From a virus (lineage: Duplodnaviria > Heunggongvirae > Uroviricota > Caudoviricetes): 27,540 nt of DNA. Within the stretch, counting starts at the first letter, position 1; the number at the start of each line of letters is the position of its first letter. The notes under the pieces are model-generated. The model was not told the DNA's origin. It was given only the letters and a program-made list of their open reading frames with translations, and made no database searches. The stretch covers positions 1 to 27,540 of IMG/VR virus record IMGVR_UViG_2529292834_000005. The stretch is one strand, 5' to 3'. The position numbers and the translations under genes were made by a program. Positions 1 through 27,540 of the stretch are shown here, piece after piece.

Positions 1-462
1 CCTCCGGCAGGAAACAACAGCACCCTGATTGCCAGCACCGCCTTTGTACAGGCTGCTATTCTTGCCCTGATTGGTGGTGCACCGGCAACGCTGGATACGC
101 TGAAAGAAATTGCAGCAGCTATCAATAATGATCCGAATTTCAGTACCACCATTAACAATGCGCTGGCACTGAAAGCACCGCTGGCAAGTCCGGCCCTGAC
201 CGGAACGCCAACGGCTCCCACTGCTGTTCAGTCAACGAATAATACGCAGATTGCCACTACCGCGTTTGTGAAATCTGCTGTTGCGGGGCTGGTTGGTTCG
301 TCGCCGGAGGCGCTGGACACACTGAATGAACTGGCGGCTGCGCTGGGGAATGATCCTAACTTTGCGACAACAGTGATGAACGCGCTGGCGGGTAAACAGC
401 CACTTGATGCCACGCTGACGAATCTAAGCGGGAAAAGTGTTTCGGCCCTTCTACAATACCTT
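1..462. repeat. Left copy of perfect inverted repeat (window-truncated), encodes central tail-fiber segment
   Basis: Seen directly: position x pairs with position 2414-x; reverse complement of 1-60 equals 2354-2413; identical 61-aa shadow ORFs at 228-413(-) and 2001-2186(+); identity stops after 462/1952. Confidence 0.95.
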
Positions 463-771
463 GGTTTAAGGGCAAGCGGTCAGTACACCGATAACTTGTT
501 ATTTACAGGCCCTGATGGACTTAAGATTCAGGTGTTTCGCAGAACGCTCGCAAATCAGACTACTGTCGGCGTAGTAAATACAGTGCCAGTGACTTTCCCT
601 GTCCCGTTCCCCGTTAATTGCTGGGGTGTTTTTTCTACCAAATTAACATGGGTTCAGATAGCCAACTCATGCGAGTGGGTAAGCAATACAGGTTTCACCG
701 CTCAGGTCATGATGAATATTGCTGTAAATACAAACACCTCAGAAGCCATGTTTTTAGCTATAGGATATTAA
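1..771 (+). CDS. Alternative tail-fiber C-terminal cassette (5' end beyond window), inverted relative to the H operon
   Basis: In-frame from position 1; first 154 aa identical to the central region of H on the minus strand, then a distinct C-terminus (GLRASGQYTDNLLF...FLAIGY); followed by its own assembly gene. Confidence 0.7.
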   Translation, partial: PPAGNNSTLIASTAFVQAAILALIGGAPATLDTLKEIAAAINNDPNFSTTINNALALKAPLASPALTGTPTAPTAVQSTNNTQIATTAFVKSAVAGLVGSSPEALDTLNELAAALGNDPNFATTVMNALAGKQPLDATLTNLSGKSVSALLQYLGLRASGQYTDNLLFTGPDGLKIQVFRRTLANQTTVGVVNTVPVTFPVPFPVNCWGVFSTKLTWVQIANSCEWVSNTGFTAQVMMNIAVNTNTSEAMFLAIGY

Positions 772-772
772 T

Positions 773-1213
773 ATGAATCGTTTTGTATTCAGCCCATCAG
801 AGTCCCGTTTTTATGCCATCGAATGGCGTGCTGATTATGTCGATAATAATTGCTGGCCGCATGATGCCATTAACGTTAGTGACAGCACTTATTATGAGTT
901 TTCCGGCACTCCACCTACAGGTAAGCAACTTATAACTTTAAATAATATGCCATCATGGGGTGATATTCCCCCGCCTACACGAGAAGAATTAATTGCCGCT
1001 GCTGATATGGAGAAACAAAAAAGAATAGATTTAGCCAATGATTACATGAACGTTAAGCAGTGGCCCGGTAAGGCAGCGATTGGCAGGCTGAAAGGAGAAG
1101 GGCTAACTCAATACAATCTGTGGCTGGATTATCTGGATGCACTGGAAGCGGTAGACACCTCCAGTGCTACGGATATCGAATGGCCTACGCCTCCGGGGGA
1201 ACAGGCCAGTTAA
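773..1213 (+). CDS. Tail fiber assembly protein, alternative copy
   Basis: 146 aa starting 2 bp after the alternative fiber cassette; shares PPxTREELIAAA and C-terminal WPxPP motifs with the minus-strand assembly protein; P2 G / Mu U family by recollection. Confidence 0.8.
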   Translation: MNRFVFSPSESRFYAIEWRADYVDNNCWPHDAINVSDSTYYEFSGTPPTGKQLITLNNMPSWGDIPPPTREELIAAADMEKQKRIDLANDYMNVKQWPGKAAIGRLKGEGLTQYNLWLDYLDALEAVDTSSATDIEWPTPPGEQAS

Positions 1214-1607
1214 CATGCTCAGGGTCGGTTGTCACATCAGCCGACTTAACTCCATTTTTATAGGCCAGCCACGCCGACAGCTTAGCTCTGTTGGCGTCGC
1301 TGATTTCACCGAGCATCAGTTCTGTTCGCCAGTCCAGCATAACAGCGTCAGCATGGGCCAGTAGTTTCTGGCGTTCTTGTTCGGCAGCAGCAATCAACTC
1401 TTCACGTGTCGCCGGTGGAATATCAATCCAGACTGGCATATTTTGGCTGGAACTTAGCTGTTTGCCTTCAGGCGGTGCAAAGTTATATTCATTTCTGACG
1501 CTATCAGAAACCTCTATAACATCAGATGGTAATGAACCATTGGTAAGGTATTCTTCTTTCATCTCGATGGGGTAAAAACCCAATGTGCTTGGCGAAAATA
1601 AATACAT
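1185..1607 (-). CDS. G: Tail fiber assembly protein (P2 gpG-like)
   Basis: 140 aa directly downstream of H on the minus strand; paralog of 773-1213; 3' ends of the two converge and overlap by 29 bp. Confidence 0.85.
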   Translation of the reverse strand: MYLFSPSTLGFYPIEMKEEYLTNGSLPSDVIEVSDSVRNEYNFAPPEGKQLSSSQNMPVWIDIPPATREELIAAAEQERQKLLAHADAVMLDWRTELMLGEISDANRAKLSAWLAYKNGVKSADVTTDPEHVNWPVPPEA

Positions 1608-1609
1608 GG

Positions 1610-3001
1610 TTATTTTCCTATGGCAATAAAATATGAAGAATTCATTCCACCCATATTGTATTTAGCAAAAAATCGGGTCAGGTCATTTACGTCACGTTGT
1701 ATCGATGGAAATTGTAGTGATGGTGATGCAGTTGTGGACATTAAAACGCCTGGCACAATAGCAATAACGCTACTCGGAAATGGTATAGGGAAATTGATAT
1801 ATAGCCCGTTAGAATCAAAAGATGCCTCGAAAGCCTGAATAACATATCCACTCGGCAACTTAAACCACCCGCCACCAGACTGAAAACTACTCATATCAGG
1901 GATTTGGCTTGCACCTGAGCCAACATCCCGTTTCGCCGCTTCTCCCAATTGAAGGTATTGTAGAAGGGCCGAAACACTTTTCCCGCTTAGATTCGTCAGC
2001 GTGGCATCAAGTGGCTGTTTACCCGCCAGCGCGTTCATCACTGTTGTCGCAAAGTTAGGATCATTCCCCAGCGCAGCCGCCAGTTCATTCAGTGTGTCCA
2101 GCGCCTCCGGCGACGAACCAACCAGCCCCGCAACAGCAGATTTCACAAACGCGGTAGTGGCAATCTGCGTATTATTCGTTGACTGAACAGCAGTGGGAGC
2201 CGTTGGCGTTCCGGTCAGGGCCGGACTTGCCAGCGGTGCTTTCAGTGCCAGCGCATTGTTAATGGTGGTACTGAAATTCGGATCATTATTGATAGCTGCT
2301 GCAATTTCTTTCAGCGTATCCAGCGTTGCCGGTGCACCACCAATCAGGGCAAGAATAGCAGCCTGTACAAAGGCGGTGCTGGCAATCAGGGTGCTGTTGT
2401 TTCCTGCCGGAGGTGTTGGCGTTTTAGGCATGCCTGTCAGAGTCGGACTGTCTTTTGGTGCATACTGCGAATGAGGATCAACAGCAGCAAGGTGCTTTGC
2501 CATCAGGTCATCCACATACACCTTAAGCTCCAGCACCTTGTCATCCACATATTTGCGGGTTGCCAGAACCACTGCAGGGTCAATTTTCAGGGTGATGTTA
2601 TCGGTGCTGCTGGTAATCAGTACCATACGCACGGTCTGCGTGCGTCCGCTGCCCTCCGCCAGCTTCGGCTTGTAGCTCTCCGGGCAGTTTCCCACAGCAA
2701 TCAGCGCGCCGGTTTCATCAAACAGGCCGACTTCACGAATCCACCACCCACCCTCATTTTCCGGGATCACCTGCTCTGCAATAATCTGGCTGCTGTTCTG
2801 CGGGTCGATATACAGCATATTCAGCGCTGCGCGGCGCTCCTCAGCAACTAACGCGGTCTGTTGCGCGTTGGGTGTGGGCAGCACACCGCCACCGCTACCC
2901 ACCGCCATATGGGTAATTTTCAACGGTACACCGAGCGCGGTGGCGCTTGCCAGTTTCGCCGCGCCGATATCCGTCAGCAGGGTGTAAAATTTTGCGCTCA
3001 T
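1610..3001 (-). CDS. H: Tail fiber protein (P2 gpH-like)
   Basis: 463 aa; N-terminus MSAKFYTLLTDIGAAKLA...MAVGSGGG resembles P2 gpH from memory; residues about 197-350 are encoded by the inverted repeat; unique C-terminal domain. Confidence 0.9.
   Translation of the reverse strand: MSAKFYTLLTDIGAAKLASATALGVPLKITHMAVGSGGGVLPTPNAQQTALVAEERRAALNMLYIDPQNSSQIIAEQVIPENEGGWWIREVGLFDETGALIAVGNCPESYKPKLAEGSGRTQTVRMVLITSSTDNITLKIDPAVVLATRKYVDDKVLELKVYVDDLMAKHLAAVDPHSQYAPKDSPTLTGMPKTPTPPAGNNSTLIASTAFVQAAILALIGGAPATLDTLKEIAAAINNDPNFSTTINNALALKAPLASPALTGTPTAPTAVQSTNNTQIATTAFVKSAVAGLVGSSPEALDTLNELAAALGNDPNFATTVMNALAGKQPLDATLTNLSGKSVSALLQYLQLGEAAKRDVGSGASQIPDMSSFQSGGGWFKLPSGYVIQAFEASFDSNGLYINFPIPFPSSVIAIVPGVLMSTTASPSLQFPSIQRDVNDLTRFFAKYNMGGMNSSYFIAIGK
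1952..2413. repeat. Right copy of inverted repeat, lying inside tail-fiber gene H
   Basis: Reverse complement of 1-462; may extend beyond 2413 but the partner would lie left of the window start. Confidence 0.95.
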
Positions 3002-3603
3002 GGGTTCACTCTCATCGTGTCAATAACATGGACCGCCCCGCCCTCATAAGCGGTGCCGCCGGAAATAATGGTTTCGTTGATATACGGGTAGATCGTGATT
3101 TCTTCGCCGGTGTAGGTGGCTGCCCCCACAAAATACGGGCCGCCAGTCTGCAGGTTGATGGACATACCAACCAGATGACGGCTGCATGGTTTGGCATCAC
3201 CGATCAGGCGCTCCAGCTCCAGATAGGTTTCTTCTGTTATCCCCTGGTCCTGCACGCCAATATCCAGACGGAACGTCCCCGGCGTTTCACCGGTCTGCCA
3301 CCACTCAATGATGCGGATCAGGAAGCCGAACGGCTCCACCACGCGCCGCACGGCGCTGGTTGTCCCCTTGTGCTGATGGATATAAAAAGCGTCCTGCACA
3401 ACGCGGCGCTTGACGCTTTCTGTCCAGCTCTCATCCCAGCGGTCAACAGAAAACGCCCAGGCCAGATAAGGCAGGAATCTGATCGGGCAGGTTGCCGGGT
3501 TCCACAAATCACGCAGCGATACCTGCAGATCGGAAATCCCGCTGCAGGTCTGCGCCAGTCTGCGCTCAAGCGGCGACGAACCCGGCGGCAACAGACTATT
3601 CAT
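2998..3603 (-). CDS. I: Baseplate/tail protein (P2 gpI-like)
   Basis: Start placed at internal ATG 3603 (MNSLLPPGSSPLERRLAQ...), giving about 200 aa and an 8-bp overlap with J; the longer ORF start at 3750 would run deep into J. Confidence 0.8.
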   Translation of the reverse strand: MNSLLPPGSSPLERRLAQTCSGISDLQVSLRDLWNPATCPIRFLPYLAWAFSVDRWDESWTESVKRRVVQDAFYIHQHKGTTSAVRRVVEPFGFLIRIIEWWQTGETPGTFRLDIGVQDQGITEETYLELERLIGDAKPCSRHLVGMSINLQTGGPYFVGAATYTGEEITIYPYINETIISGGTAYEGGAVHVIDTMRVNP

Positions 3604-4504
3604 CTGTGCCCCCGTTGGTGACGCTCCACTCTGTACAGGACGCCGCCTGCGTCTTATCCAGCACCACATCCTCCAGCGGGGACGCCAGTTCCACACGCTG
3701 GACGCCCTCCACATGCAACGCGGCATAAATGGCGCTGCGGCGGATATCACGTCCCAGCCGCGTCTGACTGGCGATGTATTTCTGCAGGCTGGCTTTTGCT
3801 TCTGCCATCACAGGCTCAGCCTCCGGCCCCGGATAAAGGAAGATCGTCGCATCCACGCTGTACGGAATAATTTCAGCGCTGCGCACCGTCAGGCGGTCTG
3901 CCACCGGGCGAACCTTTTCACTATTAAGCGCCTGCTCAACCACTGCCAGCAGGTCAGCCCCTGCTGTACCGTCACCCTCGCGACTCAGTACGGTAAGCAC
4001 CACCTCTGCCGGTGCAGGACTGGTTGCGCTGGCATCAGCCACGCGCCCGTCGGCGCTTCTGGCGTGGAACTCATAGGCTCCCGTCGGCCCTGCAACGGAC
4101 AGCCCCTCAAATGCTGCAGGAATACGCTGGCGTAATGCTTCATCACTTTCCATCACTGCGGCGACCGGCGGCACCGCGTCATTATCGGCAGGGACTACCG
4201 TCAGGCGCTTCACGTTGCAGTTACCTGCCAGTTGTTCAAGGTCATTCCCCATGGAATAGGCCACCATGACCGCCTGCGCAGCCTCATTAATTCGCTGACG
4301 CAGCAGAATTTCGCGGTAAGTATTTTCCTGCAGCAGTTTGGTGACAGGTTCTGACTCCAGCGCTAACGTACGCATAACGGCCTCCTGTCCATCAGCCGGA
4401 TGGAGGGCCACAAAGGCGGCCTTGCGTTCTGCCAGCAATGCCTCAAAGTCCGGCACATCCACAATCTGCGGCGGCGGTAGTTGGGAAAGATCAATGACTG
4501 CCAT
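3596..4504 (-). CDS. J: Baseplate assembly protein (P2 gpJ-like)
   Basis: Start placed at ATG 4504 (MAVIDLSQLPPPQIVDVPDFEALLAERKA...), about 302 aa, matching P2 gpJ length and N-terminus as recalled. Confidence 0.85.
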   Translation of the reverse strand: MAVIDLSQLPPPQIVDVPDFEALLAERKAAFVALHPADGQEAVMRTLALESEPVTKLLQENTYREILLRQRINEAAQAVMVAYSMGNDLEQLAGNCNVKRLTVVPADNDAVPPVAAVMESDEALRQRIPAAFEGLSVAGPTGAYEFHARSADGRVADASATSPAPAEVVLTVLSREGDGTAGADLLAVVEQALNSEKVRPVADRLTVRSAEIIPYSVDATIFLYPGPEAEPVMAEAKASLQKYIASQTRLGRDIRRSAIYAALHVEGVQRVELASPLEDVVLDKTQAASCTEWSVTNGGTDE

Positions 4505-4850
4505 TGTCTGCTCCTGTTGATACGGAAAGGGAAACTGGCGCGCCGTTATTGCTGTGTCCGATAAGCTCAACCACCATAGATCCGTCAAAATTGCCGCTGA
4601 TGGTGATGGAGTCCAGCGTAAGGCGCGGCTCCCAGCGGTTCAGCGCCACATAGACCGCAGCCATAATCTGCAGGCGCAGCGCCGGGTTCTGTGGCTGGTC
4701 AATCAGGGCAGACAGCAGGGAGCCATATTCCCGACGGGCAAGACGGCTACCCTGCGGAGTCAGCAGAATATCCCGCACCGACTGGCGCAGATGTTCTGTA
4801 TCTGCAATGGCCTGCCCGTCATTCCTGCTCATACCGATATACAACGTCAT
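4491..4850 (-). CDS. W: Baseplate assembly protein W (gp25-like)
   Basis: 119 aa, MTLYIGMSRNDGQ...GSRLARREYGSLL resembles P2 gpW; overlaps V stop by 4 bp. Confidence 0.85.
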   Translation of the reverse strand: MTLYIGMSRNDGQAIADTEHLRQSVRDILLTPQGSRLARREYGSLLSALIDQPQNPALRLQIMAAVYVALNRWEPRLTLDSITISGNFDGSMVVELIGHSNNGAPVSLSVSTGADNGSH

Positions 4851-5425
4851 ACCGGACCTCCCGTGTTGTCGCCGCCTTTCAGAACACCAGTATGCTCATG
4901 GTCATCAACCACGATCCCGTTAGAACTCATTGCGCCGCCGCCCTGGGTGACGCTGCCATTGATAACCATGTCACTGTTAATACGCGTTCTGTCAGCTTCC
5001 ACCACAAACTCACGGGTTTTGTAGGTGACGCTGTCTGCTGCCTCGATCACCATAGATTTGATGCCCCTGACATACCATCGTCCGGTGGCGGGTTCATATT
5101 CAAACCAGCCACCATCTTCATATTCGGTCACGTCAGCGCTTTCAGAATCTGACGGCGGCGGGAACTCATTGGAGTAAATAGCGGGAAGCGCAAAAGCCGT
5201 TTCCATATTTCCGCCCAGGCTGAACAGCACCACCTGCTCCCCTGGTGACGGACACCACCAGGTGCGAGACTTTCCAGCCCGATATGTCAGCCAGCTAATC
5301 CAGTTGGTTTCAAGCTCGCCCGTTTTCACCCGGCACAGCCAGCCGTCCCGGTCCACTTCGGTCACGGTGCCGGTGCGGATCAGGTTGGTGATAAGGCGCA
5401 TGATTTCGGTCAGTTGTGCATTCAT
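4847..5425 (-). CDS. V: Baseplate spike protein (P2 gpV-like)
   Basis: Start at ATG 5425 (MNAQLTEIMRLITNLIRTG...) aligns with recalled P2 gpV N-terminus; C-terminal HTGVLKGGDNTGGPV. Confidence 0.85.
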   Translation of the reverse strand: MNAQLTEIMRLITNLIRTGTVTEVDRDGWLCRVKTGELETNWISWLTYRAGKSRTWWCPSPGEQVVLFSLGGNMETAFALPAIYSNEFPPPSDSESADVTEYEDGGWFEYEPATGRWYVRGIKSMVIEAADSVTYKTREFVVEADRTRINSDMVINGSVTQGGGAMSSNGIVVDDHEHTGVLKGGDNTGGPV

Positions 5426-5471
5426 TCCGTGAGAGTGCATCAACAAAACAAATCAAAAAACCTATCGTCTT

Positions 5472-5489
5472 TGTATGGAGTCTCTTACA
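5472..5489. promoter_or_regulatory. TGT-N12-ACA dyad, candidate P2-type late-promoter activator site in the V upstream region
   Basis: Seen: tgt atggagtctctt aca; P2 late promoters carry such a dyad upstream of the -35 region (established knowledge); spacing to the V start is short, so the assignment is tentative. Confidence 0.3.
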
Positions 5490-5541
5490 ATGAAGCATCA
5501 ATACTATTTGTTATTTTATTAAATTTAAAAGCACTAACAAC

Positions 5542-6336
5542 TTGAGTTATTTAAATATGATTTTATATAAATATGTGGATTCGAAAACAGCGGAAATAAT
5601 ACTGAACACTTCGACCTTGAAATTTTCAAAGGCATCGTCCCTAAATGATCCCTTCGAGCTAACGAGCTTGCATTACGATTCTGAATCCGAAGATGCAGAA
5701 CAAGCTATGAGGTTTGTTGCAGCCTCTATGTCCTACGGTATTCTTTCACTTACCCGTAACCCTTTAAACCCTCTGATGTGGGCACATTATGCTAGGGGCG
5801 AAAAATTAGAAGGAACAAGAGGTATTTCTCTCGACATAGGAAACGGCTCCCATGCAGGATTTGTTTTTGGAATTGATGCAGACGCAGCAGGGTTAAATGA
5901 AAATGGTTCTAATGTCATTCCTGCGAAGTTTGGAAGCGTCATTTATGCTTCAACAAAACCAAAATCGCCCTTCATAAACTCTACTAATTCATTTTTCTAT
6001 GAAGGCCTTCAACACATATATAACCCAGATATACTTGAGGCACTACAAAGAACATTCCTGTATAAACCAGCTTACTGGTCTTATGAGGAAGAAGTTAGAG
6101 TTGTAAGAAATGTACATAGACGTAAAACAGAAATCCAAGAGATAGAAAAATCAAGTATTAAGGAATTGTATTTAGGGTTTAGAAACTCATTTAATAAAAA
6201 TTATTTAATTCAAAAGCGTGATGAAATAAACGCTATACTGCCTCTTTGTAAGATTTATGTATGTGGCTTCGATCAGTCAGAGTGGACCTTTAACAAATTG
6301 CCTATTGATGAGGCTATCCGTCAATGCCTTGTTTGA
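5542..6336 (+). CDS. AT-rich accessory protein, 264 aa, possibly DUF2971-like
   Basis: Inserted between V and S on the opposite strand, 2 bp from the S stop; clearly lower GC than flanks; N-terminal LYKY...FSKASSLNDPFE recalls the DUF2971 signature, unverified. Confidence 0.75.
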   Translation: MSYLNMILYKYVDSKTAEIILNTSTLKFSKASSLNDPFELTSLHYDSESEDAEQAMRFVAASMSYGILSLTRNPLNPLMWAHYARGEKLEGTRGISLDIGNGSHAGFVFGIDADAAGLNENGSNVIPAKFGSVIYASTKPKSPFINSTNSFFYEGLQHIYNPDILEALQRTFLYKPAYWSYEEEVRVVRNVHRRKTEIQEIEKSSIKELYLGFRNSFNKNYLIQKRDEINAILPLCKIYVCGFDQSEWTFNKLPIDEAIRQCLV

Positions 6337-6338
6337 AG

Positions 6339-6788
6339 CTATGACTCCGATAACCAGTGCAATAGCGTTTCGCGGGTAATGGTTTCCACCTCATCATTCA
6401 CGCCCAGCAGGCGGCGCTCAGCATAGCGGACCTCCGGGCCTTTACGGCTGACGCGGTCACGCAGGCCGTAGTGGTGAACACGGGCAATACGCTGCACCTT
6501 GCCCTCAAACTGCACGCTGGCAGAGTCAGCACTGGCTGCAGTTTTCAGGTATTTTGTTGTGCGAAGCTTTGCAAACATCTGGCGTTTGATGCGTCCCTTC
6601 TTGCTGCGGGCTGTCACCCGGCGCGGCTCATAGCCGCTGCCATCAGGATTACGCTGCAGCCTGATGTTTTGCTGCTGCGTCCGGCGCAGCTGTTGCGCCA
6701 GCTGTCGCATCATACGTTTGCGGGCTGCCGGTTCCAGATTCGCAAGCAGCGCCGTCAGCCAGTCATCCACCCTCTGCAGTTCATCCAC
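6339..6788 (-). CDS. S: Tail completion protein (P2 gpS-like)
   Basis: 149 aa; conserved block RIARVHHYGLRDRVSRKGPEVRYAERRLLG as in P2 gpS by recollection. Confidence 0.85.
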   Translation of the reverse strand: MDELQRVDDWLTALLANLEPAARKRMMRQLAQQLRRTQQQNIRLQRNPDGSGYEPRRVTARSKKGRIKRQMFAKLRTTKYLKTAASADSASVQFEGKVQRIARVHHYGLRDRVSRKGPEVRYAERRLLGVNDEVETITRETLLHWLSES

Positions 6789-7212
6789 GTTTCACCGTCC
6801 ACATTTCTTCGGGTTCGTCCGGCTCCGGCACTGCTTCAACGCTTGACACGCTACCGTTAGTGCTGACCAGTACGCGCTCCGTCAGTTGCAGGTTCAGGCT
6901 GATATCGCACACATCGTTGCGCAGAATATCCACTTCAAAGGTGAACAGTTTTTCGCGCAGCTCCGGGTTATTGATAGCATCCGGCTGGTTGTCACTTAGC
7001 CACAGCAGCACAGGAGCCATCAGTAGATTCTGGTCGCCGCTGAAATCCTCGATCACCACGTTCAGGGTGTAGCGGTATTCCCATGACATGGAGCTGGCAC
7101 CGGTTGCCACCAGTGAGCCGTTATCAACGAAAAGGTGCAGCTTGTCCGGGTTGTCACGGACATAAGCAACCGTTTTATTCAGGGCGCTGCGTAAGGACTG
7201 CGGTTTGTTCAC
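6781..7212 (-). CDS. R: Tail completion protein (P2 gpR-like)
   Basis: Start placed at GTG 7212 preceded by AGGAG; N-terminus then reads VNKPQSLRSALNKTVAYVRDNPDKLHLFVDNGS, similar to P2 gpR; the ORF-track start at 7284 would overlap lysC heavily. Confidence 0.75.
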   Translation of the reverse strand: MNKPQSLRSALNKTVAYVRDNPDKLHLFVDNGSLVATGASSMSWEYRYTLNVVIEDFSGDQNLLMAPVLLWLSDNQPDAINNPELREKLFTFEVDILRNDVCDISLNLQLTERVLVSTNGSVSSVEAVPEPDEPEEMWTVKRG

Positions 7213-7465
7213 TGTCTCGCTCCTGACACGCAATAATCGTGTCCACTTTGTCAGCACAGACCGCCCAGGCGGCCTCGGTTTCATCCAGCACCGCGTTCAG
7301 ATCGCCGTTACTGCGCGGCGCTGACCTTTCCAGACGGCACTGCGTCACTCTGGGACAGCCACTCACGGTAAGCTGCACCTCCGGCGAGGGCCGGACGCTC
7401 CCGCAGCCGGATAATGTCAGCAGGCAAAGGAGTATCAGCCCAGCTGCGCAAATCCTCATTTTCAC
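7175..7465 (-). CDS. lysC: Outer-membrane spanin lipoprotein (LysC / Rz1-like)
   Basis: 96 aa with signal peptide and lipobox LTLSGC; reading frame starts inside lysB in another frame and extends past its stop, as in P2 lysB/lysC. Confidence 0.75.
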   Translation of the reverse strand: MKMRICAAGLILLCLLTLSGCGSVRPSPEVQLTVSGCPRVTQCRLERSAPRSNGDLNAVLDETEAAWAVCADKVDTIIACQERDSEQTAVLTQRPE

Positions 7466-7736
7466 GTTTCAGTTCCTCTATCCGGTGCTGGCGGCTGCGC
7501 AGCAGTGCGGTGGTCTGTTCCGCTGCCGCATAAAGCCGCGCCTGTTCCCGGCTGTTGGTTTCGGTCAGAATGGACAGGCCGATCAACTGACTGTTTTTCT
7601 TTGCCAGTTCCTGCGTTTTGCTTTTCAGCGCCGTGCCCTGCGTCTCAATGGTGTGACTGGCATTGTTAAGCCGCCACGACTGCCAGCCCAGCGCAACAAG
7701 AACCAGCGCCAGCCCTAACACCAGTGCGCGATTCAT
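7308..7736 (-). CDS. lysB: Inner-membrane spanin (LysB / Rz-like)
   Basis: 142 aa; N-terminal TM helix (LVLGLALVLVALGW) then coiled-coil-like charged region; position after lysA. Confidence 0.8.
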   Translation of the reverse strand: MNRALVLGLALVLVALGWQSWRLNNASHTIETQGTALKSKTQELAKKNSQLIGLSILTETNSREQARLYAAAEQTTALLRSRQHRIEELKRENEDLRSWADTPLPADIIRLRERPALAGGAAYREWLSQSDAVPSGKVSAAQ

Positions 7737-8107
7737 TCCCGCAATGCCTTTAATTCATCCTTGATTGCTAAGCCAATGGCAACGGTAGATACATAAACCA
7801 GCCCCGTCAGTTTCCACCCGGCAAGCAACATCACAAAGGCAACAGCCAGGCGCAGATACCAAGGGAGAGTAATTGCGTCCATCACACTTAATACCCTGCC
7901 CAGCAGGAATCTGACCTTTAGCCGGTCATTACCTGTCAGAGTGCAGGAATAAAGCCCGGTAAAGCAGACCAGAGAAAACGAGGCAAACTCAAACCACATG
8001 ATCAGCGCCAGCGGGAAAAGCGCATGGGTGGCAGGAAAAATCACATCAACCATCACAAGAAGCGCCAGAACCGAAAGCGGCAGCCAGTAACTTTTTAACC
8101 ATTTCAT
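7733..8107 (-). CDS. lysA: Lysis-timing membrane protein (P2 LysA-like)
   Basis: 124 aa with about four hydrophobic helices; sits between endolysin and spanins. Confidence 0.7.
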   Translation of the reverse strand: MKWLKSYWLPLSVLALLVMVDVIFPATHALFPLALIMWFEFASFSLVCFTGLYSCTLTGNDRLKVRFLLGRVLSVMDAITLPWYLRLAVAFVMLLAGWKLTGLVYVSTVAIGLAIKDELKALRE

Positions 8108-8108
8108 T

Positions 8109-8621
8109 TCAGGACGCTCCTTTTAAGCACCAGGCCATTTCCCGCGCGCGGCGGTTCTCCAGACCTTTATTTTTCACACCGTTAACGTAAATCCAGCGCG
8201 GTAGCTGGTTACATGCCTGCCACCACTGCTGACGATTGATATATGACACCATGGTTGACCTGCAGATCGCGCCGGTCCCCACATTGAAACCAATACTCAC
8301 CAGCGCATCGTAGACATGTTGCGGGGGCTTAACCGTCAGGCAGGCATCCAGCCTTTTTTCAGTCAGCAACACATTGTTTATTAACCCCTGCGCCGCCTGC
8401 CGTTCCGTGATAGTTTTCCCCGGCACCACCCCGGATGTATTTCCGATCCCGTCAGTCCAGACACCTGCGCTGCACTGATACGGCTGCAAACGACATCCCT
8501 CGTAATCGGCAATCAGTTTCAGCCCTTCAACGGAGGTTTTGAGCGACTGGAAACCGGGCAGCGTGGCGGCGACAGCCAGCACAGCCCCGACAAGGCAGCG
8601 CTTAACGATTGAAGGATTCAT
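8109..8621 (-). CDS. K: Endolysin, phage lysozyme with N-terminal signal-anchor (P2 gpK-like)
   Basis: Start at ATG 8621 (MNPSIVKRCLVGAVLAVAATL...); E-x8-D-x5-T catalytic pattern in YEGCRLQPYQCSAGVWTDGIGNT; alternative start at 8645 possible. Confidence 0.85.
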   Translation of the reverse strand: MNPSIVKRCLVGAVLAVAATLPGFQSLKTSVEGLKLIADYEGCRLQPYQCSAGVWTDGIGNTSGVVPGKTITERQAAQGLINNVLLTEKRLDACLTVKPPQHVYDALVSIGFNVGTGAICRSTMVSYINRQQWWQACNQLPRWIYVNGVKNKGLENRRAREMAWCLKGAS

Positions 8622-8817
8622 ATTCCCCCCGTGAAATTTTGCCATCGCGCAGCAACCTGAAAGACTGGTGTTTGTAGTACCAGTTGATAGCCAGCATCAG
8701 CACACCAATCAGCACGCCGCCAACCGTTGATGCATCCTTGAGCGACAGATCGCCCAACCATGCCAGCAGCACGGCGATGCAGTAAGTAATAAAGGCGCTG
8801 ATTCGTTCAAGCGTCAT
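8602..8817 (-). CDS. Y: Holin (putative, P2 gpY position)
   Basis: 71 aa, two hydrophobic helices and a charged C-terminus; directly upstream of and overlapping the endolysin start. Confidence 0.7.
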   Translation of the reverse strand: MTLERISAFITYCIAVLLAWLGDLSLKDASTVGGVLIGVLMLAINWYYKHQSFRLLRDGKISRGEYESFNR

Positions 8818-8820
8818 AAT

Positions 8821-9024
8821 TCAGTCCCATAGCTGGACGGTCTGCGCCGTGGTTGACGCCGTAATGTCCGGCAGTTCCACCTGCAGCCCGTGCGGTAAAA
8901 ATGGGCCGTACTCTGCCAGCCCCGGATTTGCCTTCAGAACCTGCTCAGTGACCCCCTGCGTGCGCCCGTAATGACGCCAGCAAAGCGCGTCCACTGTGTC
9001 ATACTGATGCGCACGCACTTTCAT
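8821..9024 (-). CDS. X: Tail protein X (P2 gpX-like)
   Basis: 67 aa; DTVDALCWRHYGRTQGVTEQVLKANPGLAEYGPFLPHG resembles P2 gpX from memory. Confidence 0.8.
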   Translation of the reverse strand: MKVRAHQYDTVDALCWRHYGRTQGVTEQVLKANPGLAEYGPFLPHGLQVELPDITASTTAQTVQLWD

Positions 9025-9488
9025 CAGATAAGCTCCACCGTACAGTGCGGCGCATCCTGCACCCGGCTGATGGCCCAGCGGGCATCACGCCACAGATCAC
9101 CGCTGGCCTCCGCCAGCTCCTCCCCCCGTTTCACACCTGACGCCGTGGCGTCATAGTCCTGATAACGCTCATTGAGTACGGCACGCGTCCAGCAAAAAAC
9201 GGCGTTATGGTAGTGCCGGATACGCTCGCTTTTACCGTCCAGCATGTCCGCCGGAACCTCAGCCAGTTCCCGGTAGCCCAGCAACTGCTGGCGGTTGCGG
9301 AAGTCGTACAGCTCAGCGTTAACCTCAGAAATAGCCGTCAGCACAACCTGCTTTAAACGCGGCTGCGTCACCGTGCCGTCAGTTCGCATCACACTGCGAA
9401 ATTCCGACAGGTCCACATCAGGCCAGAACGGCGTATTTTTGATGACCTCCGCCTGTTCCGGTGCCTGTTCGGGCGCAACAAACTTCAT
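9024..9488 (-). CDS. L: Head completion protein (P2 gpL-like)
   Basis: Start placed at ATG 9488 preceded by GGAG; the ORF-track start at 9551 is also possible; position between M and X. Confidence 0.75.
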   Translation of the reverse strand: MKFVAPEQAPEQAEVIKNTPFWPDVDLSEFRSVMRTDGTVTQPRLKQVVLTAISEVNAELYDFRNRQQLLGYRELAEVPADMLDGKSERIRHYHNAVFCWTRAVLNERYQDYDATASGVKRGEELAEASGDLWRDARWAISRVQDAPHCTVELI

Positions 9489-9581
9489 GCGGCTTTCTCC
9501 TGAATAAGTGGGCGGTGGACGGAATTTTGATATGGCAGTGCCTTTCGCCATCCCGTGCCGCCCGTGCGCGGGGCACGTTCT

Positions 9582-10232
9582 TTAGCGGCTGTCATTGCGC
9601 AGTCTGCGCTCCAGCTGCTGCTTTTCTTTTTTCACACCGCAGCGGGGATCAAGCTGCAGCGCATGGTTAAGGTGATTCAGGGCAGACGCCGGGTTGCTTT
9701 CGCTCAGTACAGCGCCGATGGCTTTATGCAGGCGCGCCCGCGACTGGTCCGGCATATCCAGATCGGTTGTCAGGTCCAGCGTCTGCAGAAGCAGATCGGC
9801 ATCAAAACCGGCAGCAGCAAGCAGAGCGCTTTGCGCCGCGTCTGCCATTTCTTCTGCCAGCACGGTCTGCACGTTACGGTTGCCCAGCGGCATCACCCAG
9901 CCATGGCGCAGCGCATGACGCCCAATTTCCAGCGCACCGGCATAATCACCGGCGTCGATACGCCACAGCATCACGTACATCAGCACGTCATCCTGCTGCG
10001 CGCCTCCGGCAGCCAGCACGCCCTCTGCCCAGGCAGAATATTTCGGCAGCAGCTCCACCTTGATTTCCGCCTTTTTCACCGTGGACTGGATGCCTTTAAG
10101 CCTGCGGCGATCTTCTGCCAGTTGCAGCAGCATCAGGTCATAACCCGACGCATGGCGAACACTGCCGCCCTCACGGGCGGCCTGTTCAGCCTGAATGCGC
10201 AGGCGGTGCTGCCGTGCGGGACTCAGGCTCAT
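9582..10232 (-). CDS. M: Terminase small (endonuclease) subunit (P2 gpM-like)
   Basis: 216 aa; position between capsid protein N and L; sequence consistent with P2 gpM as recalled. Confidence 0.8.
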   Translation of the reverse strand: MSLSPARQHRLRIQAEQAAREGGSVRHASGYDLMLLQLAEDRRRLKGIQSTVKKAEIKVELLPKYSAWAEGVLAAGGAQQDDVLMYVMLWRIDAGDYAGALEIGRHALRHGWVMPLGNRNVQTVLAEEMADAAQSALLAAAGFDADLLLQTLDLTTDLDMPDQSRARLHKAIGAVLSESNPASALNHLNHALQLDPRCGVKKEKQQLERRLRNDSR

Positions 10233-10235
10233 GCG

Positions 10236-11300
10236 TTATTCCCCACTTTCCGGTGCGGCAGGCGCGCTGAAATCACCGATTTCGATGTTTTCCACCAATG
10301 CCGCGCAGCGGTAGTCCTCGACCACATACGCCTCGTTGACGGATTCAAAGTTTTCAATCCGGTCACGTTTCGGGTTGTCGATGACAGAACGGCGGCGGGG
10401 GTCTTCCTGCCAGTAGATGGACAGGTTATCCAGACGGGTGATCAGCAGCGCATTTGCCGGGAAGAAAGGCGCACGCACGGCCTGCAGGCCACCCATGCGT
10501 TTCTGGCTGATAATCAGATCGGCAGAGATTTTTTCGCTGTTGTCCTGCTCTTTGTTAACCAGCGGGAAATACTTGTCAGCCAGCAGTTCACGACCACAGA
10601 CAACAACCAGCTCGTCATCATCCTGATACTCCACATCGATCAGCTCGTTAACGGCATCCATCACCACCGCATCCAGATTTACGTACCGGCCACCCGGACC
10701 AACTTTTACCGGCTCTGCAGTAGTGGTGCCATCTTCGGCGGTTTTGCTGCCCATAACATGATCCGGCGCGTCTTCGCGGATTTTTTGCAGCCAGCCTTTA
10801 TTGACGTCCTGCAGTAGCGGGTTTTCAGCACGACTGGAGGTTTTGGCGCGCTTCACGCCGTTAAAGCCGATCATGATGCGGTCCAGCGCCTGACGCTTGA
10901 CGATGGCGTTGCGGATACGCACCTGGAAGTCCTGGAATTTCGCCCACAGGTCCAGTTTTGCGTAGGTCAGCACCGTATCAAAGTTGGTCTGCTCGCATTT
11001 GTATTCCACGTCTTCCATCAGCGTCGGATCGGTAGGCTCTCGCTCTTTGGTGGTGGTATCGGTGGTTCCGGCAATGGTGCTGCCAACACCCAGCCCCAGC
11101 AACTGTCCTGACTGCTCAGTGACCGGCGTGATGTTAATCAGCGTCAGGAAAGCGGCGGACTGCTGGATCTGGTCTTCCAGCGTCTGCTGCACGGATGGCT
11201 CAACGGTGAACTTGCTGGAGAGTTCTTCAACCTCCACACCATTCAGGCGCGCCAGTTGCTGCAGGTAAGCGTTAAAGGCAAAGCGGGTTTTCTTTTTCAT
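10236..11300 (-). CDS. N: Major capsid protein (P2 gpN-like)
   Basis: 354 aa immediately after scaffold gene; length and position as in P2. Confidence 0.9.
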   Translation of the reverse strand: MKKKTRFAFNAYLQQLARLNGVEVEELSSKFTVEPSVQQTLEDQIQQSAAFLTLINITPVTEQSGQLLGLGVGSTIAGTTDTTTKEREPTDPTLMEDVEYKCEQTNFDTVLTYAKLDLWAKFQDFQVRIRNAIVKRQALDRIMIGFNGVKRAKTSSRAENPLLQDVNKGWLQKIREDAPDHVMGSKTAEDGTTTAEPVKVGPGGRYVNLDAVVMDAVNELIDVEYQDDDELVVVCGRELLADKYFPLVNKEQDNSEKISADLIISQKRMGGLQAVRAPFFPANALLITRLDNLSIYWQEDPRRRSVIDNPKRDRIENFESVNEAYVVEDYRCAALVENIEIGDFSAPAAPESGE

Positions 11301-11316
11301 CGGGTTTTATGCTCCA

Positions 11317-12150
11317 TCAGCAATTGGTCAGGGTGCCTGCCGGTGCGTCACCGCCCGGCGTGCGCTGGCGGTAATCCTTGCGGCTGTCTTCACGGCTCAG
11401 CTGCTGCTGTAACTCGGCAAAGGCGGTCTGCTGTTCCTGCAGGGAGGACTCCAGTTCAGAAAGGCGCTGGTCCTGTTCGGACAGGGATTTGTCAGTGCGC
11501 TCGCTCAGGAGCTGCTGCTCAGTAGCGACCAGCTCTACGGCTTTATGCACATCAGAGAAGCGCGCATCGTCGGTCTGTTCTTTTTTGGTGAACAGCGCGG
11601 TGACGCGGGCAAAGAGGGACGGCTTTTCGTCTTGGCCTTCTTCCAGTTCGATCTGCGTTTCTTCGGCAGCGGTAAAAAGGTTTTCAGGATTCTGCTTACG
11701 GTTTGCCAGCGGGTTATGTGCGGCACTGGCGCTGAATGCCAGCATTTCGGTGCCGAGACTTGCCGGATCATCTGTTGCCGCCAGCCCCACAAGATAGGCT
11801 TTACCGGTGTCAGCAAACTTCGGGCTGACCTCCATGGAGGTAAACAGCTTCTGGCCTTTTTTCACCAGTGCCACCAGGGAGTCCGTCGGTTCAACATCGG
11901 CGTAAAGTGCCATCTTGCCCGCCAGCGGACCGTCCTGGATTTCTTCTGCAACCAGCGCAGTCACTTTGCCGTAACGATTGAAGGCACTGTCCGGGGAATA
12001 AGACTTGATGTGCTCAAGGTTAATCAGCGCGGTATAGACCGTCGGGTTGTAGCTGGCAGCCATCTGTACCAGCCATTCACGCTGGATCTCGCGCCCGTCA
12101 GTGGTGGCACCTTCCACCCCGATACGGAAACGCTTTGCTTTCACTGTCAT
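11317..12150 (-). CDS. O: Capsid scaffolding protein (P2 gpO-like)
   Basis: 277 aa with acidic, coiled-coil-like C-terminal half; first gene of the O-N-M-L operon, divergent from P. Confidence 0.85.
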   Translation of the reverse strand: MTVKAKRFRIGVEGATTDGREIQREWLVQMAASYNPTVYTALINLEHIKSYSPDSAFNRYGKVTALVAEEIQDGPLAGKMALYADVEPTDSLVALVKKGQKLFTSMEVSPKFADTGKAYLVGLAATDDPASLGTEMLAFSASAAHNPLANRKQNPENLFTAAEETQIELEEGQDEKPSLFARVTALFTKKEQTDDARFSDVHKAVELVATEQQLLSERTDKSLSEQDQRLSELESSLQEQQTAFAELQQQLSREDSRKDYRQRTPGGDAPAGTLTNC

Positions 12151-12228
12151 GAGCCATGCTCCGTTAGAAATAACTTACTGGAGCCTTATGTTTGCGGTGA
12201 TGAGGGGAGTGAGACAACGCGCTGTATT

Positions 12229-12246
12229 TGTACGGTAAACCACACA
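12229..12246. promoter_or_regulatory. TGT-N12-ACA dyad in the divergent O/P promoter region (candidate late-promoter activator site)
   Basis: Seen: tgt acggtaaaccac aca, about 80 bp upstream of the O start; P2 late promoters P_O and P_P are divergent here (established knowledge). Confidence 0.35.
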
Positions 12247-12292
12247 AAACGCAGCCGGGGAAAGCCGCCATACAAGGCCGTATGTTTGGGCC

Positions 12293-14059
12293 ATGAACAC
12301 GACACTGACCCCCGCAGACCTCGATCCCCGTCGGCAGGCCATGCTGCTGTACTTTCAGGGATACCGCGTAGCCCGCATTGCTGAAATGCTGGGCGAAAAA
12401 GTTGCAACCGTTCACAGCTGGAAAAAACGCGACAAGTGGGGCGACTATGGGCCGCTGGATCAGATGCAGCTCACCACCGCCGCACGTTACTGCCAGCTCA
12501 TCATGAAGGAGCAGAAAGAAGGGAAAGACTTCAAGGAAATTGACCTGCTGGCGCGCCAGTCAGAGCGCCACGCCCGGATCGGCAAATTTAACGACGGCGG
12601 GAACGAAGCTGATTTAAACCCGAAAGTAGCCAACCGTAACAAAGGTCCGCGCAGGCAGCCGGAAAAGAACGTTTTCTCCGACGAACAGATCGAAAAGCTG
12701 GAAGAAGTCTTCCACGCCTCAATGTTCGACTATCAGCGTCACTGGTTTGAAGCAGGAAAAACAAACCGCATCCGTAATCTGCTCAAGTCGCGCCAGATTG
12801 GCGCCACGTTTTATTTTGCCCGTGAAGCATTGATTGACGCCCTGCTGACCGGACGCAACCAGATTTTCCTTTCTGCCAGTAAGGCACAGGCGCACGTATT
12901 TAAGCAGTACATCATCGACTTTGCCAAAGAAGTTGAGGTGGAGCTGAAAGGCGATCCTATGGTGCTACCTAATGGCGCAGCATTGTACTTTCTCGGCACC
13001 AACGCCCGTACGGCGCAGAGCTACCACGGCAACCTGTATCTGGATGAATATTTCTGGATACCGAAATTCCAGGAGCTGCGCAAAGTTGCCTCCGGTATGG
13101 CCATTCACAAGAAATGGCGACAAACCTACTTTTCCACGCCGTCCAGCCTGACCCATAGTGCCTATCCGTTCTGGTCCGGTGCGCTGTTTAACCGGGGCCG
13201 CGCCAAAGCGGACAAGGTGGATATTGACCTGACCCACAGCAATCTTGCGCGTGGCCTGCTCTGCCCTGACGGGCAGTACCGCCAGATCGTCACCGTGGAG
13301 GATGCAGTGCGCGGCGGCTGTAACCTGTTCGACCTCGACCAGTTGCGCATGGAGTACAGCCCGGACGAATACCAGAACCTGCTGATGTGCGAATTTATTG
13401 ACGATCTGGCGTCAGTATTCCCGCTCAGCGAACTGCAGGCGTGCATGGGGGACAGTTGGGAAATCTGGACCGATTTTCAGGCGCTGGCGCTGCGCCCGTT
13501 TGGCTGGCGCGAAGTCTGGATCGGATACGACCCGGCGAAAGGCACGCAGAACGGTGACAGCGCCGGGTGCGTGGTGGTGGCACCGCCAACCGTGCCGGGC
13601 GGCAAGTTCCGCATTCTGGAGCGACACCAGTGGCGCGGGATGGACTTCCGCGCCCAGGCTGACGCCATTAAAAAACTAACGCAGCAGTACAACGTGACCT
13701 ATATCGGCATCGACTCGACCGGCGTCGGTCACGGTGTCTACGAGAACGTGAAAGCGTTCTTTCCTGCCGTGCGGGAGTTTGTCTACAACCCCAACGTTAA
13801 AAACGCCCTGGTACTCAAGGCCTACGACATTATCAGCCACCGCCGTCTGGAGTTTGACGCCGGGCATACCGACATTGCGCAATCATTTATGGCAATCCGT
13901 CGCGCCACCACCGCCAGCGGCAACCGCCCGACCTATGAAGCCACCCGCAGCGAAGAAGCCAGCCACGCCGATCTGGCCTGGGCAACAATGCACGCACTAT
14001 TTAACGAACCGCTGCAGGGCGAATCCGCCAATACCAGCAATATTGTGGAGATTTTTTGA
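12293..14059 (+). CDS. P: Terminase large (ATPase) subunit (P2 gpP-like)
   Basis: 588 aa; divergent from O and followed by the portal gene with a 4-bp overlap, as in P2. Confidence 0.9.
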   Translation: MNTTLTPADLDPRRQAMLLYFQGYRVARIAEMLGEKVATVHSWKKRDKWGDYGPLDQMQLTTAARYCQLIMKEQKEGKDFKEIDLLARQSERHARIGKFNDGGNEADLNPKVANRNKGPRRQPEKNVFSDEQIEKLEEVFHASMFDYQRHWFEAGKTNRIRNLLKSRQIGATFYFAREALIDALLTGRNQIFLSASKAQAHVFKQYIIDFAKEVEVELKGDPMVLPNGAALYFLGTNARTAQSYHGNLYLDEYFWIPKFQELRKVASGMAIHKKWRQTYFSTPSSLTHSAYPFWSGALFNRGRAKADKVDIDLTHSNLARGLLCPDGQYRQIVTVEDAVRGGCNLFDLDQLRMEYSPDEYQNLLMCEFIDDLASVFPLSELQACMGDSWEIWTDFQALALRPFGWREVWIGYDPAKGTQNGDSAGCVVVAPPTVPGGKFRILERHQWRGMDFRAQADAIKKLTQQYNVTYIGIDSTGVGHGVYENVKAFFPAVREFVYNPNVKNALVLKAYDIISHRRLEFDAGHTDIAQSFMAIRRATTASGNRPTYEATRSEEASHADLAWATMHALFNEPLQGESANTSNIVEIF

Positions 14060-15099
14060 TGAGTGAATACGACGCTCTGAGCAACACCGCGCCAGTGCAG
14101 GAGGCCGAACAGCAGAAGAATACAACTCACGCCGAAGCGTTCAGCTTTGGCGATCCGATCCCGGTACTGGACCGCCGCGAACTGCTGGACTATGTGGAAT
14201 GCGTACAGATGGACAGATGGTATGAACCTCCGGTGAGTTTTGACGGACTGGCACGGACCTATCGTGCCGCCGTGCATCACAGCTCGCCGATTGCCGTCAA
14301 ACGTAACATCCTGACCAGCACCTTTATCCCACATCCGCTGCTGAGCCAGCAGGCGTTCAGCCGCTTTGTGCAGGACTATCTGGTGTTCGGTAACGCCTAT
14401 CTGGAGAAGCGCACCAACCGCCTTGGAGGTATTCTGTCGCTGGAACCGTCGCTGGCGAAATATACCCGCCGCGGCGTGGATCTTGATACTTACTGGTTTG
14501 TGCAGTACGGCATGACCACGCAGCCCTACGAATTCACTAAAGGCAGCATCTTTCACCTGATGGAGCCGGATTTAAACCAGGAGATTTACGGCTTGCCGGA
14601 ATATCTGTCAGCCATTCCCTCCGCCCTGCTAAACGAGTCCGCTACGCTGTTCCGCCGCAAGTATTACATCAACGGCAGCCACGCGGGCTTCATCATGTAC
14701 ATGACCGACGCCGCACAAAATCAGGAGGACGTGAACAACATCCGCCAGGCGATGAAAAGTGCCAAAGGGCCGGGTAACTTCCGCAACCTGTTTATGTACT
14801 CACCCAACGGGAAAAAGGACGGGATTCAGATCATCCCATTATCAGAGGTGGCGGCTAAAGATGAGTTTCTGAATATCAAGAACGTGAGCCGCGATGACAT
14901 GATGGCAGCACACCGCGTGCCGCCGCAGATGATGGGGATCATGCCCAACAATGTTGGCGGATTTGGGGATGTGGAAAAGGCCAGTTGCGTCTTTGTACGA
15001 AACGAGCTAATGCCATTGCAAAAGCGACTGCAGGAGCTAAACAATTGGTTGGACGAAGAAATAATTCGCTTCGAATCTTATAAATTAAACCTAAATTAA
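14056..15099 (+). CDS. Q: Portal protein (P2 gpQ-like)
   Basis: 347 aa; last gene before the cos region, as in P2. Confidence 0.9.
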   Translation: MMSEYDALSNTAPVQEAEQQKNTTHAEAFSFGDPIPVLDRRELLDYVECVQMDRWYEPPVSFDGLARTYRAAVHHSSPIAVKRNILTSTFIPHPLLSQQAFSRFVQDYLVFGNAYLEKRTNRLGGILSLEPSLAKYTRRGVDLDTYWFVQYGMTTQPYEFTKGSIFHLMEPDLNQEIYGLPEYLSAIPSALLNESATLFRRKYYINGSHAGFIMYMTDAAQNQEDVNNIRQAMKSAKGPGNFRNLFMYSPNGKKDGIQIIPLSEVAAKDEFLNIKNVSRDDMMAAHRVPPQMMGIMPNNVGGFGDVEKASCVFVRNELMPLQKRLQELNNWLDEEIIRFESYKLNLN

Positions 15100-15103
15100 G
15101 CTC

Positions 15104-15135
15104 AAAAAATGCCTGCTACCGCAGGCACTTTGTTT
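15104..15135. terminator. Bidirectional rho-independent terminator between convergent Q and the 97-aa gene
   Basis: Seen: 7-bp stem tgcctgc / gcaggca with loop tacc, A6 on one side and a T-rich run on the other. Confidence 0.7.
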
Positions 15136-15427
15136 ACTCTTTAACAAGTGTAGCCCACACAGAGTCTTCAACCTCTTCAACAACAATATTGATGTTGCAA
15201 ATAACATGGTCTTCACTCTCACGAGTATATCTGAATAGCCTTGTTTTTACTTTCCCACCAAACGACTCACGGCCTTCCTTATTGGTAATGTCGACATAAT
15301 CCCCCACATTCGGAAGCATCAGAAGCGTATTGTCTTCAGAAGAACATCCTACAATATCTCCATCGTCAAGAGGTCGCATGTCCCCTTTACACAGGTATTG
15401 AAAGTCATAGCTGTAGGTAGTTTTCAT
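15134..15427 (-). CDS. Hypothetical 97-aa cargo protein between cos and Q
   Basis: ORF only; acidic, no recognisable motif; no counterpart in the P2 map at this position. Confidence 0.55.
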   Translation of the reverse strand: MKTTYSYDFQYLCKGDMRPLDDGDIVGCSSEDNTLLMLPNVGDYVDITNKEGRESFGGKVKTRLFRYTRESEDHVICNINIVVEEVEDSVWATLVKE

Positions 15428-15599
15428 TATTTATCCTTTGAAGGTAACAGTGCTTACATATGTTGGTTCAGTGGCTTAACATGGAGTTAAGGCTCTGAAA
15501 TGAGCATCATTTGAATGTAACAATATATTGCAACATGGACTCGAAAACTTCAAATCAATCTTCCCGACAGAGAGGTGTATTACTTTTACTACCTGTTAC

Positions 15600-15630
15600 G
15601 CGCGCTCGTATCCCCGCCACGCCTGCCCGC
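15600..15630. other. Putative cos site (cohesive-end region)
   Basis: Minus-strand reading GGCGTGGCGGGGA matches the start of the P2/186 19-nt cohesive end as I recall it (P2 GGCGAGGCGGGGAAAGCAC); lies between Q and the A-side genes, as in P2. Confidence 0.5.
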
Positions 15631-15740
15631 TTTTTGTAGCGATTTTCATGCAGGTGCATGACATAAGCAAAAGCCCACCAGAACTGGCGGGCCTCAGCAA
15701 AAACGATCCTCAAACGATCATGCATATTCATGCGGCATAG

Positions 15741-16523
15741 TCATGCAGTGACTTTGGTCTGGTCAGGCGTAGAAAAATCTTCGAAAGATTTATAAGTTTC
15801 AGTATCAAATATTGAAATACTCTCAACCTGATCCATTGGGATTACATGCCTAAAATGATTTAAGTTCAGTGGAGTTGAGTCTGCTGTAATATTTTTGCTA
15901 AGGTAAAGTTCATAGTAACGATGCTGCTCATGGTATCTGAGCGTATCTTTATCACGATAACCACTAATGTATGGTATGAGAGCCAGATGCTGAGTTTCCT
16001 GATGCTCCATCCGAGGAGCAGCTACGTAACCAATGTAAACTTTTCTGGATTTTAGCGTAACAAAGATGAGCTTACCTTCATCTATAGCCTGAACTAACAG
16101 TGACTCAATTCCATCTTGAGCTGCCATCTCGCGATATGCAGATTGACGAATCTCTTCGTTTTCTATTGCTCTTCGCGCATTGTTACCTTGGTCATAAGCA
16201 ATAAACACCGCAAGCAGCATAGACAACACAAAGAACAATGGGTAAGACATTATCTTTACGTCTGTGAGCCATGAATAAAAGTCCACATGTAACTTAGGCC
16301 AAAAATAGCCAAAAACATTGATAACTGAGCTTATAACTAGCAAACTAACGAATGTAACAGCCATCAGAGTAAACCCCTGAATAGCAAACTTACAACCATG
16401 CATAGCTACATAAAAATAGGAATTCCAACCATTACTTCTTGCTTGCCTGATGCGGGACTGGTAATGATTTTCGGTGTACCAGAACCCGCAAACCAGGACG
16501 ACCATGATAACTAAGGGTCCCAT
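15741..16523 (-). CDS. Membrane protein, 260 aa, 3-4 N-terminal TM helices plus about 150-aa soluble domain; hotspot cargo
   Basis: Hydrophobic segments at about residues 3-17, 46-75 and 91-110; starts 3 bp after the 66-aa gene; occupies the slot of P2 tin/old next to cos. Confidence 0.75.
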   Translation of the reverse strand: MGPLVIMVVLVCGFWYTENHYQSRIRQARSNGWNSYFYVAMHGCKFAIQGFTLMAVTFVSLLVISSVINVFGYFWPKLHVDFYSWLTDVKIMSYPLFFVLSMLLAVFIAYDQGNNARRAIENEEIRQSAYREMAAQDGIESLLVQAIDEGKLIFVTLKSRKVYIGYVAAPRMEHQETQHLALIPYISGYRDKDTLRYHEQHRYYELYLSKNITADSTPLNLNHFRHVIPMDQVESISIFDTETYKSFEDFSTPDQTKVTA

Positions 16524-16526
16524 TCC

Positions 16527-16727
16527 TCATCCTTGTCGTTTTGCAGCCAATTCTTCCATTCTGGCACGCATTGATTCACGTACCTGCTTATTGTTCATGT
16601 TTAAGGTCGCCGCACCATTAGCATCTGTGATAATTTTACTATTATCAGACTGTTGCACATCCTGACGGATAACATCCTGCATAATCTTACCCGGTGCAGA
16701 GAGAACTTTGCGCAGAAGTTCAGACAT
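16527..16727 (-). CDS. Small hydrophilic protein, 66 aa, first gene of two-gene cargo cassette
   Basis: Start placed at ATG 16727 with strong RBS AAGGAGG; the ORF-track N-terminal extension is not supported by an RBS. Confidence 0.6.
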   Translation of the reverse strand: MSELLRKVLSAPGKIMQDVIRQDVQQSDNSKIITDANGAATLNMNNKQVRESMRARMEELAAKRQG

Positions 16728-16946
16728 ATTTTCCTCCTTATGCCTCAAACGCCACGGATTGTGGTGCATGGAGGCTGTCATCTTATAATTATAGGACAAC
16801 AAAAATACGAAACTATTCGAAGAGTGCTACGTATTAACCTATTTACATATCACCCTGCAACCAATTTATCCATAACTAACGCCTCGCACGGCTCGTTGCT
16901 CAACCTTGCGAACGGTAAAAACCAGTTTTATCGTCCGCAACGTTCC

Positions 16947-17180
16947 CTAATGTAACCAGCTGTCGTCCTCCCAGACCTGCTGCATGATTTCCATCACTCG
17001 CTTTTTGTCTTCATCCAGTTTTAACCCGCTCAGTTCAACACCATTGGCGCTGCCCTTACGGATACGAATTGCTGTTTTGGGATACAGAGGGCGCAAATTA
17101 CGGTAAAGCTCGGATTCAAGGGCTTCCAGTGTGACCTGGCTAATCTTCAGCTCTTTATCGATCATTATTTCAATGCGCAT
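16947..17180 (-). CDS. DinI-family protein
   Basis: 77 aa, MRIEIMIDKELK...VMEIMQQVWEDDSWLH resembles E. coli DinI from memory (MRIEVTIAK...ETWESADDW). Confidence 0.75.
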   Translation of the reverse strand: MRIEIMIDKELKISQVTLEALESELYRNLRPLYPKTAIRIRKGSANGVELSGLKLDEDKKRVMEIMQQVWEDDSWLH

Positions 17181-17191
17181 ACAGATTCCCT

Positions 17192-17380
17192 TTAACTGGT
17201 AACGTCCATTGACCGGCTGTATTCATGGCTGCGAATTTTCGCCATCAACTCGTCAGTCAGTTCAGACACCCACTGGATAGCCAGCCGCTTTTCTTCATCG
17301 CTGCACTCACTAGCCGCTACAAGCTTGATAAAAAAATCAATACGCTGGAGCTTCAATGACTCCAAAAGATAGTCCTGCAT
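17192..17380 (-). CDS. Small SOS-regulated protein, 62 aa, possible Tum-like antirepressor
   Basis: Start at ATG 17380 with RBS AGGAGG; LexA box about 50 bp upstream; in phage 186 the LexA-controlled tum gene sits at this end of the genome and is DinI-related (recollection). Confidence 0.5.
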   Translation of the reverse strand: MQDYLLESLKLQRIDFFIKLVAASECSDEEKRLAIQWVSELTDELMAKIRSHEYSRSMDVTS

Positions 17381-17427
17381 CTTCCCTCCTATCATTACAC
17401 GGATACACAACAACTGTATATATACCC

Positions 17428-17447
17428 ACTGTTTATATGAACAGTAT
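17428..17447. promoter_or_regulatory. LexA (SOS) box
   Basis: Seen: aCTGTttatatgaACAGta, a perfect CTGT-N8-ACAG with AT-rich spacer, in the promoter region of the 62-aa/DinI-like genes. Confidence 0.65.
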
Positions 17448-17538
17448 AATAGGAACAAAAAAATGTAAAACTGTTTTTTGTCAGTTAATTGGATACACTG
17501 ACACCAGTCAATAAAGCACGAAATGTTAAACAGCAGTC

Positions 17539-19989
17539 TTAGTACCACTGACGCCATTTGTCATCTTCCTGCAGCCGCTGGTTACGGTAAAAAATACGTA
17601 AACCGGCCCCGGATGGAATGCTGCCACCACGCAGAAGCAAATCAATCTCCGATGCACTACCTTCAAACCCTCTGGCAGTCAATTCCGCTTCAAGCTGCAG
17701 ACGCTGCTGCTCCGAAATACTCTGTTTGTAGGCTTTTTTCCGCTTCGGTTTTACCAGTCTCAACCTGGCTGTCAGCTCCCGGCGTTCCTTCTGGCCCATA
17801 TTGTATAGGTAATCCTGCAGTTCCTGCTCATTCATGGTTTTAATATCGGGCAGATCTCCCCCTGTATGGTTCAATTTTTCAACAGGGGGACAGTTATTGC
17901 CACGAGTCCAAGGGGCGCAAGCGCCCTGGTCGGCTGCCGCCTCCTGAATATCAACGGCCTTACGAACCTTTTTCCACTTCATCGCATGCGTGCAAATCTT
18001 GCCCTCTGCAATCGGGGACCAGATGCCATAGATACGGATACCGTGATCGCCGTAGGCGCTCGGTTCGTCGTTAAGCTCATAAGCAGTGCGGACAAGGTGA
18101 TGTTTGCGGGGAACCAGTACACCGCCCTGCTTCATGATGTAGGTGGCAAAGCAACCCGCATCTGCAGCCGCCAGTACCGCATCCAGACGTGGATTATCCA
18201 GTACAGGCGCACCCGCTTTGCGTTCGCCCTGTACTCTCGCCGCCTGACCAGCCAGCAAGCGCAGCTCGCGGTATGCCTGGCGCCCCGGAATACCAAAGAA
18301 ACGAAATTGCTGGACACGGTGCAGTGACGCCCAGGTGCTGACATGCTCGGCGCTGTCACGCAGTGATCTGCCGGTTTCTTTACTGATTTCTTTAGCCAGC
18401 CCGCGCCCGTCGATGTTCTTACTGATGTATTTGGCGATGTAGCTGGTCGGCGTGCCCTTGCGCGGGTTGATTAGCTCAGACTTGAAGCGCGGCCCGGTAT
18501 TGGTACCCAGCTCCTCGCGGTCTTCACGGATGGCAAACTTACGCAGCAGTGCGGTGATGGAACGGCGGTCTTTTTTGCGCATGAAGCACAGAAGATGCCA
18601 GTGCACGGTGCCGTCATGGTGCGGCTCTGCAACGCGAACGCCATACCAGCGCAGCCCGGCCTTGTGCATGGCCTTGCGGAAAGCGGCGAACGTATCAACC
18701 AGGTAGTCACTGCTCTGCCGGACAGTGGCACTGGTCCACTTCGGATTAGGTCTGCCGTTGTTGAGGGTTGCGTGGAAGCGTGACGGGCAGGTGATGGTAT
18801 AAAACACCGCGCAGTCTCCGCGCATTTCCGCGATCAGTTCCAGCCCTTTAACACAGGCCATCATTTCATTACGGCGGTGCGCCGGGTTGCTGTTGCTGGC
18901 GTTCACCACATCTTCCATGTCCAGCGTGTCACCGTCTTCGTTGACCAGCTCATGCGAGCGGAAGAACTCCAGCGATTTGCGGCGCTGCTCGCGTTTGTGG
19001 ATCACAGCTTCATAGCTGACATACGGGGACGCTTTCTTGTTGACCAGGCAGACGGCGCGCAGTTGCTCCTCCCGCCACTCACAGCGCATCTGCCACAATT
19101 TGCGATACCACCAGTCCGCACACAGCATGCGCGCCAGCGATGGTGGGATCAGTTCATAAGGCACTAGCTTGCGGCGACGCTTTTTGCGGCGCAACTTCTC
19201 AAAGGCAGGCGGGATGACCTCAAGGCGCATGGCTTCTGCAGCAACCCTTTCCCATGACTGGCGGATTTCTTCTGGTTTAACATCGTCACTGACAAACAGA
19301 TCACCGCAGGCCGCATCAAGACACATGCTCATATGTGCCGCAACCAGCGTGGACAGACGTTTGACCTGCTCCTGATTCATTTCAGGCAGTACCAGCAGCC
19401 CCTCCAGGCCGTCCTGGCTCGCCATGAACCGGAAAGACGCAGACACCTGGCTGTCACGCACGCGTTCCAGCCGCTCAAGACACGGTCTGATTGTTTCGCG
19501 CAGATAGCGGGAATAAGCTTTAGCCCTGCCCAGGCTATGGAAGTATTTAATTCGCTCCAGCAGAGGCTTGCTGATATGGGCAGGCATGGCGCTTACATCG
19601 GCAATAATCACCAAATCGGGATTAACGCGCTGCTGTTCGCGGGCCATTTTGGCATGGCTAATCAGCCGATCCTGCTCCATTTCACGCTGGACAGGATCGC
19701 GGGATTCATTGAAGAAATAACGTTCCCAAACCTTATCACTCAGCGCCTCACGGCGCAGATGCTCCCGCTCGTTATCCGCAGCGTACAGAGTGATGAGGTT
19801 TGAAAGCGCAGACTCCGGCGCAACTTCCGCCGGGTCCAGATACGGGTTAACCGCTTGTTTGGGCAAATTCCACGAATAAGGCCCGGCAACATTCTCAACG
19901 CTACCGGGATTTTCAGTTACAAACGTGGCTGCAAGACGGCCTGTACTGATTTCCGTCACTCGCAGACTCCCGCATAAACACTGCTGCAC
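17539..19989 (-). CDS. A: Replication initiation endonuclease (P2 gpA-like rolling-circle initiator)
   Basis: 816-aa ORF; contains [14 protein letters not shown] (active-site tyrosine motif type); true start may be internal, since the ORF overlaps the upstream gene by 34 bp. Confidence 0.85.
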
Positions 19990-20966
19990 ACCGCCTTATC
20001 ATTCATGCCTGCAAGCAGGTCGAACTGCACACCGCCACGAGTGGTTAAGGCCCAGTCGCGATAAGACTCAATGCCATAAGCATCAACGGTAATGACTTCA
20101 ATACGTTTTTCAGCACGGCGCGGGTCATGCGTGGACGGGAAGAATGTTGAATTGCCACGCCGTGAACATTCCGCAACCATCCTCTCCCATTCAGCCACAC
20201 GGCGGATTTCGTCAGGCCAGCGCTGGAAAATTTCTGCAAGCTCGGACTTGCGGGCGTGAATACATGGCATACACCCGACACGGCTGCAGCCCTGCAGATA
20301 AAGTGGGTTAGGCTTAATGCCATGGCGTCTGGCAAGGGCGAACACATCTTCATGCAGCCAGTTGAGGATCGGACGATAAACATGAAGGCCCGGTGTATCG
20401 TCAGCGTCTTCCTCCCACTCAGGCAGCAAAGCACGCTCCGGTGATTCCTGCCCACGGACGCCCTGCCAACTGATTACCTCGTCGTACTCTTCCAGAGCCG
20501 GGACAATCACCTGCGTCCGCACTGGCTCATGTTTCAGCTCAAACGTGCAGAAACGGACCTTGGTTGAAGGGAAGCGACCTTTCCACATGCACAAATCAAG
20601 AAATGGGTTGCCAGTTGGTTTAAGGATTTCCAGTGCCCGATGAATGCGTTCTGCTGCTTCATCCGGCGACATACCGCATTCCTGAACCAGAGAAACGGGC
20701 CACTTCTCAGCAATGAATTTACGTTTCCCTTCTATCCGGCGCGTGAAATCGGCTTTAACGCGGATAATCTTCCCCAGCTTTGACTCCAGATAATCCAGAT
20801 ATTCCATCGTCTGGGGGTGTTCATGGCCCGTATCAGCAAAGACAGAAATATGCGGAACATCGTTTTCAATAGCTCTTAGCCATTGTGCAAGACTATCTTT
20901 GCCACCTGAAATACTGATGGTGTTGATAGTGCTGGCAGCGAAGCAGCGCGGATCGATGGCATTCAT
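19956..20966 (-). CDS. PAPS-reductase-like PP-loop protein
   Basis: 336 aa with PP-loop motif ISGGKDS near the N-terminus and cysteine cluster [10 protein letters not shown]; 4-bp overlap with dam. Confidence 0.8.
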
Positions 20967-21811
20967 ACGCGTACCTCAACGGTACGGTCTGGACCTCTGG
21001 CATAATCAACACCAACCCAGCCAACTGATTTTGTGGCGATAATTTCTGCTGCAGATTTACTTTCACCGGCTGCTACGCCCATGCTGCGTTTTGCAGTGAT
21101 ACGATGGCGGGTAAAGCTACGATAAAGCGAACGGGTCAGGGATGTGTCGCTGTTGGACACGATAACTGGATGACCTTCTAATGACCGGCGCTCAAGAATA
21201 GACGCCAGATGATACTGATCGTCATCTGTAAAACCGGCAGTGTGATAACCACTAAATGTGCCATCGTATGGTGGATCACAATAAACAACATCCCCCCCCC
21301 TCAGCAGTGCTAGTGTTTCGTCATAGCTGGCACAGATAAACGTTGCGCGTTGAGTCTTTTCAGCAAAAGCGCGTATTTCATTTTCAGGAAAATACGGATT
21401 TTTATAATTACCATAAGGAACATTAAAATGACCGCTCAAGTTGTAGCGGCACAGCCCACGATAACCATGGCGATTGAGATATAGGAAATATACTGCTTTC
21501 ATGAAATCAGTAATTTCAGAGGAATGATTAAACTCATGCCTAATGTTGTAATAAGCAACTTCTCTATTCGCTATCGCAAAAATACTTTTCGTGCGTGATA
21601 TGAAAGCCTCACAATCAAGGGCGATTTTTTTATAGAGATTGATAAGATCTGGATTAATATCCGCGACAAGATAATGAGGATAGTCTGTCGCCATCATCAC
21701 AGCACAGGAACCCGCGAAAGGTTCAACCAGCCGCGAGCCAGCAGGAAGGTGCTTAATCAATTCCGGCATGATAGCGGTTTTATTTCCCGCCCATTTCAGG
21801 ATAGTGGTCAT
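20963..21811 (-). CDS. dam: DNA adenine methyltransferase (Dam family)
   Basis: 282 aa; motif I region EPFAGSCAV and motif IV DPPY ([10 protein letters not shown]); contains a G9 homopolymer on the coding strand. Confidence 0.9.
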
Positions 21812-22104
21812 ATAGCTCCCCCTGAAATGACATAGGAGAGAGCCTCAAGCGGCGTTAATGAGCGAATAGAAAGAATTACCCATTGCCCTTCCACTGCCAC
21901 AACTTCATTAATCGGCAAAGTGTGGGTAATAACAGCGGCCCATTCCCGACCAGTATATGAACCGTGTTTCCATTCGCAGAGAGAAAGGACATCACCTACT
22001 TTGTAGCCGCGATCATCTTTGCGAAGCTCTGCCTTTTTGCTGCCAGCGACTACGGCATTAAAATACTTAGGTGCAATTTTTATCTGATGGATGCGCATAG
22101 TCAT
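21808..22104 (-). CDS. ASCH-like (DUF3850-type) small protein
   Basis: 98 aa; [34 protein letters not shown] resembles the DUF3850/ASCH pattern as recalled; overlaps dam start by 4 bp. Confidence 0.6.
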
Positions 22105-22328
22105 ACTGCACCTCCGTTATAGTGTTTGCCTTTCAGCTCTGCGATTTCCTGACAAGTGACACAGCACTGCACACCCGGAATAGCACGGCGGCGTGCTGGC
22201 GGGATCGGTGCATCACAATCAATGCAAAGCACACGGGAAACGCCCGGCGTTCTATTGCGGGCGGTGTGGATGTGGCGCTGACGTTCTTCTTCAACGCGCT
22301 GCTGTACAAGGTCCATTGAATCAGCCAT
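22101..22328 (-). CDS. TraR/DksA-family C4 zinc-finger protein
   Basis: 75 aa; [26 protein letters not shown] gives a C-x2-C...C-x2-CQ pattern typical of this family. Confidence 0.7.
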
Positions 22329-22561
22329 CAGTGGATCTCCTGCGCTTCGTTCTGAATGTTTTCAGCCGCAATACGCAGCAGCTCTGCCGCTTCAACGTGA
22401 TTAAGCTGGCGTGACGAGATATGGCAAGCCAGGCTATCAAGACGGGCTGCCATTGCCGCAGCACGTGCACGGCGTTCTTCCATGCGCGCATCAGTCAGCA
22501 TCTGGTTAAGGCCAGCATCATCTGGTCCTGTTTTGGTGATTCGGGTTTCAATATTTCGCAT
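22328..22561 (-). CDS. Hypothetical early-operon protein
   Basis: 77-aa ORF, chained by 1-nt stop/start overlap to the next gene; no motif recognised. Confidence 0.5.
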   Translation of the reverse strand: MRNIETRITKTGPDDAGLNQMLTDARMEERRARAAAMAARLDSLACHISSRQLNHVEAAELLRIAAENIQNEAQEIH

Positions 22562-22628
22562 TGTTGTTTCTCCTGAATTTGGGCAATAAGAAGCCCGGCG
22601 GGGTTACGCCTTTAATTTCGGTTGTGGG

Positions 22629-22970
22629 TTAATTCGGCATGGCTAGCCGATTTGGAAATAAACTCACCACTGTACGGAAATGGTTCATTGCTTTAATCAG
22701 CTCCCGCTTTTCGTCAGTCGTCAGCTCACTAACATTGACGCTATGACGTTCCGCCGGAATCTTTGCCATAAAGAATATTGCGGCTAGTGCGCGTTTATTC
22801 TGCTCATGGTTAATATCCCGTTGGTCCCGCATATCGCTAATAAAGCGCTCCAGTTCTGAATCAATATTTAAGCCAAACACTTTCGCCCTTAATTCCGCGA
22901 TGTGGTTTAACCCATTAAGGCGGAGGCCAGCGCTTAGCGGAACAGTCGCAGCATCGCCTTCAATAGCCAT
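22629..22970 (-). CDS. Hypothetical early-operon protein
   Basis: 113-aa ORF in the early operon; start uncertain, since it overlaps the preceding small ORF by 37 bp. Confidence 0.5.
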   Translation of the reverse strand: MAIEGDAATVPLSAGLRLNGLNHIAELRAKVFGLNIDSELERFISDMRDQRDINHEQNKRALAAIFFMAKIPAERHSVNVSELTTDEKRELIKAMNHFRTVVSLFPNRLAMPN

Positions 22971-23134
22971 GGTTTCCCCTGCTTTTTAGTGGACAGCTCA
23001 GCCAGCAACGCATCCTGAGAGCGGCACGGATGCCAGCGCTTGCCATCCTTCCCCATAATCCAGCCATGACCGCAGTGCATTGCAGGGCTTTGCTTAACAA
23101 GCAGTGATGCAAAAGATGGTTCTTTAGTCAGCAT
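22934..23134 (-). CDS. Small Cys/His-containing protein (186 fil position)
   Basis: 66 aa from ATG 23134 with GAGG just upstream; HCGHGW...HPC; immediately follows cII. Confidence 0.4.
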   Translation of the reverse strand: MLTKEPSFASLLVKQSPAMHCGHGWIMGKDGKRWHPCRSQDALLAELSTKKQGKPWLLKAMLRLFR

Positions 23135-23141
23135 AACCACC

Positions 23142-23651
23142 TCAGATCAGACCGAACGAAGCGCCGAGGCCCGTCACGGTATCTACTGCGCTTGCCATCG
23201 CCGGATTCGCCTGCAAACGCGCATGTAATGAAACTGCGGTGAGTGCCATCAGGCGCGTGACAGAGTTGATGCTGTTGATAACATCGCGGCGGCCCGCACT
23301 GGTTTTTACATCACCGGATACTGCGCCTGCAGCTACTCGCCCAATTTCCGCAGTTGCACTCATGACGTAATGCGGCAGGTTCTCTTTTGCCACTTCATTC
23401 AATGGCACACACGGCAGGCAATGGATTTGAGCCAGAAAACCGTCAACCAGCGTTGAGTCTTCTGTGATATCAGTCAGCAGCCAGATCTCCGGCGGCGTAA
23501 GTTGATGCGGTTGCTCCGGGGTCAGCTTATTGCGCAGCGTCTGGACATTCATTCCTGCGCGTTCTGCCAGCTTCGCCATGTTGTGACGCAGCGCGAAAGC
23601 CCGGCAGGCTTCGTCAAAGTGTGGATGTTTGGAAATCTTATAATCAAACAT
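23142..23651 (-). CDS. cII: CII-like lysogeny establishment regulator (phage 186 CII type)
   Basis: 169 aa; MFDYKISKHPHFDEACRAFALRHNMAKLAERAGMNVQTLRNKL closely resembles 186 CII as I recall it. Confidence 0.8.
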   Translation of the reverse strand: MFDYKISKHPHFDEACRAFALRHNMAKLAERAGMNVQTLRNKLTPEQPHQLTPPEIWLLTDITEDSTLVDGFLAQIHCLPCVPLNEVAKENLPHYVMSATAEIGRVAAGAVSGDVKTSAGRRDVINSINSVTRLMALTAVSLHARLQANPAMASAVDTVTGLGASFGLI

Positions 23652-23683
23652 GCGCCCCTCTCAAAAAGTTCTCATAATTGAAC

Positions 23684-23926
23684 TTACTGACCAACAATGA
23701 CGCGAAAGTTGGAATGACCGAGGGATTCACGAACCTGGTCGGTTTTGTACATCAGGTAACGCAGGCTTACGCGACCTTTGTTTTTTTCTTTTTTGACCAT
23801 GTACTTAGCAAGATGACCATGGTGAATTTTCTGGTAAACAGAGCCACGGGAGATACCTTCCCATTCAGCGAACTCTGCAGGCGTAGCCATCTCTTTTGGT
23901 ACACGAATTGAAATATCAGTGCTCAT
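23684..23926 (-). CDS. apl: Apl/Cox-like excisionase and lytic-switch regulator
   Basis: 80 aa, first gene of the minus-strand early operon, divergent from cI; HTH-like segment ATPAEFAEWEGISRGSVYQKI. Confidence 0.7.
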   Translation of the reverse strand: MSTDISIRVPKEMATPAEFAEWEGISRGSVYQKIHHGHLAKYMVKKEKNKGRVSLRYLMYKTDQVRESLGHSNFRVIVGQ

Positions 23927-24042
23927 AGTGCAGTATCTCTTAGTTTTGTTTCGATTTATCTCGTTTTATAGGGTTGGGGTTTGTTTTTCAAACCTTGAAT
24001 GAATACTAAGATCACATTTTATATACGTCAAGAGTTTTGCTT
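23927..24042. promoter_or_regulatory. Lysis/lysogeny switch region (pR/pL-type promoters and operators)
   Basis: 116-bp AT-rich region between divergent apl and cI; individual operators and promoters not resolved by eye. Confidence 0.5.
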
Positions 24043-24675
24043 ATGAGATCCATCAAGGTAGGTAATGACAGCGGAGGGCGTGAAGCTATCAATAGGCTGA
24101 TTAAGGCTTATAACTTCAACTCTCGACAGCAGTTGTGTGACCATCTTTCCGTTTCAAAAAGCACTATGGCAAACAGATACTTAAGAGACAGTTTCCCAGC
24201 TGAATGGGTTATACAGTGCGCCCTTGAAACTGGGGTTTCACTGCTTTGGTTAACGACTGGGCAAGGGGATAAAAATGATAATAACGCGCAGGAAAATAGT
24301 TTTGGTTTTGTGAACCAGACCTACATCAAACCGTTATCCGAGGTTGTAGCGCCTGAAATTGATAAGGCCACATTAGATGGTGGCGCTTTAGTGGACCAAG
24401 GCAAAGTGATATTGGATAACAGTCTAATCCCCCACAACATGACAAACCCGTGGCTCATCCATACAGATGATGGCTCTTACCTCATTGACCGTAGCGGTAC
24501 TCCACCAGTAAATGGCGTATGGCTCGTTGATATTGATGGAATAAAAACGATAGCTAAACTTGCGCGCATCCCCGGCAATCGCTTAATTGTCCAGCAGGGT
24601 GAGTCATCTTTTGAGTGCAGCCTTGATGATATCGAGGTAGTAGGCCGTGCTATAAAAGTAATTAAGAGTCTGTGA
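24043..24675 (+). CDS. cI: CI immunity repressor (phage 186 CI type)
   Basis: Start at ATG 24043 (MRSIKVG...); ...CALETGVSLLWLTTGQG and C-terminal GVWLVDIDG...LARIPGNRL resemble 186 CI as recalled; no obvious RecA-autocleavage motif noted. Confidence 0.8.
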   Translation: MRSIKVGNDSGGREAINRLIKAYNFNSRQQLCDHLSVSKSTMANRYLRDSFPAEWVIQCALETGVSLLWLTTGQGDKNDNNAQENSFGFVNQTYIKPLSEVVAPEIDKATLDGGALVDQGKVILDNSLIPHNMTNPWLIHTDDGSYLIDRSGTPPVNGVWLVDIDGIKTIAKLARIPGNRLIVQQGESSFECSLDDIEVVGRAIKVIKSL

Positions 24676-24676
24676 T

Positions 24677-25696
24677 ATGACGATCAGAAAACAGCCGAAC
24701 GGAAAATGGTTGTGTGAGTGCTACCCGAACGGGCGCGACGGCAAACGCGTGCGCAAGCAATTTGCGACGAAAGGCGAGGCCATAGCATTCGAAAACTTCA
24801 CCATGGATGAAGTAAACAAAAAGCCATGGCTTGGTGAGAAGGAAGATCGGCGGCGCTTATCAGAAGTGATTGAGCAGTGGCATTCACTCTACGGACAGAC
24901 ACTTGCTGATCCCAAACGCCTGATGGCGAAACTTAACATTATTTGTAATGGCCTTGGAGACCCCATCGCCTCAGAGTTAACTGCTGGCGATTTTACAAAA
25001 TACCGGGAAGCTCGGCTAAAAGGTGAAGTAAAAAATGAAAATGGCGCTCTTATGTCGCCAGTTAAGCCCCGTACTGTAAACCTTGAACAACGCAACCTAT
25101 CATCAGTTTTTGGCACACTGAAGAAGCTAGGCCACTGGTCAGCACCAAACCCACTCGCCGGGCTACCAACATTCAAGATCGCAGAGGGTGAGTTGGCGTT
25201 CCTAGCACCGGAAGAAATTAAGCGCCTGCTGGATGCCTGCGCTGATTCCCAAAGCCCCAGCCTGCTGATGATTGCAAAAATATGCCTTGCCACCGGCGCG
25301 CGATGGAGTGAAGCCGAAAACCTGCAGGGCCACCAGTTATCAAAGTACCGGATCACCTATACCAAGACCAAAGGCAAAAAAAACCGCACAGTACCGATAT
25401 CCCAGAATCTGTATGACGAACTCCCTAAGAACAGAGGCAAGTTATTCACACCTTGTAGAAAATCCTTTGAACGAGCAGTAAAACGGGCTGGTATCGAGCT
25501 GCCTGATGGACAATGCACCCACGTGCTTCGTCATACGTTCGCCAGTTATTTTATGATGAATGGCGGAAACATACTTGTATTAAGAGATATTCTGGGCCAT
25601 GCCGATATAAAAATGACGATGATTTACGCTCACTTTGCCCCTAATCATCTTGAAGATGCGGTGACAAAAAACCCACTTACTATGTTGGAAATATAA
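24677..25696 (+). CDS. int: Tyrosine integrase (P2/186 type)
   Basis: 339 aa; C-terminal catalytic region HVLRHTFAS...LGHADIKMTMIYAHF (R...HxxR...Y pattern); follows cI in the same operon. Confidence 0.9.
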   Translation: MTIRKQPNGKWLCECYPNGRDGKRVRKQFATKGEAIAFENFTMDEVNKKPWLGEKEDRRRLSEVIEQWHSLYGQTLADPKRLMAKLNIICNGLGDPIASELTAGDFTKYREARLKGEVKNENGALMSPVKPRTVNLEQRNLSSVFGTLKKLGHWSAPNPLAGLPTFKIAEGELAFLAPEEIKRLLDACADSQSPSLLMIAKICLATGARWSEAENLQGHQLSKYRITYTKTKGKKNRTVPISQNLYDELPKNRGKLFTPCRKSFERAVKRAGIELPDGQCTHVLRHTFASYFMMNGGNILVLRDILGHADIKMTMIYAHFAPNHLEDAVTKNPLTMLEI

Positions 25697-25698
25697 AA

Positions 25699-26730
25699 AT
25701 GGAAAAAAGCATTTTTACTCTTATTTATTTTTCCCTTTTATTTTTGTGTCTATTTTCTTTTATTAAGTATCGACTTTACGAACTTAATCATAGAAGCTTA
25801 TTTCAACAACCACTATTCTGGGCTGCAATAGCGATACCCTTATTCACATGTCTTTATTTAGGCTCATTTGTCTGGATAAACAAATTAAACTCATTTAGCC
25901 TTACAAGCCACGGCTATCAGCGATTTCTCGACATATCAAAATTACCACTGCTAATTCTTGCATCTGCAGTACCTTTAGTCTCAATCGTTAATAACCTACA
26001 CCGGACCAAACAAACTGAAAAACAAATCTCAGAAGCAGAGAGAAAAAACAGAGTAGACTTATATTACAATCATATGAAGTTCCATCTTGATTTATATAAA
26101 AAGATTGAGTCAAAGAAAATCAGCAGTTACTATCCCATTGAAGAAACTCATAAAGAAGCTGTATATCAACATTTCATCAAACACCCGCAAGAACTTTACA
26201 GAAAAGCCTATCCCTTATCTTCACCAGATGACTCTCAATACTTAAACATCAGTGATAGTTTTATCATAGAACTGCATAAATGTTGGGTTGAAATCAATGG
26301 CAGACTGAAGCAACTATCAGAGAGCGATGTACAGCTAAATCCTGACCAAGAACTTTGTGCTTCAAAGATGAGAATTTTCTTTGGAATAATGAATATTTAT
26401 GAAAAGACTTGCAAGCATCTTTGTTTAGGGGGGTATCACACCCAAAAATCATTCATTTTGAATGATAAATTTGATAAGTATCAAATCTATTCGCCATTTT
26501 ATGACTTTGGAACTATGTACCAGTCTCTGCAGGCTCTGGAGGAAATTACATACGCCTTCCTAGATACATGTAGAAACGAAGAGGTAAATTTATATTTCCC
26601 GTTAGAAGACAAAATCCTCATCTATGGCGAAGGAATTCTTCAAGATTGGTTCAGGTATTCTCAGTTCTTGATTTCTACAGCTTATCAACCCTCCAGGATT
26701 GCGCGTCTACCAATGCCAGTACAAGTATAA
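25699..26730 (+). CDS. AT-rich membrane-anchored cargo protein, 343 aa (3 N-terminal TM helices plus about 245-aa soluble domain)
   Basis: Starts 2 bp after the int stop; hydrophobic segments at about 5-22, 39-59 and 80-97; markedly AT-rich; lies between int and the att core. Confidence 0.75.
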   Translation: MEKSIFTLIYFSLLFLCLFSFIKYRLYELNHRSLFQQPLFWAAIAIPLFTCLYLGSFVWINKLNSFSLTSHGYQRFLDISKLPLLILASAVPLVSIVNNLHRTKQTEKQISEAERKNRVDLYYNHMKFHLDLYKKIESKKISSYYPIEETHKEAVYQHFIKHPQELYRKAYPLSSPDDSQYLNISDSFIIELHKCWVEINGRLKQLSESDVQLNPDQELCASKMRIFFGIMNIYEKTCKHLCLGGYHTQKSFILNDKFDKYQIYSPFYDFGTMYQSLQALEEITYAFLDTCRNEEVNLYFPLEDKILIYGEGILQDWFRYSQFLISTAYQPSRIARLPMPVQV

Positions 26731-26847
26731 TTTATGGCGGCATTATGGCGGCAGAGCACTAAAAAAGCATAAAACGGACAAACACCAAATAACATTAACA
26801 TATTGTTTTTAAACATAACTTACTGTTTTTAATACAGTTAAAATGGT

Positions 26848-26892
26848 ATGTAGGAATTTCGGACGCGGGTTCAACTCCCGCCAGCTCCACCA
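26848..26892 (+). other. ssrA: Prophage att core: 3'-terminal 45 nt of tmRNA gene ssrA (partial copy ending in CCA)
   Basis: Seen: ATGTAGGAATTTCGGACGCGGGTTCAACTCCCGCCAGCTCCACCA, matching the E. coli ssrA 3' end as I recall it; upstream sequence is phage coding DNA, so only the 3' fragment is present. Confidence 0.75.
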
Positions 26893-26908
26893 AATATTGA
26901 TGTACTGA

Positions 26909-27540
<632 letters not shown>

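What the first reader, a model, noticed from the sequence alone, without database searches (positions are those of the whole stretch)
1..2413. Tail-fiber invertible-segment architecture with perfect inverted repeats of at least 462 bp and two alternative C-terminal cassettes
Positions 1-462 are the exact reverse complement of 1952-2413, so the central part of tail fiber H is duplicated in inverse orientation. Between the repeats lie two different fiber C-termini, each with its own assembly chaperone, arranged tail-to-tail with overlapping 3' ends. This is the Mu G / P1 C / e14 P layout for host-range switching by a serine invertase, and I recall a Fin invertase being reported on Fels-2. The inner edge of the repeat carries a hix/gix-like 26-bp motif, TTCTACAATACC TT GGTTTAAGGGCA at 449-474, with partner at 1940-1965. 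No invertase gene is in the window and the repeat runs to the window edge, so the true crossover sites may instead lie at outer ends off-window, as in P1.
Basis: partly seen in the sequence, partly recalled or inferred. Interest (0 to 1): 0.55.

Follow-up and report, generated by a model that had tools for sequence, protein, structure and literature searches.

The report
Prophage tail-fibre flip switch, misassembled end
This is an ordinary, well-known kind of phage DNA switch that flips a 1.5-kb segment to swap the tip of the tail fibre, and the striking 462-base perfect inverted repeat is most likely made by the draft assembly joining the two flip states at a contig end.

Summary
Positions 1-462 are the exact reverse complement of 1952-2413. 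Two fibre-tip cassettes, each with its own chaperone, lie between them. Gin/Cin-like 26-bp sites sit at 449-474 and 1940-1965.

The window is a whole draft contig (E. coli 2741950, APXF01000152.1), so base 1 is a contig end. In a 99.97% identical prophage (L003) and in complete E. coli genomes (L001, L002), the segment 463-1951 is flanked on one side by H. On the other side is a 185-aa serine invertase (81% identical to the Fels-2 invertase, 79% to P1 Cin, 74% to Mu Gin), followed by the tail sheath gene. Genomes in opposite orientations differ exactly at the central TT/AA of the two sites.

None of 45 intact related loci repeats the fibre gene outside its crossover sites. Draft assemblies often break at these sites (22 of 52). 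The long repeat is therefore best read as the junction of the flipped state attached to a contig in the unflipped state. The P1-like "outer crossover" idea fails.

The switch itself is real, of the Fels-2/P2-like Fin type, and already known. A rarer real alternative, one segment between two H genes after recombination between two prophage copies, is not excluded (about 10%).

The parts
1..460 (+). Second, reverse-complement copy of H codons ~197-349 that runs to the contig end. Best read as the H side of the flipped-state (state B) junction, attached by the assembler, rather than a true neighbour of the segment.
   Evidence: 100% complementary to 1954-2413. Window = whole contig. L003, L001 and about 21 complete E. 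coli genomes diverge from the window at 455-461 into invertase-side DNA.
449..474 (.). 26-bp crossover site as it reads in state B: H outer half-site TTCTACAATACC, central TT (461-462), cassette-1 inner half-site GGTTTAAGGGCA.
   Evidence: 22/26 identical to P1 cixR and 19/26 to Mu gix. Top PWM score in the window, 19.9 bits. The breakpoint between orientations in L001/L002/L003 falls at the central TT.
463..1951 (.). The invertible segment proper (1,489 bp between the central dinucleotides).
   Evidence: L001/L003 carry it in the window's orientation and L002 in the opposite one, with the flanks unchanged. The same length is measured in L003 and L002.
463..771 (+). Cassette 1: the alternative fibre tip (102 aa plus stop), silent in state A. 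Fused to H residues 1-350 it gives a 452-aa fibre in state B.
   Evidence: Gp53-like_C domain. The in-frame fusion gives 452 aa. Full-length 452-aa proteins of this kind exist in L002 and Citrobacter genomes.
773..1213 (+). Chaperone 1 (146 aa), the tail fibre assembly protein that goes with cassette 1.
   Evidence: Pfam Caudo_TAP E=2.8e-25.
1185..1607 (-). Chaperone 2 (140 aa), the tail fibre assembly protein that goes with cassette 2. It lies downstream of H in the state shown.
   Evidence: Pfam Caudo_TAP E=1e-28. 41% identical to chaperone 1.
1610..1951 (-). Cassette 2: the fibre tip currently fused to H (residues 351-463).
   Evidence: Gp53-like_C domain at H residues 381-462. Only 32% identity over 37 aa to cassette 1.
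1940..1965 (.). 26-bp crossover site inside H (codons 346-354): cassette-2 inner half-site TTCTCCCAATTG, central AA (1952-1953), H outer half-site GGTATTGTAGAA.
   Evidence: Second-best PWM score in the window, 12.9 bits. The inner half closely resembles the e14 site CCTTCTCCCAAACCAA quoted in PMC12529663. It is the breakpoint in L002 versus L001.
1952..3001 (-). Constant part of tail fibre gene H (residues 1-350), whose last residues LLQYL are encoded by the site.
   Evidence: Pfam Phage_tail_fib, residues 1-150, E=2.9e-63. 463-aa ORF 1610-3001. Upstream lie genes I, J, W and V as in P2/Fels-2.

Best explanation
Window 463-1951 is the invertible segment of a P2-like (Fels-2-type) prophage of ETEC strain E. 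coli 2741950. A Gin/Cin/Fin-type serine invertase is encoded just outside the segment, between it and the tail sheath gene, on another contig of this draft assembly. It binds two 26-bp sites in inverted orientation. One site lies inside fibre gene H (1940-1965). The other lies 54 nt upstream of the invertase's own start codon. By analogy with Hin, Gin and Cin, the invertase works with Fis bound to an enhancer in the first ~90 nt of its own gene. It cuts both sites at the central TT/AA, rotates the ends and rejoins them. This flips the 1.49-kb segment. Flipping replaces the last 113 residues of H with a different 102-residue receptor-binding tip and brings the matching chaperone gene in behind it. 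The phage therefore alternates between two host ranges. The 462-nt perfect 'inverted repeat' is not part of this machine. The sequenced DNA held both flip states, and the assembler extended leftwards out of cassette 1 along reads of the flipped state into H, instead of into the invertase, and then stopped. Shown: the sites, the cassettes, the exact exchange point, the invertase and its family in near-identical prophages, and both states in nature. Inferred: Fis/enhancer dependence, activity in this strain, and the assembly origin of the left arm.
For: The window is the whole contig and base 1 is a contig end. The other end lies in an IS21 istB fragment, another classic break point. L003 is 99.97% identical to window 458-7346, then leaves it at 458-460 for 54 nt of spacer, a 185-aa Resolvase+HTH_7 gene, the sheath and the tube. 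Complete genomes L001 (state A) and L002 (state B) have the same flanks and differ exactly at the central dinucleotides. Among complete E. coli genomes, 8 have cassette-1-like DNA fused to H over at least 97% of the query, 3 more carry it inside a gene annotated as phage tail protein, and about 21 hold it as an orphan fragment whose alignment stops at window 455-461. The invertase matches the Mu Gin crystal structure at E=3.6e-87. It is 81% identical to the Fels-2 invertase, 79% to Cin and 74% to Gin. It has S9, R42, K46, R47, R50 and Q150/R153/L154, the residues PMC3798978 reports as specific to Fis/enhancer-dependent invertases. The site at 449-474 is 22/26 identical to cixR. The 54-nt spacing from site to start codon is the same in L003, L002, Mu and Fels-2. 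No sheath, tube or invertase gene is in the window. In 45 intact loci, inverted homology outside the crossover is 11 nt or less in all but one, and that one duplicates the invertase side, not H. In 22 of 52 draft assemblies the contig ends 63-204 nt upstream of the invertase start. In 14 of those it ends in or within 6 nt of the site.
Against: No reads are available, so the mixed population is inferred rather than seen. L003 may come from a different strain: one SNP at window 1169, and no link between the run and the strain was found. A structure with homologous genes on both sides of a cassette pair does exist for real in one complete genome (L072). Contig breaks at the sites in other drafts could partly reflect internal repeats rather than mixed orientation.
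Confidence: 0.82

Rival explanations
1. The structure is real. In this strain one cassette segment sits between two inverted H genes, because the invertase recombined a site in one prophage copy with a site in a second, near-identical copy. That would cause a large chromosomal inversion. The reciprocal locus would be a segment between two invertase genes.
For: L072 in the complete Morganella morganii CYJ1 chromosome is just such a reciprocal-type locus. A cassette pair is flanked by two inverted invertase genes (689-nt repeat, 93% identical, so not an assembly copy), with no constant fibre gene beside it. A Citrobacter freundii genome encodes two identical invertases and both fibre forms about 30 genes apart, so double carriage occurs. 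This scenario and the mixed-population scenario give the same assembly graph, so the contig cannot tell them apart.
Against: It needs two prophage copies whose H genes are 100% identical over at least 462 nt. L003, L001 and L002, the closest relatives, all have the ordinary layout. None of 5,426 complete E. coli genomes or 50,697 phage records holds window 1-3100 as one piece; the best coverage is 85%. The arm stops after 462 nt at a contig end instead of continuing into I, J and W.
Confidence: 0.1
2. The long repeat is a real P1-type feature. The repeats belong to the invertible segment and the true crossover sites lie at their outer ends, one off-window to the left and one in H to the right of 2413.
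For: P1 has 636-nt, 98% repeats with the cix crossovers 11 nt from their outer ends. Fels-2 has a 204-nt, 92% repeat arranged the same way.
Against: The right-hand outer site would have to lie in the window, and nothing site-like exists between 2414 and 3001 (best -3.2 bits, against 19.9 and 12.9 for the inner sites). Natural genomes in opposite orientations switch partner exactly at 461-462 and 1952-1953, the inner edges. The near-identical L003 has no such repeat.
Confidence: 0.02
3. There is no switching. This is a fixed, decayed duplication of fibre gene pieces, the 26-bp motifs are relics, and any invertase is inactive.
For: Inversion was not observed directly in this strain. One relative (L002) has a frameshifted chaperone.
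Against: Both orientations of the same cassette pair occur in closely related genomes with unchanged flanks. All reading frames in the window are intact and both fusions are in frame. The invertase in L003/L001 is full length with the catalytic Ser9 and all family-specific residues. The contig-end join to H itself needs reads of the other orientation or a second copy.
Confidence: 0.03

Closest known systems
Fels-2 prophage (Salmonella LT2) tail-fibre inversion by the Fin invertase STM2702; P2-like phages (Peduoviridae) in general
   Same: The gene order is identical: J-I-H-chaperone-chaperone'-silent H tip-invertase-sheath FI-tube FII. The invertase is 81% identical. The outer site lies 54 nt upstream of the invertase start in both. 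Inversion of the Fels-2 fibre gene between LT2 and LT7 is published (PMC7953296), and Fin is a proven active invertase (statement in PMC12529663).
   Different: The segment is 1,489 bp, against 2,732 bp in Fels-2. The central dinucleotide is TT/AA, against TC/GA. Fels-2 has a 204-nt repeat inside its sites, whereas intact relatives of this one have none. The fibre tips (Gp53-like_C) are different.
Phage P1 C segment / Cin / cix
   Same: The invertase is 79% identical. The site at 449-474 is 22/26 identical to cixR and has the same central TT/AA. DNA equivalent to P1's annotated enhancer (cin nt 19-90) is 79% identical, against 67% for the rest of the gene. There are two tips and two chaperones arranged tail to tail.
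   Different: P1's segment is 4,256 bp and includes real 636-nt repeats inside the crossover sites. P1's cin lies with its 3' end at cixL, whereas here (as in Mu and Fels-2) the 5' end faces the site.
Phage Mu G segment / Gin / gix
   Same: The invertase is 74% identical over its full length and matches the Gin crystal structures 3UJ3 and 4M6F. The sites are short with no long repeat. There are 54 nt between the outer site and the invertase start. The S/U and S'/U' logic is the same.
   Different: Mu's segment is 3,056 bp, its central dinucleotide is TC/GA, and its fibre and chaperone families are different. Mu is a transposable phage, not P2-like.
e14 P segment / Pin (PinE, PinQ, PinR) of E. 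coli K-12
   Same: The cassette-2 inner half-site TTCTCCCAATTG|AA closely resembles the e14 repeat CCTTCTCCCAAACCAA (PMC12529663). The segment size is similar (1,797 bp in e14). Both swap fibre C-termini.
   Different: e14 is a defective lambdoid element, whereas here the context is a complete-looking P2-like prophage. The e14 sequence itself was not examined here.

Membership tests
Fis/enhancer-dependent serine DNA invertase systems (Hin/Gin/Cin/Pin/Fin) | A small serine recombinase (~185-195 aa: resolvase catalytic domain with the Ser9/10 nucleophile plus a C-terminal HTH) encoded next to the segment | tested here: met
   Not in the window itself (tblastn gives no hit; the contig ends first). 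It is present directly beside the same segment in L003 (99.97% identical DNA), L001 and L002: 185 aa, Pfam Resolvase E=7.5e-53 plus HTH_7 E=1.1e-13, Ser9, and Gin structure 3UJ3 at E=3.6e-87. Its presence in strain 2741950 is inferred.
Fis/enhancer-dependent serine DNA invertase systems (Hin/Gin/Cin/Pin/Fin) | Two 26-bp sites of imperfect dyad symmetry in inverted orientation, with the same central dinucleotide | tested here: met
   The sites are 449-474 and 1940-1965 (central TT and AA). In intact loci the left site is TTTTCTTAAACG TT GGTTTAAGGGCA. Identity is 22/26 to cixR. PWM ranks are 1 and 2 in the window.
Fis/enhancer-dependent serine DNA invertase systems (Hin/Gin/Cin/Pin/Fin) | Strand exchange at the central 2 bp, so that the two orientations differ exactly there | tested here: met
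   L001/L003 (state A) and L002 (state B) share their flanks and swap partners at window 461-462 and 1952-1953. About 21 further complete genomes break at 455-461. This is comparative evidence, not biochemical.
Fis/enhancer-dependent serine DNA invertase systems (Hin/Gin/Cin/Pin/Fin) | A recombinational enhancer with two Fis sites, usually in the 5' part of the invertase gene, and invertase residues that contact Fis and the enhancer | tested here: inconclusive
   The protein residues are all present: K46, R47, R50, Q150, R153 and L154, which correspond to Hin 47, 48, 51, 151, 154 and 155. The DNA aligned to P1's annotated enhancer is 57/72 identical. A simple Fis-motif scan was not discriminating. 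Function was not tested.
Fis/enhancer-dependent serine DNA invertase systems (Hin/Gin/Cin/Pin/Fin) | Both orientations arise within one clonal culture (actual switching) | not testable with these tools
   No reads were available. The contig-end join of cassette 1 to H is indirect evidence that state-B junction reads existed alongside the state-A junction in the same data set.
P1 C-segment architecture (long inverted repeats as part of the invertible segment) | The long repeats lie inside the crossover sites, which sit at their outer ends | tested here: not met
   This holds in P1 (636 nt) and Fels-2 (204 nt). In the window the repeat lies outside the sites, there is no site in 2414-3001, and there is no long repeat in L001, L002 or L003.
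Fels-2/P2-like (Peduoviridae) fin-type fibre switch | A P2-type tail module with the segment and invertase inserted between H and the sheath gene FI | tested here: met
   The window has V, W, J, I and H in P2 order. L003, L001 and L002 continue with invertase, sheath, tube, gpE and tape measure. Fels-2 has the same order. Many P2-like phage records carry an invertase 82-87% identical.

The most novel reading that the evidence does not exclude
The contig is correct. In E. coli 2741950 the cassette segment really lies between two inverted copies of fibre gene H. This would happen if the phage invertase recombined sites belonging to two prophage copies and so produced a large chromosomal inversion. 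It would be the reciprocal of the 'segment between two invertase genes' locus seen in Morganella morganii CYJ1 (L072). Tail-fibre invertases would then occasionally act as drivers of chromosome-scale rearrangement between prophages.
Probability: 0.08. Interest if true: 0.35.

Novelty: already known. Interest (0 to 1): 0.13.

Why it matters
The biology adds little that is new. Host-range switching by Gin/Cin/Pin/Fin invertases has been textbook material since the 1980s. The Fels-2/P2-like version is published, and RefSeq already annotates the same cassette pair with its 'recombinase family protein' in complete genomes. The practical lesson is about reading raw contigs. A perfect inverted repeat that runs into a contig end next to a site-specific inversion site is a signature of mixed flip states in the sequenced culture, not of genome architecture. 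As a by-product, that join suggests the switch was active, or present in two states, in strain 2741950. The survey also shows that about 40% of draft assemblies break at these sites. Invertase-linked fibre switches are therefore systematically split and under-annotated in draft genomes.

Tried and rejected

(2) I tried to link run SRR446748 (L003) to strain 2741950 through the literature. No paper mentions the run or the contig. One paper only identifies 2741950 as a CS3 ETEC strain.

(3) I scanned the invertase 5' region for Fis-like motifs (G-N13-C with an A/T-rich centre). The hits were not discriminating, so I dropped this as evidence.

(4) I considered intermolecular recombination between sister chromosomes as a source of real H(rc)-segment-H molecules. 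I rejected it as a bulk explanation. The products would be non-viable palindromic chromosomes, and the Fis/enhancer invertasome disfavours intermolecular reactions (established knowledge of the Hin/Gin mechanism; PMC3798978 gives the general scheme).

(5) I considered the 62-nt, 79% inverted repeat at 944-1005 / 1381-1442 as an extra crossover site. It is simply the conserved 'DIPPxTREELIAAA' stretch of the two homologous chaperone genes.

(6) tRNA and Rfam scans of the window found nothing.

(7) I examined L072 as a possible real counter-example. It is real, but it duplicates the invertase side, not H.
Full report

Yes. The repeat finder reports arms 1-462 and 1952-2413 as 462 nt and 100% complementary. 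Between them lie:
- 463-771 (+), the open 3' part of a fibre reading frame.
- Two tail-fibre assembly chaperone genes, 773-1213 (+) and 1185-1607 (-), which overlap by 29 nt.
- The last 113 codons of the 463-aa fibre gene H (1610-3001, -).

Pfam gives Phage_tail_fib at the N-terminus of H. It also gives Gp53-like_C in both alternative tips and Caudo_TAP for both chaperones. The tips are barely alignable (32% identity over 37 aa). The chaperones are 41% identical. The quoted 26-mers are there. The window holds no serine recombinase, sheath gene or tube gene.

**2. What the window is**

Exact-protein look-ups show that the window is the complete contig APXF01000152.1 (27,540 bp) of draft assembly GCA_000356225.2. 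The strain is Escherichia coli 2741950, a CS3-expressing ETEC (PMC6301781). Base 1 is therefore a contig end. The other end lies in an IS21 istB fragment that interrupts a second integrase gene. Both ends sit in DNA that assemblers cannot resolve.

**3. What lies beside this segment in intact DNA**

- L003, an independent assembly of run SRR446748, matches window 458-7346 with a single difference inside the shared DNA (window 1169). It leaves the window at 458-460. It then continues with 54 nt of spacer, a 185-aa Resolvase+HTH_7 gene, sheath, tube, gpE and tape measure.
- The complete genome of E. coli E7476 (L001) has the same layout and orientation ("state A").
- The complete genome L3_E36_ETEC (L002) has the segment flipped ("state B"). 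H is fused in frame to cassette 1 (452 aa) and the invertase lies beyond cassette 2.

The four junctions read:
- H | cassette 1: TTCTACAATACC TT GGTTTAAGGGCA
- cassette 2 | H: TTCTCCCAATTG AA GGTATTGTAGAA
- invertase side | cassette 1: TTTTCTTAAACG TT GGTTTAAGGGCA
- cassette 2 | invertase side: TTCTCCCAATTG AA CGTTTAAGAAAA

Partners are therefore exchanged exactly at the central TT/AA, window 461-462 and 1952-1953.

A 318-nt probe across 303-620 was run against 5,426 complete E. coli genomes. It found 8 genomes where cassette-1-like DNA is fused to H over at least 97% of the probe. In 3 more the cassette lies inside a gene annotated as phage tail protein, with a more diverged constant part. 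In about 21 genomes it is an orphan 'gp53-like' fragment whose alignment stops at window 455-461. Both states are common in nature.

**4. The invertase**

- It matches the Mu Gin crystal structures 3UJ3 and 4M6F over the full length (E = 3.6e-87).
- It is 81% identical to the Fels-2 invertase, 79% to P1 Cin and 74% to Mu Gin.
- It has Ser9 and R42. It also has K46, R47, R50, Q150, R153 and L154. An eLife study of Hin describes the matching residues as conserved only in Fis/enhancer-dependent invertases (PMC3798978).
- The stretch aligned to P1's annotated enhancer (cin nt 19-90) is 57/72 identical, against 67% for the rest of the gene.
- The outer site lies exactly 54 nt before the start codon in L003, L002, Mu and Fels-2.

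Fis dependence is thus likely but not shown.

**5. The sites**

Window 449-474 is 22/26 identical to P1 cixR and 19/26 to Mu gix. A weight matrix built only from Mu, P1, Fels-2 and e14 half-sites scores 19.9 bits at 449 and 12.9 at 1940. The next best 26-mer scores 5.4, and the best of 20 shuffled windows scores 12.6.

**6. Why the 462-nt repeat is probably not genomic**

- (a) It touches a contig end.
- (b) Its inner edge is the crossover dinucleotide itself. Window 1-474 is exactly the state-B junction, while 1940-3001 is the state-A junction of the same H gene.
- (c) The closest relatives have no long repeat.
- (d) I scanned one genome per species for relatives of the invertase. I then measured ungapped inverted homology on both sides of the predicted crossover in 41 loci with full flanks, plus L003, L002, Fels-2 and Mu. 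Outside the crossover it is 11 nt or less everywhere except L072. Inside, it ranges from 0 to 184 nt. The window gives 460 nt at 100% outside and 0 inside.
- (e) In 22 of 52 draft assemblies in that scan, the contig ends 63-204 nt upstream of the invertase start. In 14 of those it ends in or within 6 nt of the 26-bp site, and several contigs begin 'AAACC AA GGTTTAAGAAAA'. Draft assemblies habitually fall apart at these sites. The reference list of PMC7953296 cites a paper on the same problem for shufflons.
- (f) No complete E. coli genome or phage record holds window 1-3100 as one piece. The best coverage is 85%.

The simplest account is that the DNA preparation contained both flip states. The assembler left cassette 1 along state-B reads into H and then stopped.

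**7. The P1-like alternative**

P1 does have 636-nt, 98% repeats, and Fels-2 has a 204-nt, 92% repeat. In both, however, the repeats lie inside the crossover sites. For the window to be like that, a site would have to lie in H beyond 2413. The best score there is -3.2 bits, and natural flips occur at the inner edges. I reject this alternative.

**8. A real rival**

L072, in the complete Morganella morganii CYJ1 chromosome, is a cassette pair flanked by two inverted invertase genes. The repeat is 689 nt but only 93% identical, so it is not an assembly copy. No constant fibre gene lies beside it, and a truncated DNA-circulation gene sits upstream.

This looks like the product of recombination between sites in two different prophages. 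Its reciprocal would be a segment between two H genes, which is the window's layout. A Citrobacter freundii genome also appears to carry two copies of this prophage in opposite states.

The rival yields the same assembly graph as a mixed population, so the contig cannot exclude it. It needs two copies with identical H genes, and nothing in the nearest relatives supports it. I give it about 0.1.

**9. Mechanism, with status**

| Status | Claim |
|---|---|
| Shown | Two in-frame fibre forms (463 and 452 aa) that share residues 1-350 and the site-encoded LLQYL |
| Shown | Tip and chaperone travel together |
| Shown | Exchange at the central dinucleotide |
| Shown | A Gin/Cin/Fin-family invertase beside the segment in near-identical prophages |
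| Shown | Both states occur in nature |
| Inferred from the family | Dimer binding at each site |
| Inferred from the family | A Fis-bound enhancer in the invertase 5' region |
| Inferred from the family | Double-strand cleavage through Ser9, 180-degree rotation and religation |
| Inferred from the family | Host-range alternation |
| Inferred from the assembly | Both states, or two copies, were present in the sequenced culture |

**10. Novelty**

The kind of system is textbook. The Fels-2 case is published: fibre inversion between LT2 and LT7 next to fin (PMC7953296), and Fin as an active invertase (PMC12529663). Dozens of P2-like phage records annotate the invertase. The feature that looked unusual is most likely an artefact. 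Interest is low.

Noticed in passing
window 5542-6336 (+): A 264-aa DUF2971 protein (Pfam E=8.6e-6) matches the PADLOC candidate defence family PDC-S31 (E=2e-19). It is inserted between baseplate gene V and tail gene S. At the same spot E. coli E7476 (L001 9074-10640) has 'AAA family ATPase' plus 'DUF4435', and L002 has nothing. This looks like a variable cargo (possibly anti-phage) hotspot in this P2-like lineage.
   Followed up: partly
L072 4306-7549 (Morganella morganii CYJ1 complete chromosome, CP173058.1): A fibre-tip/chaperone cassette pair is flanked by two inverted invertase genes (689-nt repeat, 93% identical). No constant fibre gene lies beside it, and a truncated DNA_circ_N gene sits upstream. 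It looks like a product of invertase-mediated recombination between two prophages. The same chromosome has two more invertase loci (L070, L073).
   Followed up: partly
L010-L069 (22 draft-genome loci): In 22 of 52 draft assemblies the contig ends 63-204 nt upstream of the invertase start codon, often inside the 26-bp site (contigs start 'AAACC AA GGTTTAAGAAAA...'). Tail-fibre inversion sites are systematic contig breakpoints.
   Followed up: yes
L009 1678-1881 and 4240-4443 (Fels-2, NC_010463.1): Fels-2 has a 204-nt, 92% inverted repeat just inside its crossover sites (1681-1706 and 4415-4440; central TC/GA). The first ~60 residues of its two variable fibre parts are therefore shared, a smaller version of the P1 arrangement.
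   Followed up: yes
L003 6899-6952; L002 5965-6018; Mu L006 4447-4500; Fels-2 L009 4441-4494: The spacer between the outer crossover site and the invertase start codon is exactly 54 nt in all four systems, despite 74-81% protein identity. Most other species' loci also show 53-55 or 63-65 nt.
   Followed up: partly
window 1169: The window has A where L001, L002 and L003 all have C (Thr instead of Pro in chaperone 773-1213). It is the only difference from L003 in 6.9 kb apart from the junction. It is either a strain SNP or a consensus error.
   Followed up: partly
window 24037-27540: The right end holds a 186-type CI repressor (24037-24675), an integrase (24677-25696), and a 343-aa ORF with no Pfam or PADLOC hit (25699-26730). 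After these comes the N-terminal Arm-DNA-bind_3 part of a second integrase (26978-27376), cut off by an IS21 istB fragment that runs to the contig end. A related genome (L089) has that second integrase intact at 397 aa. The window has no tRNA and no Rfam hit.
   Followed up: partly
Citrobacter freundii 5.34-Mb genome (protein accessions AYL52818, AYL52822, AYL52848, AYL52851): One genome encodes two invertases identical to the L003 one. It also encodes both fibre forms (452 aa and 463 aa) about 30 genes apart. This suggests two copies of this prophage sitting in opposite flip states. The DNA was not fetched.
   Followed up: no
window 944-1005 and 1381-1442: A 62-nt, 79% inverted repeat lies inside the segment. 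It corresponds to the conserved 'DIPPxTREELIAAA' stretch of the two chaperone genes. It reflects homology, not a recombination site.
   Followed up: yes

What the first reader, a model, noticed from the sequence alone, without database searches (positions are those of the whole stretch)
5542..6336. AT-rich 264-aa gene inserted opposite-strand between tail genes V and S
In P2 the S and V genes are adjacent; here an 0.8-kb low-GC gene on the other strand separates them, abutting the S stop by 2 bp and sitting beside the V upstream region that carries a late-promoter-like dyad. Its N-terminus (LYKY...FSKASSLNDPFE) looks like the DUF2971 signature as I remember it. A foreign-composition gene embedded in a late structural operon is a typical moron or defence insertion.
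Basis: partly seen in the sequence, partly recalled or inferred. Interest (0 to 1): 0.7.

Follow-up and report, generated by a model that had tools for sequence, protein, structure and literature searches.

The report
Prophage cargo gene: likely antiphage ADP-ribosyltransferase
A P2-like prophage carries a foreign, AT-rich gene for a DUF2971 protein with a DarT-like ADP-ribosyltransferase fold in a known swap-in slot between two tail genes; it is most likely a single-gene phage-defence protein, an ordinary but untested example of a known kind.

Summary

One premise is wrong. P2's S and V genes are not adjacent: P2 carries the unrelated, nonessential orf30 in this same slot, which older literature already lists as a horizontal-transfer region.

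Among the 80 closest relatives, 63 slots are empty. The other 17 hold unrelated AT-rich opposite-strand cargo, including a complete Septu system. SEN8 holds an FRG/PDC-S15 gene there. Close DUF2971 homologs sit in this slot in Klebsiella, E. coli and Pantoea prophages. Distant ones sit in other prophage moron sites and defence-type islands.

The one tested DUF2971 protein, lactococcal Aristaios, is a single-gene abortive-infection system. The best reading is a prophage-borne, antitoxin-less, ART-type defence gene (confidence about 0.6). It is a new member of a known kind, already annotated as WP_001397644.1.

The parts
5557..6336 (+). DUF2971 gene, 259 aa (ORF listing gives a 264-aa version from TTG 5542). 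Residues 1-185 form the ART-like core. Residues 186-259 form a variable C-terminal domain.
5490..6338 (.). The whole cargo cassette (about 849 bp), bounded by the V-promoter dyad on one side and the S stop codon on the other.
   Evidence: Alignment with empty-slot and differently filled relatives. GC 0.35-0.41 against 0.55-0.61 in the flanks. Empty slots have about 75 bp between the S and V alignments.
5490..5556 (+). AT-rich 67-bp region upstream of the DUF2971 gene. It presumably holds the gene's own promoter and a weak GAG ribosome-binding patch. This is inferred, not mapped.
   Evidence: Sequence. The consensus promoter scan found no more sites than chance. The region is only partly conserved among DUF2971 carriers.
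5472..5489 (-). Ogr/Delta-type late-promoter activator dyad TGT-N12-ACA for the V operon, intact.
   Evidence: Conserved in the window, Fels-2, SEN8, RE2010, Klebsiella and E. coli; P2 aligns one base out of register. Its centre is 55.5 bp from V ATG 5425, as in the P2 record (activator site 10239-10266, V start 10308).
4847..5446 (-). gpV baseplate spike gene. The likely true start is ATG 5425 (192 aa), not TTG 5446.
   Evidence: Pfam Phage_base_V and Apex. Gene calls of 192 aa on identical public contigs. Relatives align from residue 8.
6339..6788 (-). gpS tail completion gene, convergent with the cargo gene. There is no room for a terminator between them.
   Evidence: Pfam Phage_tail_S, E 1e-41. 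No terminator-like site near 6336. P2 has an annotated terminator after S.

Best explanation
The gene is accessory cargo in the 'orf30 slot' of a P2/Fels-2-like prophage. This slot is a narrow exchange site between the stop codon of tail gene S and the activator dyad of the V late promoter.

The product is a single-gene, DUF2971-family enzyme with an ADP-ribosyltransferase (ART) fold closest to DarT. Its putative active site has a non-canonical first motif (Y4-K5-Y6 on strand 1), an invariant Tyr78 and an invariant Y176-E-E-E-x-R181 block.

Inferred mechanism:
1. The gene is transcribed from its own promoter in the lysogen, while the Ogr-dependent late operons on the other strand are silent.
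2. The protein stays inactive until a superinfecting phage is sensed, possibly through the variable C-terminal domain (residues 186-259).
3. It then uses NAD+ to modify a nucleic acid or an essential protein. This shuts down phage gene expression or replication and aborts the infection, which protects the lysogen population and hence the prophage.

Shown here: location, foreign origin, family membership, fold, invariant residues, slot polymorphism, and the defence content of the slot in relatives.
Inferred: expression in lysogeny, ART catalysis, the target, the trigger, and the antiphage phenotype.
For: - Family: DUF2971 above Pfam's threshold, and all 46 aligned homologs hit it.
- Defence candidate: PADLOC PDC-S31, five models, best E 2e-19. 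PDC families were defined by embedding inside BREX, DISARM and Type I RM loci (10.1101/2024.01.29.577857).
- Active site: invariant Y78 and E177/E178/E179 fit the conserved Tyr and ExE motifs published for DUF2971 (PMC12522546).
- Precedent: Aristaios is a single-gene DUF2971 protein with an ART fold. It is a validated Abi-like antiphage system that blocks phage transcription and protein production (PMC11381338, PMC13064643, PMC12967558).
- Slot behaviour: 63 of 80 slots are empty. The 17 filled slots are all AT-rich and opposite-strand, with at least six unrelated cargos, one of them Septu PtuA/PtuB at E 1e-140 and 5e-100. SEN8 has FRG/PDC-S15 there.
- Wider context: homologs elsewhere are lone genes in other prophage moron sites and in an island with AbiTii, HNH, Xre-MbcA and an integrase.
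- Selection: strong purifying selection is implied by 25 invariant residues across 36-91% identity.
Against: - No functional data exist for this protein or any enterobacterial DUF2971.
- PDC-S31 is an untested candidate class, and no paper mentions it.
- Motif I lacks the canonical His or Arg (Y-K-Y instead), so NAD+ chemistry is not assured.
- There is no antitoxin partner such as DarG, so self-control of a toxic ART is unexplained.
- I could not map a promoter.
- Convergent read-through from S could antagonise expression.
- The relationship to Aristaios is through the shared Pfam family only; the sequences were not compared directly.
Confidence: 0.6

Rival explanations
1. It is a lysogenic-conversion toxin or effector. 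The ART modifies a host-cell or competitor target to change lysogen physiology, virulence or inter-bacterial competition, and does not defend against phages.
For: - The Legionella survey predicts about 18% of DUF2971 proteins to be secreted effectors and notes homologs in pathogens (PMC12522546).
- P2-like hotspots also carry non-defence cargo such as cytolethal distending toxin (PMC9122126).
Against: - The 849-bp cassette holds no secretion or delivery partner.
- The family occurs in free-living marine and soil bacteria and inside defence-type islands.
- PDC-S31 was defined from BREX, DISARM and RM embedding.
- The only tested member is antiphage.
Confidence: 0.12
2. It is a counter-defence or host-takeover enzyme used by the phage itself. 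On this reading, an ART modifies host defence or transcription proteins during the prophage's own infection or induction, comparable to the ADP-ribosyltransferases of phage T4 (my own knowledge).
For: It is phage-borne with an ART fold. Cargo identity roughly tracks backbone identity in Klebsiella and Pantoea lineages, suggesting long co-residence.
Against: - It is on the strand opposite both late operons and outside them, distal to the V promoter dyad.
- 63 of the 80 closest relatives do without any cargo.
- Homologs occur as chromosomal lone genes outside phages: beside gatCAB, and in an AbiTii/HNH island.
- The same slot carries Septu, a host-type defence.
Confidence: 0.1
3. It is a neutral or decaying passenger with no current function, left by illegitimate recombination at a permissive site.
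For: Rare occurrence: 0 of 80 closest IMG/VR relatives, and absent from 5,426 complete E. coli genomes. AT-rich foreign DNA may be silenced in the host (inference).
Against: - The ORF is intact on 19 public contigs with an identical protein.
- 832 homologs exist, with 25 invariant residues concentrated in a putative active site.
- The fold is predicted with high confidence.
- The cassette is tightly trimmed with no pseudogene debris.
Confidence: 0.05
4. It is a tail structural or assembly component, conserved as part of the V-S module.
For: Only its position between tail genes.
Against: - Opposite strand and foreign composition.
- Absent from 63 of the 80 closest relatives and from Fels-2, SopEPhi and MLG42.
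- Replaced by unrelated genes in others.
- Homologs occur outside any phage.
- The slot occupant in P2 is annotated as nonessential.
Confidence: 0.01

Closest known systems
Aristaios (Lactococcus plasmid pUCCL641, 316 aa; PMC11381338)
   Different: - Gram-positive plasmid rather than enterobacterial prophage; 316 aa against 259 aa.
- The sequences were not compared directly (only a BioProject is given).
- Aristaios has a demonstrated Abi-like phenotype and blocks phage transcription and protein production; nothing has been tested here.
PADLOC PDC-S31 (phage defence candidate, single gene; 10.1101/2024.01.29.577857)
   Same: The protein hits all five PDC-S31 HMMs (E 2e-19 to 7e-5). The class is a single-gene candidate.
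   Different: The PDC class was defined from genes embedded in BREX, DISARM and Type I RM loci and is untested. Here the gene sits in a prophage tail-region slot. The best stretches cover only parts of the models.
DarT of DarTG toxin-antitoxin defence systems (PDB 7yk3, 7omu, 7omv, 8baq; PMC11257639)
   Different: - No sequence-level similarity.
- No DarG macrodomain antitoxin next to it.
- Motif I is Y-K-Y.
- There is an extra variable C-terminal domain.
- The substrate is unknown.
P2 orf30 locus, one of three horizontal-transfer regions of P2-like phages (PMC3091744, citing Nilsson and Haggard-Ljungquist)
   Same: The same position (between S and V), the same opposite-strand orientation, a similar size (261 aa against 259 aa), and nonessential accessory status.
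   Different: P2 Orf30 is unrelated in sequence (E 0.37) and has no Pfam or PADLOC hit. P2 has an annotated terminator between S and orf30; the window has a 2-bp gap.
CmdTAC (PD-T4-9), an mRNA ADP-ribosyltransferase defence system (PMC11618068); listed among systems from the P2 diversity regions (10.1101/2024.10.15.618418)
   Same: An ART-based abortive defence reported from P2 variable regions that blocks gene expression. It is a plausible mechanistic analogue, given that Aristaios blocks phage transcription and protein production.
   Different: CmdTAC has three genes (toxin, antitoxin, chaperone) and a different ART family. No homology was tested or seen here.

Membership tests
Pfam DUF2971 (PF11185) | HMM score at or above the gathering threshold (22 bits) | tested here: met
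   27.4 bits, E 8.6e-6, full profile 1-89 matched. 46 of 46 aligned homologs also match, best E 1e-13.
Pfam DUF2971 (PF11185) | Strictly conserved Tyr (motif II) and ExE (motif III), as described in PMC12522546 | tested here: met
   Y78 and E177/E178/E179 are invariant in 46 sequences. I assigned them to the published motifs by position and secondary structure, not by superposition.
PADLOC PDC-S31 | Match to the PDC-S31 HMMs | tested here: met
   Five models, E 2.2e-19 to 7.2e-5.
PADLOC PDC-S31 | Demonstrated antiphage activity | not testable with these tools
   PDC systems are explicitly untested candidates. No paper mentions PDC-S31.
Aristaios | Single gene with a DUF2971 domain and a predicted ART fold | tested here: met
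   [not shown]
Aristaios | Direct sequence homology to the Aristaios protein | not tested
   The sequence was not retrievable (only BioProject PRJNA1086404 is given). No Lactococcus appears among the ten organism names listed for the 136 plasmid hits (five more are not named) or in the 30 rows shown.
Aristaios | Abi-like protection with a block of phage transcription or protein production | not testable with these tools
   Needs phage challenge experiments.
DarTG toxin-antitoxin | Sequence membership in the DarT family | tested here: not met
   No DarT-type Pfam hit in any of the 46 members at E <= 10. No PDB sequence-profile hit at E <= 10.
DarTG toxin-antitoxin | Adjacent DarG macrodomain antitoxin | tested here: not met
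   The cassette 5490-6338 holds only the one gene. No partner is conserved in any context examined.
DarTG toxin-antitoxin | DarT-like ART fold | tested here: met
   [not shown]
ADP-ribosyltransferase superfamily | Canonical motif I (His or Arg on strand 1) | tested here: inconclusive
   Strand 1 carries invariant Y4-K5-Y6. PMC12522546 notes that the motif I His is poorly conserved in DUF2971.
ADP-ribosyltransferase superfamily | NAD+-dependent ADP-ribosyl transfer | not testable with these tools
   Needs biochemistry.
P2 orf30-slot cargo (variable accessory locus) | Located between S and V on the opposite strand, with foreign composition and presence/absence polymorphism among close relatives | tested here: met

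The most novel reading that the evidence does not exclude
The S/V ('orf30') slot may be a general but under-recognised defence hotspot of P2-like phages. It is not mentioned in the main texts of the recent P2 hotspot papers I checked.

On this reading, its uncharacterised occupants are new single-gene antiphage proteins. These occupants are P2 Orf30, the 283-304 aa family that fills 9 of the 17 occupied slots, DUF6216 and several small membrane proteins.

The enterobacterial DUF2971 protein would then be a DarT-like nucleic-acid ADP-ribosyltransferase that needs no antitoxin, because its variable C-terminal domain keeps it off until a phage cue arrives.
Probability: 0.35. Interest if true: 0.6.

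Novelty: new member of a known kind. Interest (0 to 1): 0.4.

Why it matters
If the cloned gene protects against phages, three things follow:
- It would extend the one validated DUF2971 defence (Aristaios, Lactococcus) to Enterobacteriaceae.
- It would give a tractable E. coli model for asking how an ART toxin without an antitoxin is kept silent and what it modifies.
- It would flag the S/V slot of P2-like prophages as a compact place to look for further single-gene defences, including the long-unexplained P2 orf30.

If it does not protect, the gene remains an ordinary annotated DUF in a known variable region.

Tried and rejected
- Homology between the window protein and P2 Orf30: none (E 0.37). 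Orf30 against RE2010 gp27: none.
- Foldseek against PDB: nothing significant, best E 0.11.
- Profile search of PDB sequences: 0 hits at E <= 10.
- NCBIfam: no hit.
- Permissive Pfam scan of all 46 homologs for the DarT, AbiGi or Tox-ART models: none.
- BFVD viral structures: only weak hits to uncharacterised phage proteins.
- afdb50 fold library: unavailable.
- Promoter and terminator consensus scan around the gene: no more sites than chance, so no promoter assigned.
- Inverted-repeat search at the cassette ends: only AT-rich low-information pairs.
- Rfam and tRNA scans of the whole window: nothing.
- Aristaios protein sequence for a direct comparison: not obtainable.
- Tab, a prophage tail-assembly blocker, as a possible precedent for a tail-region defence gene: it concerns Mu-like phages and does not mention P2-like phages or orf30.
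- The 67%-identical E. coli variant in 5,426 complete E. coli genomes: no match.
- Structural or assembly role: rejected by the presence/absence survey.

Full report
**1. What is in the sequence**

The ORF listing gives an ORF at 5542-6336 (+), 264 aa from a TTG. Of 832 homologs, almost all are about 259 aa and begin MILYKY. Gene calls on identical public contigs are also 259 aa. The real start is therefore ATG 5557.

The neighbours are on the minus strand:
- gpV: 4847-5446 by ORF. The likely true start is ATG 5425, giving 192 aa as in relatives.
- gpS: 6339-6788.
- gpW, gpJ and gpR lie further out.

The cargo gene's TGA ends at 6336 and the S stop codon occupies 6339-6341, so the 2-bp gap is real.

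Composition is clearly foreign. GC is 0.373 and GC3 is 0.312, against GC3 0.62-0.70 in nine core genes. The codon-frequency distance to the core pool is 0.395, against 0.11-0.27 for core genes.

It is conserved in Fels-2, SEN8, RE2010 and the Klebsiella and E. coli DUF2971 carriers; P2 aligns one base out of register. Its centre lies 55.5 bp from V ATG 5425. This is the same spacing as between the annotated activator-binding site (10239-10266) and the V start/TSS (10308) in the P2 record.

**2. The premise about P2 is wrong**

The P2 record carries Orf30 (261 aa, 'nonessential') on the opposite strand between S and V. A terminator lies after S, and the pV activator site lies next to V. Orf30 is unrelated to the window protein (E 0.37) and has no Pfam or PADLOC hit.

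A 2010 comparative paper, citing Nilsson and Haggard-Ljungquist, already lists the orf30 region with the TO region and the Z region. These are the three places where P2-like phages hold horizontally acquired genes (PMC3091744).

The recent defence-hotspot papers deal with other P2 loci and do not mention orf30 or DUF2971 in their main texts. Rousset 2022 cites two variable loci and analyses one hotspot. The iLund4u preprint names the old/tin hotspot (between gpA and the portal gene), Z/fun, and a third site next to cI. The 2026 P2/P4 preprint does not specify the loci in the passages I read.

**3. The slot is a cargo exchange site**

I fetched the 80 IMG/VR loci whose gpS is closest to the window's (88-96% identity).
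- 63 have about 75 bp between the S and V alignments, meaning an empty slot.
- 17 carry 0.5-2.0 kb inserts.
- Every insert is AT-rich (GC 0.32-0.37 against 0.56-0.61 in the flanks) and encodes its main ORF on the strand opposite S and V.

The 17 filled slots hold these cargos:

| Cargo | Loci | Database hits |
|---|---|---|
| 283-304 aa family (the RE2010 gp27 type) | 9 | no Pfam or PADLOC hit |
| DUF6216 protein | 2 | Pfam DUF6216 |
| Hydrophobic, probably membrane, proteins of 147, 187 and 254 aa | 3 | none |
| Septu system, PtuA + PtuB (L068 5472-7357) | 1 | PADLOC E 1e-140 and 5e-100 |
| The remaining two loci (L055, L082; 287 and 304 aa) begin like the 283-aa family but were not compared directly | 2 | L055: no Pfam or PADLOC hit; L082: not scanned |

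Other observations on the slot:
- SEN8 carries an FRG-domain gene there that hits PADLOC PDC-S15.
- Fels-2, SopEPhi and Yersinia phage MLG42 have an empty slot.
- In a spread sample of E. coli prophages, 9 of the 13 copies with both V and S matched were empty, and 4 held DUF6216 or hypothetical genes.
- In empty-slot phages the S stop lies only a few bases from the dyad. Cargo is therefore wedged between two functionally constrained elements, which explains the tight 2-bp junction.

None of these 80 relatives has DUF2971.

**4. Where the family lives**

The exact protein is RefSeq WP_001397644.1, 'MULTISPECIES: DUF2971 domain-containing protein [Enterobacteriaceae]'. It is found on 19 contigs. 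In the three places shown in full it sits between V and S; another two were collapsed as having mostly the same neighbouring genes. Its 90% cluster includes E. coli, Enterobacter, Salmonella, Citrobacter and Klebsiella.

Homologs in the same opposite-strand slot:
- Klebsiella, 72% identity.
- E. coli, 67%.
- Pantoea, 59%. Here a umuC-like gene and two small ORFs share the slot.

Cargo identity roughly tracks backbone identity in Klebsiella (72% against 76-81%) and Pantoea (59% against 62-67%). The closest backbones (91-96%) lack it. The history is therefore long residence in some lineages plus swapping.

At 51% identity and below, the context changes:

| Homolog | Identity | Context |
|---|---|---|
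| P0060, Pectobacteriaceae | 51% | another prophage's early region |
| P0063, Rahnella | 50% | beside umuDC |
| P0061, Chitinibacter | 49% | after gatCAB |
| P0078, Rosenbergiella | 44% | between the antiterminator Q gene and an N6/N4 DNA methyltransferase gene followed by the lysis genes, in what looks like a lambdoid prophage |
| P0094, Chromobacterium | 36% | integrase-bounded island with AbiTii, HNH and Xre-MbcA genes |

Among 80 loci from species-representative genomes (22-50% identity; Proteobacteria, Planctomycetota, Bacteroidota), none is next to gpV or gpS. The gene is typically more AT-rich than its flanks, with median GC 0.39 against 0.51. It is always a lone gene with no conserved partner.

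**5. What the protein is**

Sequence family:
- Pfam DUF2971 at 27.4 bits, against a gathering threshold of 22. All 46 aligned homologs match.
That motif is nonetheless invariant.
- PADLOC PDC-S31: five models, best E 2e-19.
- phrog_1762, unknown function, E 4e-51.

Invariant residues are Y4 K5 Y6 F23 N30 D31 N71 W75 Y78 H99 G101 G105 P122 G126 Y130 P135 F167 L168 K170 W174 Y176 E177 E178 E179 R181.

Structure:
- The AF2 model is confident, with pLDDT 91.9 and pTM 0.89.
- Foldseek found nothing significant, but its weak top hits were CteC and DarT.

This agrees with two papers:
- PMC12522546 assigns DUF2971 to the ART superfamily, near DarT and AbiGi. It describes a poorly conserved motif I His, a strictly conserved Tyr and an ExE motif.
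- PMC11381338 found an ART fold for the DUF2971 protein Aristaios.

The link is at fold level only. No sequence or HMM similarity to the DarT, AbiGi or Tox-ART models was detectable here. Motif I here is Y-K-Y.

**6. How it most likely works**

Aristaios is a single-gene, plasmid-borne DUF2971 protein. It gives Abi-like protection against lactococcal Skunavirus phages and blocks phage transcription and protein production. Its trigger and target are unknown.

PDC families were nominated because their genes sit embedded inside BREX, DISARM and Type I RM loci, and they remain untested.

ART-based defences are established. DarT modifies phage DNA (PMC11257639). CmdT modifies mRNA (PMC11618068).

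Combining these with the slot's defence content, I infer a prophage-borne single-gene defence. It would be expressed from its own promoter in the lysogen while the Ogr-dependent late operons are silent. It would be held inactive, perhaps by the variable C-terminal domain. On infection it would be switched on to ADP-ribosylate a nucleic acid or an essential factor and abort the infection.

There is no terminator between S and the cargo, unlike P2. Late transcription through S would therefore run antisense into the gene. That could switch it off during the prophage's own lytic growth. This last point is inference only.

**7. Rivals**

- A toxin or effector for lysogenic conversion is possible. 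It is disfavoured by the lone-gene cassette and by the family's presence in free-living bacteria and defence-type islands.
- A counter-defence role is disfavoured by the strand, by the position outside the late operons, and by chromosomal homologs outside phages.
- A dead passenger is disfavoured by the invariant active-site-like residues and the intact ORFs.
- A structural role is refuted by the survey.

**8. Verdict**

The 'interrupted S-V' surprise rests on a wrong memory of P2.

This is a new, untested member of a known kind: the DUF2971/PDC-S31/Aristaios type, in the known orf30 variable locus. The protein is already annotated in RefSeq.

The modest added value is twofold. First, the S/V slot behaves as a defence-type hotspot, with Septu, PDC-S15 and PDC-S31 families alongside several unknown families. 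Second, the enterobacterial DUF2971 protein is a clean candidate for an antitoxin-less DarT-like enzyme.

Noticed in passing
L068 5472-7357 (IMGVR_UViG_2938182985_000004): A complete Septu system (PtuA 410 aa, PtuB 217 aa with HNH) sits in the same S/V slot of a close relative, on the strand opposite S and V. GC is 0.34 against 0.59 in the flanks.
   Followed up: yes
L053 5449-6300, L002 2157-3008 (RE2010 gp27), and L057, L059, L064, L073, L083, L091 (probably also L055, L082): A 283-304 aa family (N-terminus ...IGIYGF...) is the commonest occupant of the S/V slot (9 of 17 filled slots). The members scanned have no Pfam or PADLOC hit, and RE2010 gp27 is unrelated to P2 Orf30. It is an obvious untested defence candidate.
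   Followed up: partly
L004 1440-2225 (P2 orf30, NC_001895 9439-10224): P2 Orf30 itself (261 aa, nonessential) has no Pfam or PADLOC hit, and its function is still annotated as unknown.
   Followed up: partly
L011 3236-6074 (Pantoea) and L175/L176 5001-7678 (Rahnella): DUF2971 is twice found next to umuC-like Y-family polymerase genes. In Pantoea both lie inside the S/V slot. In Rahnella it lies beside umuDC outside a P2 context. This suggests a module that moved together.
   Followed up: no
window 15100-17538: The canonical P2 hotspot between portal gene Q and replication gene A is low-GC (0.40-0.44). It holds ORFs of 97, 260, 91, 77 and 121 aa. The 260-aa ORF (15741-16523 -) has a hydrophobic N-terminal half that may span the membrane and has no Pfam hit. 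Neither it nor the 121-aa ORF has a PADLOC hit. This second cargo region is of unknown function.
   Followed up: partly
window 25699-26730 (+): A 343-aa ORF directly after the integrase gene has GC 0.35 and GC3 0.33. It has the largest codon-usage distance in the window (0.411) and no Pfam or PADLOC hit.
   Followed up: partly
window 19956-21811 (-): A PAPS-reductase-domain gene (weak PADLOC hits to SspD, BrxP and DndC models) overlaps a Dam-type N6-adenine methyltransferase gene next to gpA. This may be a DNA-modification pair.
   Followed up: no
window 268-3001: The tail-fibre region holds two oppositely oriented tail-fibre assembly genes (773-1213 +, 1185-1607 -). It also has a second Gp53-like C-terminal fragment (268-771 +) facing the main fibre gene (1610-3001 -). 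This layout suggests an invertible host-range segment. No invertase was looked for.
   Followed up: no
[not shown]
   Followed up: partly
L008 4001-4807 vs 4784-5233; L005 4780/4781: In the E. coli carrier the DUF2971 gene overlaps the convergent S gene by 24 bp. In Klebsiella the two genes abut with no gap. Tight or overlapping convergent 3' ends are typical of this cassette.
   Followed up: no

What the first reader, a model, noticed from the sequence alone, without database searches (positions are those of the whole stretch)
15134..15427. Extra 97-aa gene between cos and the portal gene Q
In P2 the portal gene lies within a short distance of cos; here a 97-aa acidic protein of unknown family sits convergent to Q, separated by a bidirectional terminator, with about 170 bp between its start and the cos-like site. 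Genes next to cos are at the physical ends of the packaged genome and are frequent sites of accessory insertions.
Basis: inference. Interest (0 to 1): 0.45.

Follow-up and report, generated by a model that had tools for sequence, protein, structure and literature searches.

The report
Small cargo gene beside prophage cos
The 97-residue gene between the DNA-packaging site (cos) and the portal gene of this P2-like prophage is a real, conserved, self-contained accessory gene of unknown function, but it sits in a cargo slot that most related prophages also fill and that is already published as an anti-phage defence hotspot, so it is an ordinary occupant of a known slot.

Summary
A 97-aa acidic ORF (15134-15427, minus strand) lies between portal gene Q and a unique cos core (15605-15623). 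It converges on Q across a shared hairpin terminator. P2 and 186 have only about 170 bp of non-coding DNA there. The gene is real: dN/dS is about 0.15, it matches PHROG 12676 over its full length, and about 195 clusters at 50% identity exist.

The position is not unusual. In 59 of 67 related viral contigs the Q-cos interval holds 1-3 genes, nearly all in this orientation. 14 of 20 representative cargo proteins match known defence models (AbiU, retrons, Septu and others). Published work defines the whole gpA-gpQ interval, which spans cos, as the P2 defence hotspot.

ORF97 has no Pfam, NCBIfam or PADLOC match. Its confident all-beta model has no credible fold relative. Homologs occur at unrelated positions in other temperate phages and in chromosomes, so a role in packaging is unlikely.

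Best guess: a stand-alone moron encoding a small soluble binding protein, expressed from the prophage and acting in phage-phage conflict. Exclusion or defence is slightly favoured over counter-defence. Its function is inferred, not shown. It is a new member of a known kind, of modest interest.

The parts
15134..15427 (-). ORF97 coding sequence: 97 aa, pI 4.55, predicted all-beta soluble protein, PHROG 12676
15434..15438 (-). Shine-Dalgarno AAGGA, 6 nt upstream of the ATG
   Evidence: read from the sequence
15104..15133 (.). Hairpin terminator shared by ORF97 and portal Q. The stem is at 15110-15127, with a U-run on the minus strand at 15104-15109. It occupies the position of tQ/tW in P2/186.
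15506..15533 (-). Candidate sigma-70 promoter TTGCAA-16 nt-AATGAT, matching 8 of 12 consensus positions. It is conserved with a 17-nt spacer in the E. coli homolog. Inferred only; it is below the scan threshold.
   Evidence: not reported
15605..15623 (-). cos core (19-nt cohesive-end sequence) GGCGTGGCGGGGATACGAG, oriented towards Q as in P2 and 186
15590..15747 (.). Conserved cos block. It is the only part of 14900-15800 that matches at megablast sensitivity in the 45 deposited phage records that gave a hit.
15665..15695 (-). Intrinsic terminator (-21.7 kcal/mol, followed by UUUUGCUU) that ends the A-side cargo operon before cos and insulates ORF97 from it
14056..15099 (+). Portal gene Q, which bounds the slot on one side

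Best explanation
ORF97 is a self-contained accessory gene (a moron). It has its own upstream region, a good ribosome-binding site and a strong terminator. It occupies the Q-proximal half of the cos-adjacent gpA-gpQ cargo and defence hotspot of a 186/Fels-2-type P2-like prophage. It encodes a small, acidic, soluble, all-beta protein of an uncharacterised family.

Shown here:
- It is a real gene under purifying selection.
- It is transcriptionally insulated from both neighbours.
- The slot is hypervariable and rich in defence genes.
- The family moves between unrelated positions in different temperate phages and chromosomes.

Inferred:
- It is expressed from the prophage from its own weak sigma-70 promoter.
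- It works alone by stoichiometric binding rather than catalysis.
- Its target is a conserved cellular or phage component.
- It gives the lysogen an advantage in phage-phage conflict. Exclusion of, or defence against, competing phages is slightly favoured over counter-defence.
- It has no role in cos recognition or packaging.
For: - Real gene: (dN/dS about 0.15).
- Insulated unit: terminators on both sides, with a low-GC cargo tract spanning about 15000-17500 at 39-47% GC, against 53-62% in the flanking core genes.
- Hypervariable slot with one orientation: 59 of 67 relatives hold cargo, in about 60 protein clusters, almost all transcribed from cos towards Q.
- Defence content of the slot: 14 of 20 representative proteins hit PADLOC models, including AbiU, retron RTs, PtuA, an RM methyltransferase and PDC families. 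CFT073 carries a HEPN/Hypoth_Ymh gene in the same slot.
- Literature: gpA-gpQ is a validated defence hotspot (PMC9122126). 19% of P2-like prophages have only unknown genes at the main defence locus, and 6 of 8 such unknown loci tested in the satellite P4 protected against phages (PMC13586616).
- Independent module: the same ORF97 is combined with different A-side cargo.
- Moron-like spread: homologs lie in the lambdoid early region, between terminase and portal, after gpU, and near an integrase in an Agrobacterium prophage.
- No catalytic or membrane features: no Pfam, NCBIfam or PADLOC hit, no TM segment, and a confident all-beta model with pLDDT 86.
Against: - There is no experimental or homology-based functional evidence at all.
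- No known defence protein is this small, soluble and solitary.
- The promoter is only an 8-of-12 match and was not called by the scan.
- Members sit at a conserved chromosomal site, as tandem paralogs, in Rhizomicrobium, next to what look like housekeeping genes (CinA-like, SpoU methylase). This points to a cellular role rather than a phage-conflict role.
- Some homologs lie inside late structural operons. That does not fit expression in the lysogen.
- Machine-learning predictions cited in PMC13586616 flag only 15-32% of unknown P2 proteins as antiviral.
Confidence: 0.5

Rival explanations
1. ORF97 is a counter-defence or inhibitor protein. It would be a small acidic binder, such as a sponge, mimic or enzyme inhibitor, that protects the P2-like phage or its lysogen from a host or rival defence system or another host factor. 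This is analogous in logic to Ocr, anti-CRISPRs, Tad/Acb sponges or DinI.
For: - It is 97 aa, acidic (pI 4.55; family median 4.8), soluble and has no enzymatic motif.
- It is a single gene needing no partner.
- It occurs in many phage types at many positions, including structural operons, as anti-defence genes do.
- It lies in the same cargo tract as DinI, another small acidic protein family that prophages have co-opted from the cell.
Against: - There is no downstream aca-like regulator.
- Anti-defence genes were detected in only 28 of 1,511 P2-like prophages, although that search finds only known families.
- Chromosomal tandem copies in Rhizomicrobium are atypical for anti-defence genes.
- There is no fold similarity to any known inhibitor.
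Confidence: 0.25
2. ORF97 is the conserved first gene of two-gene modules, acting as sensor, regulator or antidote for a variable downstream effector. In this window it would be an orphan that has lost its partner.
For: - Where the P2 slot holds a second gene, ORF97 is always the cos-proximal one. The second gene differs between loci: a 298-aa protein, a 228-233-aa protein with 3-4 TM segments, or a 385-aa protein.
- Outside P2-like phages a co-directional gene often follows within 16-180 bp, and it looks effector-like: TM proteins, a HEPN-like Rx4H protein, an FRG domain.
- In several genomes both genes share atypically low GC3.
Against: - The downstream genes share no detectable homology.
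- Close co-directional neighbours are common by chance in islands.
- 5 of 12 partners with TM segments is not a clear enrichment.
- Most P2-like loci, including this window, have ORF97 alone with its own terminator.
- The weak YefM antitoxin hit (E 0.12) disappears with the broader profile.
Confidence: 0.12
3. ORF97 is a modulator of host physiology, a cellular small-protein family co-opted by prophages, with no direct role in phage conflict.
For: - The family is broad: about 195 clusters at 50% identity, across Proteobacteria and cyanobacteria.
- Rhizomicrobium has a conserved chromosomal locus with tandem paralogs.
- Polar residues are strongly conserved (Q10, R18, D43, R63, N80), as is the extreme C-terminus LIKE, which suggests a conserved partner.
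Against: - Enterobacterial members are confined to prophage hotspots with atypical GC.
- No neighbourhood association links the gene to any pathway.
Confidence: 0.1
4. ORF97 is a packaging or cos accessory factor, for example a cos-binding or terminase/portal-associated protein.
For: - It is immediately adjacent to cos and to the portal gene.
- One distant homolog lies between the terminase and portal genes of an unrelated phage.
Against: - It is absent from P2, 186 and 8 of 67 close relatives with the same portal and cos.
- In most relatives unrelated defence genes take its place.
- Homologs occur far from any cos or portal gene.
- It has no DNA-binding signature.
Confidence: 0.03

Closest known systems
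P2 cos-adjacent gpA-gpQ defence hotspot (Rousset et al. 2022, PMC9122126; Moura de Sousa et al. 2026, PMC13586616), whose classic cargo is P2 old and tin
   Same: ORF97 lies between the replication endonuclease gpA and the portal gpQ, next to cos. Its tract has low GC, and unrelated cargo takes its place in otherwise syntenic prophages. Neighbouring occupants of the same slot are recognised defence systems.
   Different: P2's own old and tin lie on the A side of cos, whereas ORF97 is on the Q side. ORF97 matches no catalogued defence protein, and at 97 aa and soluble it is far smaller than typical systems. Anti-phage activity is untested.
Phage morons (promoter-gene-terminator units, as defined for lambdoid phages)
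   Same: It is a single gene bracketed by terminators, with atypical GC. It is inserted between conserved genes and is found at different positions in different phages.
   Different: The promoter is only inferred. Expression in the lysogen has not been shown.
DinI-like small acidic proteins carried in the same hotspot
   Same: Both are about 80-100 aa, acidic, and belong to stand-alone families found in chromosomes and co-opted by P2-like and lambdoid prophages. Both are likely to act by binding.
   Different: There is no sequence or fold similarity. The target of ORF97 is unknown, whereas DinI binds RecA filaments.
PHROG 12676
   Same: Full-length match, residues 1-97 of 97, E 2e-51.
   Different: The PHROG has no functional annotation, so membership says nothing about function.

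Membership tests
Cargo of the P2 gpA-gpQ cos-adjacent hotspot | Located between the replication endonuclease gpA and the portal gpQ of a P2-like prophage | tested here: met
   gpA is at 17539-19989(-), Q at 14056-15099(+), and ORF97 lies between them.
Cargo of the P2 gpA-gpQ cos-adjacent hotspot | Replaced by unrelated genes in otherwise syntenic relatives | tested here: met
   59 of 67 relatives hold cargo, in about 60 clusters. CFT073 carries a HEPN/Ymh gene in the same slot.
Cargo of the P2 gpA-gpQ cos-adjacent hotspot | Confers anti-phage protection | not testable with these tools
   This needs plaque assays. There is no PADLOC hit.
Moron | Own terminator and insulation from flanking operons | tested here: met
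   Hairpins at 15110-15127 and 15665-15695, z-scores -4.9 and -3.4.
Moron | Own promoter | tested here: inconclusive
   The best candidate, TTGCAA-16-AATGAT, matches 8 of 12 positions and was not called by the scan. A related sublineage has a conserved TTGACT-17-GATATT.
Known anti-phage defence protein families (PADLOC-DB v2) | Significant HMM match | tested here: not met
   0 families at E<=1.
PHROG 12676 | Full-length HMM match | tested here: met
   E 2.2e-51, residues 1-97 of 97.
Cradle-loop barrels with a GD box (AbrB/MazE swapped-hairpin, double-psi beta-barrel) | Detectable profile or fold similarity | tested here: not met
Nudix hydrolases | Nudix fold and Nudix box GX5EX7REUXEEXGU | tested here: not met
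Type II antitoxins (YefM/Phd) | Significant sequence similarity and an adjacent toxin gene | tested here: not met
   E 0.12 with profile A1, lost with A2. No downstream gene exists in the window.
P2-type packaging components | Conserved wherever the same cos, terminase and portal occur | tested here: not met
   Absent from P2, 186 and most relatives.

The most novel reading that the evidence does not exclude
The ORF97 family (about 95 aa, acidic, all-beta, no detectable fold relative) is a new kind of stand-alone phage-conflict factor. It could be the smallest soluble single-protein exclusion or defence determinant known from the P2 hotspot. It could instead be a new broad-range inhibitor of a defence system. 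A variant of this reading is that it is a conserved leader gene that arms interchangeable downstream effectors.
Probability: 0.3. Interest if true: 0.6.

Novelty: new member of a known kind. Interest (0 to 1): 0.3.

Why it matters
If ORF97 has a conflict phenotype, it would add a very small, easily studied protein family to the defence or counter-defence catalogue. The family is widespread in Proteobacteria and has a possibly new fold.

The survey also refines a known hotspot. In this 186/Fels-2-like lineage most cargo, including recognisable defence systems, sits on the portal side of cos in a single orientation. It is not on the gpA side, where P2's old and tin lie. That matters for how hotspot boundaries and recombination junctions are modelled.

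As it stands, the finding mainly confirms published knowledge.

Tried and rejected
- Pfam, NCBIfam and PADLOC scans of ORF97 gave no hit.
- tblastn against 50,697 deposited phage genomes gave no hit. The family is known only from prophages and metagenomes.
- The Nudix idea is rejected: there is no Nudix box and the scores are low.
- The GD-box, AbrB/MazE or double-psi-barrel idea came from a marginal profile hit. It is rejected by hhalign and by the lack of any barrel among the fold hits.
- The YefM antitoxin hint is not reproducible with the broader profile.
- I tested for a conserved downstream partner. The downstream genes are mutually unrelated.
- I tested for functional linkage to GmrSD/HEPN. 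The shared neighbourhood in lambdoid prophages is explained by block transfer from a P2-like hotspot, including a decayed cos and a portal remnant. It is therefore not independent evidence.
- Literature searches for the E. coli accession and the PHROG id found nothing.
- Scanning genome contigs with the broad alignment A2 failed for lack of a conserved stretch, so A1 was used instead.

Full report
**1. What is there**

The window is a P2-like prophage of the 186/Fels-2 type, read in the orientation opposite to the P2 map.
- The large terminase gene is at 12293-14059(+).
- The portal gene Q is at 14056-15099(+) (Pfam Phage_portal).
- The replication endonuclease gpA is at 17539-19989(-).
- The window is identical to contig APXF01000152.1 of assembly GCA_000356225.2.

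The flagged ORF runs from 15427 down to 15134 on the minus strand.
- It is 97 aa with an ATG start and an AAGGA ribosome-binding site 6 nt upstream.
- Its pI is 4.55.

ORF97 and Q converge 34 bp apart on a GC-rich hairpin at 15110-15127. The hairpin folds at -20 kcal/mol followed by UUUUUUGA on the ORF97 strand. On the Q strand it folds at -13.5 kcal/mol followed by a U-rich tail. It sits where P2 and 186 annotate tQ and tW.

**2. cos**

GGCGTGGCGGGGATACGAG occurs once in the window, at 15605-15623(-), and never in 100 shuffles.
- Its first 13 nt equal the annotated 19-nt cohesive end of 186. P2 differs at one of those positions.
- Its orientation relative to Q is the same as in both phages.
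- The block 15590-15747 is the only part of 14900-15800 that matches at megablast sensitivity in the 45 deposited phage records that gave a hit.

In P2 and 186 the portal stop codon lies 187 and 196 bp from the genome end, with only a terminator between. Here the distance is 524 bp. The extra gene is therefore real, and its start is 178 bp from cos.

**3. Is it a gene?**

Yes.
- It matches PHROG 12676 end to end, E 2e-51.
- 28 clusters at 90% identity cover 48-98% identity at full length. They come from E. coli, Salmonella, Citrobacter, Klebsiella, Serratia, Pantoea, Kosakonia and Agrobacterium.
- A profile search of 1.8 billion representatives finds 195 clusters at E<=1e-3. Almost all are stand-alone proteins of 90-100 aa.
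- dN/dS against homologs is 0.07-0.17.
- Conserved positions include Q10, R18-P19, P39-x-x-G-D43, R63, F65, Y67, C77 and N80-I-V. The extreme C-terminus L-I/V-K-E is conserved in the closer homologs.

**4. Transcriptional anatomy**

Upstream of cos on the gpA side there is a strong minus-strand terminator at 15665-15695: -21.7 kcal/mol followed by UUUUGCUU. It ends the A-side cargo operon, which comprises a 62-aa protein, DinI, a 66-aa protein and a 260-aa membrane protein.

ORF97 is thus insulated on both sides and needs its own promoter within the 178 bp after cos.
- The consensus scan reported none.
- The best candidate is TTGCAA-16 nt-AATGAT at 15533-15506, matching 8 of 12 positions. It is conserved with a 17-nt spacer in the E. 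coli homolog.
- A different sublineage (Klebsiella, Kosakonia, L149, L150) has a conserved TTGACT-17-GATATT.
- The promoter is therefore inferred, not shown.

GC falls from 53-62% in the core genes to 39-47% across 15000-17500.

**5. Is the position unusual?**

No. I fetched the 80 IMG/VR contigs that best match this portal, out of at least 600 matches. I measured the distance from the portal stop to the cos core.
- The cos core was recognisable in 67 contigs.
- Only 8 of those have a short, empty interval of 152-260 bp, as P2 and 186 do.
- The other 59 carry 1-3 ORFs there.
- The cargo falls into about 60 protein clusters.
- Almost all of it is transcribed from cos towards Q, as ORF97 is.
- Some contigs are near-duplicates, so these counts are approximate.

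Twenty representative cargo proteins were scanned against PADLOC, and 14 match defence models. The matches are AbiU, retron RT II-A and RT-Toprim I-C, Septu PtuA, a type II methyltransferase, NsnA/PD-T4-2_A, DpdB-like, Hp2 and several PDC candidate families.

E. coli CFT073 has a 383-aa Hypoth_Ymh/HEPN protein in the same slot, next to the same A-side 260-aa gene found in this window.

Rousset et al. 2022 define the P2 hotspot as everything between gpA and gpQ, adjacent to cos. Their Table S5A lists the CFT073 locus including that Q-side gene. The 2026 NAR study uses the same definition.

So the gene is an ordinary occupant of a published hotspot. What the literature does not separate is the side of cos. 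In this lineage the Q side is the main cargo site.

**6. Distribution of ORF97**

- Only 10 of 5,426 complete E. coli genomes carry it at megablast sensitivity, always as Q|ORF97|cos.
- No deposited phage genome carries it.
- The identical or near-identical gene is combined with different A-side cargo. Partners include the 260-aa/66-aa pair, MTase+HEPN+GmrSD, Rv2179c-like+HipA+HIRAN, and DinI plus an 86-aa protein. It is therefore an independent module.
- In Klebsiella, Kosakonia and other contigs a second, unrelated gene lies between ORF97 and Q. This is a 298-aa protein, a 228-233-aa protein with 3-4 TM segments, or a 385-aa protein. ORF97 is always the cos-proximal gene.
- Outside P2-like phages, homologs sit in four other settings: the early region of a Serratia lambdoid prophage, near the integrase of an Agrobacterium prophage, between the terminase and portal genes of an unrelated phage, and after a gpU tail gene.
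- In Rhizomicrobium and related Alphaproteobacteria the family occupies a conserved chromosomal site, often as tandem paralogs. The neighbouring genes look like housekeeping genes: CinA-like, TPR and SpoU methylase.

This scatter is the signature of a moron-type accessory gene. It argues strongly against a role in cos recognition or packaging.

**7. A false lead resolved**

ORF97 lies next to GmrSD+HEPN both in a P2-like hotspot (L135) and in lambdoid prophages (L048, L143, L144, L147). The lambdoid copies are a block transfer.
- They share 74% nucleotide identity with L135 over 2.8 kb.
- The homology continues through a decayed cos (GTGTAGCGGACCTACAAG) and ORF97.
- It ends in a frameshifted remnant of the last ~65 codons of a P2-type portal.

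The linkage is therefore by descent and does not indicate shared function.

**8. Structure and homology**

AlphaFold2 with the 27-sequence alignment gives a confident model (pLDDT 86, pTM 0.76). The model has five beta-strands, two of them long, and a short C-terminal helix.

No library gave a credible match.
- Foldseek against PDB gave E>=0.18.
- Foldseek against BFVD gave a best E of 1e-3, to unnamed phage proteins.
- afdb50 was unavailable.

A broader profile hits designed double-psi beta-barrels at E 0.02, through an RPxDxG...VGDYVxI motif that resembles a GD box. However, hhalign against AbrB and MazE gives probabilities below 1%. I treat the motif as unassigned. No TM segment or signal peptide is evident.

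**9. Mechanism**

Shown:
- ORF97 is a real, selected gene.
- It is an insulated single-gene unit.
- It lies in a hypervariable, defence-rich slot with one orientation.
- It is mobile among phage types.

Inferred: it is expressed on its own in the lysogen and acts as a small soluble binder.

The priors come from the slot and the literature. 14 of 20 neighbouring occupants are defence-like. 6 of 8 unknown loci tested in the P4 hotspot protected against phages. Only 15-32% of unknown P2 proteins are predicted to be antiviral. On that basis I place about 0.5 on a role in phage-phage conflict, with exclusion or defence slightly ahead of counter-defence.

The small size, acidity and lack of catalytic features keep counter-defence or inhibition as the main rival (0.25). 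The recurrent arrangement of ORF97 followed by a variable, effector-like gene keeps a two-gene leader or antidote model alive (0.12). In that model the window copy would be an orphan. The conserved Rhizomicrobium locus supports a co-opted cellular modulator (0.10). A packaging role is close to excluded (0.03).

**10. Verdict**

ORF97 is a new, uncharacterised member of a known kind of cargo. Interest is modest (0.3). It would rise to about 0.6 if a defence or anti-defence phenotype were demonstrated for this very small protein with no identifiable fold relative.

Noticed in passing
L048 5590-6530 (also L143, L144, L147), compared with L135 1-3526: Lambdoid prophages of Klebsiella carry a block copied from a P2-like hotspot. 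It runs DNA methylase, HEPN, GmrSD, a decayed cos core, an ORF97 homolog, then a frameshifted remnant of the last ~65 codons of a P2-type portal gene. This is a transfer between phage families of a cargo block that spans cos.
   Followed up: yes
L052-L131, interval from portal stop to cos: In this 186/Fels-2-like lineage 59 of 67 relatives carry their hotspot cargo on the portal side of cos, nearly always transcribed from cos towards Q. 14 of 20 representative proteins hit PADLOC models. P2's own old and tin lie on the other side of cos. The papers I read do not distinguish the two sides.
   Followed up: partly
window 15741-16523(-) and 16527-16802(-): The A-side cargo is a 260-aa protein with N-terminal membrane segments (phrog_3630) plus a protein of about 66 aa (phrog_22451). 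Neither has a Pfam or PADLOC hit. The same pair occurs in E. coli CFT073 next to a HEPN/Hypoth_Ymh gene, and is listed as 'hypothetical' in Table S5A of PMC9122126. It is a candidate uncharacterised two-gene system.
   Followed up: partly
window 15665-15695(-): A strong intrinsic terminator lies about 45 bp before the cos core, inside the conserved cos block. It stops read-through from the early/cargo operon across cos in the circular or prophage form.
   Followed up: yes
L024-L042 around 7600-8300; L162 1361-1910: The ORF97 family occurs as tandem paralogs (about 91 and 98 aa) at a conserved chromosomal site in Rhizomicrobium and related Alphaproteobacteria, downstream of a CinA-like gene. 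It also occurs as a tandem pair in one viral contig.
   Followed up: partly
L159 3564-7588; L161 4492-5291: Distant ORF97 homologs are inserted between the terminase and portal genes of an unrelated phage, and directly after a P2 gpU-like tail gene in another. That places them inside late structural operons.
   Followed up: partly
L001 6947-9502: In E. coli O6:H16 M9682-C1 the A-side cargo next to the ORF97 homolog is broken up by two IS1 copies, and the prophage is truncated: only a late control D fragment lies next to the terminase gene.
   Followed up: no
L157 3981-4985: In one viral contig a DUF4238 protein lies 10 bp upstream of an ORF97 homolog on the same strand. I did not examine whether the two form an operon or whether the pairing recurs.
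   Followed up: no

Follow-up and report, generated by a model that had tools for sequence, protein, structure and literature searches.

The window analysed here, a stretch of 27,540 nucleotides from a Caudoviricetes virus record (IMGVR_UViG_2529292834_000005), contains a 186/P2-like prophage in which the sequence and an ORF check place a minus-strand gene pair between gene A and cos. The cos at ~15605-15623 is similar to that of phage 186. An earlier note on this DNA had described two ORFs, separated by 3 nt and preceded by a strong ribosome-binding site, and both the genes and their spacing could be confirmed. The features of the region are as follows.

15134-15427: a 97-aa ORF across cos from the pair, in a variable slot of its own
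~15605-15623, minus strand: the cos cohesive end GGCGTGGCGGGGATACGAG, recognized by its likeness to the P4/P2 cos printed in Table S2A of Rousset et al. and used as a boundary landmark
15664-15695, minus strand: an intrinsic terminator downstream of the membrane protein gene, with an 11-bp GC-rich stem plus UUUUGCUU
16523-15741, minus strand: the membrane protein gene (ATG at 16523, stop at 15741; 260 aa), with AAGGA 6 nt upstream
16727-16527, minus strand: the small partner gene (ATG at 16727, stop at 16527; 66 aa)
16739-16733, minus strand: the Shine-Dalgarno sequence AAGGAGG of the small gene, 5 nt ahead of its ATG
16750-16766, minus strand: a small, GC-rich leader hairpin (CACCAC-AATCC-GTGGCG), spotted by eye in the alignment
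16793-16788, minus strand: a candidate -10 element (TATAAT) of the cassette's own promoter, predicted in silico, with a weak -35
15748-16874, minus strand: the accessory insert (moron), whose 1,127 bp comprise a 147-nt leader/promoter region and both genes
16947-17180, minus strand: a conserved DinI-family gene (Pfam DinI, 1e-23), directly upstream of the pair and forming the left flank of the slot
17429-17444, plus strand: a LexA box CTGTTTATATGAACAG, a perfect CTGT-N8-ACAG, upstream of the 59-aa (phrog_698) and DinI genes
17539-19989: gene A (Pfam Phage_GPA)

The boundaries of the insert were defined by comparison with related phages. In Yersinia phage MLG42 (L020), blastn revealed an empty site, in which only 7 bp separate the flanks 15592-15747 and 16875-17700, compared with 1,127 bp in the window, and other relatives carry different cargo in the same slot. 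Across related phages, the pair is present or absent between identical conserved flanking genes, and its base composition departs from that of the surrounding genome (40.7% GC in the insert vs 51% for the window mean and 56% for gene A). A moron, in the sense of Hendrix, is an autonomous accessory transcription unit of a temperate phage, and the pair is best explained as a moron of two genes, probably autonomous, in the right-end slot (gene A/DinI to cos) of a 186/P2-like prophage. The adjacent slots hold defence-type cargo (TIGR02391/Hypoth_Ymh, SEFIR, and TIR_2). A single system uniting the 97-aa ORF and the TIGR02391 and SEFIR cargo with the pair was considered and rejected, because this cargo lies in a separate slot across cos and varies independently. 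An Rfam scan of 14900-17700 found no RNA families.

Full-length homologues of the two proteins are so numerous and divergent (17% to 100% identity, with ~100 fetched loci and >1,500 protein clusters) that both ORFs are considered to be real genes rather than chance reading frames. The size of the family is ~1,500-2,700 clusters at 50% identity. In all 96 testable loci (96/96), a homologue of the small partner was found directly upstream of the gene for the membrane protein, with an intergenic gap of -4 to +36 nt; in the window, the 260-aa gene begins 3 nt past the TGA of the small gene. Moreover, the small and large proteins were found to co-diverge (r = 0.94; Mantel 0/2000). Judged from these sequence comparisons, the pair is an obligate, tightly coupled two-gene unit. 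A small gene upstream of and coupled to a larger one is the arrangement of type II toxin-antitoxin systems, a likeness of layout only, and no homology to any toxin-antitoxin family was detected for either protein in Pfam, NCBIfam, or PADLOC.

The 66-aa protein is basic (pI 9.8) and hydrophilic, has neither a transmembrane (TM) segment nor a signal peptide, and is matched by phrog_22451 at 1e-43. An AF2 model (pLDDT 75) predicts two helices, a beta-hairpin (32-42), and a C-terminal helix (47-65). A core composed of a D-x-D-G-x-h-x-h-N hairpin and a helix is common to 12 divergent small partners, a pI above 8 was found in 63 of 69 small partners, and 50 of 60 unique homologous upstream regions contain the Shine-Dalgarno core. 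That the small partner belongs to a conserved family of basic hairpin-plus-helix proteins is new in the present analysis.

In the 260-aa protein, hydropathy and the AF2 model indicate a moderately hydrophobic helix at the N terminus (2-19) and two strongly hydrophobic ones at ~46-74 and 92-118; the modeled helices span 2-19, 33-74, and 96-121 and are followed by a helical linker (123-149). Three to four TM helices with a soluble C-terminal domain had been proposed in the earlier note. The N-terminal TM region and the soluble domain were retained, but the predicted number is two to three rather than four (Phobius gives two), with a predicted N-out/C-in topology. The C-terminal remainder is acidic (pI 5.3), and the model places a cytoplasmic Sm-like beta-barrel at ~138-240, in which an N-terminal helix precedes five antiparallel, strongly bent strands that can be superposed on LSm/Hfq. 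Two motifs, LKSRkvYxG (157-165) and PxxSGYRDK (184-192), are conserved, with K158, S159, R160, Y163, G165, P184, S187, G188, Y189, and R190 invariant and D191 and K192 at least 90% conserved. Conservation is highest in the cytoplasmic domain with its invariant charged loops, and not in the periplasmic loop or TM segments. The poor conservation of TM3 speaks against a conserved helix lining a pore. As folds, small beta-barrels are common, and neither ring formation nor nucleic-acid binding is obligatory for them.

Several candidate expression signals were identified around the pair. Of the 60 unique upstream regions, 46 have a hexamer resembling the -10 element (at least 5/6 matches) at -80..-30, compared with 13.7 +/- 3.2 in shuffles, and comparative alignment indicated that the position of this promoter-like element is kept in cassettes within other phage backbones. 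The element came from a laxer scan combined with this alignment; a generic promoter scan gave no minus-strand promoter at its threshold. On the basis of these in silico data, the promoter-like element appears to travel with the cassette. In relatives, the leader hairpin has a counterpart (CGCCGC-TGCCA-GCGGCG), which by eye shows at least one compensatory change. The terminator region is predicted to fold with -35.5 kcal/mol over 91 nt (z -3.85; 0/200 shuffles). It lies inside the cos-proximal flank, which is conserved in MLG42 and a Klebsiella phage, and the terminator therefore belongs to the phage itself and would also serve the insert. On the upstream side, the LexA box bears out the earlier proposal that LexA-controlled DinI-like genes precede the pair. 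A hairpin without a U tract is present between DinI and the insert, where no canonical terminator was found, and SOS-driven read-through from the LexA-controlled genes into the cassette is possible.

Neither protein had been assigned to a recognized family, and the database searches agreed with this. No consistent match was obtained with Pfam, NCBIfam, or PADLOC for the two proteins and 34 family members, and PADLOC-DB 2.0.0 (5,027 models, including candidate PDC families) gave no family at E-values up to 1 for either protein. A profile search of PDB sequences gave no match, and Foldseek against the viral structures of BFVD returned weak TM-helix matches only (best E-value 2e-3, TM-score ~0.2). 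Nor did the searches link the pair to any structural, lysis, or exclusion protein with a known function, a link that would have spoken against the earlier reading. Literature searches found no published characterization of the pair or its family.

The larger protein has been catalogued before. Rousset et al. (2022; Cell Host Microbe 30:740; PMC9122126) list it in Table S5B as P2-hotspot "system #43", found in 93 of 18,150 loci in the gpA-gpQ interval of P2-like prophages of E. coli, and record it without a Pfam domain and with "2 TM" by Phobius. It was entered as a single gene, with the small partner left out and no fold assigned, and differs from the product in the window by one residue (position 61, where the table has I61 and the window S61). 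In Table S5A of the same study (PMC9122126), the CFT073 locus is given together with the small partner. A peptide search of Tables S2A and S2B (PMC9122126) showed that neither the pair nor the 260-aa gene is among the systems tested there. What is new beyond this catalogue is that the "2 TM" gene belongs to a two-gene unit with a predicted Sm-like cytoplasmic domain; the range of accessory sites, the promoter-like element of the cassette, and the size of the family are also new. The catalogue entry, the empty site, and the low GC content all agree with the earlier assignment of the pair to the gpA-gpQ (tin/old) hotspot. The A-cos hotspot holds the exclusion factors tin and old of P2 and several defence systems validated by Rousset et al., and its cargo also includes partition systems and toxins (PMC9122126). 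Only ~21% of the cargo proteins in the gpA-gpQ hotspot match DefenseFinder or known defence genes. Prior cataloguing, the Sm-like C-terminal fold, and the small partner's own conserved family were absent from the earlier note.

The pair is found across Gammaproteobacteria, uropathogenic E. coli CFT073 among them, in prophages of P2-like, lambdoid, Mu-like, and other types. Its accessory sites include the P2-like A-cos slot, the region downstream of lambdoid Q, Mu-like phages, the tail-fibre hotspot, the vicinity of immunity genes, and prophage ends, and in one case a non-phage island beside a type III-B Cmr locus. The presence of the pair at conserved core positions in unrelated phages had been named as evidence against a cargo role; the pair does occur in unrelated phages, yet always at variable accessory sites and never at core positions.

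Comparison with known systems provides analogies rather than homologues. P2 tin and old are prophage accessory genes of the same gene A-cos slot, and their products are soluble proteins. The pair lacks the ATPase/TOPRIM domains of Old, as judged by the absence of Pfam, NCBIfam, and PADLOC matches, and proteins of 66 and 260 aa are incompatible with Old; it probably also differs from Tin, to judge indirectly from its membrane protein, which is unlike Tin, and from the absence of a PADLOC or PHROG functional match. Lambda RexA/RexB consist of a prophage-expressed cytoplasmic partner and a polytopic inner-membrane protein, which are thought to collapse the membrane potential on infection, and by analogy represent the closest model of how the pair might work. 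However, there is no homology, the gene sizes are reversed, RexB has four TM helices and no cytoplasmic barrel, and RexA has ~280 aa compared with the 66-aa basic partner. MscS has three N-terminal TM helices with an N-out/C-in topology and, behind them, an Sm-like beta domain that forms a heptameric ring. The likeness of the 260-aa protein is confined to this predicted order of TM helices and barrel, and homology was rejected (hhalign probability of 0.06% against verified E. coli MscS; no match to Pfam MS_channel). The predicted barrel was also compared with the Sm/LSm/Hfq and WYL folds (LSm6 3swn_B, Hfq 1kq1, DriD 7tzv, and BrxR 7qfz), which are free or HTH-joined, whereas the predicted barrel of the pair is fused to TM helices and has a beta4-beta5 insertion; no match to Pfam LSM, Hfq, or WYL, including the Sm1/Sm2 motifs, was found in the query or 34 family members. 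Hailong was dropped as an analogy because the pair has no nucleotidyltransferase partner. A holin or lysis protein was also rejected, since 260 aa with a folded cytoplasmic domain differs from the small (~60-150 aa) TM holins beside endolysins. Among hotspot systems with TM effectors, 2TM+1TM+TIR (phage AC1), Hydrolase+3TM, RT-nitrilase+1TM, and gop-beta-cII have been described (Rousset et al. 2022; PMC9122126). Like the pair, these are small cos-adjacent P2/P4 cassettes, in which a soluble component is joined by a TM protein, the presumed killing effector. However, the TIR, hydrolase, or RT partner is absent from the pair, whose sole soluble partner has 66 aa, and the pair has no PADLOC match, in a database (PADLOC-DB 2.0.0) that may not contain models for these systems.

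A defence role, by abortive infection or superinfection exclusion, is plausible, and a phage-exclusion module expressed from the prophage is the best guess for the pair, held with a little less than an even chance; an anti-phage role of any kind comes close to even. Within such a role, membrane damage leading to abortive infection is somewhat unlikely, and non-lethal exclusion is unlikely. Lysogenic expression, physical interaction, oligomerization, ligand binding, and an anti-phage outcome are all inferred. Sm/Hfq/MscS-type barrels multimerize, and the membrane protein, as the putative effector, probably multimerizes under the membrane through its Sm-like domain. The co-translated small partner would be a regulator or sensor adaptor that binds the cytoplasmic domain, which is acidic. 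Infection would release or trigger the complex, for example by a ligand or nucleic acid at the conserved KSR/SGYRDK loops or by loss of the small partner, and the triggered complex might permeabilize or depolarize the inner membrane (abortive infection) or block incoming DNA. The exclusion module is favored by the exact low-GC insertion in a slot shared with tin/old and validated defence systems, the obligate co-diverging partner with its basic charge facing an acidic C-domain, the Sm-like/WYL-like fold with invariant residues, the promoter-like element that moves with the cassette, and the unrelated accessory sites, Cmr neighbour, and defence-type cargo nearby. On the other hand, it is disfavored by the lack of any PADLOC, Pfam, or NCBIfam match in a hotspot where only ~21% of the cargo matches defence, the commonness of small beta-barrels, the poor conservation of TM3, the in silico promoter with its weak -35, and the position of several copies in lambdoid and Mu-like phages, where lysis genes follow directly downstream.

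These last copies bear on a different role, in which the pair is expressed in the middle or late lytic cycle and modulates lysis timing, the membrane state, or exclusion during lytic growth. Lambdoid copies lie between the antiterminator Q and holin or endolysin (Enterobacter L006, Gilliamella L011, L076, and L086), an Aeromonas Mu-like prophage carries the pair between Mor and endolysin, and in the window it is downstream of SOS-controlled genes. However, the gap between Q and S is a classic moron site, in which the L076 copy occupies the position taken by the stx genes in Stx phages, and in P2-like phages ~7 kb separate the pair from the resident holin and lysozyme genes (in the window Phage_holin_2_3 and Phage_lysozyme; 8602-8817 and 8109-8645). 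Moreover, other copies are near immunity genes, in the tail-fibre hotspot, at prophage ends, and in the non-phage Cmr island, and this diversity of insertion sites weakens a lysis-linked reading; a 120-aa folded cytoplasmic domain in a 260-aa protein is unlike holins, and the insert-free relative MLG42 is viable. A lytic accessory function is very unlikely. The obligate, co-diverging pairing of a small upstream gene with a larger one, and of a basic small protein with an acidic domain, would also fit an addiction or stability module, in which a toxic membrane protein is neutralized by the small protein and the prophage is stabilized rather than defended against phages, an explanation with a slim chance of being correct.

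Non-lethal superinfection exclusion, in which the inner-membrane protein blocks phage genome entry, with the partner serving its assembly or stability and the cell surviving, is fairly improbable. HK97 gp15, P22 SieA, and T4 Imm block the genome entry of incoming phages. Such a role would fit a moron-encoded inner-membrane protein that comes with a promoter-like element of its own, is found at accessory sites in many kinds of temperate phage, and has a TM3 lacking the conservation expected of a pore. However, conservation peaks in the cytoplasmic charged loops and not in the phage-facing periplasmic loop or TM segments, and known Sie proteins do not usually come with a conserved, basic partner in the cytoplasm. 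A lysogenic-conversion or host-physiology factor outside phage conflict, for example a small channel or a modulator of stress or envelope functions, has a low probability; it would be consistent with three TM helices and an Sm-like barrel with a predicted N-out/C-in topology, reminiscent of MscS-type channels, and with copies beside an O-antigen-type acyltransferase (L052) and in a chromosomal islet (L019).

A more speculative version, rather unlikely in itself, is a new and widespread class of phage-borne immunity, in which a membrane-anchored Sm-like ring senses a nucleic acid or nucleotide at phage genome entry or replication and is restrained by the small basic partner until a trigger opens or disrupts the membrane. 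Such a direct fusion of an Sm/WYL-type sensor to a membrane effector would have no counterpart among the defence systems described. The gpA-cos-gpQ region is among the best validated anti-phage reservoirs, most of its cargo is still unexplained, and the pair is a compact (1.1 kb) and very widespread module without domain annotation. An obligate pair with a predicted Sm-like sensor-type domain provides a concrete and testable design, which would add a new effector architecture if it proves to be a defence system, and otherwise would remove a recurrent "hypothetical" from defence-island guilt-by-association lists.

The cassette comprises a small gene encoding a protein of 66 aa and a large gene encoding a membrane protein of 260 aa. 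The tight coupling claimed for them in the earlier note was borne out, the large-gene ATG lying 3 nt past the TGA of the small gene. On the minus strand, the order is gene A, a 59-aa ORF, a DinI-family gene, the pair, an intrinsic terminator and cos, beyond which lie a 97-aa ORF and, on the plus strand, portal gene Q and the large terminase gene. The window, which also encodes a 186-type CI repressor and an integrase, belongs to the 186 type within the P2 family. The position of cos was assigned through its match to the P4/P2 cos sequence shown in Table S2A of Rousset et al. (PMC9122126).

Features of the cassette region of the window
17539-19989, minus: replication gene A (Pfam Phage_GPA)
17429-17444: perfect LexA box, CTGTTTATATGAACAG, ahead of the 59-aa and DinI-family genes
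between gene A and the DinI-family gene, minus: 59-aa ORF (phrog_698)
16947-17180, minus: DinI-family gene, upstream neighbour of the pair
16793-16788, minus: candidate -10 hexamer TATAAT, conserved in position across cassettes
5 nt 5' of the small-gene ATG, minus: AAGGAGG
16727 (ATG) to 16527 (stop), minus: small gene, 66 aa (ORF call)
16523 (ATG) to 15741 (stop), minus: large gene, 260 aa (ORF call)
about 15695-15664, minus: strong resident terminator in the conserved cos flank (z -3.85)
about 15605-15623: cos cohesive-end sequence, GGCGTGGCGGGGATACGAG
15134-15427, minus: 97-aa ORF (phrog_12676, function unknown; GC 41%), occupant of the cos-portal slot

The LexA box, the 59-aa ORF and the DinI-family gene together look like a split version of the Tum arrangement of phage 186, and the DinI protein aligns only to positions 71-148 of the 151-position phrog_189 profile. 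A mechanical 58-aa ORF (15555-15731, minus strand), whose counterparts are annotated as hypothetical proteins in Yersinia phage MLG42 (144 nt) and a Klebsiella phage (69 aa), spans the conserved terminator/cos flank and probably reflects a spurious prediction across cos.

By using MLG42 as an empty-site relative, the insert could be delimited exactly. Flanks matching window positions 15592-15747 and 16875-17700 (blastn) are separated by only 7 bp in MLG42 versus 1,127 bp in the window, which places the cassette at 15748-16874. Its GC content of 40.7% lies below that of the window (51%) and of gene A (56%). A separate, independent variable slot was found between cos and portal gene Q (15075-15591), which is occupied by a TIGR02391/Hypoth_Ymh protein in E. 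coli CFT073 and by a SEFIR protein in Klebsiella phage ST15-OXA48phi14.1; the 97-aa ORF of the window was found in none of 80 IMG/VR loci. Genes of this slot were ruled out as partners of the pair and represent separate cargo, since the distance from pair to portal gene varies from 310 to 3,700 bp among fetched relatives and Hypoth_Ymh also occurs without the pair.

The gpA-gpQ region, in which P2 carries old and tin, is the hotspot for which 1,650 gene arrangements were catalogued from 18,150 loci (Rousset et al. 2022; PMC9122126), and this location together with the 1,127-bp insert agrees with the earlier assignment of the pair as tin/old-hotspot cargo. A CFT073 locus containing both proteins is listed in Table S5A of that study as "hypothetical + hypothetical", and system #43 of Table S5B is the 260-aa protein with one residue different, described as a single gene with 93 occurrences, no Pfam match and "2 TM" (PMC9122126). 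A peptide search of that study's tables of cloned systems found neither protein (PMC9122126), and a literature search of limited coverage found no publication characterising the pair, which is present at ≥99% identity in 16 of 5,426 complete E. coli genomes. Cargo of the P2 cos-proximal hotspot as candidate defence is of a known kind, and the 260-aa protein is already in a published catalogue; new aspects are the recognition of a two-gene module with its own family of small partners and an Sm-like fold in the large protein, the exact limits of the insert, the range of phage types and sites in which the pair occurs, and the size of the family.

The small protein is hydrophilic and basic (pI 9.8), belongs to phrog_22451, and was modelled by AlphaFold2 (pLDDT 75) with two N-terminal helices, a beta-hairpin (32-42) and a C-terminal helix (47-65). 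The hairpin-plus-helix core (D-x-D-G-x-h-x-h-N ... L) is common to the upstream ORFs (58-85 aa) beside twelve divergent large-protein homologues. With an HMM built from these twelve ORFs, 96 of 99 loci were seen to carry a small-protein homologue immediately 5' of the large gene, across gaps of -4 to +36 nt; the remaining three contain no DNA 5' of the large gene. Of the 96, 77 are independent IMG/VR loci outside the HMM-building set. When 69 unique pairs are compared with one another, sequence identity in one protein closely tracks that in the other (r = 0.94, Mantel 0/2000). The pI exceeds 8 in 63 of the 69 small partners, all of which lack hydrophobic segments. Profile searches with the small family retrieved only proteins of 45-85 aa, and the one genomic context inspected from these matches contained the same pair again. 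Many NCBI records (such as protein records P0305, P0307 and P0336) give small partners of 70-72 aa the name 'multidrug ABC transporter ATPase', evidently a propagated mis-annotation.

As the earlier note had stated, the large protein resembles no recognised family: it matches none in Pfam, NCBIfam or PADLOC, no recurrent weak Pfam match was found among 34 family members, and distant members also have no Pfam domain. It belongs to phrog_3630 (function unknown), and when 1.84 billion representative proteins were searched with a profile, 2,676 clusters were retrieved at E<=1e-3 (1,535 at E<=1e-10), nearly all matched over the full length (240-310 aa). The AlphaFold2 model (pLDDT 83) contains helices at 2-19, 21-29, 33-74 and 96-121, a helical linker (123-149) and a beta-rich domain (152-250). 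Of the three to four N-terminal TM helices previously proposed, hydropathy supports two strongly, plus a weaker N-terminal segment. The acidic C-terminal domain (pI 5.3) is predicted to be cytoplasmic by the positive-inside rule.

Conserved segments in the alignment of the large protein
residues 32-43: juxtamembrane motif G-W-x-S-Y-F-x-V-A-x-x-G
residues 156-165: T-L-K-S-R-K-V-Y-I-G
residues 184-195: P-x-x-S-G-Y-R-D-K-D-T-L

A survey of about 100 loci placed 47 pairs in the P2-like A-to-cos slot (Escherichia, Citrobacter, Salmonella and Klebsiella) and at least 11 in lambdoid phages, usually just 3' of antiterminator Q and 5' of other cargo or lysis genes. The pair also lies between Mor and endolysin genes in an Aeromonas Mu-like prophage, between repressor and integrase in Pseudoalteromonas phage C5a, between Baseplate_J and tail-fibre genes (locus L099), and next to a P22-type antirepressor and ParA (locus L089). 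Further copies were found at a prophage end past the tape measure gene, beside an acyltransferase, in a metagenomic contig adjoining a type III-B Cmr locus, and in a chromosomal islet. Such a spread of sites marks the pair as a promiscuous moron rather than a core or lysis gene. Some distant copies have defence-type neighbours, including a TIR_2 protein 1.4 kb upstream in an Aeromonas Mu-like prophage (L009, 3826-4617), and a DUF6602 gene and a type III-B Cmr operon less than 1 kb away in a metagenome contig (L018, 4224-8362).

Expression signals were examined in silico. A 147-nt leader is part of the insert and moves with the pair into other phage backbones. Its predicted promoter has a weak -35 and was missed by a generic promoter scan; the -10 appears as TATAGT, TACAAT or TACACT in other cassettes, and a -10-like element occurs in 46 of 60 unique leaders versus 13.7 ± 3.2 in shuffles, the leaders being phylogenetically non-independent. 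An intrinsic terminator precedes the leader in some relatives (L011 and L012). In the window, the only terminator-like element between DinI and the insert is a hairpin lacking a U tract, so transcripts from the LexA-controlled promoter could read through. Cassette transcription should end at the resident terminator. In addition, the stretch between the candidate -10 and the small-gene RBS contains a GC-rich hairpin (16750-16766, minus) and, 3' of it, a short U run; the stem of the hairpin differs by cassette subtype (CACCAC/GTGGCG versus CGCCGC/GCGGCG in homologous leaders L029-L046), a hint that the leader may hold a conserved structure or an attenuator.

The pair is firmly established as a real, autonomous, horizontally mobile two-gene module, in which a small, basic protein of the cytoplasm is paired with a membrane protein bearing a predicted cytoplasmic Sm-like barrel. 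With regard to function, an anti-phage role expressed from the prophage is favoured, at close to an even chance, because of the hotspot occupied, the moron behaviour, the defence-type cargo alongside, the sensor-like cytoplasmic loops conserved in a membrane-anchored protein, and the obligate small partner. On the other hand, the pair matches no known defence family, and known defence makes up only about a fifth of hotspot cargo. If the role is anti-phage, a RexAB-like abortive mechanism with membrane damage would be the first, tentative choice, and non-lethal exclusion a distinctly less probable second. Outside defence, an addiction/TA module, an accessory role in the lytic cycle and a host-physiology factor each appear quite improbable. 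The pair is a well-defined and attractive experimental target, although in itself it would not surprise a specialist until a phenotype is shown.

Elsewhere in the window, a 343-aa ORF directly past the integrase (25699-26730, plus; phrog_17460, function unknown, 1e-165) has no Pfam or PADLOC match and adds to the uncharacterised cargo, here close to the attachment end; an integrase-like fragment comes next (26978-27376). At the opposite end, a tail-fibre C-terminal fragment (268-771, plus) and two oppositely oriented tail-fibre-assembly genes (773-1213, plus; 1185-1607, minus) suggest that positions 268-1607 hold a host-range cassette that is invertible or has been swapped, as in Mu and P1.

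What the first reader, a model, noticed from the sequence alone, without database searches (positions are those of the whole stretch)
16947..17447. LexA-box promoter driving a small protein and a DinI-like protein: probable SOS induction module
A canonical CTGT-N8-ACAG LexA box sits about 50 bp upstream of a 62-aa gene with a strong RBS, followed 11 bp later by a DinI-family gene. In phage 186, induction depends on the LexA-controlled antirepressor Tum rather than on repressor cleavage, and Tum is DinI-related as I recall. Here the function may be split into two genes, and the downstream hotspot cassette could be co-induced.
Basis: partly seen in the sequence, partly recalled or inferred. Interest (0 to 1): 0.5.

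Follow-up and report, generated by a model that had tools for sequence, protein, structure and literature searches.

The report
LexA-controlled tumA–dinI prophage induction module
This is the DNA-damage switch of a P2/186-like prophage: a LexA-repressed promoter driving a small antirepressor gene (tumA) and a DinI-like gene (tumB). It is real, but the same module has already been annotated and tested in close relatives.

Summary
All features lie on the minus strand. A canonical LexA box (CTGT-N8-ACAG, 17444-17429) overlaps the -10 of a promoter just downstream of replication gene A. A 62-aa gene with an AGGAGG ribosome-binding site starts 48 nt after the box. A 77-aa DinI-family gene follows after an 11-nt gap.

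- Phage PSP3 has the same pair annotated as tumA ("similar to 5' end 186 tum; UV induction of prophage") and tumB (DinI-like).
- Lemire et al. 2011 state that Fels-2 and PSP3 carry tum split in two by a stop codon.
- In E. coli HS, in-frame deletion of the 62-aa ortholog (90% identical, same operator), or a lexA(Ind-) allele, abolishes mitomycin C induction.

The window's CI repressor is 186-type and shows no autocleavage domain, as an antirepressor mechanism requires.

Three details go beyond the finding:
- The operator is a colicin-type pair of overlapping LexA boxes, kept in 59 of 62 distinct promoter variants.
- TumA is 87-100% conserved across phages whose CI repressors are only 38-70% identical.
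- The variable cargo begins after a conserved hairpin that is not a canonical terminator, so SOS co-induction of the cargo is plausible but untested.

Low interest; already known.

The parts
17464..17469 (-). -35 hexamer TTTACA of the tum promoter (equivalent of 186 p95)
   Evidence: Read from the sequence. It lies 17 nt upstream of TACTGT. It is near-invariant across 62 distinct promoter variants. The architecture matches the annotated 186 p95 promoter.
17427..17446 (-). LexA box 1, 20-mer TACTGTTCATATAAACAGTG (core CTGT-N8-ACAG at 17444-17429). Its first six bases, TACTGT, serve as the -10 hexamer; alternatively TATACT at 17448-17443.
   Evidence: It matches 16 of 20 positions of the consensus. 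It is conserved in 186, PSP3, ESSI-2, Fels-2, SEN8, CFT073, Klebsiella phages and E. coli HS.
17414..17429 (-). LexA box 2, GTGGGTATATATACAG, sharing one base with box 1 (colicin-type overlapping dual operator)
   Evidence: The ACAG half-site is kept in exact register in 59 of 62 distinct promoter variants. The same arrangement, CTGTATATAAAACCAG/TGGTTATATATACAG, lies upstream of a colicin gene on plasmid NZ_CP010128. Colicin genes characteristically carry two overlapping SOS boxes (PMC2994835).
17385..17390 (-). Shine-Dalgarno sequence AGGAGG of tumA
   Evidence: conserved in all relatives.
17192..17380 (-). tumA: 62-aa antirepressor gene (stop codon included)
   Evidence: Identity is 100% to SEN8_47, 90% to E. 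coli HS ECHS_RS04495 (the 'tum' deleted in PMC11195241) and 87% to Fels-2 STM2728. It hits phrog_698 at 1.5e-36, with cross-hits to the PHROGs of the 186 Tum N-terminal half and PSP3 TumA. The 13 differences from SEN8 are all synonymous. It has no Pfam or NCBIfam family.
17181..17191 (-). 11-nt intergenic spacer between tumA and tumB
   Evidence: The gap is 10-14 nt in 75 of 80 IMG/VR loci.
16947..17180 (-). tumB: 77-aa DinI-family gene (stop codon included)
   Evidence: Pfam DinI at 1.1e-23. It is 39% identical to the C-terminal half of 186 Tum. It matches the E. coli DinI structure 1ghh at 1.3e-7 over its full length. It scores below the NCBIfam equivalog cut-off for chromosomal DinI, 48 against 111 bits.
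16902..16944 (-). Conserved hairpin directly after the tumB stop codon, with no U-run following it
   Evidence: Fold. In the alignment of 42 distinct sequences, 6 pairs show compensatory changes, for example GC 16 / AU 11 / UA 6 / CG 4 at one pair. The terminator scan does not call it. No Rfam match.
16850..16905 (-). Near-invariant leader GGTTGAGCAACGAGCCGTGCGAGGCGTTAG (16905-16876), followed two bases later by a 7-codon remnant (ATG 16873 to TGA 16850) of a third operon gene that is intact (85 aa, phrog_2100) in many relatives
   Evidence: Collinearity with 68 of 80 loci ends at 16850-16900.
15741..16727 (-). Co-oriented variable cargo: a 66-aa gene (16727-16527) and a 260-aa gene (16523-15741). 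Possibly co-transcribed with tumAB.
   Evidence: The same pair is present in E. coli CFT073 at about 90% DNA identity. It is shared by only 4 of 80 IMG/VR loci. There are no Pfam, PADLOC or NCBIfam hits; it hits phrog_22451 and phrog_3630, both of unknown function.
24043..24675 (+). cI: 186-type immunity repressor, the presumed target of TumA
   Evidence: Pfam Phage_CI_repr plus Phage_CI_C, the same architecture as 186 CI, with no Peptidase_S24 hit. It matches the 186 CI structure 2fjr at 4e-28. Apl-like and CII (CP76) genes are transcribed divergently from it.

Best explanation
This is the SOS-induction module of a 186/Fels-2-type P2-like prophage.

In the lysogen, host LexA occupies a pair of overlapping SOS boxes that cover the -10 region and the transcription start of a promoter just downstream of replication gene A. 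This keeps the tumA-tumB operon silent. DNA damage activates RecA and LexA cleaves itself, so the operon is transcribed.

TumA (62 aa) then acts as an antirepressor. It binds the 186-type CI repressor, which has no recognisable autocleavage domain, and stops it binding its operators. Early lytic transcription starts and the prophage is induced.

TumB is a DinI-family protein. It most likely modulates the RecA filament, and so the duration or strength of the SOS signal, rather than being needed for induction itself.

Shown here: the anatomy, the homologies, the conservation of the operator and the type of CI. Shown by others in orthologs: dependence of induction on LexA cleavage and on tumA. 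Inferred: physical binding of TumA to this CI, the role of TumB, and read-through into the cargo.
For: - Anatomy.
- The promoter architecture is the same as the annotated, SOS-dependent p95 of phage 186, where a LexA site overlaps the -10 downstream of gene A.
- The LexA box is present at the equivalent position in 186, PSP3, ESSI-2, Fels-2, SEN8, CFT073, two other phages and E. coli HS, although the flanks differ. The dual operator is retained in 59 of 62 distinct promoter variants, with information content peaking at TTTACA, TATACTGT, ACAGTGG and TACAG.
- TumA homology to the 186 Tum N-terminal half and to PSP3 TumA is supported by reciprocal PHROG cross-hits.
- TumB is 39% identical to the Tum C-terminal half.
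- The PSP3 GenBank annotation reads tumA 'UV induction of prophage' and tumB 'similar to dinI and 3' end of 186 tum'.
[quoted passage not shown] The published primer junctions flank exactly the 189-nt ORF ECHS_RS04495, which is 90% identical to the window's gene and lies behind the same dual operator.
- The Fels-2 operon STM2726-2728 is induced by the mutagen MX; STM2727 rises 14.8-fold.
- The window's CI is 186-type with no S24 domain detected.
- ESSI-2 carries a TumA-like ORF behind a LexA box, and its record annotates no DinI gene downstream. This fits TumA being the essential part.
Against: - No experiment exists for this particular prophage.
- Direct BLASTP of the 62-aa protein against 186 Tum finds nothing, and alignment identity is only about 18%. 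Homology to the biochemically characterised Tum therefore rests on profile cross-hits, the weakest of which has E = 1.8e-3.
- The statement that PSP3 TumA carries the antirepressor activity is a personal communication cited second-hand.
- The E. coli HS CI is only 42% identical to the window's CI. That this TumA acts on this particular CI is assumed, not shown.
- The -10 assignment is ambiguous: TACTGT with a 17-nt spacer or TATACT with a 15-nt spacer. The generic promoter scan did not call this promoter.
Confidence: 0.9

Rival explanations
1. The DinI-like protein (TumB), not the 62-aa protein, triggers induction. It might do so by acting on RecA or on CI, with the small ORF being an accessory or a leader peptide.
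For: In phage 186 the DinI-like part belongs to the same polypeptide as the antirepressor, and shorter in-frame DinI-like products are annotated as 'modulates SOS induction'. DinI follows tumA in 75 of 80 loci.
Against: The E. coli HS delta-tum mutation is an in-frame deletion of the small gene alone. It leaves the dinI start intact, yet abolishes induction. In PSP3 the upstream gene is reported as the antirepressor. ESSI-2 has a TumA-like ORF with no annotated DinI gene. In Gifsy prophages, deleting the dinI homologue had no significant effect on induction. The tumA differences from SEN8 are all synonymous, so the protein, not just the RNA, is under selection.
Confidence: 0.04
2. The module is an SOS-induced accessory operon that does not control the lysis-lysogeny switch here. 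Examples would be a RecA modulator plus a small protein of another function, or mainly a driver for the downstream cargo. Induction would then proceed by another route.
For: TumA is 87-100% conserved while the cognate CI varies from 38 to 70% identity. That is unusual for a specific repressor-antirepressor pair. The cargo is co-oriented, and no canonical terminator separates it from tumB.
Against: The ortholog in E. coli HS is required for induction although its CI is only 42% identical to the window's. The CI has no recognisable autocleavage domain, so another SOS input is needed. The CI N-terminal DNA-binding domain stays 61-91% identical among these phages, which offers a conserved target surface.
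Confidence: 0.05
3. The LexA-box match is fortuitous and the operon is expressed constitutively or from read-through of the early operon through gene A.
For: The simple count of CTGT-N8-ACAG in the window is not significant by itself (2 found, 0.37 expected, 5 of 100 shuffles reach 2). The generic promoter scan does not report a promoter here.
Against: The box, its partner box and the -35 hexamer are the most conserved positions in 62 distinct promoter variants, while the spacers vary. The box is present in distant relatives whose flanks are otherwise unalignable. The 186 equivalent is annotated as SOS-dependent. Fels-2 STM2727 behaves as an SOS gene.
Confidence: 0.01

Closest known systems
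tumA/tumB of phage PSP3, the Fels-2 pair STM2728/STM2726.1, and 'tum' of the E. coli HS P2-like prophage
   Same: The organisation is the same: gene A, a LexA-box promoter, a roughly 60-aa gene, a short gap, a 77-aa DinI-like gene, then variable cargo before cos. The window's TumA is 87% identical to Fels-2, 90% to E. coli HS and 100% to phage SEN8. The dual LexA operator is the same as in Fels-2 and HS.
   Different: PSP3 TumA belongs to a different PHROG (1993 rather than 698) and aligns at only about 17% identity. PSP3 has a single LexA box 38 nt from the start codon. The window's CI is only 42-58% identical to those of HS and Fels-2, and the cargo differs.
Tum antirepressor of coliphage 186 (p95 SOS operon: tum-orf97)
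   Same: It occupies the same position downstream of gene A, with a LexA box overlapping the -10. Its N-terminal region is homologous by profile and its C-terminal DinI-like region is 39% identical. The CI is 186-type, and a downstream accessory gene lies in the same transcription unit.
   Different: In 186 the two parts form one 146-aa polypeptide, with internal in-frame starts giving DinI-like products. It has a single LexA box. A canonical partial terminator (t95a) follows tum, where the window has a hairpin without a U-run.
LexA-controlled small antirepressors of the Gifsy and Fels-1 prophages (GfoA, GftA, FsoA)
   Same: These are small SOS-induced proteins that inactivate a non-cleavable repressor by binding it. 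They are encoded in a LexA-controlled operon together with a dinI homologue (PMC3121763).
   Different: The gene order is reversed (dinI first). The phages are lambdoid and the repressor family is different. No sequence relationship was seen here.
Colicin operon operators (two overlapping SOS boxes)
   Same: The operator layout is the same: CTGT-N8-(A/C)CAG overlapping by one base with GTGG-N8-ACAG. The Fels-2 version aligns with colicin promoters at 82-85% identity over 47 nt.
   Different: The downstream genes are different and the -35 region differs. Whether the similarity reflects common descent or convergence on LexA binding was not determined.

Membership tests
LexA (SOS) operator of Enterobacteriaceae | Palindrome CTGT-N8-ACAG with an A+T-rich spacer, close to the 20-mer TACTGTATATATATACAGTA | tested here: met
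   TACTGTTCATATAAACAGTG matches 16 of 20 positions, and the spacer TCATATAA is A+T-rich.
LexA (SOS) operator of Enterobacteriaceae | Overlaps the core promoter of the regulated gene | tested here: met
   The box starts at the -10 (TACTGT, 17 nt after TTTACA), as in the annotated 186 p95 promoter.
LexA (SOS) operator of Enterobacteriaceae | Conserved among orthologous promoters while neighbouring bases drift | tested here: met
   Box 1 is present in 78 of 80 IMG/VR loci and in all 8 reference phages and prophages. Box 2 is in register in 59 of 62 distinct variants.
LexA (SOS) operator of Enterobacteriaceae | LexA binding and DNA-damage-dependent derepression | not testable with these tools
   Available for orthologs only: the lexA(Ind-) allele blocks induction in E. 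coli HS, and Fels-2 STM2727 rises 14.8-fold with MX.
Tum-type antirepressor, split form (TumA) | Sequence homology to the N-terminal half of 186 Tum and to PSP3 TumA | tested here: met
   The PHROG hits are reciprocal. The window protein hits phrog_698 (1.5e-36), phrog_8554 (2.3e-8) and phrog_1993 (1.8e-3). 186 Tum hits phrog_1993 (1.4e-22), phrog_8554 (1.4e-11) and phrog_698 (2.7e-5), in the same register. PSP3 TumA hits phrog_1993 (2.7e-32). Pairwise BLASTP is negative, so the link is detectable only at profile level.
Tum-type antirepressor, split form (TumA) | Encoded directly downstream of gene A behind a LexA-repressed promoter and followed by a DinI-like reading frame | tested here: met
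Tum-type antirepressor, split form (TumA) | The cognate repressor is a 186-type CI without a RecA-stimulated autocleavage domain | tested here: met
   Pfam Phage_CI_repr plus Phage_CI_C and no Peptidase_S24 hit at E <= 0.01. PDB 2fjr (186 CI) matches at 4e-28.
Tum-type antirepressor, split form (TumA) | Binds CI and prevents operator binding; required for SOS induction | not testable with these tools
   Requirement for induction has been shown for the 90%-identical E. coli HS ortholog. Binding has been shown only for 186 Tum, according to the 186 record's annotation 'inhibits CI DNA binding' and PMC3121763.
186 Tum (single-polypeptide form) | Antirepressor and DinI-like parts fused in one reading frame of about 146 aa | tested here: not met
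   A stop codon at 17194-17192, an 11-nt gap and a separate ATG at 17180. The module therefore belongs to the split tumA/tumB form, not the fused form.
DinI family (Pfam PF06183) | Full-length match to the DinI domain above the curated cut-off, including the acidic C-terminal helix | tested here: met
   83.7 bits against a cut-off of 24.2. Residues 1-75 align with residues 1-77 of E. coli DinI (1ghh), including EIMQQVWEDDSW against EILQETWESADDW.
Chromosomal DinI equivalog (NCBIfam NF007893) | Score above the equivalog cut-off | tested here: not met
   48.1 bits against a cut-off of 111. It is a phage paralog of the family, not the host dinI.

The most novel reading that the evidence does not exclude
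In Fels-2/SEN8-type P2-like prophages, the LexA-repressed tum promoter may also be the main driver of co-oriented cargo in the adjacent gpA-gpQ defence hotspot. Transcription would read through a conserved, covarying hairpin that is not a terminator. Part of this hotspot's anti-phage repertoire, including the window's 66-aa and 260-aa pair, would then be switched on by DNA damage rather than expressed constitutively in the lysogen. Term searches of the two hotspot surveys consulted found no mention of tum, DinI, LexA or SOS.
Probability: 0.35. Interest if true: 0.4.

Novelty: already known. Interest (0 to 1): 0.15.

Why it matters
For this window it mainly settles annotation. The 'hypothetical protein' between gene A and dinI is the prophage's SOS antirepressor, and the prophage should be inducible by mitomycin C or UV through LexA rather than through repressor cleavage.

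TumA has no Pfam or NCBIfam model and is labelled hypothetical in nearly all the records seen here. Transferring the tumA name would therefore correct a widespread annotation gap.

Three side observations could be worth a short experimental follow-up, but none changes the known picture of 186-type induction:
- the colicin-type double operator;
- one TumA allele serving CI repressors that are only 38-70% identical;
- a defence-hotspot cargo sitting in the SOS transcription unit.

Tried and rejected
- BLASTP of the 62-aa protein against 186 Tum gave no alignment. Homology had to be shown through PHROG profiles instead.
- Pfam, NCBIfam and PADLOC have no family for TumA, and the PDB holds no relative.
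- The generic promoter and terminator scan found neither the tum promoter nor a terminator after dinI.
- The second CTGT-N8-ACAG (17072-17087) was considered as a second operator and rejected. It lies inside the dinI coding sequence (codons for LYPKTA), has a G+C-rich spacer and 8 mismatches to the 20-mer, and is absent from Fels-2.
- A weak PHROG 'UmuD-like' hit on the CI C-terminal domain raised the possibility of a cleavable repressor. It was rejected because Pfam gives the 186-type CI C-terminal domain and no S24 hit.
- The conserved 30-nt motif after the hairpin was considered as a recombination site or a promoter. It is better explained as the leader, ribosome-binding site and start of a third operon gene that is intact in many relatives and truncated here. 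Rfam has no match.
- An exact 36-mer search of one-genome-per-species contigs for the window's operator found nothing, so the host species was not identified.
- An alignment-based locus search failed because no stretch of columns was conserved enough.
- Bunny et al. 2002 (PMC151935) is not held.
- A whole-word literature search for TumA/TumB returned only unrelated uses of the words.

Full report
**What is in the sequence**

The finding's coordinates are right, but every element lies on the minus strand. Reading the minus strand downstream of the 816-aa replication gene A (19989-17539), the order is as follows:
- a -35 hexamer TTTACA (17469-17464);
- 17 nt of spacer;
- TACTGT (17446-17441), which opens the 20-mer TACTGTTCATATAAACAGTG (17446-17427);
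- AGGAGG (17390-17385);
- an ATG at 17380 opening a 62-codon frame that stops at 17194-17192;
- 11 nt of spacer;
- a 77-codon frame (17180-16947).

CTGT-N8-ACAG occurs twice in the window against 0.37 expected, which is not significant on its own. The longer TACTGT-N8-ACAGT occurs only at this site. The 77-aa protein is a clear DinI-family member: Pfam 83.7 bits against a cut-off of 24.2, and a full-length match to E. coli DinI structure 1ghh. The 62-aa frame is a real gene. Its 13 nucleotide differences from the phage SEN8 copy are all synonymous, and against Fels-2, CFT073 and a Klebsiella phage synonymous codon changes outnumber non-synonymous ones by about 2.5 to 1. The longer 121-codon frame listed by the ORF finder runs through the promoter and through a region that varies in length between relatives (box-to-ATG distance 63-94 nt). 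The 62-codon start is therefore the right one.

**Context**

The window is a P2/186-like prophage of the Felsduovirus type. It carries terminase, portal and capsid genes, gene A and a Dam methylase. Its switch region holds a CII (CP76) gene, an Apl-like gene, a divergently transcribed cI and int. The CI has the two Pfam domains of 186 CI and matches the 186 CI crystal structure 2fjr at 4e-28. It has no Peptidase_S24 hit. This is the repressor type that needs an antirepressor rather than RecA-stimulated self-cleavage.

**Relation to phage 186 Tum**

In the 186 record, the SOS-dependent promoter p95 lies downstream of gene A. Its -10 is TACTGT, the first bases of a LexA site, and it drives tum (146 aa) and orf97. 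The window has the same architecture.
- The 77-aa protein is 39% identical to Tum residues 71-145.
- BLASTP does not align the 62-aa protein with Tum, but profiles connect them. The window protein hits phrog_698 (1.5e-36), phrog_8554 (2.3e-8) and phrog_1993 (1.8e-3). 186 Tum hits phrog_1993 (1.4e-22), phrog_8554 (1.4e-11) and phrog_698 (2.7e-5) over the same residues. PSP3 TumA is phrog_1993.

**It is already known**

- The PSP3 record names the two genes tumA ("similar to 5' end 186 tum; UV induction of prophage") and tumB ("similar to dinI and 3' end of 186 tum").
- The Fels-2 record points from its DinI-like gene to PSP3 TumB.
In E. coli HS, an in-frame deletion of "tum" and a lexA(Ind-) allele each abolish lysis and viral foci after mitomycin C (PMC11195241).
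- I mapped the published deletion primers. They flank exactly a 189-nt ORF (ECHS_RS04495, annotated "hypothetical protein"). Its product is 90% identical to the window's 62-aa protein, and it is followed 10 nt later by a DinI-like gene.
- In Salmonella TA100, the Fels-2 operon STM2726-STM2727-STM2728 is induced by the mutagen MX. STM2727 rises 14.8-fold, and all three genes are significant (PMC2225428).

**Conservation of the operator**

The LexA box is present at the equivalent position in 186, PSP3, ESSI-2, Fels-2, SEN8, CFT073, a Klebsiella phage, phage 500465-1 and E. coli HS, although the flanks are largely unalignable between the groups. A scan of IMG/VR returned 595 loci encoding a relative, and 80 were kept. 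These 80 carry 67 distinct promoter sequences. Seventy-eight of the 80 have the box. The other two have rearranged upstream regions.

Box 1 is followed, with a one-base overlap, by a second box, GTGGGTATATATACAG (17429-17414). Its ACAG half-site is in exact register in 59 of 62 distinct variants. Information content peaks at TTTACA, TATACTGT, ACAGTGG and TACAG, while the spacers drift.

This is the layout of colicin operators. The Fels-2 version matches hundreds of small Col-type plasmids at 82-85% over 47 nt. In one of them the match (CTGTATATAAAACCAGTGGTTATATATACAG) sits between a TTGACA and a colicin-like pore-forming gene. [quoted passage not shown] 186, PSP3 and ESSI-2 have only one box. 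By inference, the double operator sets a higher threshold or a delay for induction. I could not check whether Bunny et al. 2002 already described it.

**TumA and CI do not co-vary**

| Phage or prophage | TumA identity to window | CI identity to window |
|---|---|---|
| SEN8 | 100% | 70% |
| Klebsiella ST13-OXA48phi12.1 | 97% | 41% |
| E. coli HS | 90% | 42% |
| Klebsiella 4LV2017 | 89% | 38% |
| Fels-2 | 87% | 58% |

Within CI, the N-terminal DNA-binding domain is much better conserved (61-91%) than the linker and C-terminal domain (28-63%). This fits TumA contacting the DNA-binding domain and working across immunity types, as the Gifsy antirepressors do. That is inference only.

ESSI-2 carries a TumA-like ORF behind a LexA box, and its record annotates no DinI gene downstream. 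Together with the HS deletion, this argues that TumA is the essential part and TumB is a modulator.

**Downstream of tumB**

Directly after the stop codon lies a hairpin (16944-16902). Its stem differs between loci in a compensatory way: six pairs show double changes in 42 distinct sequences. It has no U-run, is not called as a terminator and has no Rfam match. Phage 186 has the canonical partial terminator t95a at this place.

The hairpin is followed by a near-invariant 30-nt stretch ending in GAGGCGTTAG and, two or three bases later, an ATG. In many loci that ATG opens an 85-aa gene (phrog_2100). In the window it opens a 7-codon remnant (16873-16850). Collinearity with 68 of 80 loci ends at 16850-16900, so this is where the variable gpA-gpQ hotspot begins.

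The window's cargo is a 66-aa and a 260-aa gene (16727-15741). It is co-oriented with tumAB, shared with E. coli CFT073 and with 4 of 80 IMG/VR loci, and has no hits in Pfam, PADLOC or NCBIfam. Among 24 cargo types, the longest ORF is co-oriented in 15 and opposite in 8; one type has no ORF of 70 aa or more. It is unproven. A lone TATAAT at 16793-16788 without a recognisable -35 leaves room for a promoter of its own. Term searches of the two surveys of this hotspot found no mention of tum, DinI, LexA or SOS.

**Verdict**

The module is the known tumA/tumB form of the 186-type SOS antirepressor system, with orthologs annotated since the PSP3 genome and tested genetically in E. coli HS. It is an ordinary, already explained feature. 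The remaining value is in annotation transfer and in three small untested points: the double operator, the broad TumA-CI pairing and SOS coupling of the hotspot cargo.

Noticed in passing
window 17414-17429 (minus strand): A second LexA box, GTGGGTATATATACAG, overlaps the first by one base. This gives a colicin-type double operator. It is conserved in 59 of 62 distinct promoter variants and in Fels-2, CFT073 and E. coli HS, but is absent from 186, PSP3 and ESSI-2.
   Followed up: yes
window 16902-16944 (minus strand): A hairpin lies directly after the dinI-like stop codon, with compensatory stem changes across loci and no U-run. Phage 186 has a canonical partial terminator at the same place. 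There is no Rfam match. Its function is unknown; it could be an RNA stability element, a processing site or a leaky termination signal.
   Followed up: partly
window 16850-16905 (minus strand); intact gene at L027:2012-2266, L036:2008-2265 and others: A near-invariant 30-nt leader with GAGG, followed by an ATG. In many relatives this ATG opens an 85-aa gene (MGSKDSNYQ..., phrog_2100, unknown function). In the window only 7 codons remain, which marks the point where the cargo was replaced.
   Followed up: partly
window 15741-16727 (minus strand): The hotspot cargo is a 66-aa protein and a 260-aa protein (phrog_22451 and phrog_3630, both of unknown function). There are no Pfam, PADLOC or NCBIfam hits. 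The same pair occurs in E. coli CFT073 (C_RS04475 and C_RS04480) at about 90% DNA identity. It is a candidate uncharacterised accessory or defence pair.
   Followed up: partly
window 17192-17380 compared with 24043-24675, and relatives: TumA is 87-100% identical across phages whose CI repressors are only 38-70% identical. The CI N-terminal DNA-binding domain is far better conserved than the C-terminal domain. This suggests one antirepressor allele may act on several immunity types.
   Followed up: partly
window 17072-17087: A second exact CTGT-N8-ACAG lies inside the dinI-like coding sequence. Its spacer is G+C-rich, it has 8 mismatches to the 20-mer consensus, and it is not conserved in Fels-2. 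It is probably a chance match.
   Followed up: yes
L006:1501-1680 (Cronobacter phage ESSI-2): An unannotated TumA-like ORF (GTG start, phrog_698 at 5.9e-17) lies behind a LexA box, and the record annotates no DinI-like gene downstream.
   Followed up: partly
window 25699-26730 (+) and 26978-27376 (+): A 343-aa ORF with a hydrophobic N-terminus lies directly after int. Beyond it is a further partial ORF of unknown identity. These may be a moron and the start of the neighbouring region, which would suggest the attachment-site end of the prophage.
   Followed up: no
L015 and L076 (IMG/VR): In two loci the region upstream of tumA is rearranged and LexA box 1 is lost, while tumA itself stays intact.
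   Followed up: no

Follow-up and report, generated by a model that had tools for sequence, protein, structure and literature searches.

The locus described here raises the question of whether three overlapping phage genes, coding for a small DUF3850/ASCH protein, a Dam-family DNA methyltransferase and a PAPS-reductase-like PP-loop enzyme, constitute one biochemical pathway, and of what a PAPS-reductase-like enzyme contributes in such company. The first-pass annotation had read them as a coupled module for phage DNA modification or anti-restriction, placed directly upstream of replication gene A. In the following, we examine the genes of this module one after another within the window (the whole stretch of viral DNA analysed, 27,540 nucleotides in length) and compare them with related loci.

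Gene order and overlaps upstream of gene A

All of the genes concerned lie on the minus strand. A TraR/DksA-type C4 zinc-finger gene (22101..22328; zf-dskA_traR of Pfam, 39.4 bits; TIGR02419, 66.4 bits), the equivalent of CP81 of phage 186, is the first in a chain of overlaps and forms the upstream edge of a variable slot. It is followed by the DUF3850/ASCH gene (21808..22104), the methyltransferase gene (20963..21811), the Orf84-type PP-loop gene (19956..20966) and the replication initiator gene A (17539..19959; Phage_GPA of Pfam, 436 bits). The three open reading frames of the first-pass annotation, with their strand, coordinates and four-base overlaps, are thus readily seen in the sequence, its domain calls for all three proteins proved right in HMM searches of Pfam and NCBIfam, and gene A does follow the module directly.

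The stop codon of the TraR gene overlaps the start of the DUF3850 gene as ATGA (22101-22104), the same ATGA overlap recurs at 21808-21811 and 20963-20966, and the stop of the PP-loop gene is joined to the start of gene A as GTGA (19956-19959). Since this (A/G)TGA junction is kept in phage 186, in Yersinia phage P37 and in the prophage of E. coli 2012C-4502, gene A probably starts at the GTG at 19959, and the GTG at 19989 given in the list of open reading frames is probably not the true start.

The PP-loop gene is the orf84 of phage 186, a gene long known. Phage 186 Orf84 (CP84, NP_052288) is 83.2% identical to the PP-loop protein over residues 4-336, and its gene, as in the window, directly precedes gene A, the stop of the one overlapping the start of the other, in an early operon after CII, DUF2732 and TraR; the two genomes differ in what precedes it, namely CP82 (exonuclease-like) and CP83 (DUF5405) in phage 186, and DUF3850 and Dam in the window. 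Orf84 is recorded in RefSeq as non-essential; on laboratory hosts, according to the annotation, phage 186 can do without it. The RefSeq note on phage 186 adds that A seems to be translated only when orf84 is translated to its end; this chaining of orf84 to A, shown in phage 186, presumably also operates in the window, where the junction is conserved. A 12-bp hairpin with a terminator-like match (19882..19908, minus strand; RNA fold -18.4 kcal/mol, z -2.5) lies some 50-75 nt into gene A, at a place comparable to that of the phage 186 terminator tM1, which is annotated as the 'expected terminator for lytic transcripts in absence of translation of A gene'. The hairpin sequence is common to the E. 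coli 2012C prophage and is absent from phage 186. Where the PP-loop gene is missing, the Dam gene overlaps A directly, i.e., the overlaps come with the slot, and we take them as a sign of translational chaining into gene A and not necessarily of a common pathway.

The Dam-family methyltransferase and the DUF3850 protein

The methyltransferase, an orphan protein 282 aa long, carries the motif DPPY and, in its N-terminal part, KWAGNK. It covers the whole of PF02086 (MethyltransfD12; 243.9 bits, model positions 1-253 of 253), is assigned to the Dam subfamily by TIGR00571 of NCBIfam (300.9 bits, the cut-off being 114.85), and is called an orphan methyltransferase by PADLOC (1.3e-104). Its alignment to E. 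coli Dam (2g1p), at 243 bits, runs the full length and takes in the catalytic DPPY and the N-terminal AdoMet-binding region. The Dam subfamily and DPPY are features it has in common with E. coli Dam and with the orphan Dams of prophages; unlike the host Dam, it remains below the host equivalog cut-off (NF008152, 277.8 bits against 441) and sits in a prophage early operon. Judging from the full-length similarity to E. coli Dam, the protein would methylate GATC adenines in phage DNA. The number of GATC sites in the window (89 observed, 90 expected) is neutral with regard to GATC methylation.

The DUF3850 protein (98 aa, pI 9.2) matches the whole of PF12961 (81.9 bits against a Pfam cut-off of 22.9, positions 1-77 of 77) and, weakly, the ASCH family of Pfam (22 bits against 21.2). 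It also matches phrog_986, an 'RNA-binding protein' (1.2e-38), and PDB entry 3iuw (E 1.6e-8). The motif GSKKAELR is present in it, which we take to be the ASCH signature GxKxxExR. In six of seven homologue clusters, all from related enterobacterial prophages in which common descent is possible, DUF3850 stands directly 5' of a D12 Dam gene, and its usual setting is beside Dam in loci without a PP-loop gene. DUF3850 is a small basic PUA-like protein which, to judge from this gene linkage, probably attaches to nucleic acid and assists the methyltransferase as a mark reader or modulator. The tight pairing with Dam offers a small, testable new lead on a domain of unknown function.

Sequence and family placement of the PP-loop protein

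The PP-loop protein, 336 aa long, belongs to the PAPS_reduct family (PF01507, 119.9 bits, above the gathering score), with the PP-loop fold and a canonical SGGxDS loop, here SGGKDS at residues 20-25. Its cysteines are found at residues 8, 97, 126, 140, 227, 232, 235, 267, 327 and 335; a helical insertion occupies residues ~72-130, and a 10-residue C-terminal tail holds the conserved C327 and C335, the family consensus ending in CSSxYGLCE. Among 55 diverse relatives SGGKDS is kept in 51-55, and C140, C232, C235, C327 and C335 are kept in 54-55. The stretch RVGCMPC lines up with Fe-S ligands in the APS reductase 2goy; the CxxC of that enzyme finds its counterpart, whereas its CC pair corresponds to F139-C140, a single cysteine, which leaves only three of the four ligands. 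C140, C232 and C235 are accordingly putative ligands of an Fe-S cluster.

The reading as a generic sulfate-assimilation homologue, which the first-pass annotation had named as part of the outcome that would overturn its proposal, has every curated CysH and APS reductase cut-off against it. The protein reached 61.4 bits against 154 for NF002537, 35.9 against 165.1 for TIGR00434 and 33.2 against 254.2 for TIGR02057, with matches to the CysH models confined to the C-terminal half, and 46.6 against 235.3 for the APS reductase model TIGR02055. The C-terminal catalytic tail of CysH is ECGLH; it is absent from the PP-loop protein, where a cysteine tail is present with a different motif. The nearest solved folds are sulfonucleotide reductases and not DNA enzymes, among matches in which DndC and SspD structures do not occur. 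These APS/PAPS reductases (CysH; PDB 2goy, 1sur, 6vpu) have degenerate loops, SSSFG and SFSGAED, in the place of the canonical loop of the window protein, and about 150 extra residues of the latter have no solved counterpart; it carries an additional helical insertion of ~60 aa and a C-terminal region of ~100 aa that no solved structure matches.

Among the defence models of PADLOC, the protein came closest to SspD (5.7e-23), followed by BrxP (9.4e-13) and DndC (1.8e-6). The SspD match (PDLC02782, 80 bits) falls into two stretches, the main one aligning residues 125-269 with positions 70-203 of 277, against a model that carries no curated cut-off; the BrxP match is partial (positions 212-334 of a 779-position model), the DndC match spans about 80 residues, and the DndC equivalog TIGR03183 was far from reached (18.2 bits against 290.4). 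DndC, SspD and BrxP serve DNA phosphorothioation systems as PP-loop enzymes of the [4Fe-4S] type (PMC10853773, PMC12839542). Like the PP-loop protein, they belong to the PAPS_reduct superfamily and have an ATP-pyrophosphatase loop of the canonical SGGKDS form, an Fe-S-type motif of three cysteines and a further pair of cysteines. Unlike them, the protein studied here is encoded by a phage, outside any defence island, and has neither their partners nor a DUF4007 fusion; in BREX type 4, the PAPS reductase BrxP is fused or linked to DUF4007 and has BrxC, PglZ and BrxL as neighbours (PMC12839542). Because the curated thresholds are failed and the ATP-pyrophosphatase loop, the Fe-S-like cysteines and the C-terminal cysteine pair are kept, we favour a DndC/SspD-like design in a separate phage clade. 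In the explanation that we prefer below, the Orf84-type protein is something other than a sulfate-assimilation CysH.

Distribution and gene neighbourhood

In the variable slot of Fels-2/186-like prophages, the three genes occur in every combination. Among 80 viral loci with a close PP-loop homologue, most of which have it directly before gene A, Dam adjoins the PP-loop gene in about 35 and DUF3850 in only a few; more than half of these homologues have no adjoining methyltransferase at all, so that any partnership must be optional. Likewise, in 5426 complete E. coli genomes the window type of Dam was found in 1024 and the PP-loop gene in 38, the two being adjacent in 24. The coupled three-gene module of the first-pass annotation therefore does not hold up as a unit. 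The complete trio is seen again in E. coli 2012C-4502 and in an IMG/VR locus (L006). Between loci whose A genes share only 30-36% identity, the PP-loop gene remains 83-85% identical, and lambdoid nin-type regions carry it without gene A, as befits a self-contained, mobile gene.

In divergent phages, the gene most often found right next to a member of the PP-loop family is that of a DNA methyltransferase. Such genes make up 14 of 138 open reading frames at positions ±1/±2; for the 120 open reading frames at ±4/±5, the 25 families listed out of 41 matched include no methyltransferase. Fisher's test gives p = 1e-4, and p = 8e-3 if a conservative assumption is made. The neighbouring methyltransferases belong to three classes (C5, N4/N6 and D12), and the enriched neighbours as a whole are DNA methylases, ParB and replication genes, not genes of sulfur metabolism. 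An example comes from the gp56-gp57-gp58 segment in the early region of the temperate Burkholderia phage phiE125, a siphovirus whose replication genes are lambda-like. There the methyltransferase gene gp56 overlaps gp57, a 44%-identical PP-loop homologue, by 4 bases; the methyltransferase is of the Cfr9I-like N4/N6 beta class, and a ParB-like gene follows. DndA/D/E partners are absent around the PP-loop gene, whose neighbours are TraR, DUF3850, Dam and gene A in the window and phage genes in related loci; SspA/B/C are absent from the window, and neither BREX genes nor a DUF4007 fusion occur at the PP-loop gene. No DNA-recognition partner of the DndD/E or SspB/C kind was seen near it.

Fusions of a methyltransferase with a PAPS domain exist as well. 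In the Vibrio crassostreae podovirus p0018, a PAPS_reduct domain is fused to an adenine methyltransferase, and this protein brought about escape from DndFGH restriction in Vibrio phages (Piel et al. 2022; 10.1101/2021.05.05.442762); the swap into a sister phage also carried a neighbouring gene of unknown function (10.1101/2021.05.05.442762). It is the only member of the broad PAPS_reduct phage group with an experimental phenotype. The p0018 protein is a single chain of 479 aa with a Dam domain of the phage-type family, whereas the window has separate overlapping genes, methyltransferase then PP-loop, with a Dam of the D12 class, and the relation between the two PP-loop parts is known at the level of the Pfam family only. 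The p0018 protein is not among the 60 phage records matched by the PP-loop protein, and no PAPS/Dam fusion was found among the relatives of a short-type homologue from a Vibrio phage. In addition, a 2026 NAR paper found PAPS reductases in Aca-regulated anti-defence operons. The adjacency to methyltransferases and the anti-Dnd precedent of p0018 lend support to the general idea of a DNA-modification or anti-restriction function, which survives from the first-pass annotation, in contrast to its formulation as one obligate unit.

Possible functions of the cassette

We put at about an even chance the explanation that the genes form a mosaic cassette for DNA modification and counter-defence, which a P2-type prophage of the Fels-2/186-like kind carries in its early lytic operon. 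The cassette would fill the slot between the TraR/DksA zinc-finger gene and gene A with two independently mobile units. One of these would be the DUF3850-Dam pair, whose Dam may methylate GATC adenines in replicating phage DNA, and the other the Orf84-type PP-loop enzyme, with the adenylating sulfur-transferase design of DndC and SspD. This enzyme may adenylate a nucleic-acid substrate and deliver to it sulfur from a host cysteine desulfurase or, alternatively, engage the host phosphorothioation machinery, and either route could lead to escape from Dnd/Ssp-type modification-dependent restriction. All of the cassette genes would be expressed early and chained translationally, through the four-base overlaps, into gene A. 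Several observations weigh against this explanation: the lone enzyme has no recognition partner nearby, the nearest solved folds are sulfonucleotide reductases, phage 186 is able to dispense with orf84, more than half of the close homologues lack an adjoining methyltransferase, and the DUF3850-Dam linkage may go back to common descent. A bolder form, possible and still unlikely in our judgement, makes the Orf84-type enzyme an autonomous phage enzyme of DNA sulfur modification, producing a backbone phosphorothioate or a thio-base, with the DNA methyltransferase beside or fused to it as the DNA-targeting partner; this would be a compact two-protein DNA thiolation system, previously undescribed, directed against modification-dependent immunity.

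Other explanations have to be weighed against the mosaic cassette. That DUF3850, Dam and the PP-loop enzyme make up a single obligate pathway to a new hypermodified base or backbone, with GATC marked or targeted by Dam, the site adenylated and thiolated by the PP-loop enzyme, and DUF3850 as reader or editor of the product, could draw on the four-base overlaps, on the recurrence of the trio, on the methyltransferase-PAPS fusions and on the enrichment of methyltransferases. We nonetheless consider it quite improbable: each gene is widespread without the other two, the overlaps belong to the slot, and the neighbouring methyltransferases are of unrelated classes with different target bases, which argues against an m6A-based chemistry. 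Equally doubtful is an auxiliary metabolic CysH that reduces PAPS or APS to sulfite and supplies more cysteine during infection. The Pfam family, the best solved folds, a C-terminal cysteine tail recalling ECGLH and a literature that treats phage PAPS reductases as metabolic genes all speak for it; against it stand scores far under the curated cut-offs, the canonical loop in place of the degenerate ones, the extra insertion and C-terminus, and a genomic company of replication genes and DNA methylases.

The PP-loop protein might instead act as a non- or partly catalytic decoy that binds host DndA/IscS, DndD/E, SspB/C or a restriction module, thereby disarms phosphorothioate-based immunity and leaves the phage DNA unmodified. 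It does resemble SspD, BrxP and DndC, yet has no DNA-targeting partner nearby, and the anti-Dnd phenotype came from a phage PAPS-domain protein. However, relatives with 36-57% identity keep the ATP-binding loop and all putative cluster and relay cysteines almost without change. Such constancy is to be expected if the enzyme is active, whereas a decoy has no need of it, and we hold this explanation, too, to be unlikely. Least probable, and very unlikely in our view, is the thiolation of RNA, e.g., of tRNA as by TtuA, TtcA and NcsA, with DUF3850/ASCH as an RNA-binding helper, by which translation would be guarded against anticodon nucleases or retuned. The similarity to the tRNA enzymes is weaker than that to the sulfonucleotide reductases, DUF3850 is rarely beside the PP-loop gene, and the enriched neighbours are the DNA methylases, ParB and replication genes already mentioned.

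Since coliphage 186 is genetically tractable and its orf84 is 83% identical to the PP-loop gene, the question can be put to the test directly in E. coli. The matter is of wider concern, as this is a family that fails the CysH tests, resembles an enzyme of the DNA-phosphorothioation type and adjoins DNA methylases and replication genes. Many virome studies count phage "PAPS reductases" as sulfur metabolism; if the Orf84-type proteins serve counter-defence or modify DNA, that annotation would be wrong for this clade, and the enzyme would give phages a new tool in the arms race over Dnd/Ssp/BREX-4.

Organization of the early operon and its junction with gene A

The window spans the early region and the structural region of a P2-type prophage closely related to Fels-2, SopE-phi, SEN8 and Yersinia phage MLG42; nucleotide identity is about 90% across some 70% of the window. 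The plus strand encodes the CI repressor (24037-24675) and the integrase (24677-25696). The early operon occupies the minus strand, beginning with an apl/cox-like gene (23684-23926), continuing through CII (23142-23651), DUF5347 (22629-22970), DUF2732 (22328-22561), a TraR/DksA zinc finger (22101-22328), DUF3850/ASCH (21808-22104), Dam (20963-21811) and a PAPS_reduct protein (19956-20966, hereafter the PP-loop gene), and ending with replication gene A. The first-pass annotation had located the last three genes before A at exactly these positions, which we confirmed, and profile scores bore out its domain assignments for DUF3850/ASCH, Dam and PAPS_reduct. An Rfam search of the window returned no match.

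Read from the sequence, ATGA stop/start overlaps are found at 22101-22104, 21808-21811 and 20963-20966, and the PP-loop gene runs into gene A through a GTGA overlap at 19956-19959. Since an (A/G)TGA junction is kept in phage 186, Yersinia phage P37 and an E. coli prophage, the better start of gene A is at 19959, and the GTG at 19989 proposed by the ORF lister was rejected. In loci devoid of the PP-loop gene, Dam overlaps A directly. The RefSeq record of phage 186 describes a terminator, tM1, just inside A that is active when A is untranslated, and annotates orf84 as non-essential, with translation through it apparently required for that of A; the 4-base overlaps are therefore best understood as chaining the whole slot translationally to gene A. 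A stable 12-bp hairpin (19908-19882, minus strand; -18.4 kcal/mol, z -2.5) stands about 50-75 nt into A, a position analogous to that of tM1, although the two sequences cannot be aligned. The hairpin sequence (19882-19908) is common to the window and the prophage of E. coli 2012C.

Identity of the PP-loop enzyme

In a tblastn search against isolated phages, the best match of the PP-loop protein was Orf84 of coliphage 186 (83% identity, full length), which identifies the gene as the known orf84 of that phage. The protein belongs to the PAPS_reduct superfamily of Pfam, yet it scores below every curated family cut-off: 61 bits against 154 for CysH (NF002537), 36 against 165 for CysH (TIGR00434), 33 against 254 for PAPS reductase (TIGR02057), 47 against 235 for APS reductase (TIGR02055) and 18 against 290 for DndC (TIGR03183). 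Among defence-system models, SspD matched best (5.7e-23), followed by BrxP (9.4e-13) and DndC (1.8e-6). A role as a BREX component was rejected, the BrxP match being only partial and BREX genes being absent nearby. The protein thus probably stands outside the DndC, SspD, BrxP and CysH families. A search of 1.84 billion cluster representatives yielded 2293 relatives.

An alignment of 55 relatives (36-57% identity) revealed near-invariant SGGKDS (residues 20-25), C140, C232, C235, C327 and C335, together with a family-wide C-terminus of CSSxYGLCE, and the AlphaFold model built from this alignment was confident (pLDDT 94.6). CysH and APS reductases carry degenerate loops (SSSFG, SFSGAED), whereas this family keeps the ATP-pyrophosphatase motif. 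In a profile search, RVGCMPC aligned with SIGCEPCT of the Pseudomonas APS reductase 2goy, whose CxxC supplies two [4Fe-4S] ligands; inspected by eye, C140 lines up with the second cysteine of the 2goy CC pair and F139 with the first. PDB searches with the PP-loop protein gave no DndC or SspD structure among the matches. DndC has been described as having a canonical PP-loop together with three cysteines at a cluster site and a further, separate pair of cysteines (PMC10853773), and the PP-loop protein matches that description in all of these features; because of this fit, we infer a mode of action like that of an adenylating Fe-S sulfur-transferase, with putative Fe-S binding and activity.

A separate short clade of phage PAPS-reductase-like proteins (about 250 aa), abundant in marine metagenomes, was also encountered, represented by Vibrio phage 1.047.O (locus L162, 2980-3777) and its relatives P0336-P0455 and sharing just 27% identity with the window protein over residues 17-236 of the latter. 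The gene in L162 sits between a DUF3987 gene and an annotated CHC2 zinc-finger gene.

A mosaic slot upstream of gene A

We fetched 80 IMG/VR loci with a PP-loop protein at least 80% identical to that of the window and located relatives of the window genes in them. The PP-loop gene directly precedes gene A in most of these loci, Dam adjoins it in about 35, and few contain DUF3850: the trio of the window recurs in L006, L014 has DUF3850 with Dam absent, and L074 carries DUF3850 downstream of A. Gene A is absent from about a dozen, namely 40-50 kb contigs with an 83-85% identical PP-loop gene (L053, L057, L059, L061, L062, L064, L070, L071-L073, L079 and L080). In L070 the gene (5998-7005) has small early genes as neighbours in a lambdoid region upstream of terminase, a placement that shows recent horizontal movement between phage types. 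In phages with gene A proteins of just 30-36% identity, the PP-loop protein is still 83-85% identical, and its gene therefore behaves as a mobile, self-contained unit.

Annotated records tell of the same diversity: E. coli 2012C-4502 carries the identical trio, Yersinia phage MLG42 combines DUF3850 with an unannotated Dam and lacks the PP-loop gene, and in Yersinia phage P37 the PP-loop gene stands alone ahead of A. The Dam of MLG42 (vB_YpM_MLG42, PP599993.1; L002, 3963-4805) is 79% identical to that of the window by tblastn and missing from the GenBank annotation, where a gap separates gene A from DUF3850. Downstream of A, P37 (L003, 1-1716) encodes a 151-aa ASCH-domain protein, a small ORF and a C5 cytosine methyltransferase, another instance of an ASCH-type protein near a DNA methylase, of a different class. 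Across 5426 complete E. coli genomes, the Dam type of the window was present in 1024 and the PP-loop gene in 38, with both side by side in 24.

DUF3850 was surveyed through seven homologue clusters (57-80% identical) from prophages of Salmonella, Klebsiella, E. coli, Cronobacter and Mixta (loci L165-L168 and L171-L178, at 4001-4330 or 2501-2830 of each). Six of the seven show DUF3850, an overlapping D12 Dam and then gene A, with the PP-loop gene absent; the seventh has neither Dam nor PP-loop gene. DUF3850 is thus linked more tightly to Dam than to the PP-loop gene. These distributions, in IMG/VR, annotated records, E. coli genomes and DUF3850 clusters alike, make the slot between the TraR-type gene and gene A a combinatorial cassette site that holds two recurring units, the DUF3850-Dam pair and the PP-loop gene. 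They contradict an obligate three-gene operon, and the proposal that the three genes form one coupled module gave way to a mosaic that is not one machine.

Dam and DUF3850

The alignment of the Dam protein with E. coli Dam spans its full length (243 bits), and the DPPY motif is retained; the protein falls within the Dam subfamily, yet under the host-orthologue cut-off, and its specificity is probably for GATC. With 89 GATC sites for 90 expected, the window shows neither avoidance of this site nor enrichment in it. In the DUF3850 protein (98 aa, basic, pI 9.2) the ASCH signature reads GSKKAELR, and a homologue, 3iuw, is known from structural genomics; ParB-DUF3850 fusions in prophages were reported in a 2025 preprint. 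Its strong pairing with Dam suggests that DUF3850 serves the methylase, as reader of the mark or as modulator, although the linkage could also stem from common descent, the sample consisting of related prophages.

Association of the PP-loop gene with DNA methyltransferases

Pfam scans covered the two ORFs on each side of the PP-loop gene in 36 divergent loci, which came from other types of phage and whose PP-loop proteins mostly share 45-59% identity with that of the window; a regular-expression motif screen under-detected C5 enzymes. DNA methyltransferases were the commonest neighbour class among the 138 ORFs (10 C5, 2 D12 and 2 N6_N4), and ParB appeared twice. At positions ±4 and ±5 of the same loci (120 ORFs), no methyltransferase family was present among the 25 families listed of the 41 matched (Fisher's exact test, p = 1e-4; 8e-3 on the assumption that two lay among the families not listed). 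Burkholderia phage phiE125 provides a further case: its Cfr9I-like methylase gene and PP-loop gene share a 4-base overlap, and a ParB-like gene comes after the pair. One PP-loop relative bears a weak N-terminal methyltransferase-like domain. Because the flanking methylases come from unrelated classes and have different target bases, an m6A-based chemistry is unlikely to underlie the link, which fits either a shared theme of DNA-modification islets or a methylase acting as DNA-targeting partner.

Neighbouring unassigned regions

Between the portal gene and gene A lies an AT-rich stretch (15134-17557, GC 0.41-0.46) with four minus-strand ORFs (15134-15427, 97 aa; 15741-16523, 260 aa; 16527-16802, 91 aa; 17192-17557, 121 aa), none of which had a Pfam match above the gathering cut-off or a PADLOC match. 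Its position suggests cargo, possibly a defence system. In E. coli 2012C-4502 (L001, 1-1695) a retron Ec67-family reverse transcriptase/endonuclease downstream of A occupies the same hotspot as this unannotatable stretch. Past the integrase lie a 343-aa ORF (25699-26730, plus strand; GC about 0.37-0.43) without Pfam or PADLOC match and, after it, the beginning of another integrase (Arm-DNA-bind_3, 26978-27376), an arrangement that suggests a second island integrated in tandem (25699-27376).

DNA modification or counter-defence as the proposed role

Some papers class phage PAPS reductases as sulfur-metabolism genes, and a 2026 NAR paper places PAPS reductases in anti-CRISPR-associated, Aca-regulated operons. 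For the present clade, the findings described here argue against the sulfur-metabolism view. In the literature we found no functional study of the clade or of DUF3850, the only experimental lead being a Vibrio phage fusion: a gene joining a PAPS domain to Dam, moved with a neighbouring gene into a sister phage, conferred escape from the host Dnd system, as reported by Piel et al. (10.1101/2021.05.05.442762). That fusion and Orf84 may be related at the level of the shared PAPS-reductase family; it was not among the 60 phage records matched by tblastn with the PP-loop protein, and a search that started from a short-type Vibrio phage homologue yielded 120 proteins, all unfused and about 250 aa long. 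With this published precedent, DNA modification or counter-defence is the best reading; the anti-restriction module first proposed is supported in part, in its role, and the three genes are not one machine. The PP-loop enzyme is widespread and probably mis-annotated in phages, and its role is directly testable in E. coli.

What the first reader, a model, noticed from the sequence alone, without database searches (positions are those of the whole stretch)
21292..21300. G9 homopolymer tract inside the dam coding sequence
On the coding strand dam reads CTG AGG GGG GGG GAT (LRGGD), a run of nine G, just upstream of the catalytic DPPY motif. Tracts of this length are prone to slipped-strand mispairing, and phase-variable methyltransferases switching ON/OFF by poly-G length are established in other bacteria. 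A plus or minus 1 change would truncate Dam before its catalytic motif and would also uncouple the downstream PP-loop gene and A.
Basis: partly seen in the sequence, partly recalled or inferred. Interest (0 to 1): 0.5.

Follow-up and report, generated by a model that had tools for sequence, protein, structure and literature searches.

The report
Unstable G-run in prophage Dam gene
A run of nine G inside the DNA-methylase gene of a P2/186-like prophage is real and looks mutation-prone, since near-identical prophages carry G9, a frameshifted G8 or an interrupted GGGGTGGGG, but it is a very recent accident of one small lineage and not a conserved on/off switch.

Summary
The C9 run at 21292-21300 (G9 on the coding strand; CTG AGG GGG GGG GAT = LRGGD, six codons before DPPY) is confirmed. 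It is the longest homopolymer in the contig, which is E. coli 2741950, APXF01000152.1.

Eleven independent assemblies carry dam at 99% identity or more:
- 4 have G9.
- 2 have G8, a -1 frameshift giving a 210-aa Dam without DPPY. One of them is otherwise identical to a G9 copy over 6 kb.
- 5 have GGGGTGGGG, which encodes the same residues.

G9 and G4TG4 each track flanking SNPs, so the polymorphism is inherited and not an assembly error. None of about 70 more distant dam loci or 133 related proteins has the tract; they read CAG GCT GGT and similar. The likely path is GCT to GGT to GGG and then slippage.

No G7, G10, G11 or in-frame products exist in a 15-billion-protein collection.

dam sits in the repressor-controlled early lytic operon, chained to its neighbours by ATGA/GTGA overlaps.

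Verdict: this is a newly born mutational hotspot that sporadically inactivates an accessory phage Dam. The slippage idea is partly supported. An evolved phase-variation switch is not supported. The two G8 calls still need read-level confirmation.

The parts
21292..21300 (-). G9 homopolymer (C9 on + strand), codons R171-G172-G173 of Dam
   Evidence: Also present as G9 in L099, L102 and L103, as G8 in L100 and L105, and as GGGGTGGGG in L082, L104, L106, L107 and L108.
21296..21296 (-). Polymorphic centre base of the tract. It is G on the coding strand here and T in the interrupted allele (GGT versus GGG, both Gly172).
   Evidence: It is the only difference between the window and metagenome scaffold L082 over 1259 bp. 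See the haplotype table.
20963..21811 (-). dam, a Dam-family (D12 class) DNA N6-adenine methyltransferase of 282 aa
   Evidence: PF02086 243.9 bits. TIGR00571 300.9 bits. E. coli Dam 2g1p E = 5e-71. PHROG 56.
21266..21277 (-). Catalytic motif IV, DPPY (GAT CCA CCA TAC), aa 179-182
   Evidence: Read directly from the sequence. It aligns to DPPY of E. coli Dam.
21178..21180 (-). TAG stop reached in the -1 frame when the tract is G8. It ends the 210-aa truncated product.
   Evidence: In-silico translation. A 210-aa Dam is called in L100, and that exact protein is in the collection on one contig.
19956..20966 (-). PAPS-reductase-like PP-loop gene (336 aa). Its ATG overlaps the dam stop (ATGA at 20963-20966), and a GAGG Shine-Dalgarno lies 7 nt upstream.
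   Evidence: PF01507 119.9 bits. Junction sequence. Partial SspD/BrxP/DndC similarity.
17539..19959 (-). Replication initiator gene A (806 aa as called). Its GTG start overlaps the PP-loop gene's stop (GTGA).
   Evidence: PF05840 436 bits. Gene call. Junction.
21808..22104 (-). DUF3850/ASCH-like gene directly upstream of dam, joined to it by an ATGA overlap
24003..24031 (-). Promoter-like site (TTGACG-17-TAGTAT) between the CI repressor gene and the early lytic genes. It is the likely pR-type promoter of the operon that contains dam.
   Evidence: consensus match only.

Best explanation
The G9 run is a recently created, lineage-restricted mutational hotspot in an accessory Dam gene of a 186/P2-like prophage. 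It is not a conserved regulatory device.

**Origin.** In the ancestor the site read AGG GCT GGG (Arg-Ala-Gly).
1. A C-to-G change gave AGG GGT GGG (GGGGTGGGG).
2. A synonymous T-to-G change at a T flanked by G-runs fused the two G4 blocks into G9. This is a known context for misalignment-type substitutions.

**Consequence.** An uninterrupted G9 is prone to slipped-strand mispairing during replication. At least one -1 slip (G8) has been fixed in some copies.
- The G8 allele truncates Dam at 210 aa, before DPPY, and so abolishes methyltransferase activity.
- It ends translation 211 nt before the overlapping PP-loop gene.

**Expected phenotype.** dam lies in the CI-repressed early lytic operon, so the effect, if any, is on phage DNA methylation and possibly on downstream gene expression during lytic growth. 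It is not on the lysogen's epigenome.

**Shown:** the three alleles, their linkage to flanking SNPs, absence of the tract in all other relatives, the truncated product, and the operon layout.

**Inferred:** the direction and mechanism of the mutations, the rate of slippage, and the neutrality or cost of losing Dam.
For: **Allele spectrum**
- Among alleles at 99% identity or more: 4 x G9, 2 x G8, 5 x G4TG4.
- L099 (G9) and L100 (G8) are identical over 6011 bp apart from the tract.
- The window and L082 differ at only one base in 1259 bp, the tract centre.

**Heritability**
- All four group-B copies (marked by 21236 C>A) have an uninterrupted run.
- All three group-C copies have T.
- The polymorphism is therefore heritable and not random sequencing noise.

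**Ancestral state**
- K. variicola L086 (93% nt identity) reads AGG GCT GGG.
- The closest allele among complete E. coli genomes reads CAG GCT GGT.

**No conservation**
- No relative among the Enterobacterales dam loci scanned (69 after removing duplicates) has a run longer than 5 at this site.
- Only 1 of 134 related proteins, the window's own, reads LRGG.

**Indels concentrate in the uninterrupted run**
- 2 of 6 run-bearing alleles have an indel at the site, against 0 of 69 others. By my calculation, P = 0.005 if the two are independent.

**Literature**
- Base substitutions cluster next to mononucleotide runs, about half are explicable by transient misalignment, and indel rate rises exponentially with run length in E. 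coli (bioRxiv 10.1101/346874).
- A thymine preceded by a G tract is a substitution hotspot (PMC10710837).

**Context**
- The RGG codons align to a variable loop of E. coli Dam.
- dam lies in the early operon downstream of CI, Apl-like and CII genes, and has no promoter-like site of its own.
Against: - The two G8 observations could be one inherited event (L100 and L105 are identical over 4 kb) or homopolymer under-calls. L100 lies on a 4.8-Mb contig that may come from long reads, and the platform of SRR520425 is unknown. Reads could not be inspected.
- G9 occurs on two SNP backgrounds. This needs either recurrent T>G or a short recombination tract, and the two cannot be distinguished here.
- Nothing here measures the slippage rate or excludes selection for variability.
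- The sample of near-identical alleles is small (11).
Confidence: 0.62

Rival explanations
1. This is a genuine phase-variable (contingency) locus. The poly-G tract is maintained because reversible ON/OFF switching of the prophage Dam, and through polarity of the PP-loop gene and A, benefits the phage or lysogen. One possible benefit is bet-hedging between hosts that restrict unmethylated GATC and hosts that restrict methylated GATC.
For: - The tract sits inside the ORF, upstream of the catalytic motif.
- ON (G9) and OFF (G8) alleles both occur in otherwise identical prophages.
- G9 is found on two haplotype backgrounds, which could reflect repeated selection for the uninterrupted run.
- Phase-variable methyltransferases driven by repeat tracts are well established in other bacteria (PMC13076061; PMC10710837).
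Against: - The tract is absent from every relative outside one lineage at 99% identity or more.
- Five of the 11 samples in that lineage carry the interrupted, stable allele.
- Only two lengths were seen. No G7, G10, G11, G6 or G12 products exist in a 15-billion-protein collection.
- The gene is in the CI-repressed lytic operon, with no promoter-like site of its own.
- The hosts (E. coli, Salmonella enterica) have mismatch repair and their own Dam, so switching should be slow and the phenotype small (own knowledge).
Confidence: 0.13
2. The tract is stable and the apparent length variation is technical. G9 versus GGGGTGGGG is a real silent SNP, but the G8 calls are homopolymer under-calls from long-read, 454 or Ion Torrent data. 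No biological frameshift exists.
For: - L100 lies on a 4.8-Mb single contig of a version-2 assembly, typical of long-read closing.
- SRR520425 dates from 2012, when 454 and Ion Torrent data were common (own knowledge).
- The exact 210-aa product is on record from only one contig.
- G-runs are a classic source of indel error.
Against: - G8 appears in two separate data sets, an NCBI assembly and a Logan assembly of a different run, which agree at every other base over 4 kb.
- L100 shows no other indel relative to L099 in 6 kb, although that stretch contains other runs of 6-7 nt.
- Illumina-era Logan and NCBI assemblies of the other samples give a consistent G9.
Confidence: 0.22
3. The G9 itself is an Illumina miscall or assembly artefact (GGT read as GGG), and the true sequence in this strain is GGGGTGGGG.
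For: - The only difference from scaffold L082 in 1259 bp is this base.
- T after GG is a known systematic Illumina error context (own knowledge).
Against: - G9 is reproduced in four independent assemblies from different sources.
- It is perfectly linked to the flanking SNP 21236 in group B (4 of 4), while T is linked to the alternative base in group C (3 of 3).
- L102 reproduces G9 on the window's own haplotype from a different sample.
Confidence: 0.03

Closest known systems
Phase-variable DNA methyltransferases (phasevarions): mod/Type III and some Type I/II genes of Haemophilus, Neisseria, Helicobacter, Campylobacter and Moraxella that switch by repeat-tract slippage
   Same: - A simple-sequence tract sits inside a methyltransferase ORF, upstream of the catalytic motif.
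- A +/-1 change gives a truncated, inactive enzyme.
- Both in-frame and out-of-frame alleles occur in nature.
   Different: - Here the tract is not conserved. It is confined to part of one lineage at 99% identity or more, and an interrupted synonymous allele is equally common.
- Only two lengths were seen.
- The enzyme is an orphan Dam-family (D12, presumably GATC) enzyme on a prophage, in a repressed lytic operon, not a chromosomal mod gene expressed in the cell.
- The hosts are mismatch-repair proficient.
- No regulon or phenotype is known.
Dam methyltransferases of P2/186-like (Felsduovirus and related) prophages, e.g. Fels-2, SopEPhi, RE2010, SEN8, and E. coli Dam
   Same: - The position is the same, between the TraR/DksA-like gene and replication gene A.
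- Nucleotide identity to those phage dam genes is 80-82%.
- There is about 50% aligned similarity to E. coli Dam, with DPPY and the AdoMet-binding motif conserved.
   Different: Those genes have no homopolymer at this site. They read CAG ACG/GCT GGT or similar. This allele also carries a PAPS-reductase-like gene between dam and A, which only some relatives have.
Mononucleotide-run mutational hotspots in E. coli: indels by slippage, and base substitutions next to runs by transient misalignment
   Same: - The T-to-G change extends a G run, and the -1 indel lies inside the resulting run. Both are the two mutation classes reported at such runs (bioRxiv 10.1101/346874; PMC10710837).
   Different: Those data come from laboratory mutation-accumulation lines. 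Here the whole series (GCT, GGT, GGG, -1) is seen as standing natural variation in a prophage gene.

Membership tests
Dam family / D12 class N6-adenine DNA methyltransferase | Score above the curated threshold of the family models | tested here: met
   PF02086 243.9 bits against 22. TIGR00571 300.9 bits against 114.85. The equivalog model NF008152 for host Dam is NOT reached (277.8 against 441), so this is a family member but not the housekeeping Dam orthologue.
Dam family / D12 class N6-adenine DNA methyltransferase | Catalytic motif IV (DPPY) and the N-terminal AdoMet-binding motif present and in frame | tested here: met
   DPPY is at aa 179-182 and EPFAGS at aa 30-35. Both align to E. coli Dam 2g1p/4gol.
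Dam family / D12 class N6-adenine DNA methyltransferase | Methylates adenine in GATC | not testable with these tools
   Inferred only, from homology to E. coli Dam (E = 5e-71).
Simple-sequence contingency locus / phase-variable gene | Repeat tract within the ORF or promoter whose length change switches expression | tested here: met
   The G9 is in the ORF. G8 gives a 210-aa product and G10 a 178-aa product, both lacking DPPY.
Simple-sequence contingency locus / phase-variable gene | Tract-length polymorphism among otherwise near-identical strains or within populations | tested here: inconclusive
   G8 is seen in 2 and G9 in 4 near-identical assemblies. However, the G8 calls may represent one event or a platform error, no other lengths were found, and within-population data are not available.
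Simple-sequence contingency locus / phase-variable gene | Tract maintained (conserved as a tract) across the gene's lineage | tested here: not met
   No tract is present in the other Enterobacterales dam loci scanned or in 133 related proteins. Five of the 11 nearest alleles are interrupted, GGGGTGGGG.
Simple-sequence contingency locus / phase-variable gene | High-frequency, reversible switching (about 1e-5 to 1e-2 per generation) | not testable with these tools
   This needs fluctuation assays or deep sequencing.
Phasevarion (phase-variable methyltransferase controlling a regulon) | Methyltransferase expressed in the growing cell, so that ON/OFF changes genome-wide methylation and gene expression | tested here: inconclusive
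   The gene lies in the early lytic operon downstream of a CI-controlled promoter-like site, with no promoter-like site directly upstream. This argues against expression in the lysogen, but expression was not measured.
186/P2-like prophage early lytic operon | Divergent CI repressor, then Apl/Cox-like, CII, Fil ... replication gene A on one strand, with integrase beyond CI | tested here: met
   The chain of 4-nt start/stop overlaps is.

The most novel reading that the evidence does not exclude
This may be a nascent contingency locus caught at birth. Two point substitutions built a hypermutable G9 in a prophage dam gene, so this prophage lineage would segregate Dam-ON and Dam-OFF virions or lysogens. 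OFF may also lower expression of the translationally chained PP-loop gene and replication gene A. That would be heritable but reversible heterogeneity in phage DNA modification, hedging between hosts with methylation-sensitive and methylation-dependent restriction. It would be the first slippage-driven phase-variable orphan Dam on an enterobacterial temperate phage.
Probability: 0.1. Interest if true: 0.6.

Novelty: new member of a known kind. Interest (0 to 1): 0.3.

Why it matters
If the G8/G9 polymorphism holds up, this is a compact natural example of how a hypermutable homopolymer is born (GCT, then GGT, then GGG) and immediately starts to inactivate its gene.

It also shows that prophage methyltransferase content inferred from annotation can differ between near-identical strains by a single base in a run. 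That matters practically for methylome interpretation and for pseudogene calls in Salmonella and E. coli surveillance genomes.

It does not, on present evidence, reveal a new regulatory system.

Tried and rejected
**Searches that found nothing**
- An exact-flank pattern with a variable-length tract found nothing in JGI metagenome contigs or IMG/VR viral contigs. This allele is simply absent from those collections.
- The INPHARED phage collection and 5,426 complete E. coli genomes hold no allele above about 94% identity around the tract. They gave only outgroup states.
- Looking up the exact A protein found only the window's own contig.
- Looking up the DUF3850 and DUF5347 neighbours returned only distant dam alleles, because those proteins are very widespread.
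- Literature searches for a phase-variable Dam in P2-like prophages, and for the accession numbers of the relevant assemblies and runs, found nothing.

**Look-ups that failed**
- The third contig carrying the exact Dam protein was hidden by de-duplication. It was recovered indirectly, through the PAPS-reductase neighbour, as L102.
- Lee et al. 2012, wanted for quantitative run-length indel rates, is not held. Rates are therefore stated only qualitatively.

**Alternative roles considered and rejected**
- A function on the opposite strand is unlikely, because no ORF of 40 aa or more overlaps the tract on the + strand.
- No promoter- or terminator-like site lies at the tract.
- A single G-run cannot form a G-quadruplex.

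Full report
**1. What is in the window**

The window is the complete 27,540-bp contig APXF01000152.1 of Escherichia coli 2741950 (GCA_000356225.2). It carries most of a 186/P2-like prophage.

On the minus strand, downstream of a divergent CI repressor gene and a promoter-like site at 24003-24031, lie these genes in order:
- an 80-aa Apl/Cox-like gene
- CII
- Fil
- DUF5347
- DUF2732
- a TraR/DksA zinc-finger gene
- a DUF3850/ASCH-like gene
- dam (20963-21811)
- a PAPS-reductase-like PP-loop gene (19956-20966)
- replication gene A (17539-19959)

The integrase is beyond CI on the + strand.

The four junctions from the TraR gene to A are 4-nt start/stop overlaps (ATGA, ATGA, ATGA, GTGA). Each is preceded by a Shine-Dalgarno-like GGAG/GAGG.

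**2. The observation**

Positions 21292-21300 are C9 on the + strand, which is G9 in the dam coding strand. The reading is CTG AGG GGG GGG GAT = L170-R-G-G-D174, five codons before DPPY (aa 179-182, window 21266-21277).

The ORF is a Dam-family enzyme:
- PF02086, 243.9 bits.
- TIGR00571, 300.9 bits against a cut-off of 114.85.
- E. coli Dam crystal-structure sequence, E = 5e-71.

The RGG residues align to a variable loop just before the strand that carries DPPY.

The run is the longest homopolymer in the contig and the only G/C run above 6. Simulated sequences contain a G/C run of 9 or more in 2-14% of windows, depending on the Markov order. E. coli K-12 has only 19 nine-base runs in its whole genome (bioRxiv 10.1101/346874).

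**3. Distant relatives do not have the tract**

- The Enterobacterales dam loci among 80 loci from species-representative genomes, plus others fetched through neighbouring genes, never show a run longer than 5 at this site. They read CAG GCT GGT, CAG ACG GGT, AAG GCG GGG and similar.
- Of 134 related proteins, only the window's own reads LRGG. The rest read LQAG, LQTG, LRAG and so on.
- The closest outgroups read AGG GCT GGG (Klebsiella variicola, 93% nt identity) and CAG GCT GGT (best allele among 5,426 complete E. coli genomes).

The T at the third position of codon 172 is therefore ancestral. The most economical path is GCT to GGT (Ala to Gly), then GGT to GGG (silent).

**4. Near-identical relatives show three alleles**

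Looking up the exact PAPS-reductase protein encoded next to dam returned independent assemblies whose dam is at least 99% identical to the window's. Together with a metagenome scaffold that encodes the identical Dam, they fall into three classes:

| Tract state | Samples |
|---|---|
| G9, in frame | window; L099 (NCBI GCA_010676085.1); L102 (Logan ERR15358139); L103 (Logan SRR1840552) |
| G8, frameshift | L100 (NCBI GCA_006815265.2, on a 4.8-Mb contig, Dam called as 210 aa); L105 (Logan SRR520425) |
| GGGGTGGGG, in frame, same protein | L082 (ENA ERZ28598911); L104; L106; L107; L108 |

Three pairwise comparisons stand out:
- L082 differs from the window at one base in 1259 bp, and that base is the centre of the tract.
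- L099 and L100 differ by only the one-base tract gap in 6011 bp.
- L102 differs from the window by one unrelated SNP. It is therefore an independent confirmation of G9 on the window's own haplotype.

The haplotype table shows linkage:
- The uninterrupted run is perfectly linked to 21236 C>A in group B (4 of 4).
- T is linked to the alternative base in group C (3 of 3).
- The window's background occurs with both G (window, L102) and T (L082).

The G/T difference is therefore heritable and not sequencing noise. It shows all four gametes with site 21452, which implies either a recurrent T>G change or a short recombination tract.

The carriers of the T74A variant are annotated as Salmonella enterica subsp. 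indica and diarizonae.

**5. How far does length variation go?**

Exact-sequence look-ups tested every predicted product for G6, G7, G8, G10, G11 and G12 on both protein backgrounds, in a collection of about 15 billion proteins. Only the G8 product of the Salmonella background was found, on one contig.

Indels at this site occur in 2 of 6 alleles with an uninterrupted run and in 0 of 69 other dam loci. By my calculation the chance that both fall in the group of six is about 0.005 if they are independent. If L100 and L105 are one clone, which is possible because they are identical over 4 kb, the figure is about 0.07.

Dam can also decay in other ways. One Pantoea locus (L041) has a frameshift elsewhere in the gene.

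**6. Mechanism**

Replication slippage in mononucleotide runs, with a rate that rises exponentially with run length, is established for E. coli. So is an excess of base substitutions at bases adjacent to runs, about half of which fit transient misalignment (bioRxiv 10.1101/346874). A thymine preceded by a G tract is specifically cited as a substitution hotspot (PMC10710837).

The series seen here matches those two processes acting in turn: GGGGTGGGG to G9 to G8.

The consequences of G8 are partly shown and partly inferred:
- Shown: the product ends at a TAG at 21178-21180 after 38 out-of-frame residues, without DPPY.
- Shown: translation ends 211 nt before the PP-loop gene's ATG.
- Inferred: loss of termination-reinitiation coupling, and possible polarity on A. 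Each downstream gene has its own Shine-Dalgarno sequence, so this was not tested.

**7. Why this is probably not an evolved phase-variation switch**

- The tract is not conserved, and an equally common sister allele is interrupted (sections 3 and 4).
- Only two lengths occur (section 5).
- dam lies about 2.2 kb inside the repressor-controlled lytic operon, with no promoter-like site directly upstream. The scan found no more sites than in shuffled sequence. A lysogen would therefore not normally express it.
- The hosts have mismatch repair and their own Dam (own knowledge). Both should lower the switching rate and blunt any phenotype.
- Literature searches found no precedent for slippage-controlled Dam in P2-like prophages. 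A recent review places phase-variable methyltransferases mainly in Type I and Type III systems (PMC13076061).

**8. Caveats**

- Raw reads could not be examined.
- The two G8 calls may come from platforms with homopolymer error. Against that, they agree with each other, and L100 has no other indel in 6 kb.
- The sample of near-identical alleles is small (11), and some places were hidden by de-duplication.
- Rates are argued qualitatively because the key quantitative paper is not held.

**9. Verdict**

- The regulatory interpretation (a phase-variable methyltransferase) is not supported.
Interrupted synonymous codons occur in sister prophages, but length variation was also seen.
- The best explanation is a newly arisen mutational hotspot causing sporadic loss of an accessory phage Dam (confidence about 0.6).
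- Interest is modest. It is a tidy natural illustration of the birth and immediate decay of a homopolymer, and a practical warning for annotation, but not a new kind of system.

Noticed in passing
window 19956-20966 (-): The PAPS-reductase-like PP-loop protein chained to dam shows partial similarity to the phosphorothioation and BREX PP-loop proteins SspD (5.7e-23), BrxP and DndC. The module between the TraR gene and A varies among relatives: Dam alone, an RNase_T exonuclease plus Dam, DUF3850 plus Dam, or Dam plus the PP-loop gene. It may be a second DNA-modification or anti-defence cargo gene.
   Followed up: partly
L003:3732-3739 (Pantoea stewartii ATCC 8199, NZ_CP046558.1): An unrelated in-frame G8 run (ATG GGG GGG GCT) lies at a different place in the homologous dam gene, aa ~245. 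Glycine-rich stretches of this gene can evidently throw up long G runs sporadically.
   Followed up: partly
L087/L088:3001-3852 (Salmonella enterica subsp. houtenae, P0016): This Dam allele, on 6 contigs, lacks two residues immediately before motif IV. It reads GDV-CDPPY instead of [10 protein letters not shown], an in-frame 6-nt deletion in GTT GTT TAT TGT. The deletion may impair the enzyme.
   Followed up: no
L041:3001-3776 (Pantoea sp. FN060301): The dam homologue is split by a frameshift near aa 94-103, unrelated to any long homopolymer. This is a background example of dam decay in prophages.
   Followed up: no
window 15134-17557 (-): The cargo region between replication gene A and the portal gene corresponds to the position of tin/old in P2. 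It holds ORFs of 121, 77 (DinI-like), 66, 260 and 97 aa. The 260-aa, 97-aa and 121-aa ORFs have no significant Pfam or PADLOC match, and the 66-aa ORF has no Pfam match.
   Followed up: partly
window 25699-26730 (+) and 26978-27376 (+): A 343-aa ORF with no Pfam or PADLOC match starts 2 nt after the integrase stop. Beyond it is an ORF with an Arm-DNA-binding domain, possibly the start of a second, P4-type integrase, shortly before the contig end. No tRNA gene is present in the window.
   Followed up: partly
window 25376-25383 (+): An A8 run, the second-longest homopolymer in the contig, lies inside the integrase coding sequence 24677-25696. It was not compared across relatives.
   Followed up: no

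What the first reader, a model, noticed from the sequence alone, without database searches (positions are those of the whole stretch)
25699..26730. Membrane-anchored AT-rich cargo gene coupled to integrase next to the att core
A 343-aa protein with three N-terminal TM helices and a large soluble domain starts 2 bp after the integrase stop and fills the space between int and the ssrA-derived att core, where 186-type phages have little or nothing as far as I recall. Being in the cI-int operon it should be expressed in the lysogen, which is what is expected of lysogenic-conversion or superinfection-exclusion genes. It shares the N-terminal-TM plus soluble-domain layout with the hotspot protein at 15741-16523 but not its sequence.
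Basis: partly seen in the sequence, partly recalled or inferred. Interest (0 to 1): 0.7.

Follow-up and report, generated by a model that had tools for sequence, protein, structure and literature searches.

The report
Membrane protein in prophage defence slot
A real but uncharacterised inner-membrane protein gene sits directly behind the integrase of a 186/Fels-2-type prophage, in a slot that holds a known anti-phage gene in sister prophages, so it is most likely an untested phage-defence or exclusion gene.

Summary
Window 25699-26730 (+) is a 343-codon ORF that starts 2 nt after the integrase stop. It has 35% GC and three N-terminal hydrophobic helices, and it is under purifying selection (pN/pS about 0.16).

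It lies inside the prophage. The 186-type Int arm-site repeats (TGGCGGCA twice, 26735-26753) and the ssrA-derived core (26847-26892) come after it. In Fels-2 the same repeats follow the int stop directly.

The protein belongs to a large unnamed family: PHROG 17460, about 1,000 clusters at 50% identity, with no match in Pfam, NCBIfam or PADLOC and no fold relative. The family has a conserved membrane module followed by a polar helix (NNxHRTxQTxxQI...KNxxD....HxK). Its cytoplasmic helical domain is very variable: 20-25% identity between prophages whose integrases are 92-95% identical.

At least 69 of 80 IMG/VR relatives occupy the same cI-int-X position. In nine sampled E. coli sister prophages the slot holds this family (3), an anti-phage dCTP deaminase (5) or nothing (1). 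Other members lie in the classical P2 hotspot, or next to DRT5 and Gabija genes.

Best reading: a lysogen-expressed, single-gene membrane-anchored anti-phage protein of unknown mechanism. The function is inferred from context only. A HEPN RNase reading was tested and rejected for this protein.

The parts
24037..24675 (+). cI repressor gene, the first gene of the lysogeny operon
   Evidence: Pfam Phage_CI_repr 4.3e-32 and Phage_CI_C 1e-27. It ends 1 nt before int.
24677..25696 (+). 186/Fels-2-type tyrosine integrase
   Evidence: Pfam Int_N 3.2e-28 and Phage_integrase 2.4e-23. It is 92-95% identical to the integrases of six of the seven prophages compared that carry other alleles of the downstream gene (55% in the seventh).
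25699..26730 (+). Gene X: a 343-aa inner-membrane protein of PHROG 17460 (function unknown). This is the finding.
   Evidence: ORF. phrog_17460 E 1.2e-165. No Pfam, NCBIfam or PADLOC family. pN/pS about 0.16.
25699..25998 (+). N-terminal membrane module (residues 1-100): three TM helices, predicted N-terminus out and C-terminus in. TM2, TM3 and the short periplasmic helix between them are conserved (Q37, F40, P47, G55, W59, G72, F76, P83, L84, L87).
   Evidence: Hydropathy. Positive-inside count over 108 homologues: loop 1 has 2.75 K+R, loop 2 has 1.15, the stretch after TM3 has 4.1. Conservation.
25990..26103 (+). Juxtamembrane polar helix (residues 98-135), continuous with TM3. This is the most conserved block: NNLHRTKQTEKQI...KN..D....H.K. 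H101 and Q105 are invariant. R102, T103, T106, Q109, I110, K116, N117, D120, H125 and K127 are at least 92% conserved.
   Evidence: Alignments A1 and A2. AlphaFold2 models a single helix from residue 81 to 135.
26104..26727 (+). Hypervariable cytoplasmic domain (residues 136-343): a helical bundle with three beta-hairpins.
26734..26753 (+). Two direct repeats ATGGCGGCA. They are the reverse complement of the 186-type Int arm-site consensus tgccGCCActt and mark the start of the attP arm.
   Evidence: The consensus is from PMC3448106. The same tandem repeat occurs once per locus, right after the last gene before att, in 23 of the 24 loci that match the pattern (twice in phage MLG42). In Fels-2 it follows the int stop directly.
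26847..26892 (+). att core: the displaced 3' end of ssrA (tmRNA), ending in CCA
   Evidence: Rfam tmRNA partial match ends at 26892, E 3.6e-11. It matches the annotated Fels-2 attP core and the end of SopEPhi.
26929..26960 (+). Native ssrA intrinsic terminator. It is the first terminator-like site downstream of cI-int-X.
   Evidence: Terminator scan hit at 26942-26956 followed by a T-run. None lies between 24037 and 26730 on the + strand.
26978..27376 (+). Truncated P4-type integrase N-terminus (host-side context). It is the remnant of a second ssrA-targeting island.
   Evidence: Pfam Arm-DNA-bind_3 5.2e-19. Full-length copies sit at this position in related loci.

Best explanation
Gene X is a phage-borne accessory gene. 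It occupies a cargo slot between the integrase stop codon and the Int arm sites of attP in a 186/Fels-2-type prophage integrated at ssrA.

It is probably made at low level in the lysogen as the third cistron of the cI-int-X transcript, by translational coupling to int. The product is a 3-TM inner-membrane protein (N-terminus out, C-terminus in).

I propose that it is a single-gene anti-phage protein. The hypervariable cytoplasmic helical domain would recognise a component or consequence of an infecting phage. The conserved membrane module and its polar juxtamembrane helix would be the effector, for example by oligomerising and compromising the membrane (abortive infection).

Shown: gene reality, location inside attP, coupling geometry, family size, the pattern of conservation and variability, and the defence-type neighbourhoods.

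Inferred: lysogenic expression, topology, anti-phage role, and the split into sensor and effector.
For: (1) It is inside the phage. In Fels-2 the int stop is followed at once by 'tttatggcggcattttggcggcagggcactaa'. The window has X inserted exactly between the int stop and the same repeats, and SopEPhi has an unrelated orfY there. The repeats match the published 186-type arm-site consensus.

(2) The position is conserved. At least 69 of 80 IMG/VR relatives start within about 20 nt of the end of a 186-type int. Seven more differ only by my choice of start codon. Contig look-ups of six homologues and phage Kp4865-2 show the same arrangement.

(3) The slot holds defence genes. In nine sampled E. 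coli prophages with this int type it holds X-family genes (3), a gene that PGAP names 'anti-phage dCTP deaminase' (5) or nothing (1). In EC5502 the arm repeats and the ssrA core lie beyond the deaminase. A 2026 preprint lists int-att as a minor P2 defence hotspot.

(4) Family members outside this slot also sit among defence genes. In Providencia two tandem paralogues lie in the classical P2 hotspot, between ogr/portal and gpA. In Morganella the gene lies between a PDC-S64 candidate (1e-37) and DRT5 (3e-212), next to smpB. In Dickeya it lies near GajB (1e-146), which was seen in the second of two Dickeya loci (L033), and an SNF2 helicase.

(5) Cargo signature: GC is 0.25-0.36 against 0.41-0.49 for int. 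The C-domain is 20-25% identical and the N-module 36-64%, while Int is 92-95% identical in six of the seven compared loci (55% in the seventh). The gene is still under purifying selection.

(6) No terminator-like site lies between cI and the ssrA terminator. Spacers are 1-4 nt or the genes overlap. In the 186-like prophage BTP5, repressor and integrase were transcribed in all conditions.

(7) Family-wide positive-inside statistics place the variable domain in the cytoplasm. In known systems TM proteins are taken to be suicide effectors (PMC9122126).
Against: There is no experimental datum for any member of the family.

The window protein has no hit in PADLOC-DB v2, and only scattered weak single-member hits appear across 108 relatives. 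Nothing turned up in Pfam, NCBIfam, PDB or BFVD.

Guilt by association is weaker here because prophage ends also collect morons with other roles. SopEPhi orfY in the same slot has no known function.

The conserved polar helix could equally be an enzyme site or a docking site for a host protein. The deep divergence of the C-domain comes with pN/pS well below 1, so there is no direct sign of an arms race.

The family is rare in isolated phage genomes: 3 distinct records of 50,697.

Topology rests on charge counts, not on a dedicated predictor. Expression is inferred.
Confidence: 0.5

Rival explanations
1. Superinfection exclusion at the inner membrane. X would sit in the membrane of the lysogen and block genome entry of incoming phages, as P22 SieA, T4 Imm and HK97 gp15 do, without killing the cell.
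For: It is an inner-membrane protein in the lysogeny operon. TM2, TM3 and the short periplasm-facing helix between them are conserved (G72, F76, S80, K81, P83). Relatives occur in unrelated temperate elements, including a Vibrio filamentous phage, as expected of a generic exclusion device.
Against: The part that varies between alleles, and is therefore the likely specificity determinant, is predicted to be cytoplasmic. The periplasmic exposure is only about 17 residues. No similarity to any exclusion protein was detected in PHROGs, Pfam or BFVD.
Confidence: 0.2
2. X is a lysogeny or host-physiology factor rather than a defence gene. Examples would be a membrane-anchored modulator of a host membrane protease or of envelope functions, which tunes lysogenisation, prophage stability or host fitness (lysogenic conversion in the broad sense).
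For: Obligatory coupling to cI-int in most members would also suit a function needed when lysogeny is established. The invariant polar stripe next to the membrane could be a docking surface for a conserved host membrane protein. Other int-adjacent morons, such as SopEPhi orfY, have no known defence role.
Against: 186, Fels-2 and many relatives lack the gene, and in sister prophages it is replaced by a dCTP deaminase. So it is not part of the lysogeny machinery. Members also occur away from any cI-int operon, in the P2 hotspot and among DRT5 and Gabija genes. A hypervariable domain is not expected for binding a conserved host target.
Confidence: 0.15
3. X is a membrane-tethered HEPN ribonuclease toxin. 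The C-terminal helical bundle would be a HEPN domain that cleaves RNA on activation.
Confidence: 0.04
4. It is not a functional phage gene: a decaying remnant, host DNA captured at a chimeric boundary, or a spurious ORF.
For: The composition is AT-rich and atypical. One E. coli copy (EC96) is frameshifted and separated from int by an IS5.
Against: pN/pS is about 0.16 in both halves. There are about 1,000 homologous clusters and a confident structure model. The identical protein occurs on 10 contigs. The gene lies inside the arm sites and att core. It has no similarity to housekeeping proteins.
Confidence: 0.02

Closest known systems
Cargo of the int-attP interval of P2/186-like prophages (anti-phage dCTP deaminase in E. 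coli sister prophages; orfY of SopEPhi)
   Same: X is in exactly the same slot: after the int stop and before the 186-type arm repeats and the ssrA core. It is AT-rich and is swapped between otherwise near-identical prophages. The interval is listed as a minor P2 defence hotspot in bioRxiv 10.64898/2026.02.27.708500.
   Different: X is unrelated in sequence to both (hhalign probability 0.1% against orfY). X is on the int strand and translationally coupled to int, whereas the deaminase is on the opposite strand. X is a membrane protein with no recognisable enzyme domain.
Membrane effectors of abortive-infection systems (lambda RexB, CBASS/retron 2TM or SLATT-type effectors, the TM partner of Rst_Hydrolase-3TM)
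   Same: Small N-terminal TM bundle, prophage or hotspot location, and presumed action at the inner membrane. This is a resemblance of layout, based on my knowledge and on the statement in PMC9122126.
   Different: No sequence relationship: the window protein has no PADLOC hit, and only isolated weak hits to 2TM and KwaA models appear, one member each out of 108. X would combine sensor and effector in one chain and has no partner gene in this window.
Inner-membrane superinfection-exclusion proteins (P22 SieA, T4 Imm, HK97 gp15)
   Same: Lysogen- or early-expressed small membrane proteins of phages that protect against other phages (my knowledge).
   Different: No detectable homology in PHROGs, Pfam or BFVD. 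X carries a 245-residue cytoplasmic domain that is the variable part.
HEPN_RiboL-PSP (PF18735) and Abi-type HEPN RNases
   Different: The catalytic Rx4-6H motif is absent in the window protein and in about 90% of the family. Scores are below the curated thresholds.
PHROG 17460
   Same: Full-length match, E 1.2e-165, residues 1-338 of 343. This is the family as already clustered from phage genomes.
   Different: The PHROG has no annotation or function, so membership names the family but does not explain it.

Membership tests
PHROG 17460 (unannotated prophage protein family) | Significant full-length match to the family HMM | tested here: met
   E 1.2e-165, 552 bits, residues 1-338 against profile positions 1-338 of 343.
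Cargo of the int-attP slot of 186/Fels-2-type prophages | Located between the int stop and the Int arm-site repeats and att core, and variable between otherwise similar prophages | tested here: met
Anti-phage defence system (any) | Reduces infection by at least one phage when expressed | not testable with these tools
   Only context is available: dCTP deaminase in the same slot, and neighbours in the P2 hotspot or next to DRT5, GajB and PDC-S64.
Known or candidate defence families in PADLOC-DB v2.0.0 | Match to a system HMM | tested here: not met
   No hit for the window protein even at E up to 10. Among 108 relatives there were only single-member weak hits.
HEPN superfamily (PF18735 RiboL-PSP, Abi HEPN) | Rx4-6H catalytic motif at the start of the last core helix | tested here: not met
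   The window has 'SESDVQLNPD' at the aligned position. The motif is present in 11 of 108 relatives.
HEPN superfamily (PF18735 RiboL-PSP, Abi HEPN) | Pfam score above the gathering threshold | tested here: not met
   No hit for the window protein. The best relative scores 25.1 bits against a cut-off of 28.4.
HEPN superfamily (PF18735 RiboL-PSP, Abi HEPN) | Four-helix up-down HEPN fold | tested here: inconclusive
Superinfection-exclusion membrane proteins (SieA, Imm, gp15 type) | Blocks phage genome entry without cell death | not testable with these tools
   No homology was detected. The phenotype needs experiments.
Serotype-converting Gtr or O-acetyltransferase modules next to int-att | A polytopic (about 9-11 TM) transferase, usually with gtrA/gtrB partners (my knowledge of the family) | tested here: not met
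   X has only 3 TM segments, no partner gene and no transferase domain. Two of 108 relatives gave weak Acyl_transf_3 noise hits.
Operon member of cI-int (lysogenic transcript) | Co-transcription with cI-int in the lysogen | not testable with these tools
   Geometry supports it: spacers of 1 and 2 nt and no terminator-like site before the ssrA terminator. The only transcript data are from the analogous prophage BTP5.

The most novel reading that the evidence does not exclude
X would represent an unrecognised and very widespread family (about 1,000 clusters at 50% identity) of single-gene, membrane-anchored anti-phage proteins. A conserved 3-TM module with its 'HRTxQTxxQ' helix would act as effector, fused to a fast-swapping cytoplasmic sensor domain. 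This family would be the main occupant of a third defence slot (int-attP, inside the lysogeny operon) of 186-like prophages, and absent from current defence catalogues.
Probability: 0.45. Interest if true: 0.65.

Novelty: new variant of a known kind. Interest (0 to 1): 0.5.

Why it matters
If X protects lysogens, it adds a common, compact (about 1 kb) single-gene system to the defence repertoire of Enterobacterales prophages.

It would also show that the lysogeny operon itself, and not only the classical P2 hotspot, is used to express defence cargo at repressor-linked levels.

The natural series of alleles keeps the membrane module constant, varies the cytoplasmic domain and sits in near-identical prophage backbones. 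That is a ready-made resource for mapping how specificity is encoded.

The precise boundary (int stop, cargo, arm repeats) gives a simple rule for mining further cargo from thousands of 186-like prophages.

If X has no anti-phage activity, the conserved polar helix still marks an unknown membrane-proximal activity carried by many temperate phages.

Tried and rejected
- **Sequence-profile search of PDB.** It returned only designed helical proteins.
- **Pfam, NCBIfam and PADLOC on the protein and on 108 relatives.** No consistent family.
- **Relationship to SopEPhi orfY and to the window's hotspot protein at 15741-16523 (-).** None. I suspected from the sequence that orfY is a RES-domain protein, but Pfam did not support this, so I make no such claim.
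- **The conserved C-terminal tail 'GD(T/R)LA(A/T)EH' of many homologues.** It is not a protein motif. These ORFs read into the Int arm-site repeats (TGGCGGCAGAGCAC encodes ..AAEH).
- **CP019275.1, a circular 37-kb record, as possible proof of carriage in an excised phage.** Unusable: the record contains host genes and many frameshifts.
- **Literature searches.** They found no paper that describes this family.

Full report
**1. The observation**

Window 25699-26730 (+) is an ATG-initiated ORF of 343 codons. The upstream ORF at 24677-25696 is a tyrosine integrase (Int_N 3e-28, Phage_integrase 2e-23). The ORF before that, at 24037-24675, is a 186-type CI repressor. The spacers are 1 nt (cI to int) and 2 nt (int to X).

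X has GC 0.348 and GC3 0.334, against 0.479 for int and 0.511 for the window. Hydropathy shows three hydrophobic segments at residues 1-26, 39-61 and 76-100.

The 3' end of ssrA lies at 26847-26892. The Rfam tmRNA partial match ends at 26892, and the stretch is identical to the annotated Fels-2 attP core. The native ssrA terminator follows, and then a truncated P4-type integrase. The window is contig APXF01000152.1 of assembly GCA_000356225.2, and the identical protein occurs on 10 contigs.

**2. It is a real gene**

Against a 78%-identical allele (P0003, locus L036), pN is 0.12 and pS is 0.75. The N-terminal module gives 0.07/0.65 and the C-terminal domain 0.15/0.82. For comparison, int gives 0.043/0.557.

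A profile search of 1.84 billion cluster representatives finds 1,025 relatives at E <= 1e-3 and 200 at E <= 1e-30. AlphaFold2 gives confident models: pLDDT 87.6 for the full length, and 92.7 with pTM 0.88 for residues 100-343.

**3. It is inside the phage, in a defined cargo slot**

In Fels-2 the int stop codon is followed immediately by 'tttatggcggcattttggcggcagggcactaa...', and about 120 nt later by the att core. The window has the same sequence (26731 onward) immediately after the stop codon of X. SopEPhi has it immediately after an unrelated 403-aa orfY that overlaps int by 4 nt.

The tandem repeat TGGCGRYA-N-TGGCGGCA occurs in 24 of the 29 loci fetched by that point. In 23 of them it occurs exactly once, always just after the last gene before att. 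It is the reverse complement of the published 186-type Int arm-site consensus tgccGCCActt (PMC3448106).

So the slot is: int stop, then 0 to 2 cargo genes, then the arm repeats, then the core. Enterobacter hormaechei prophages carry two cargo genes there, X plus a 42%-identical homologue of SopEPhi orfY.

This layout also explains an oddity. Many homologues end in '...GDTLAAEH' because their reading frames run into the arm repeats.

**4. The family**

X matches PHROG 17460 (unknown function) at E 1e-165. It matches nothing in Pfam, NCBIfam or PADLOC. All named relatives are 'hypothetical protein', from Escherichia, Citrobacter, Enterobacter, Klebsiella, Salmonella, Kluyvera, Cronobacter, Serratia, Dickeya, Providencia, Proteus and Morganella.

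In a 108-sequence alignment the conserved part is the following:
- The cytoplasmic end of loop 1 and TM2: L34, Q37, F40, P47, G55, W59.
- A short helix between TM2 and TM3: G72, F76.
- TM3: P83, L84, L87.
- Above all, the helix that continues from TM3 into the cytoplasm: N99, H101 (invariant), R102, T103, Q105 (invariant), T106, Q109, I110, K116, N117, D120, H125, K127.

Most of these residues fall on one half of the helix (my helical-wheel arithmetic). Beyond residue 135 conservation collapses.

Charge counts over the family give 2.75 K+R in loop 1, 1.15 in loop 2 and 4.1 after TM3. N-tails are poor in K/R in 3-TM members and rich in them in 2-TM and 4-TM members. This places the variable domain in the cytoplasm. 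It is an inference, not a dedicated topology prediction.

**5. Variability against the backbone**

Seven prophages that carry other alleles were compared with the window. In six of them Int is 92-95% identical; in the seventh (L007) it is 55%. Across all seven, the X N-module is 36-64% identical and the X C-domain only 20-25%. X has GC 0.25-0.36 against 0.41-0.49 for int. X starts 1-4 nt after the int stop or overlaps it, by 4 nt (ATGA) in two loci and by 11 nt in Kp4865-2.

**6. Where the family lives**

An IMG/VR scan found 122 relatives. Of the 80 loci kept, 69 start within about 20 nt of the end of a 186-type int. Seven more are offset by about 135 nt, which comes only from my choice of the first ATG. 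Contig look-ups of six homologues and phage Kp4865-2 show the same cI-int-X order at several different chromosomal sites.

Outside this slot, the contexts are as follows:
- In Providencia rettgeri, two tandem paralogues (348 and 365 aa, both with NIHRTIQT) sit in the classical P2 hotspot, between ogr/portal and gpA.
- In Morganella, the gene lies beside smpB, between a PDC-S64 candidate (1e-37) and a DRT5 reverse transcriptase (3e-212).
- In Dickeya, it lies among a mad2-like methyltransferase and an SNF2 helicase; in the second of the two Dickeya loci (L033) a GajB gene (1e-146) is also nearby.
- A Vibrio filamentous phage carries a protein that shares only the membrane module.

The family is rare in isolated phage genomes and in plasmids.

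**7. What else occupies the slot**

This int type occurs in 143 of 5,426 complete E. coli genomes. Nine were inspected:
- Three carry an X-family gene: E7476 and KL53, verified by the HRT motif, the arm repeats and the ssrA core, and SMN152SH1.
- Five carry a gene that PGAP names 'anti-phage dCTP deaminase', on the opposite strand. In EC5502 the arm repeats and the ssrA core lie beyond the deaminase.
- One, XH992, has nothing in the slot.

dCTP deaminase is an established defence system. It is listed among the known systems in PMC10121019, and its mechanism is from my own knowledge. A 2026 preprint independently reports that 3% of the defence systems of P2-like phages lie between integrase and att.

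**8. Expression**

No terminator-like site lies on the + strand between cI and the ssrA terminator, and no better-than-chance promoter precedes X. The short spacers and a weak Shine-Dalgarno sequence (GGAA, about 11-14 nt upstream) point to translational coupling with int. In phage 186, cI-int is the lysogenic pL operon and is also driven by the CII-dependent pE; this is established knowledge of 186. In the 186-like prophage BTP5, repressor and integrase were transcribed at low level in all 22 conditions (bioRxiv 10.1101/787010). Expression of X itself has not been measured.

**9. Mechanism**

The anatomy suggests a sensor-effector protein that acts at the membrane. It has a conserved TM module, an invariant polar stripe next to the membrane, and an allele-specific cytoplasmic domain. 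It is a single gene, or occurs as tandem paralogues. I rate the anti-phage role at about 0.5-0.55 and the specific abortive-infection mechanism at about 0.3. Exclusion of genome entry (0.2) and a non-defence lysogeny or host-physiology role (0.15) remain open.

**10. Verdict**

What is new is the occupant: a large, unannotated membrane-protein family with a distinctive conserved motif and no known relatives. That makes it a good candidate for experimental testing. It is not a categorically new kind of system.

Noticed in passing
window 26978-27540: Directly after the ssrA remnant and terminator lies a truncated P4-type integrase N-terminus (Arm-DNA-bind_3, 5e-19), followed by an IS21 IstB fragment on the minus strand. 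Related loci have the full-length integrase here, so two elements use ssrA in tandem and the second one is decayed in this strain.
   Followed up: partly
window 15134-17557 (minus strand): The classical P2 hotspot, between portal (14056-15099) and gpA (17539-19989), holds four AT-rich ORFs of 97, 260, 91 and 121 aa. None hits PADLOC. The 260-aa protein starts with three hydrophobic segments but is unrelated to X (hhalign probability about 1%).
   Followed up: partly
L002 7191-8381; L023 3115-4326: A second cargo family of the same slot. SopEPhi orfY (403 aa) and a 396-aa Enterobacter protein are 42% identical. They have no Pfam or PADLOC match, and in Enterobacter the gene sits after X and before the arm repeats.
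   Followed up: partly
L030 3958-6098: Two tandem, overlapping paralogues of the X family (348 and 365 aa, 37% identical over the membrane module) lie in the P2 hotspot of a Providencia rettgeri prophage. This may mean hetero-oligomers or two specificities.
   Followed up: no
L007 3070-3999: In one 186-like prophage (GCA_965119465.1) an extra 309-aa gene is inserted between cI and int. It has an N-terminal hydrophobic region and a weak WYL-like C-terminus (E 0.004). This looks like another cargo position inside the lysogeny operon.
   Followed up: no
window 26817-26960: Rfam IsrM sRNA model matches at E 8.5e-14, but at 53.8 bits, far below the gathering score of 376. The match probably reflects shared ssrA-end or att-region sequence rather than an IsrM gene.
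   Followed up: no
L001 4903-7031 (E. coli EC96): The only complete-genome E. coli copy close to this allele (79% nt identity) is separated from int by an IS5-family (ISKpn26) insertion and split by a frameshift. It is an example of decay of the gene.
   Followed up: partly
window 501-2000, 5501-6500, 21001-22000: Further low-GC stretches (0.37-0.46) within the prophage could hold additional accessory genes.
   Followed up: no
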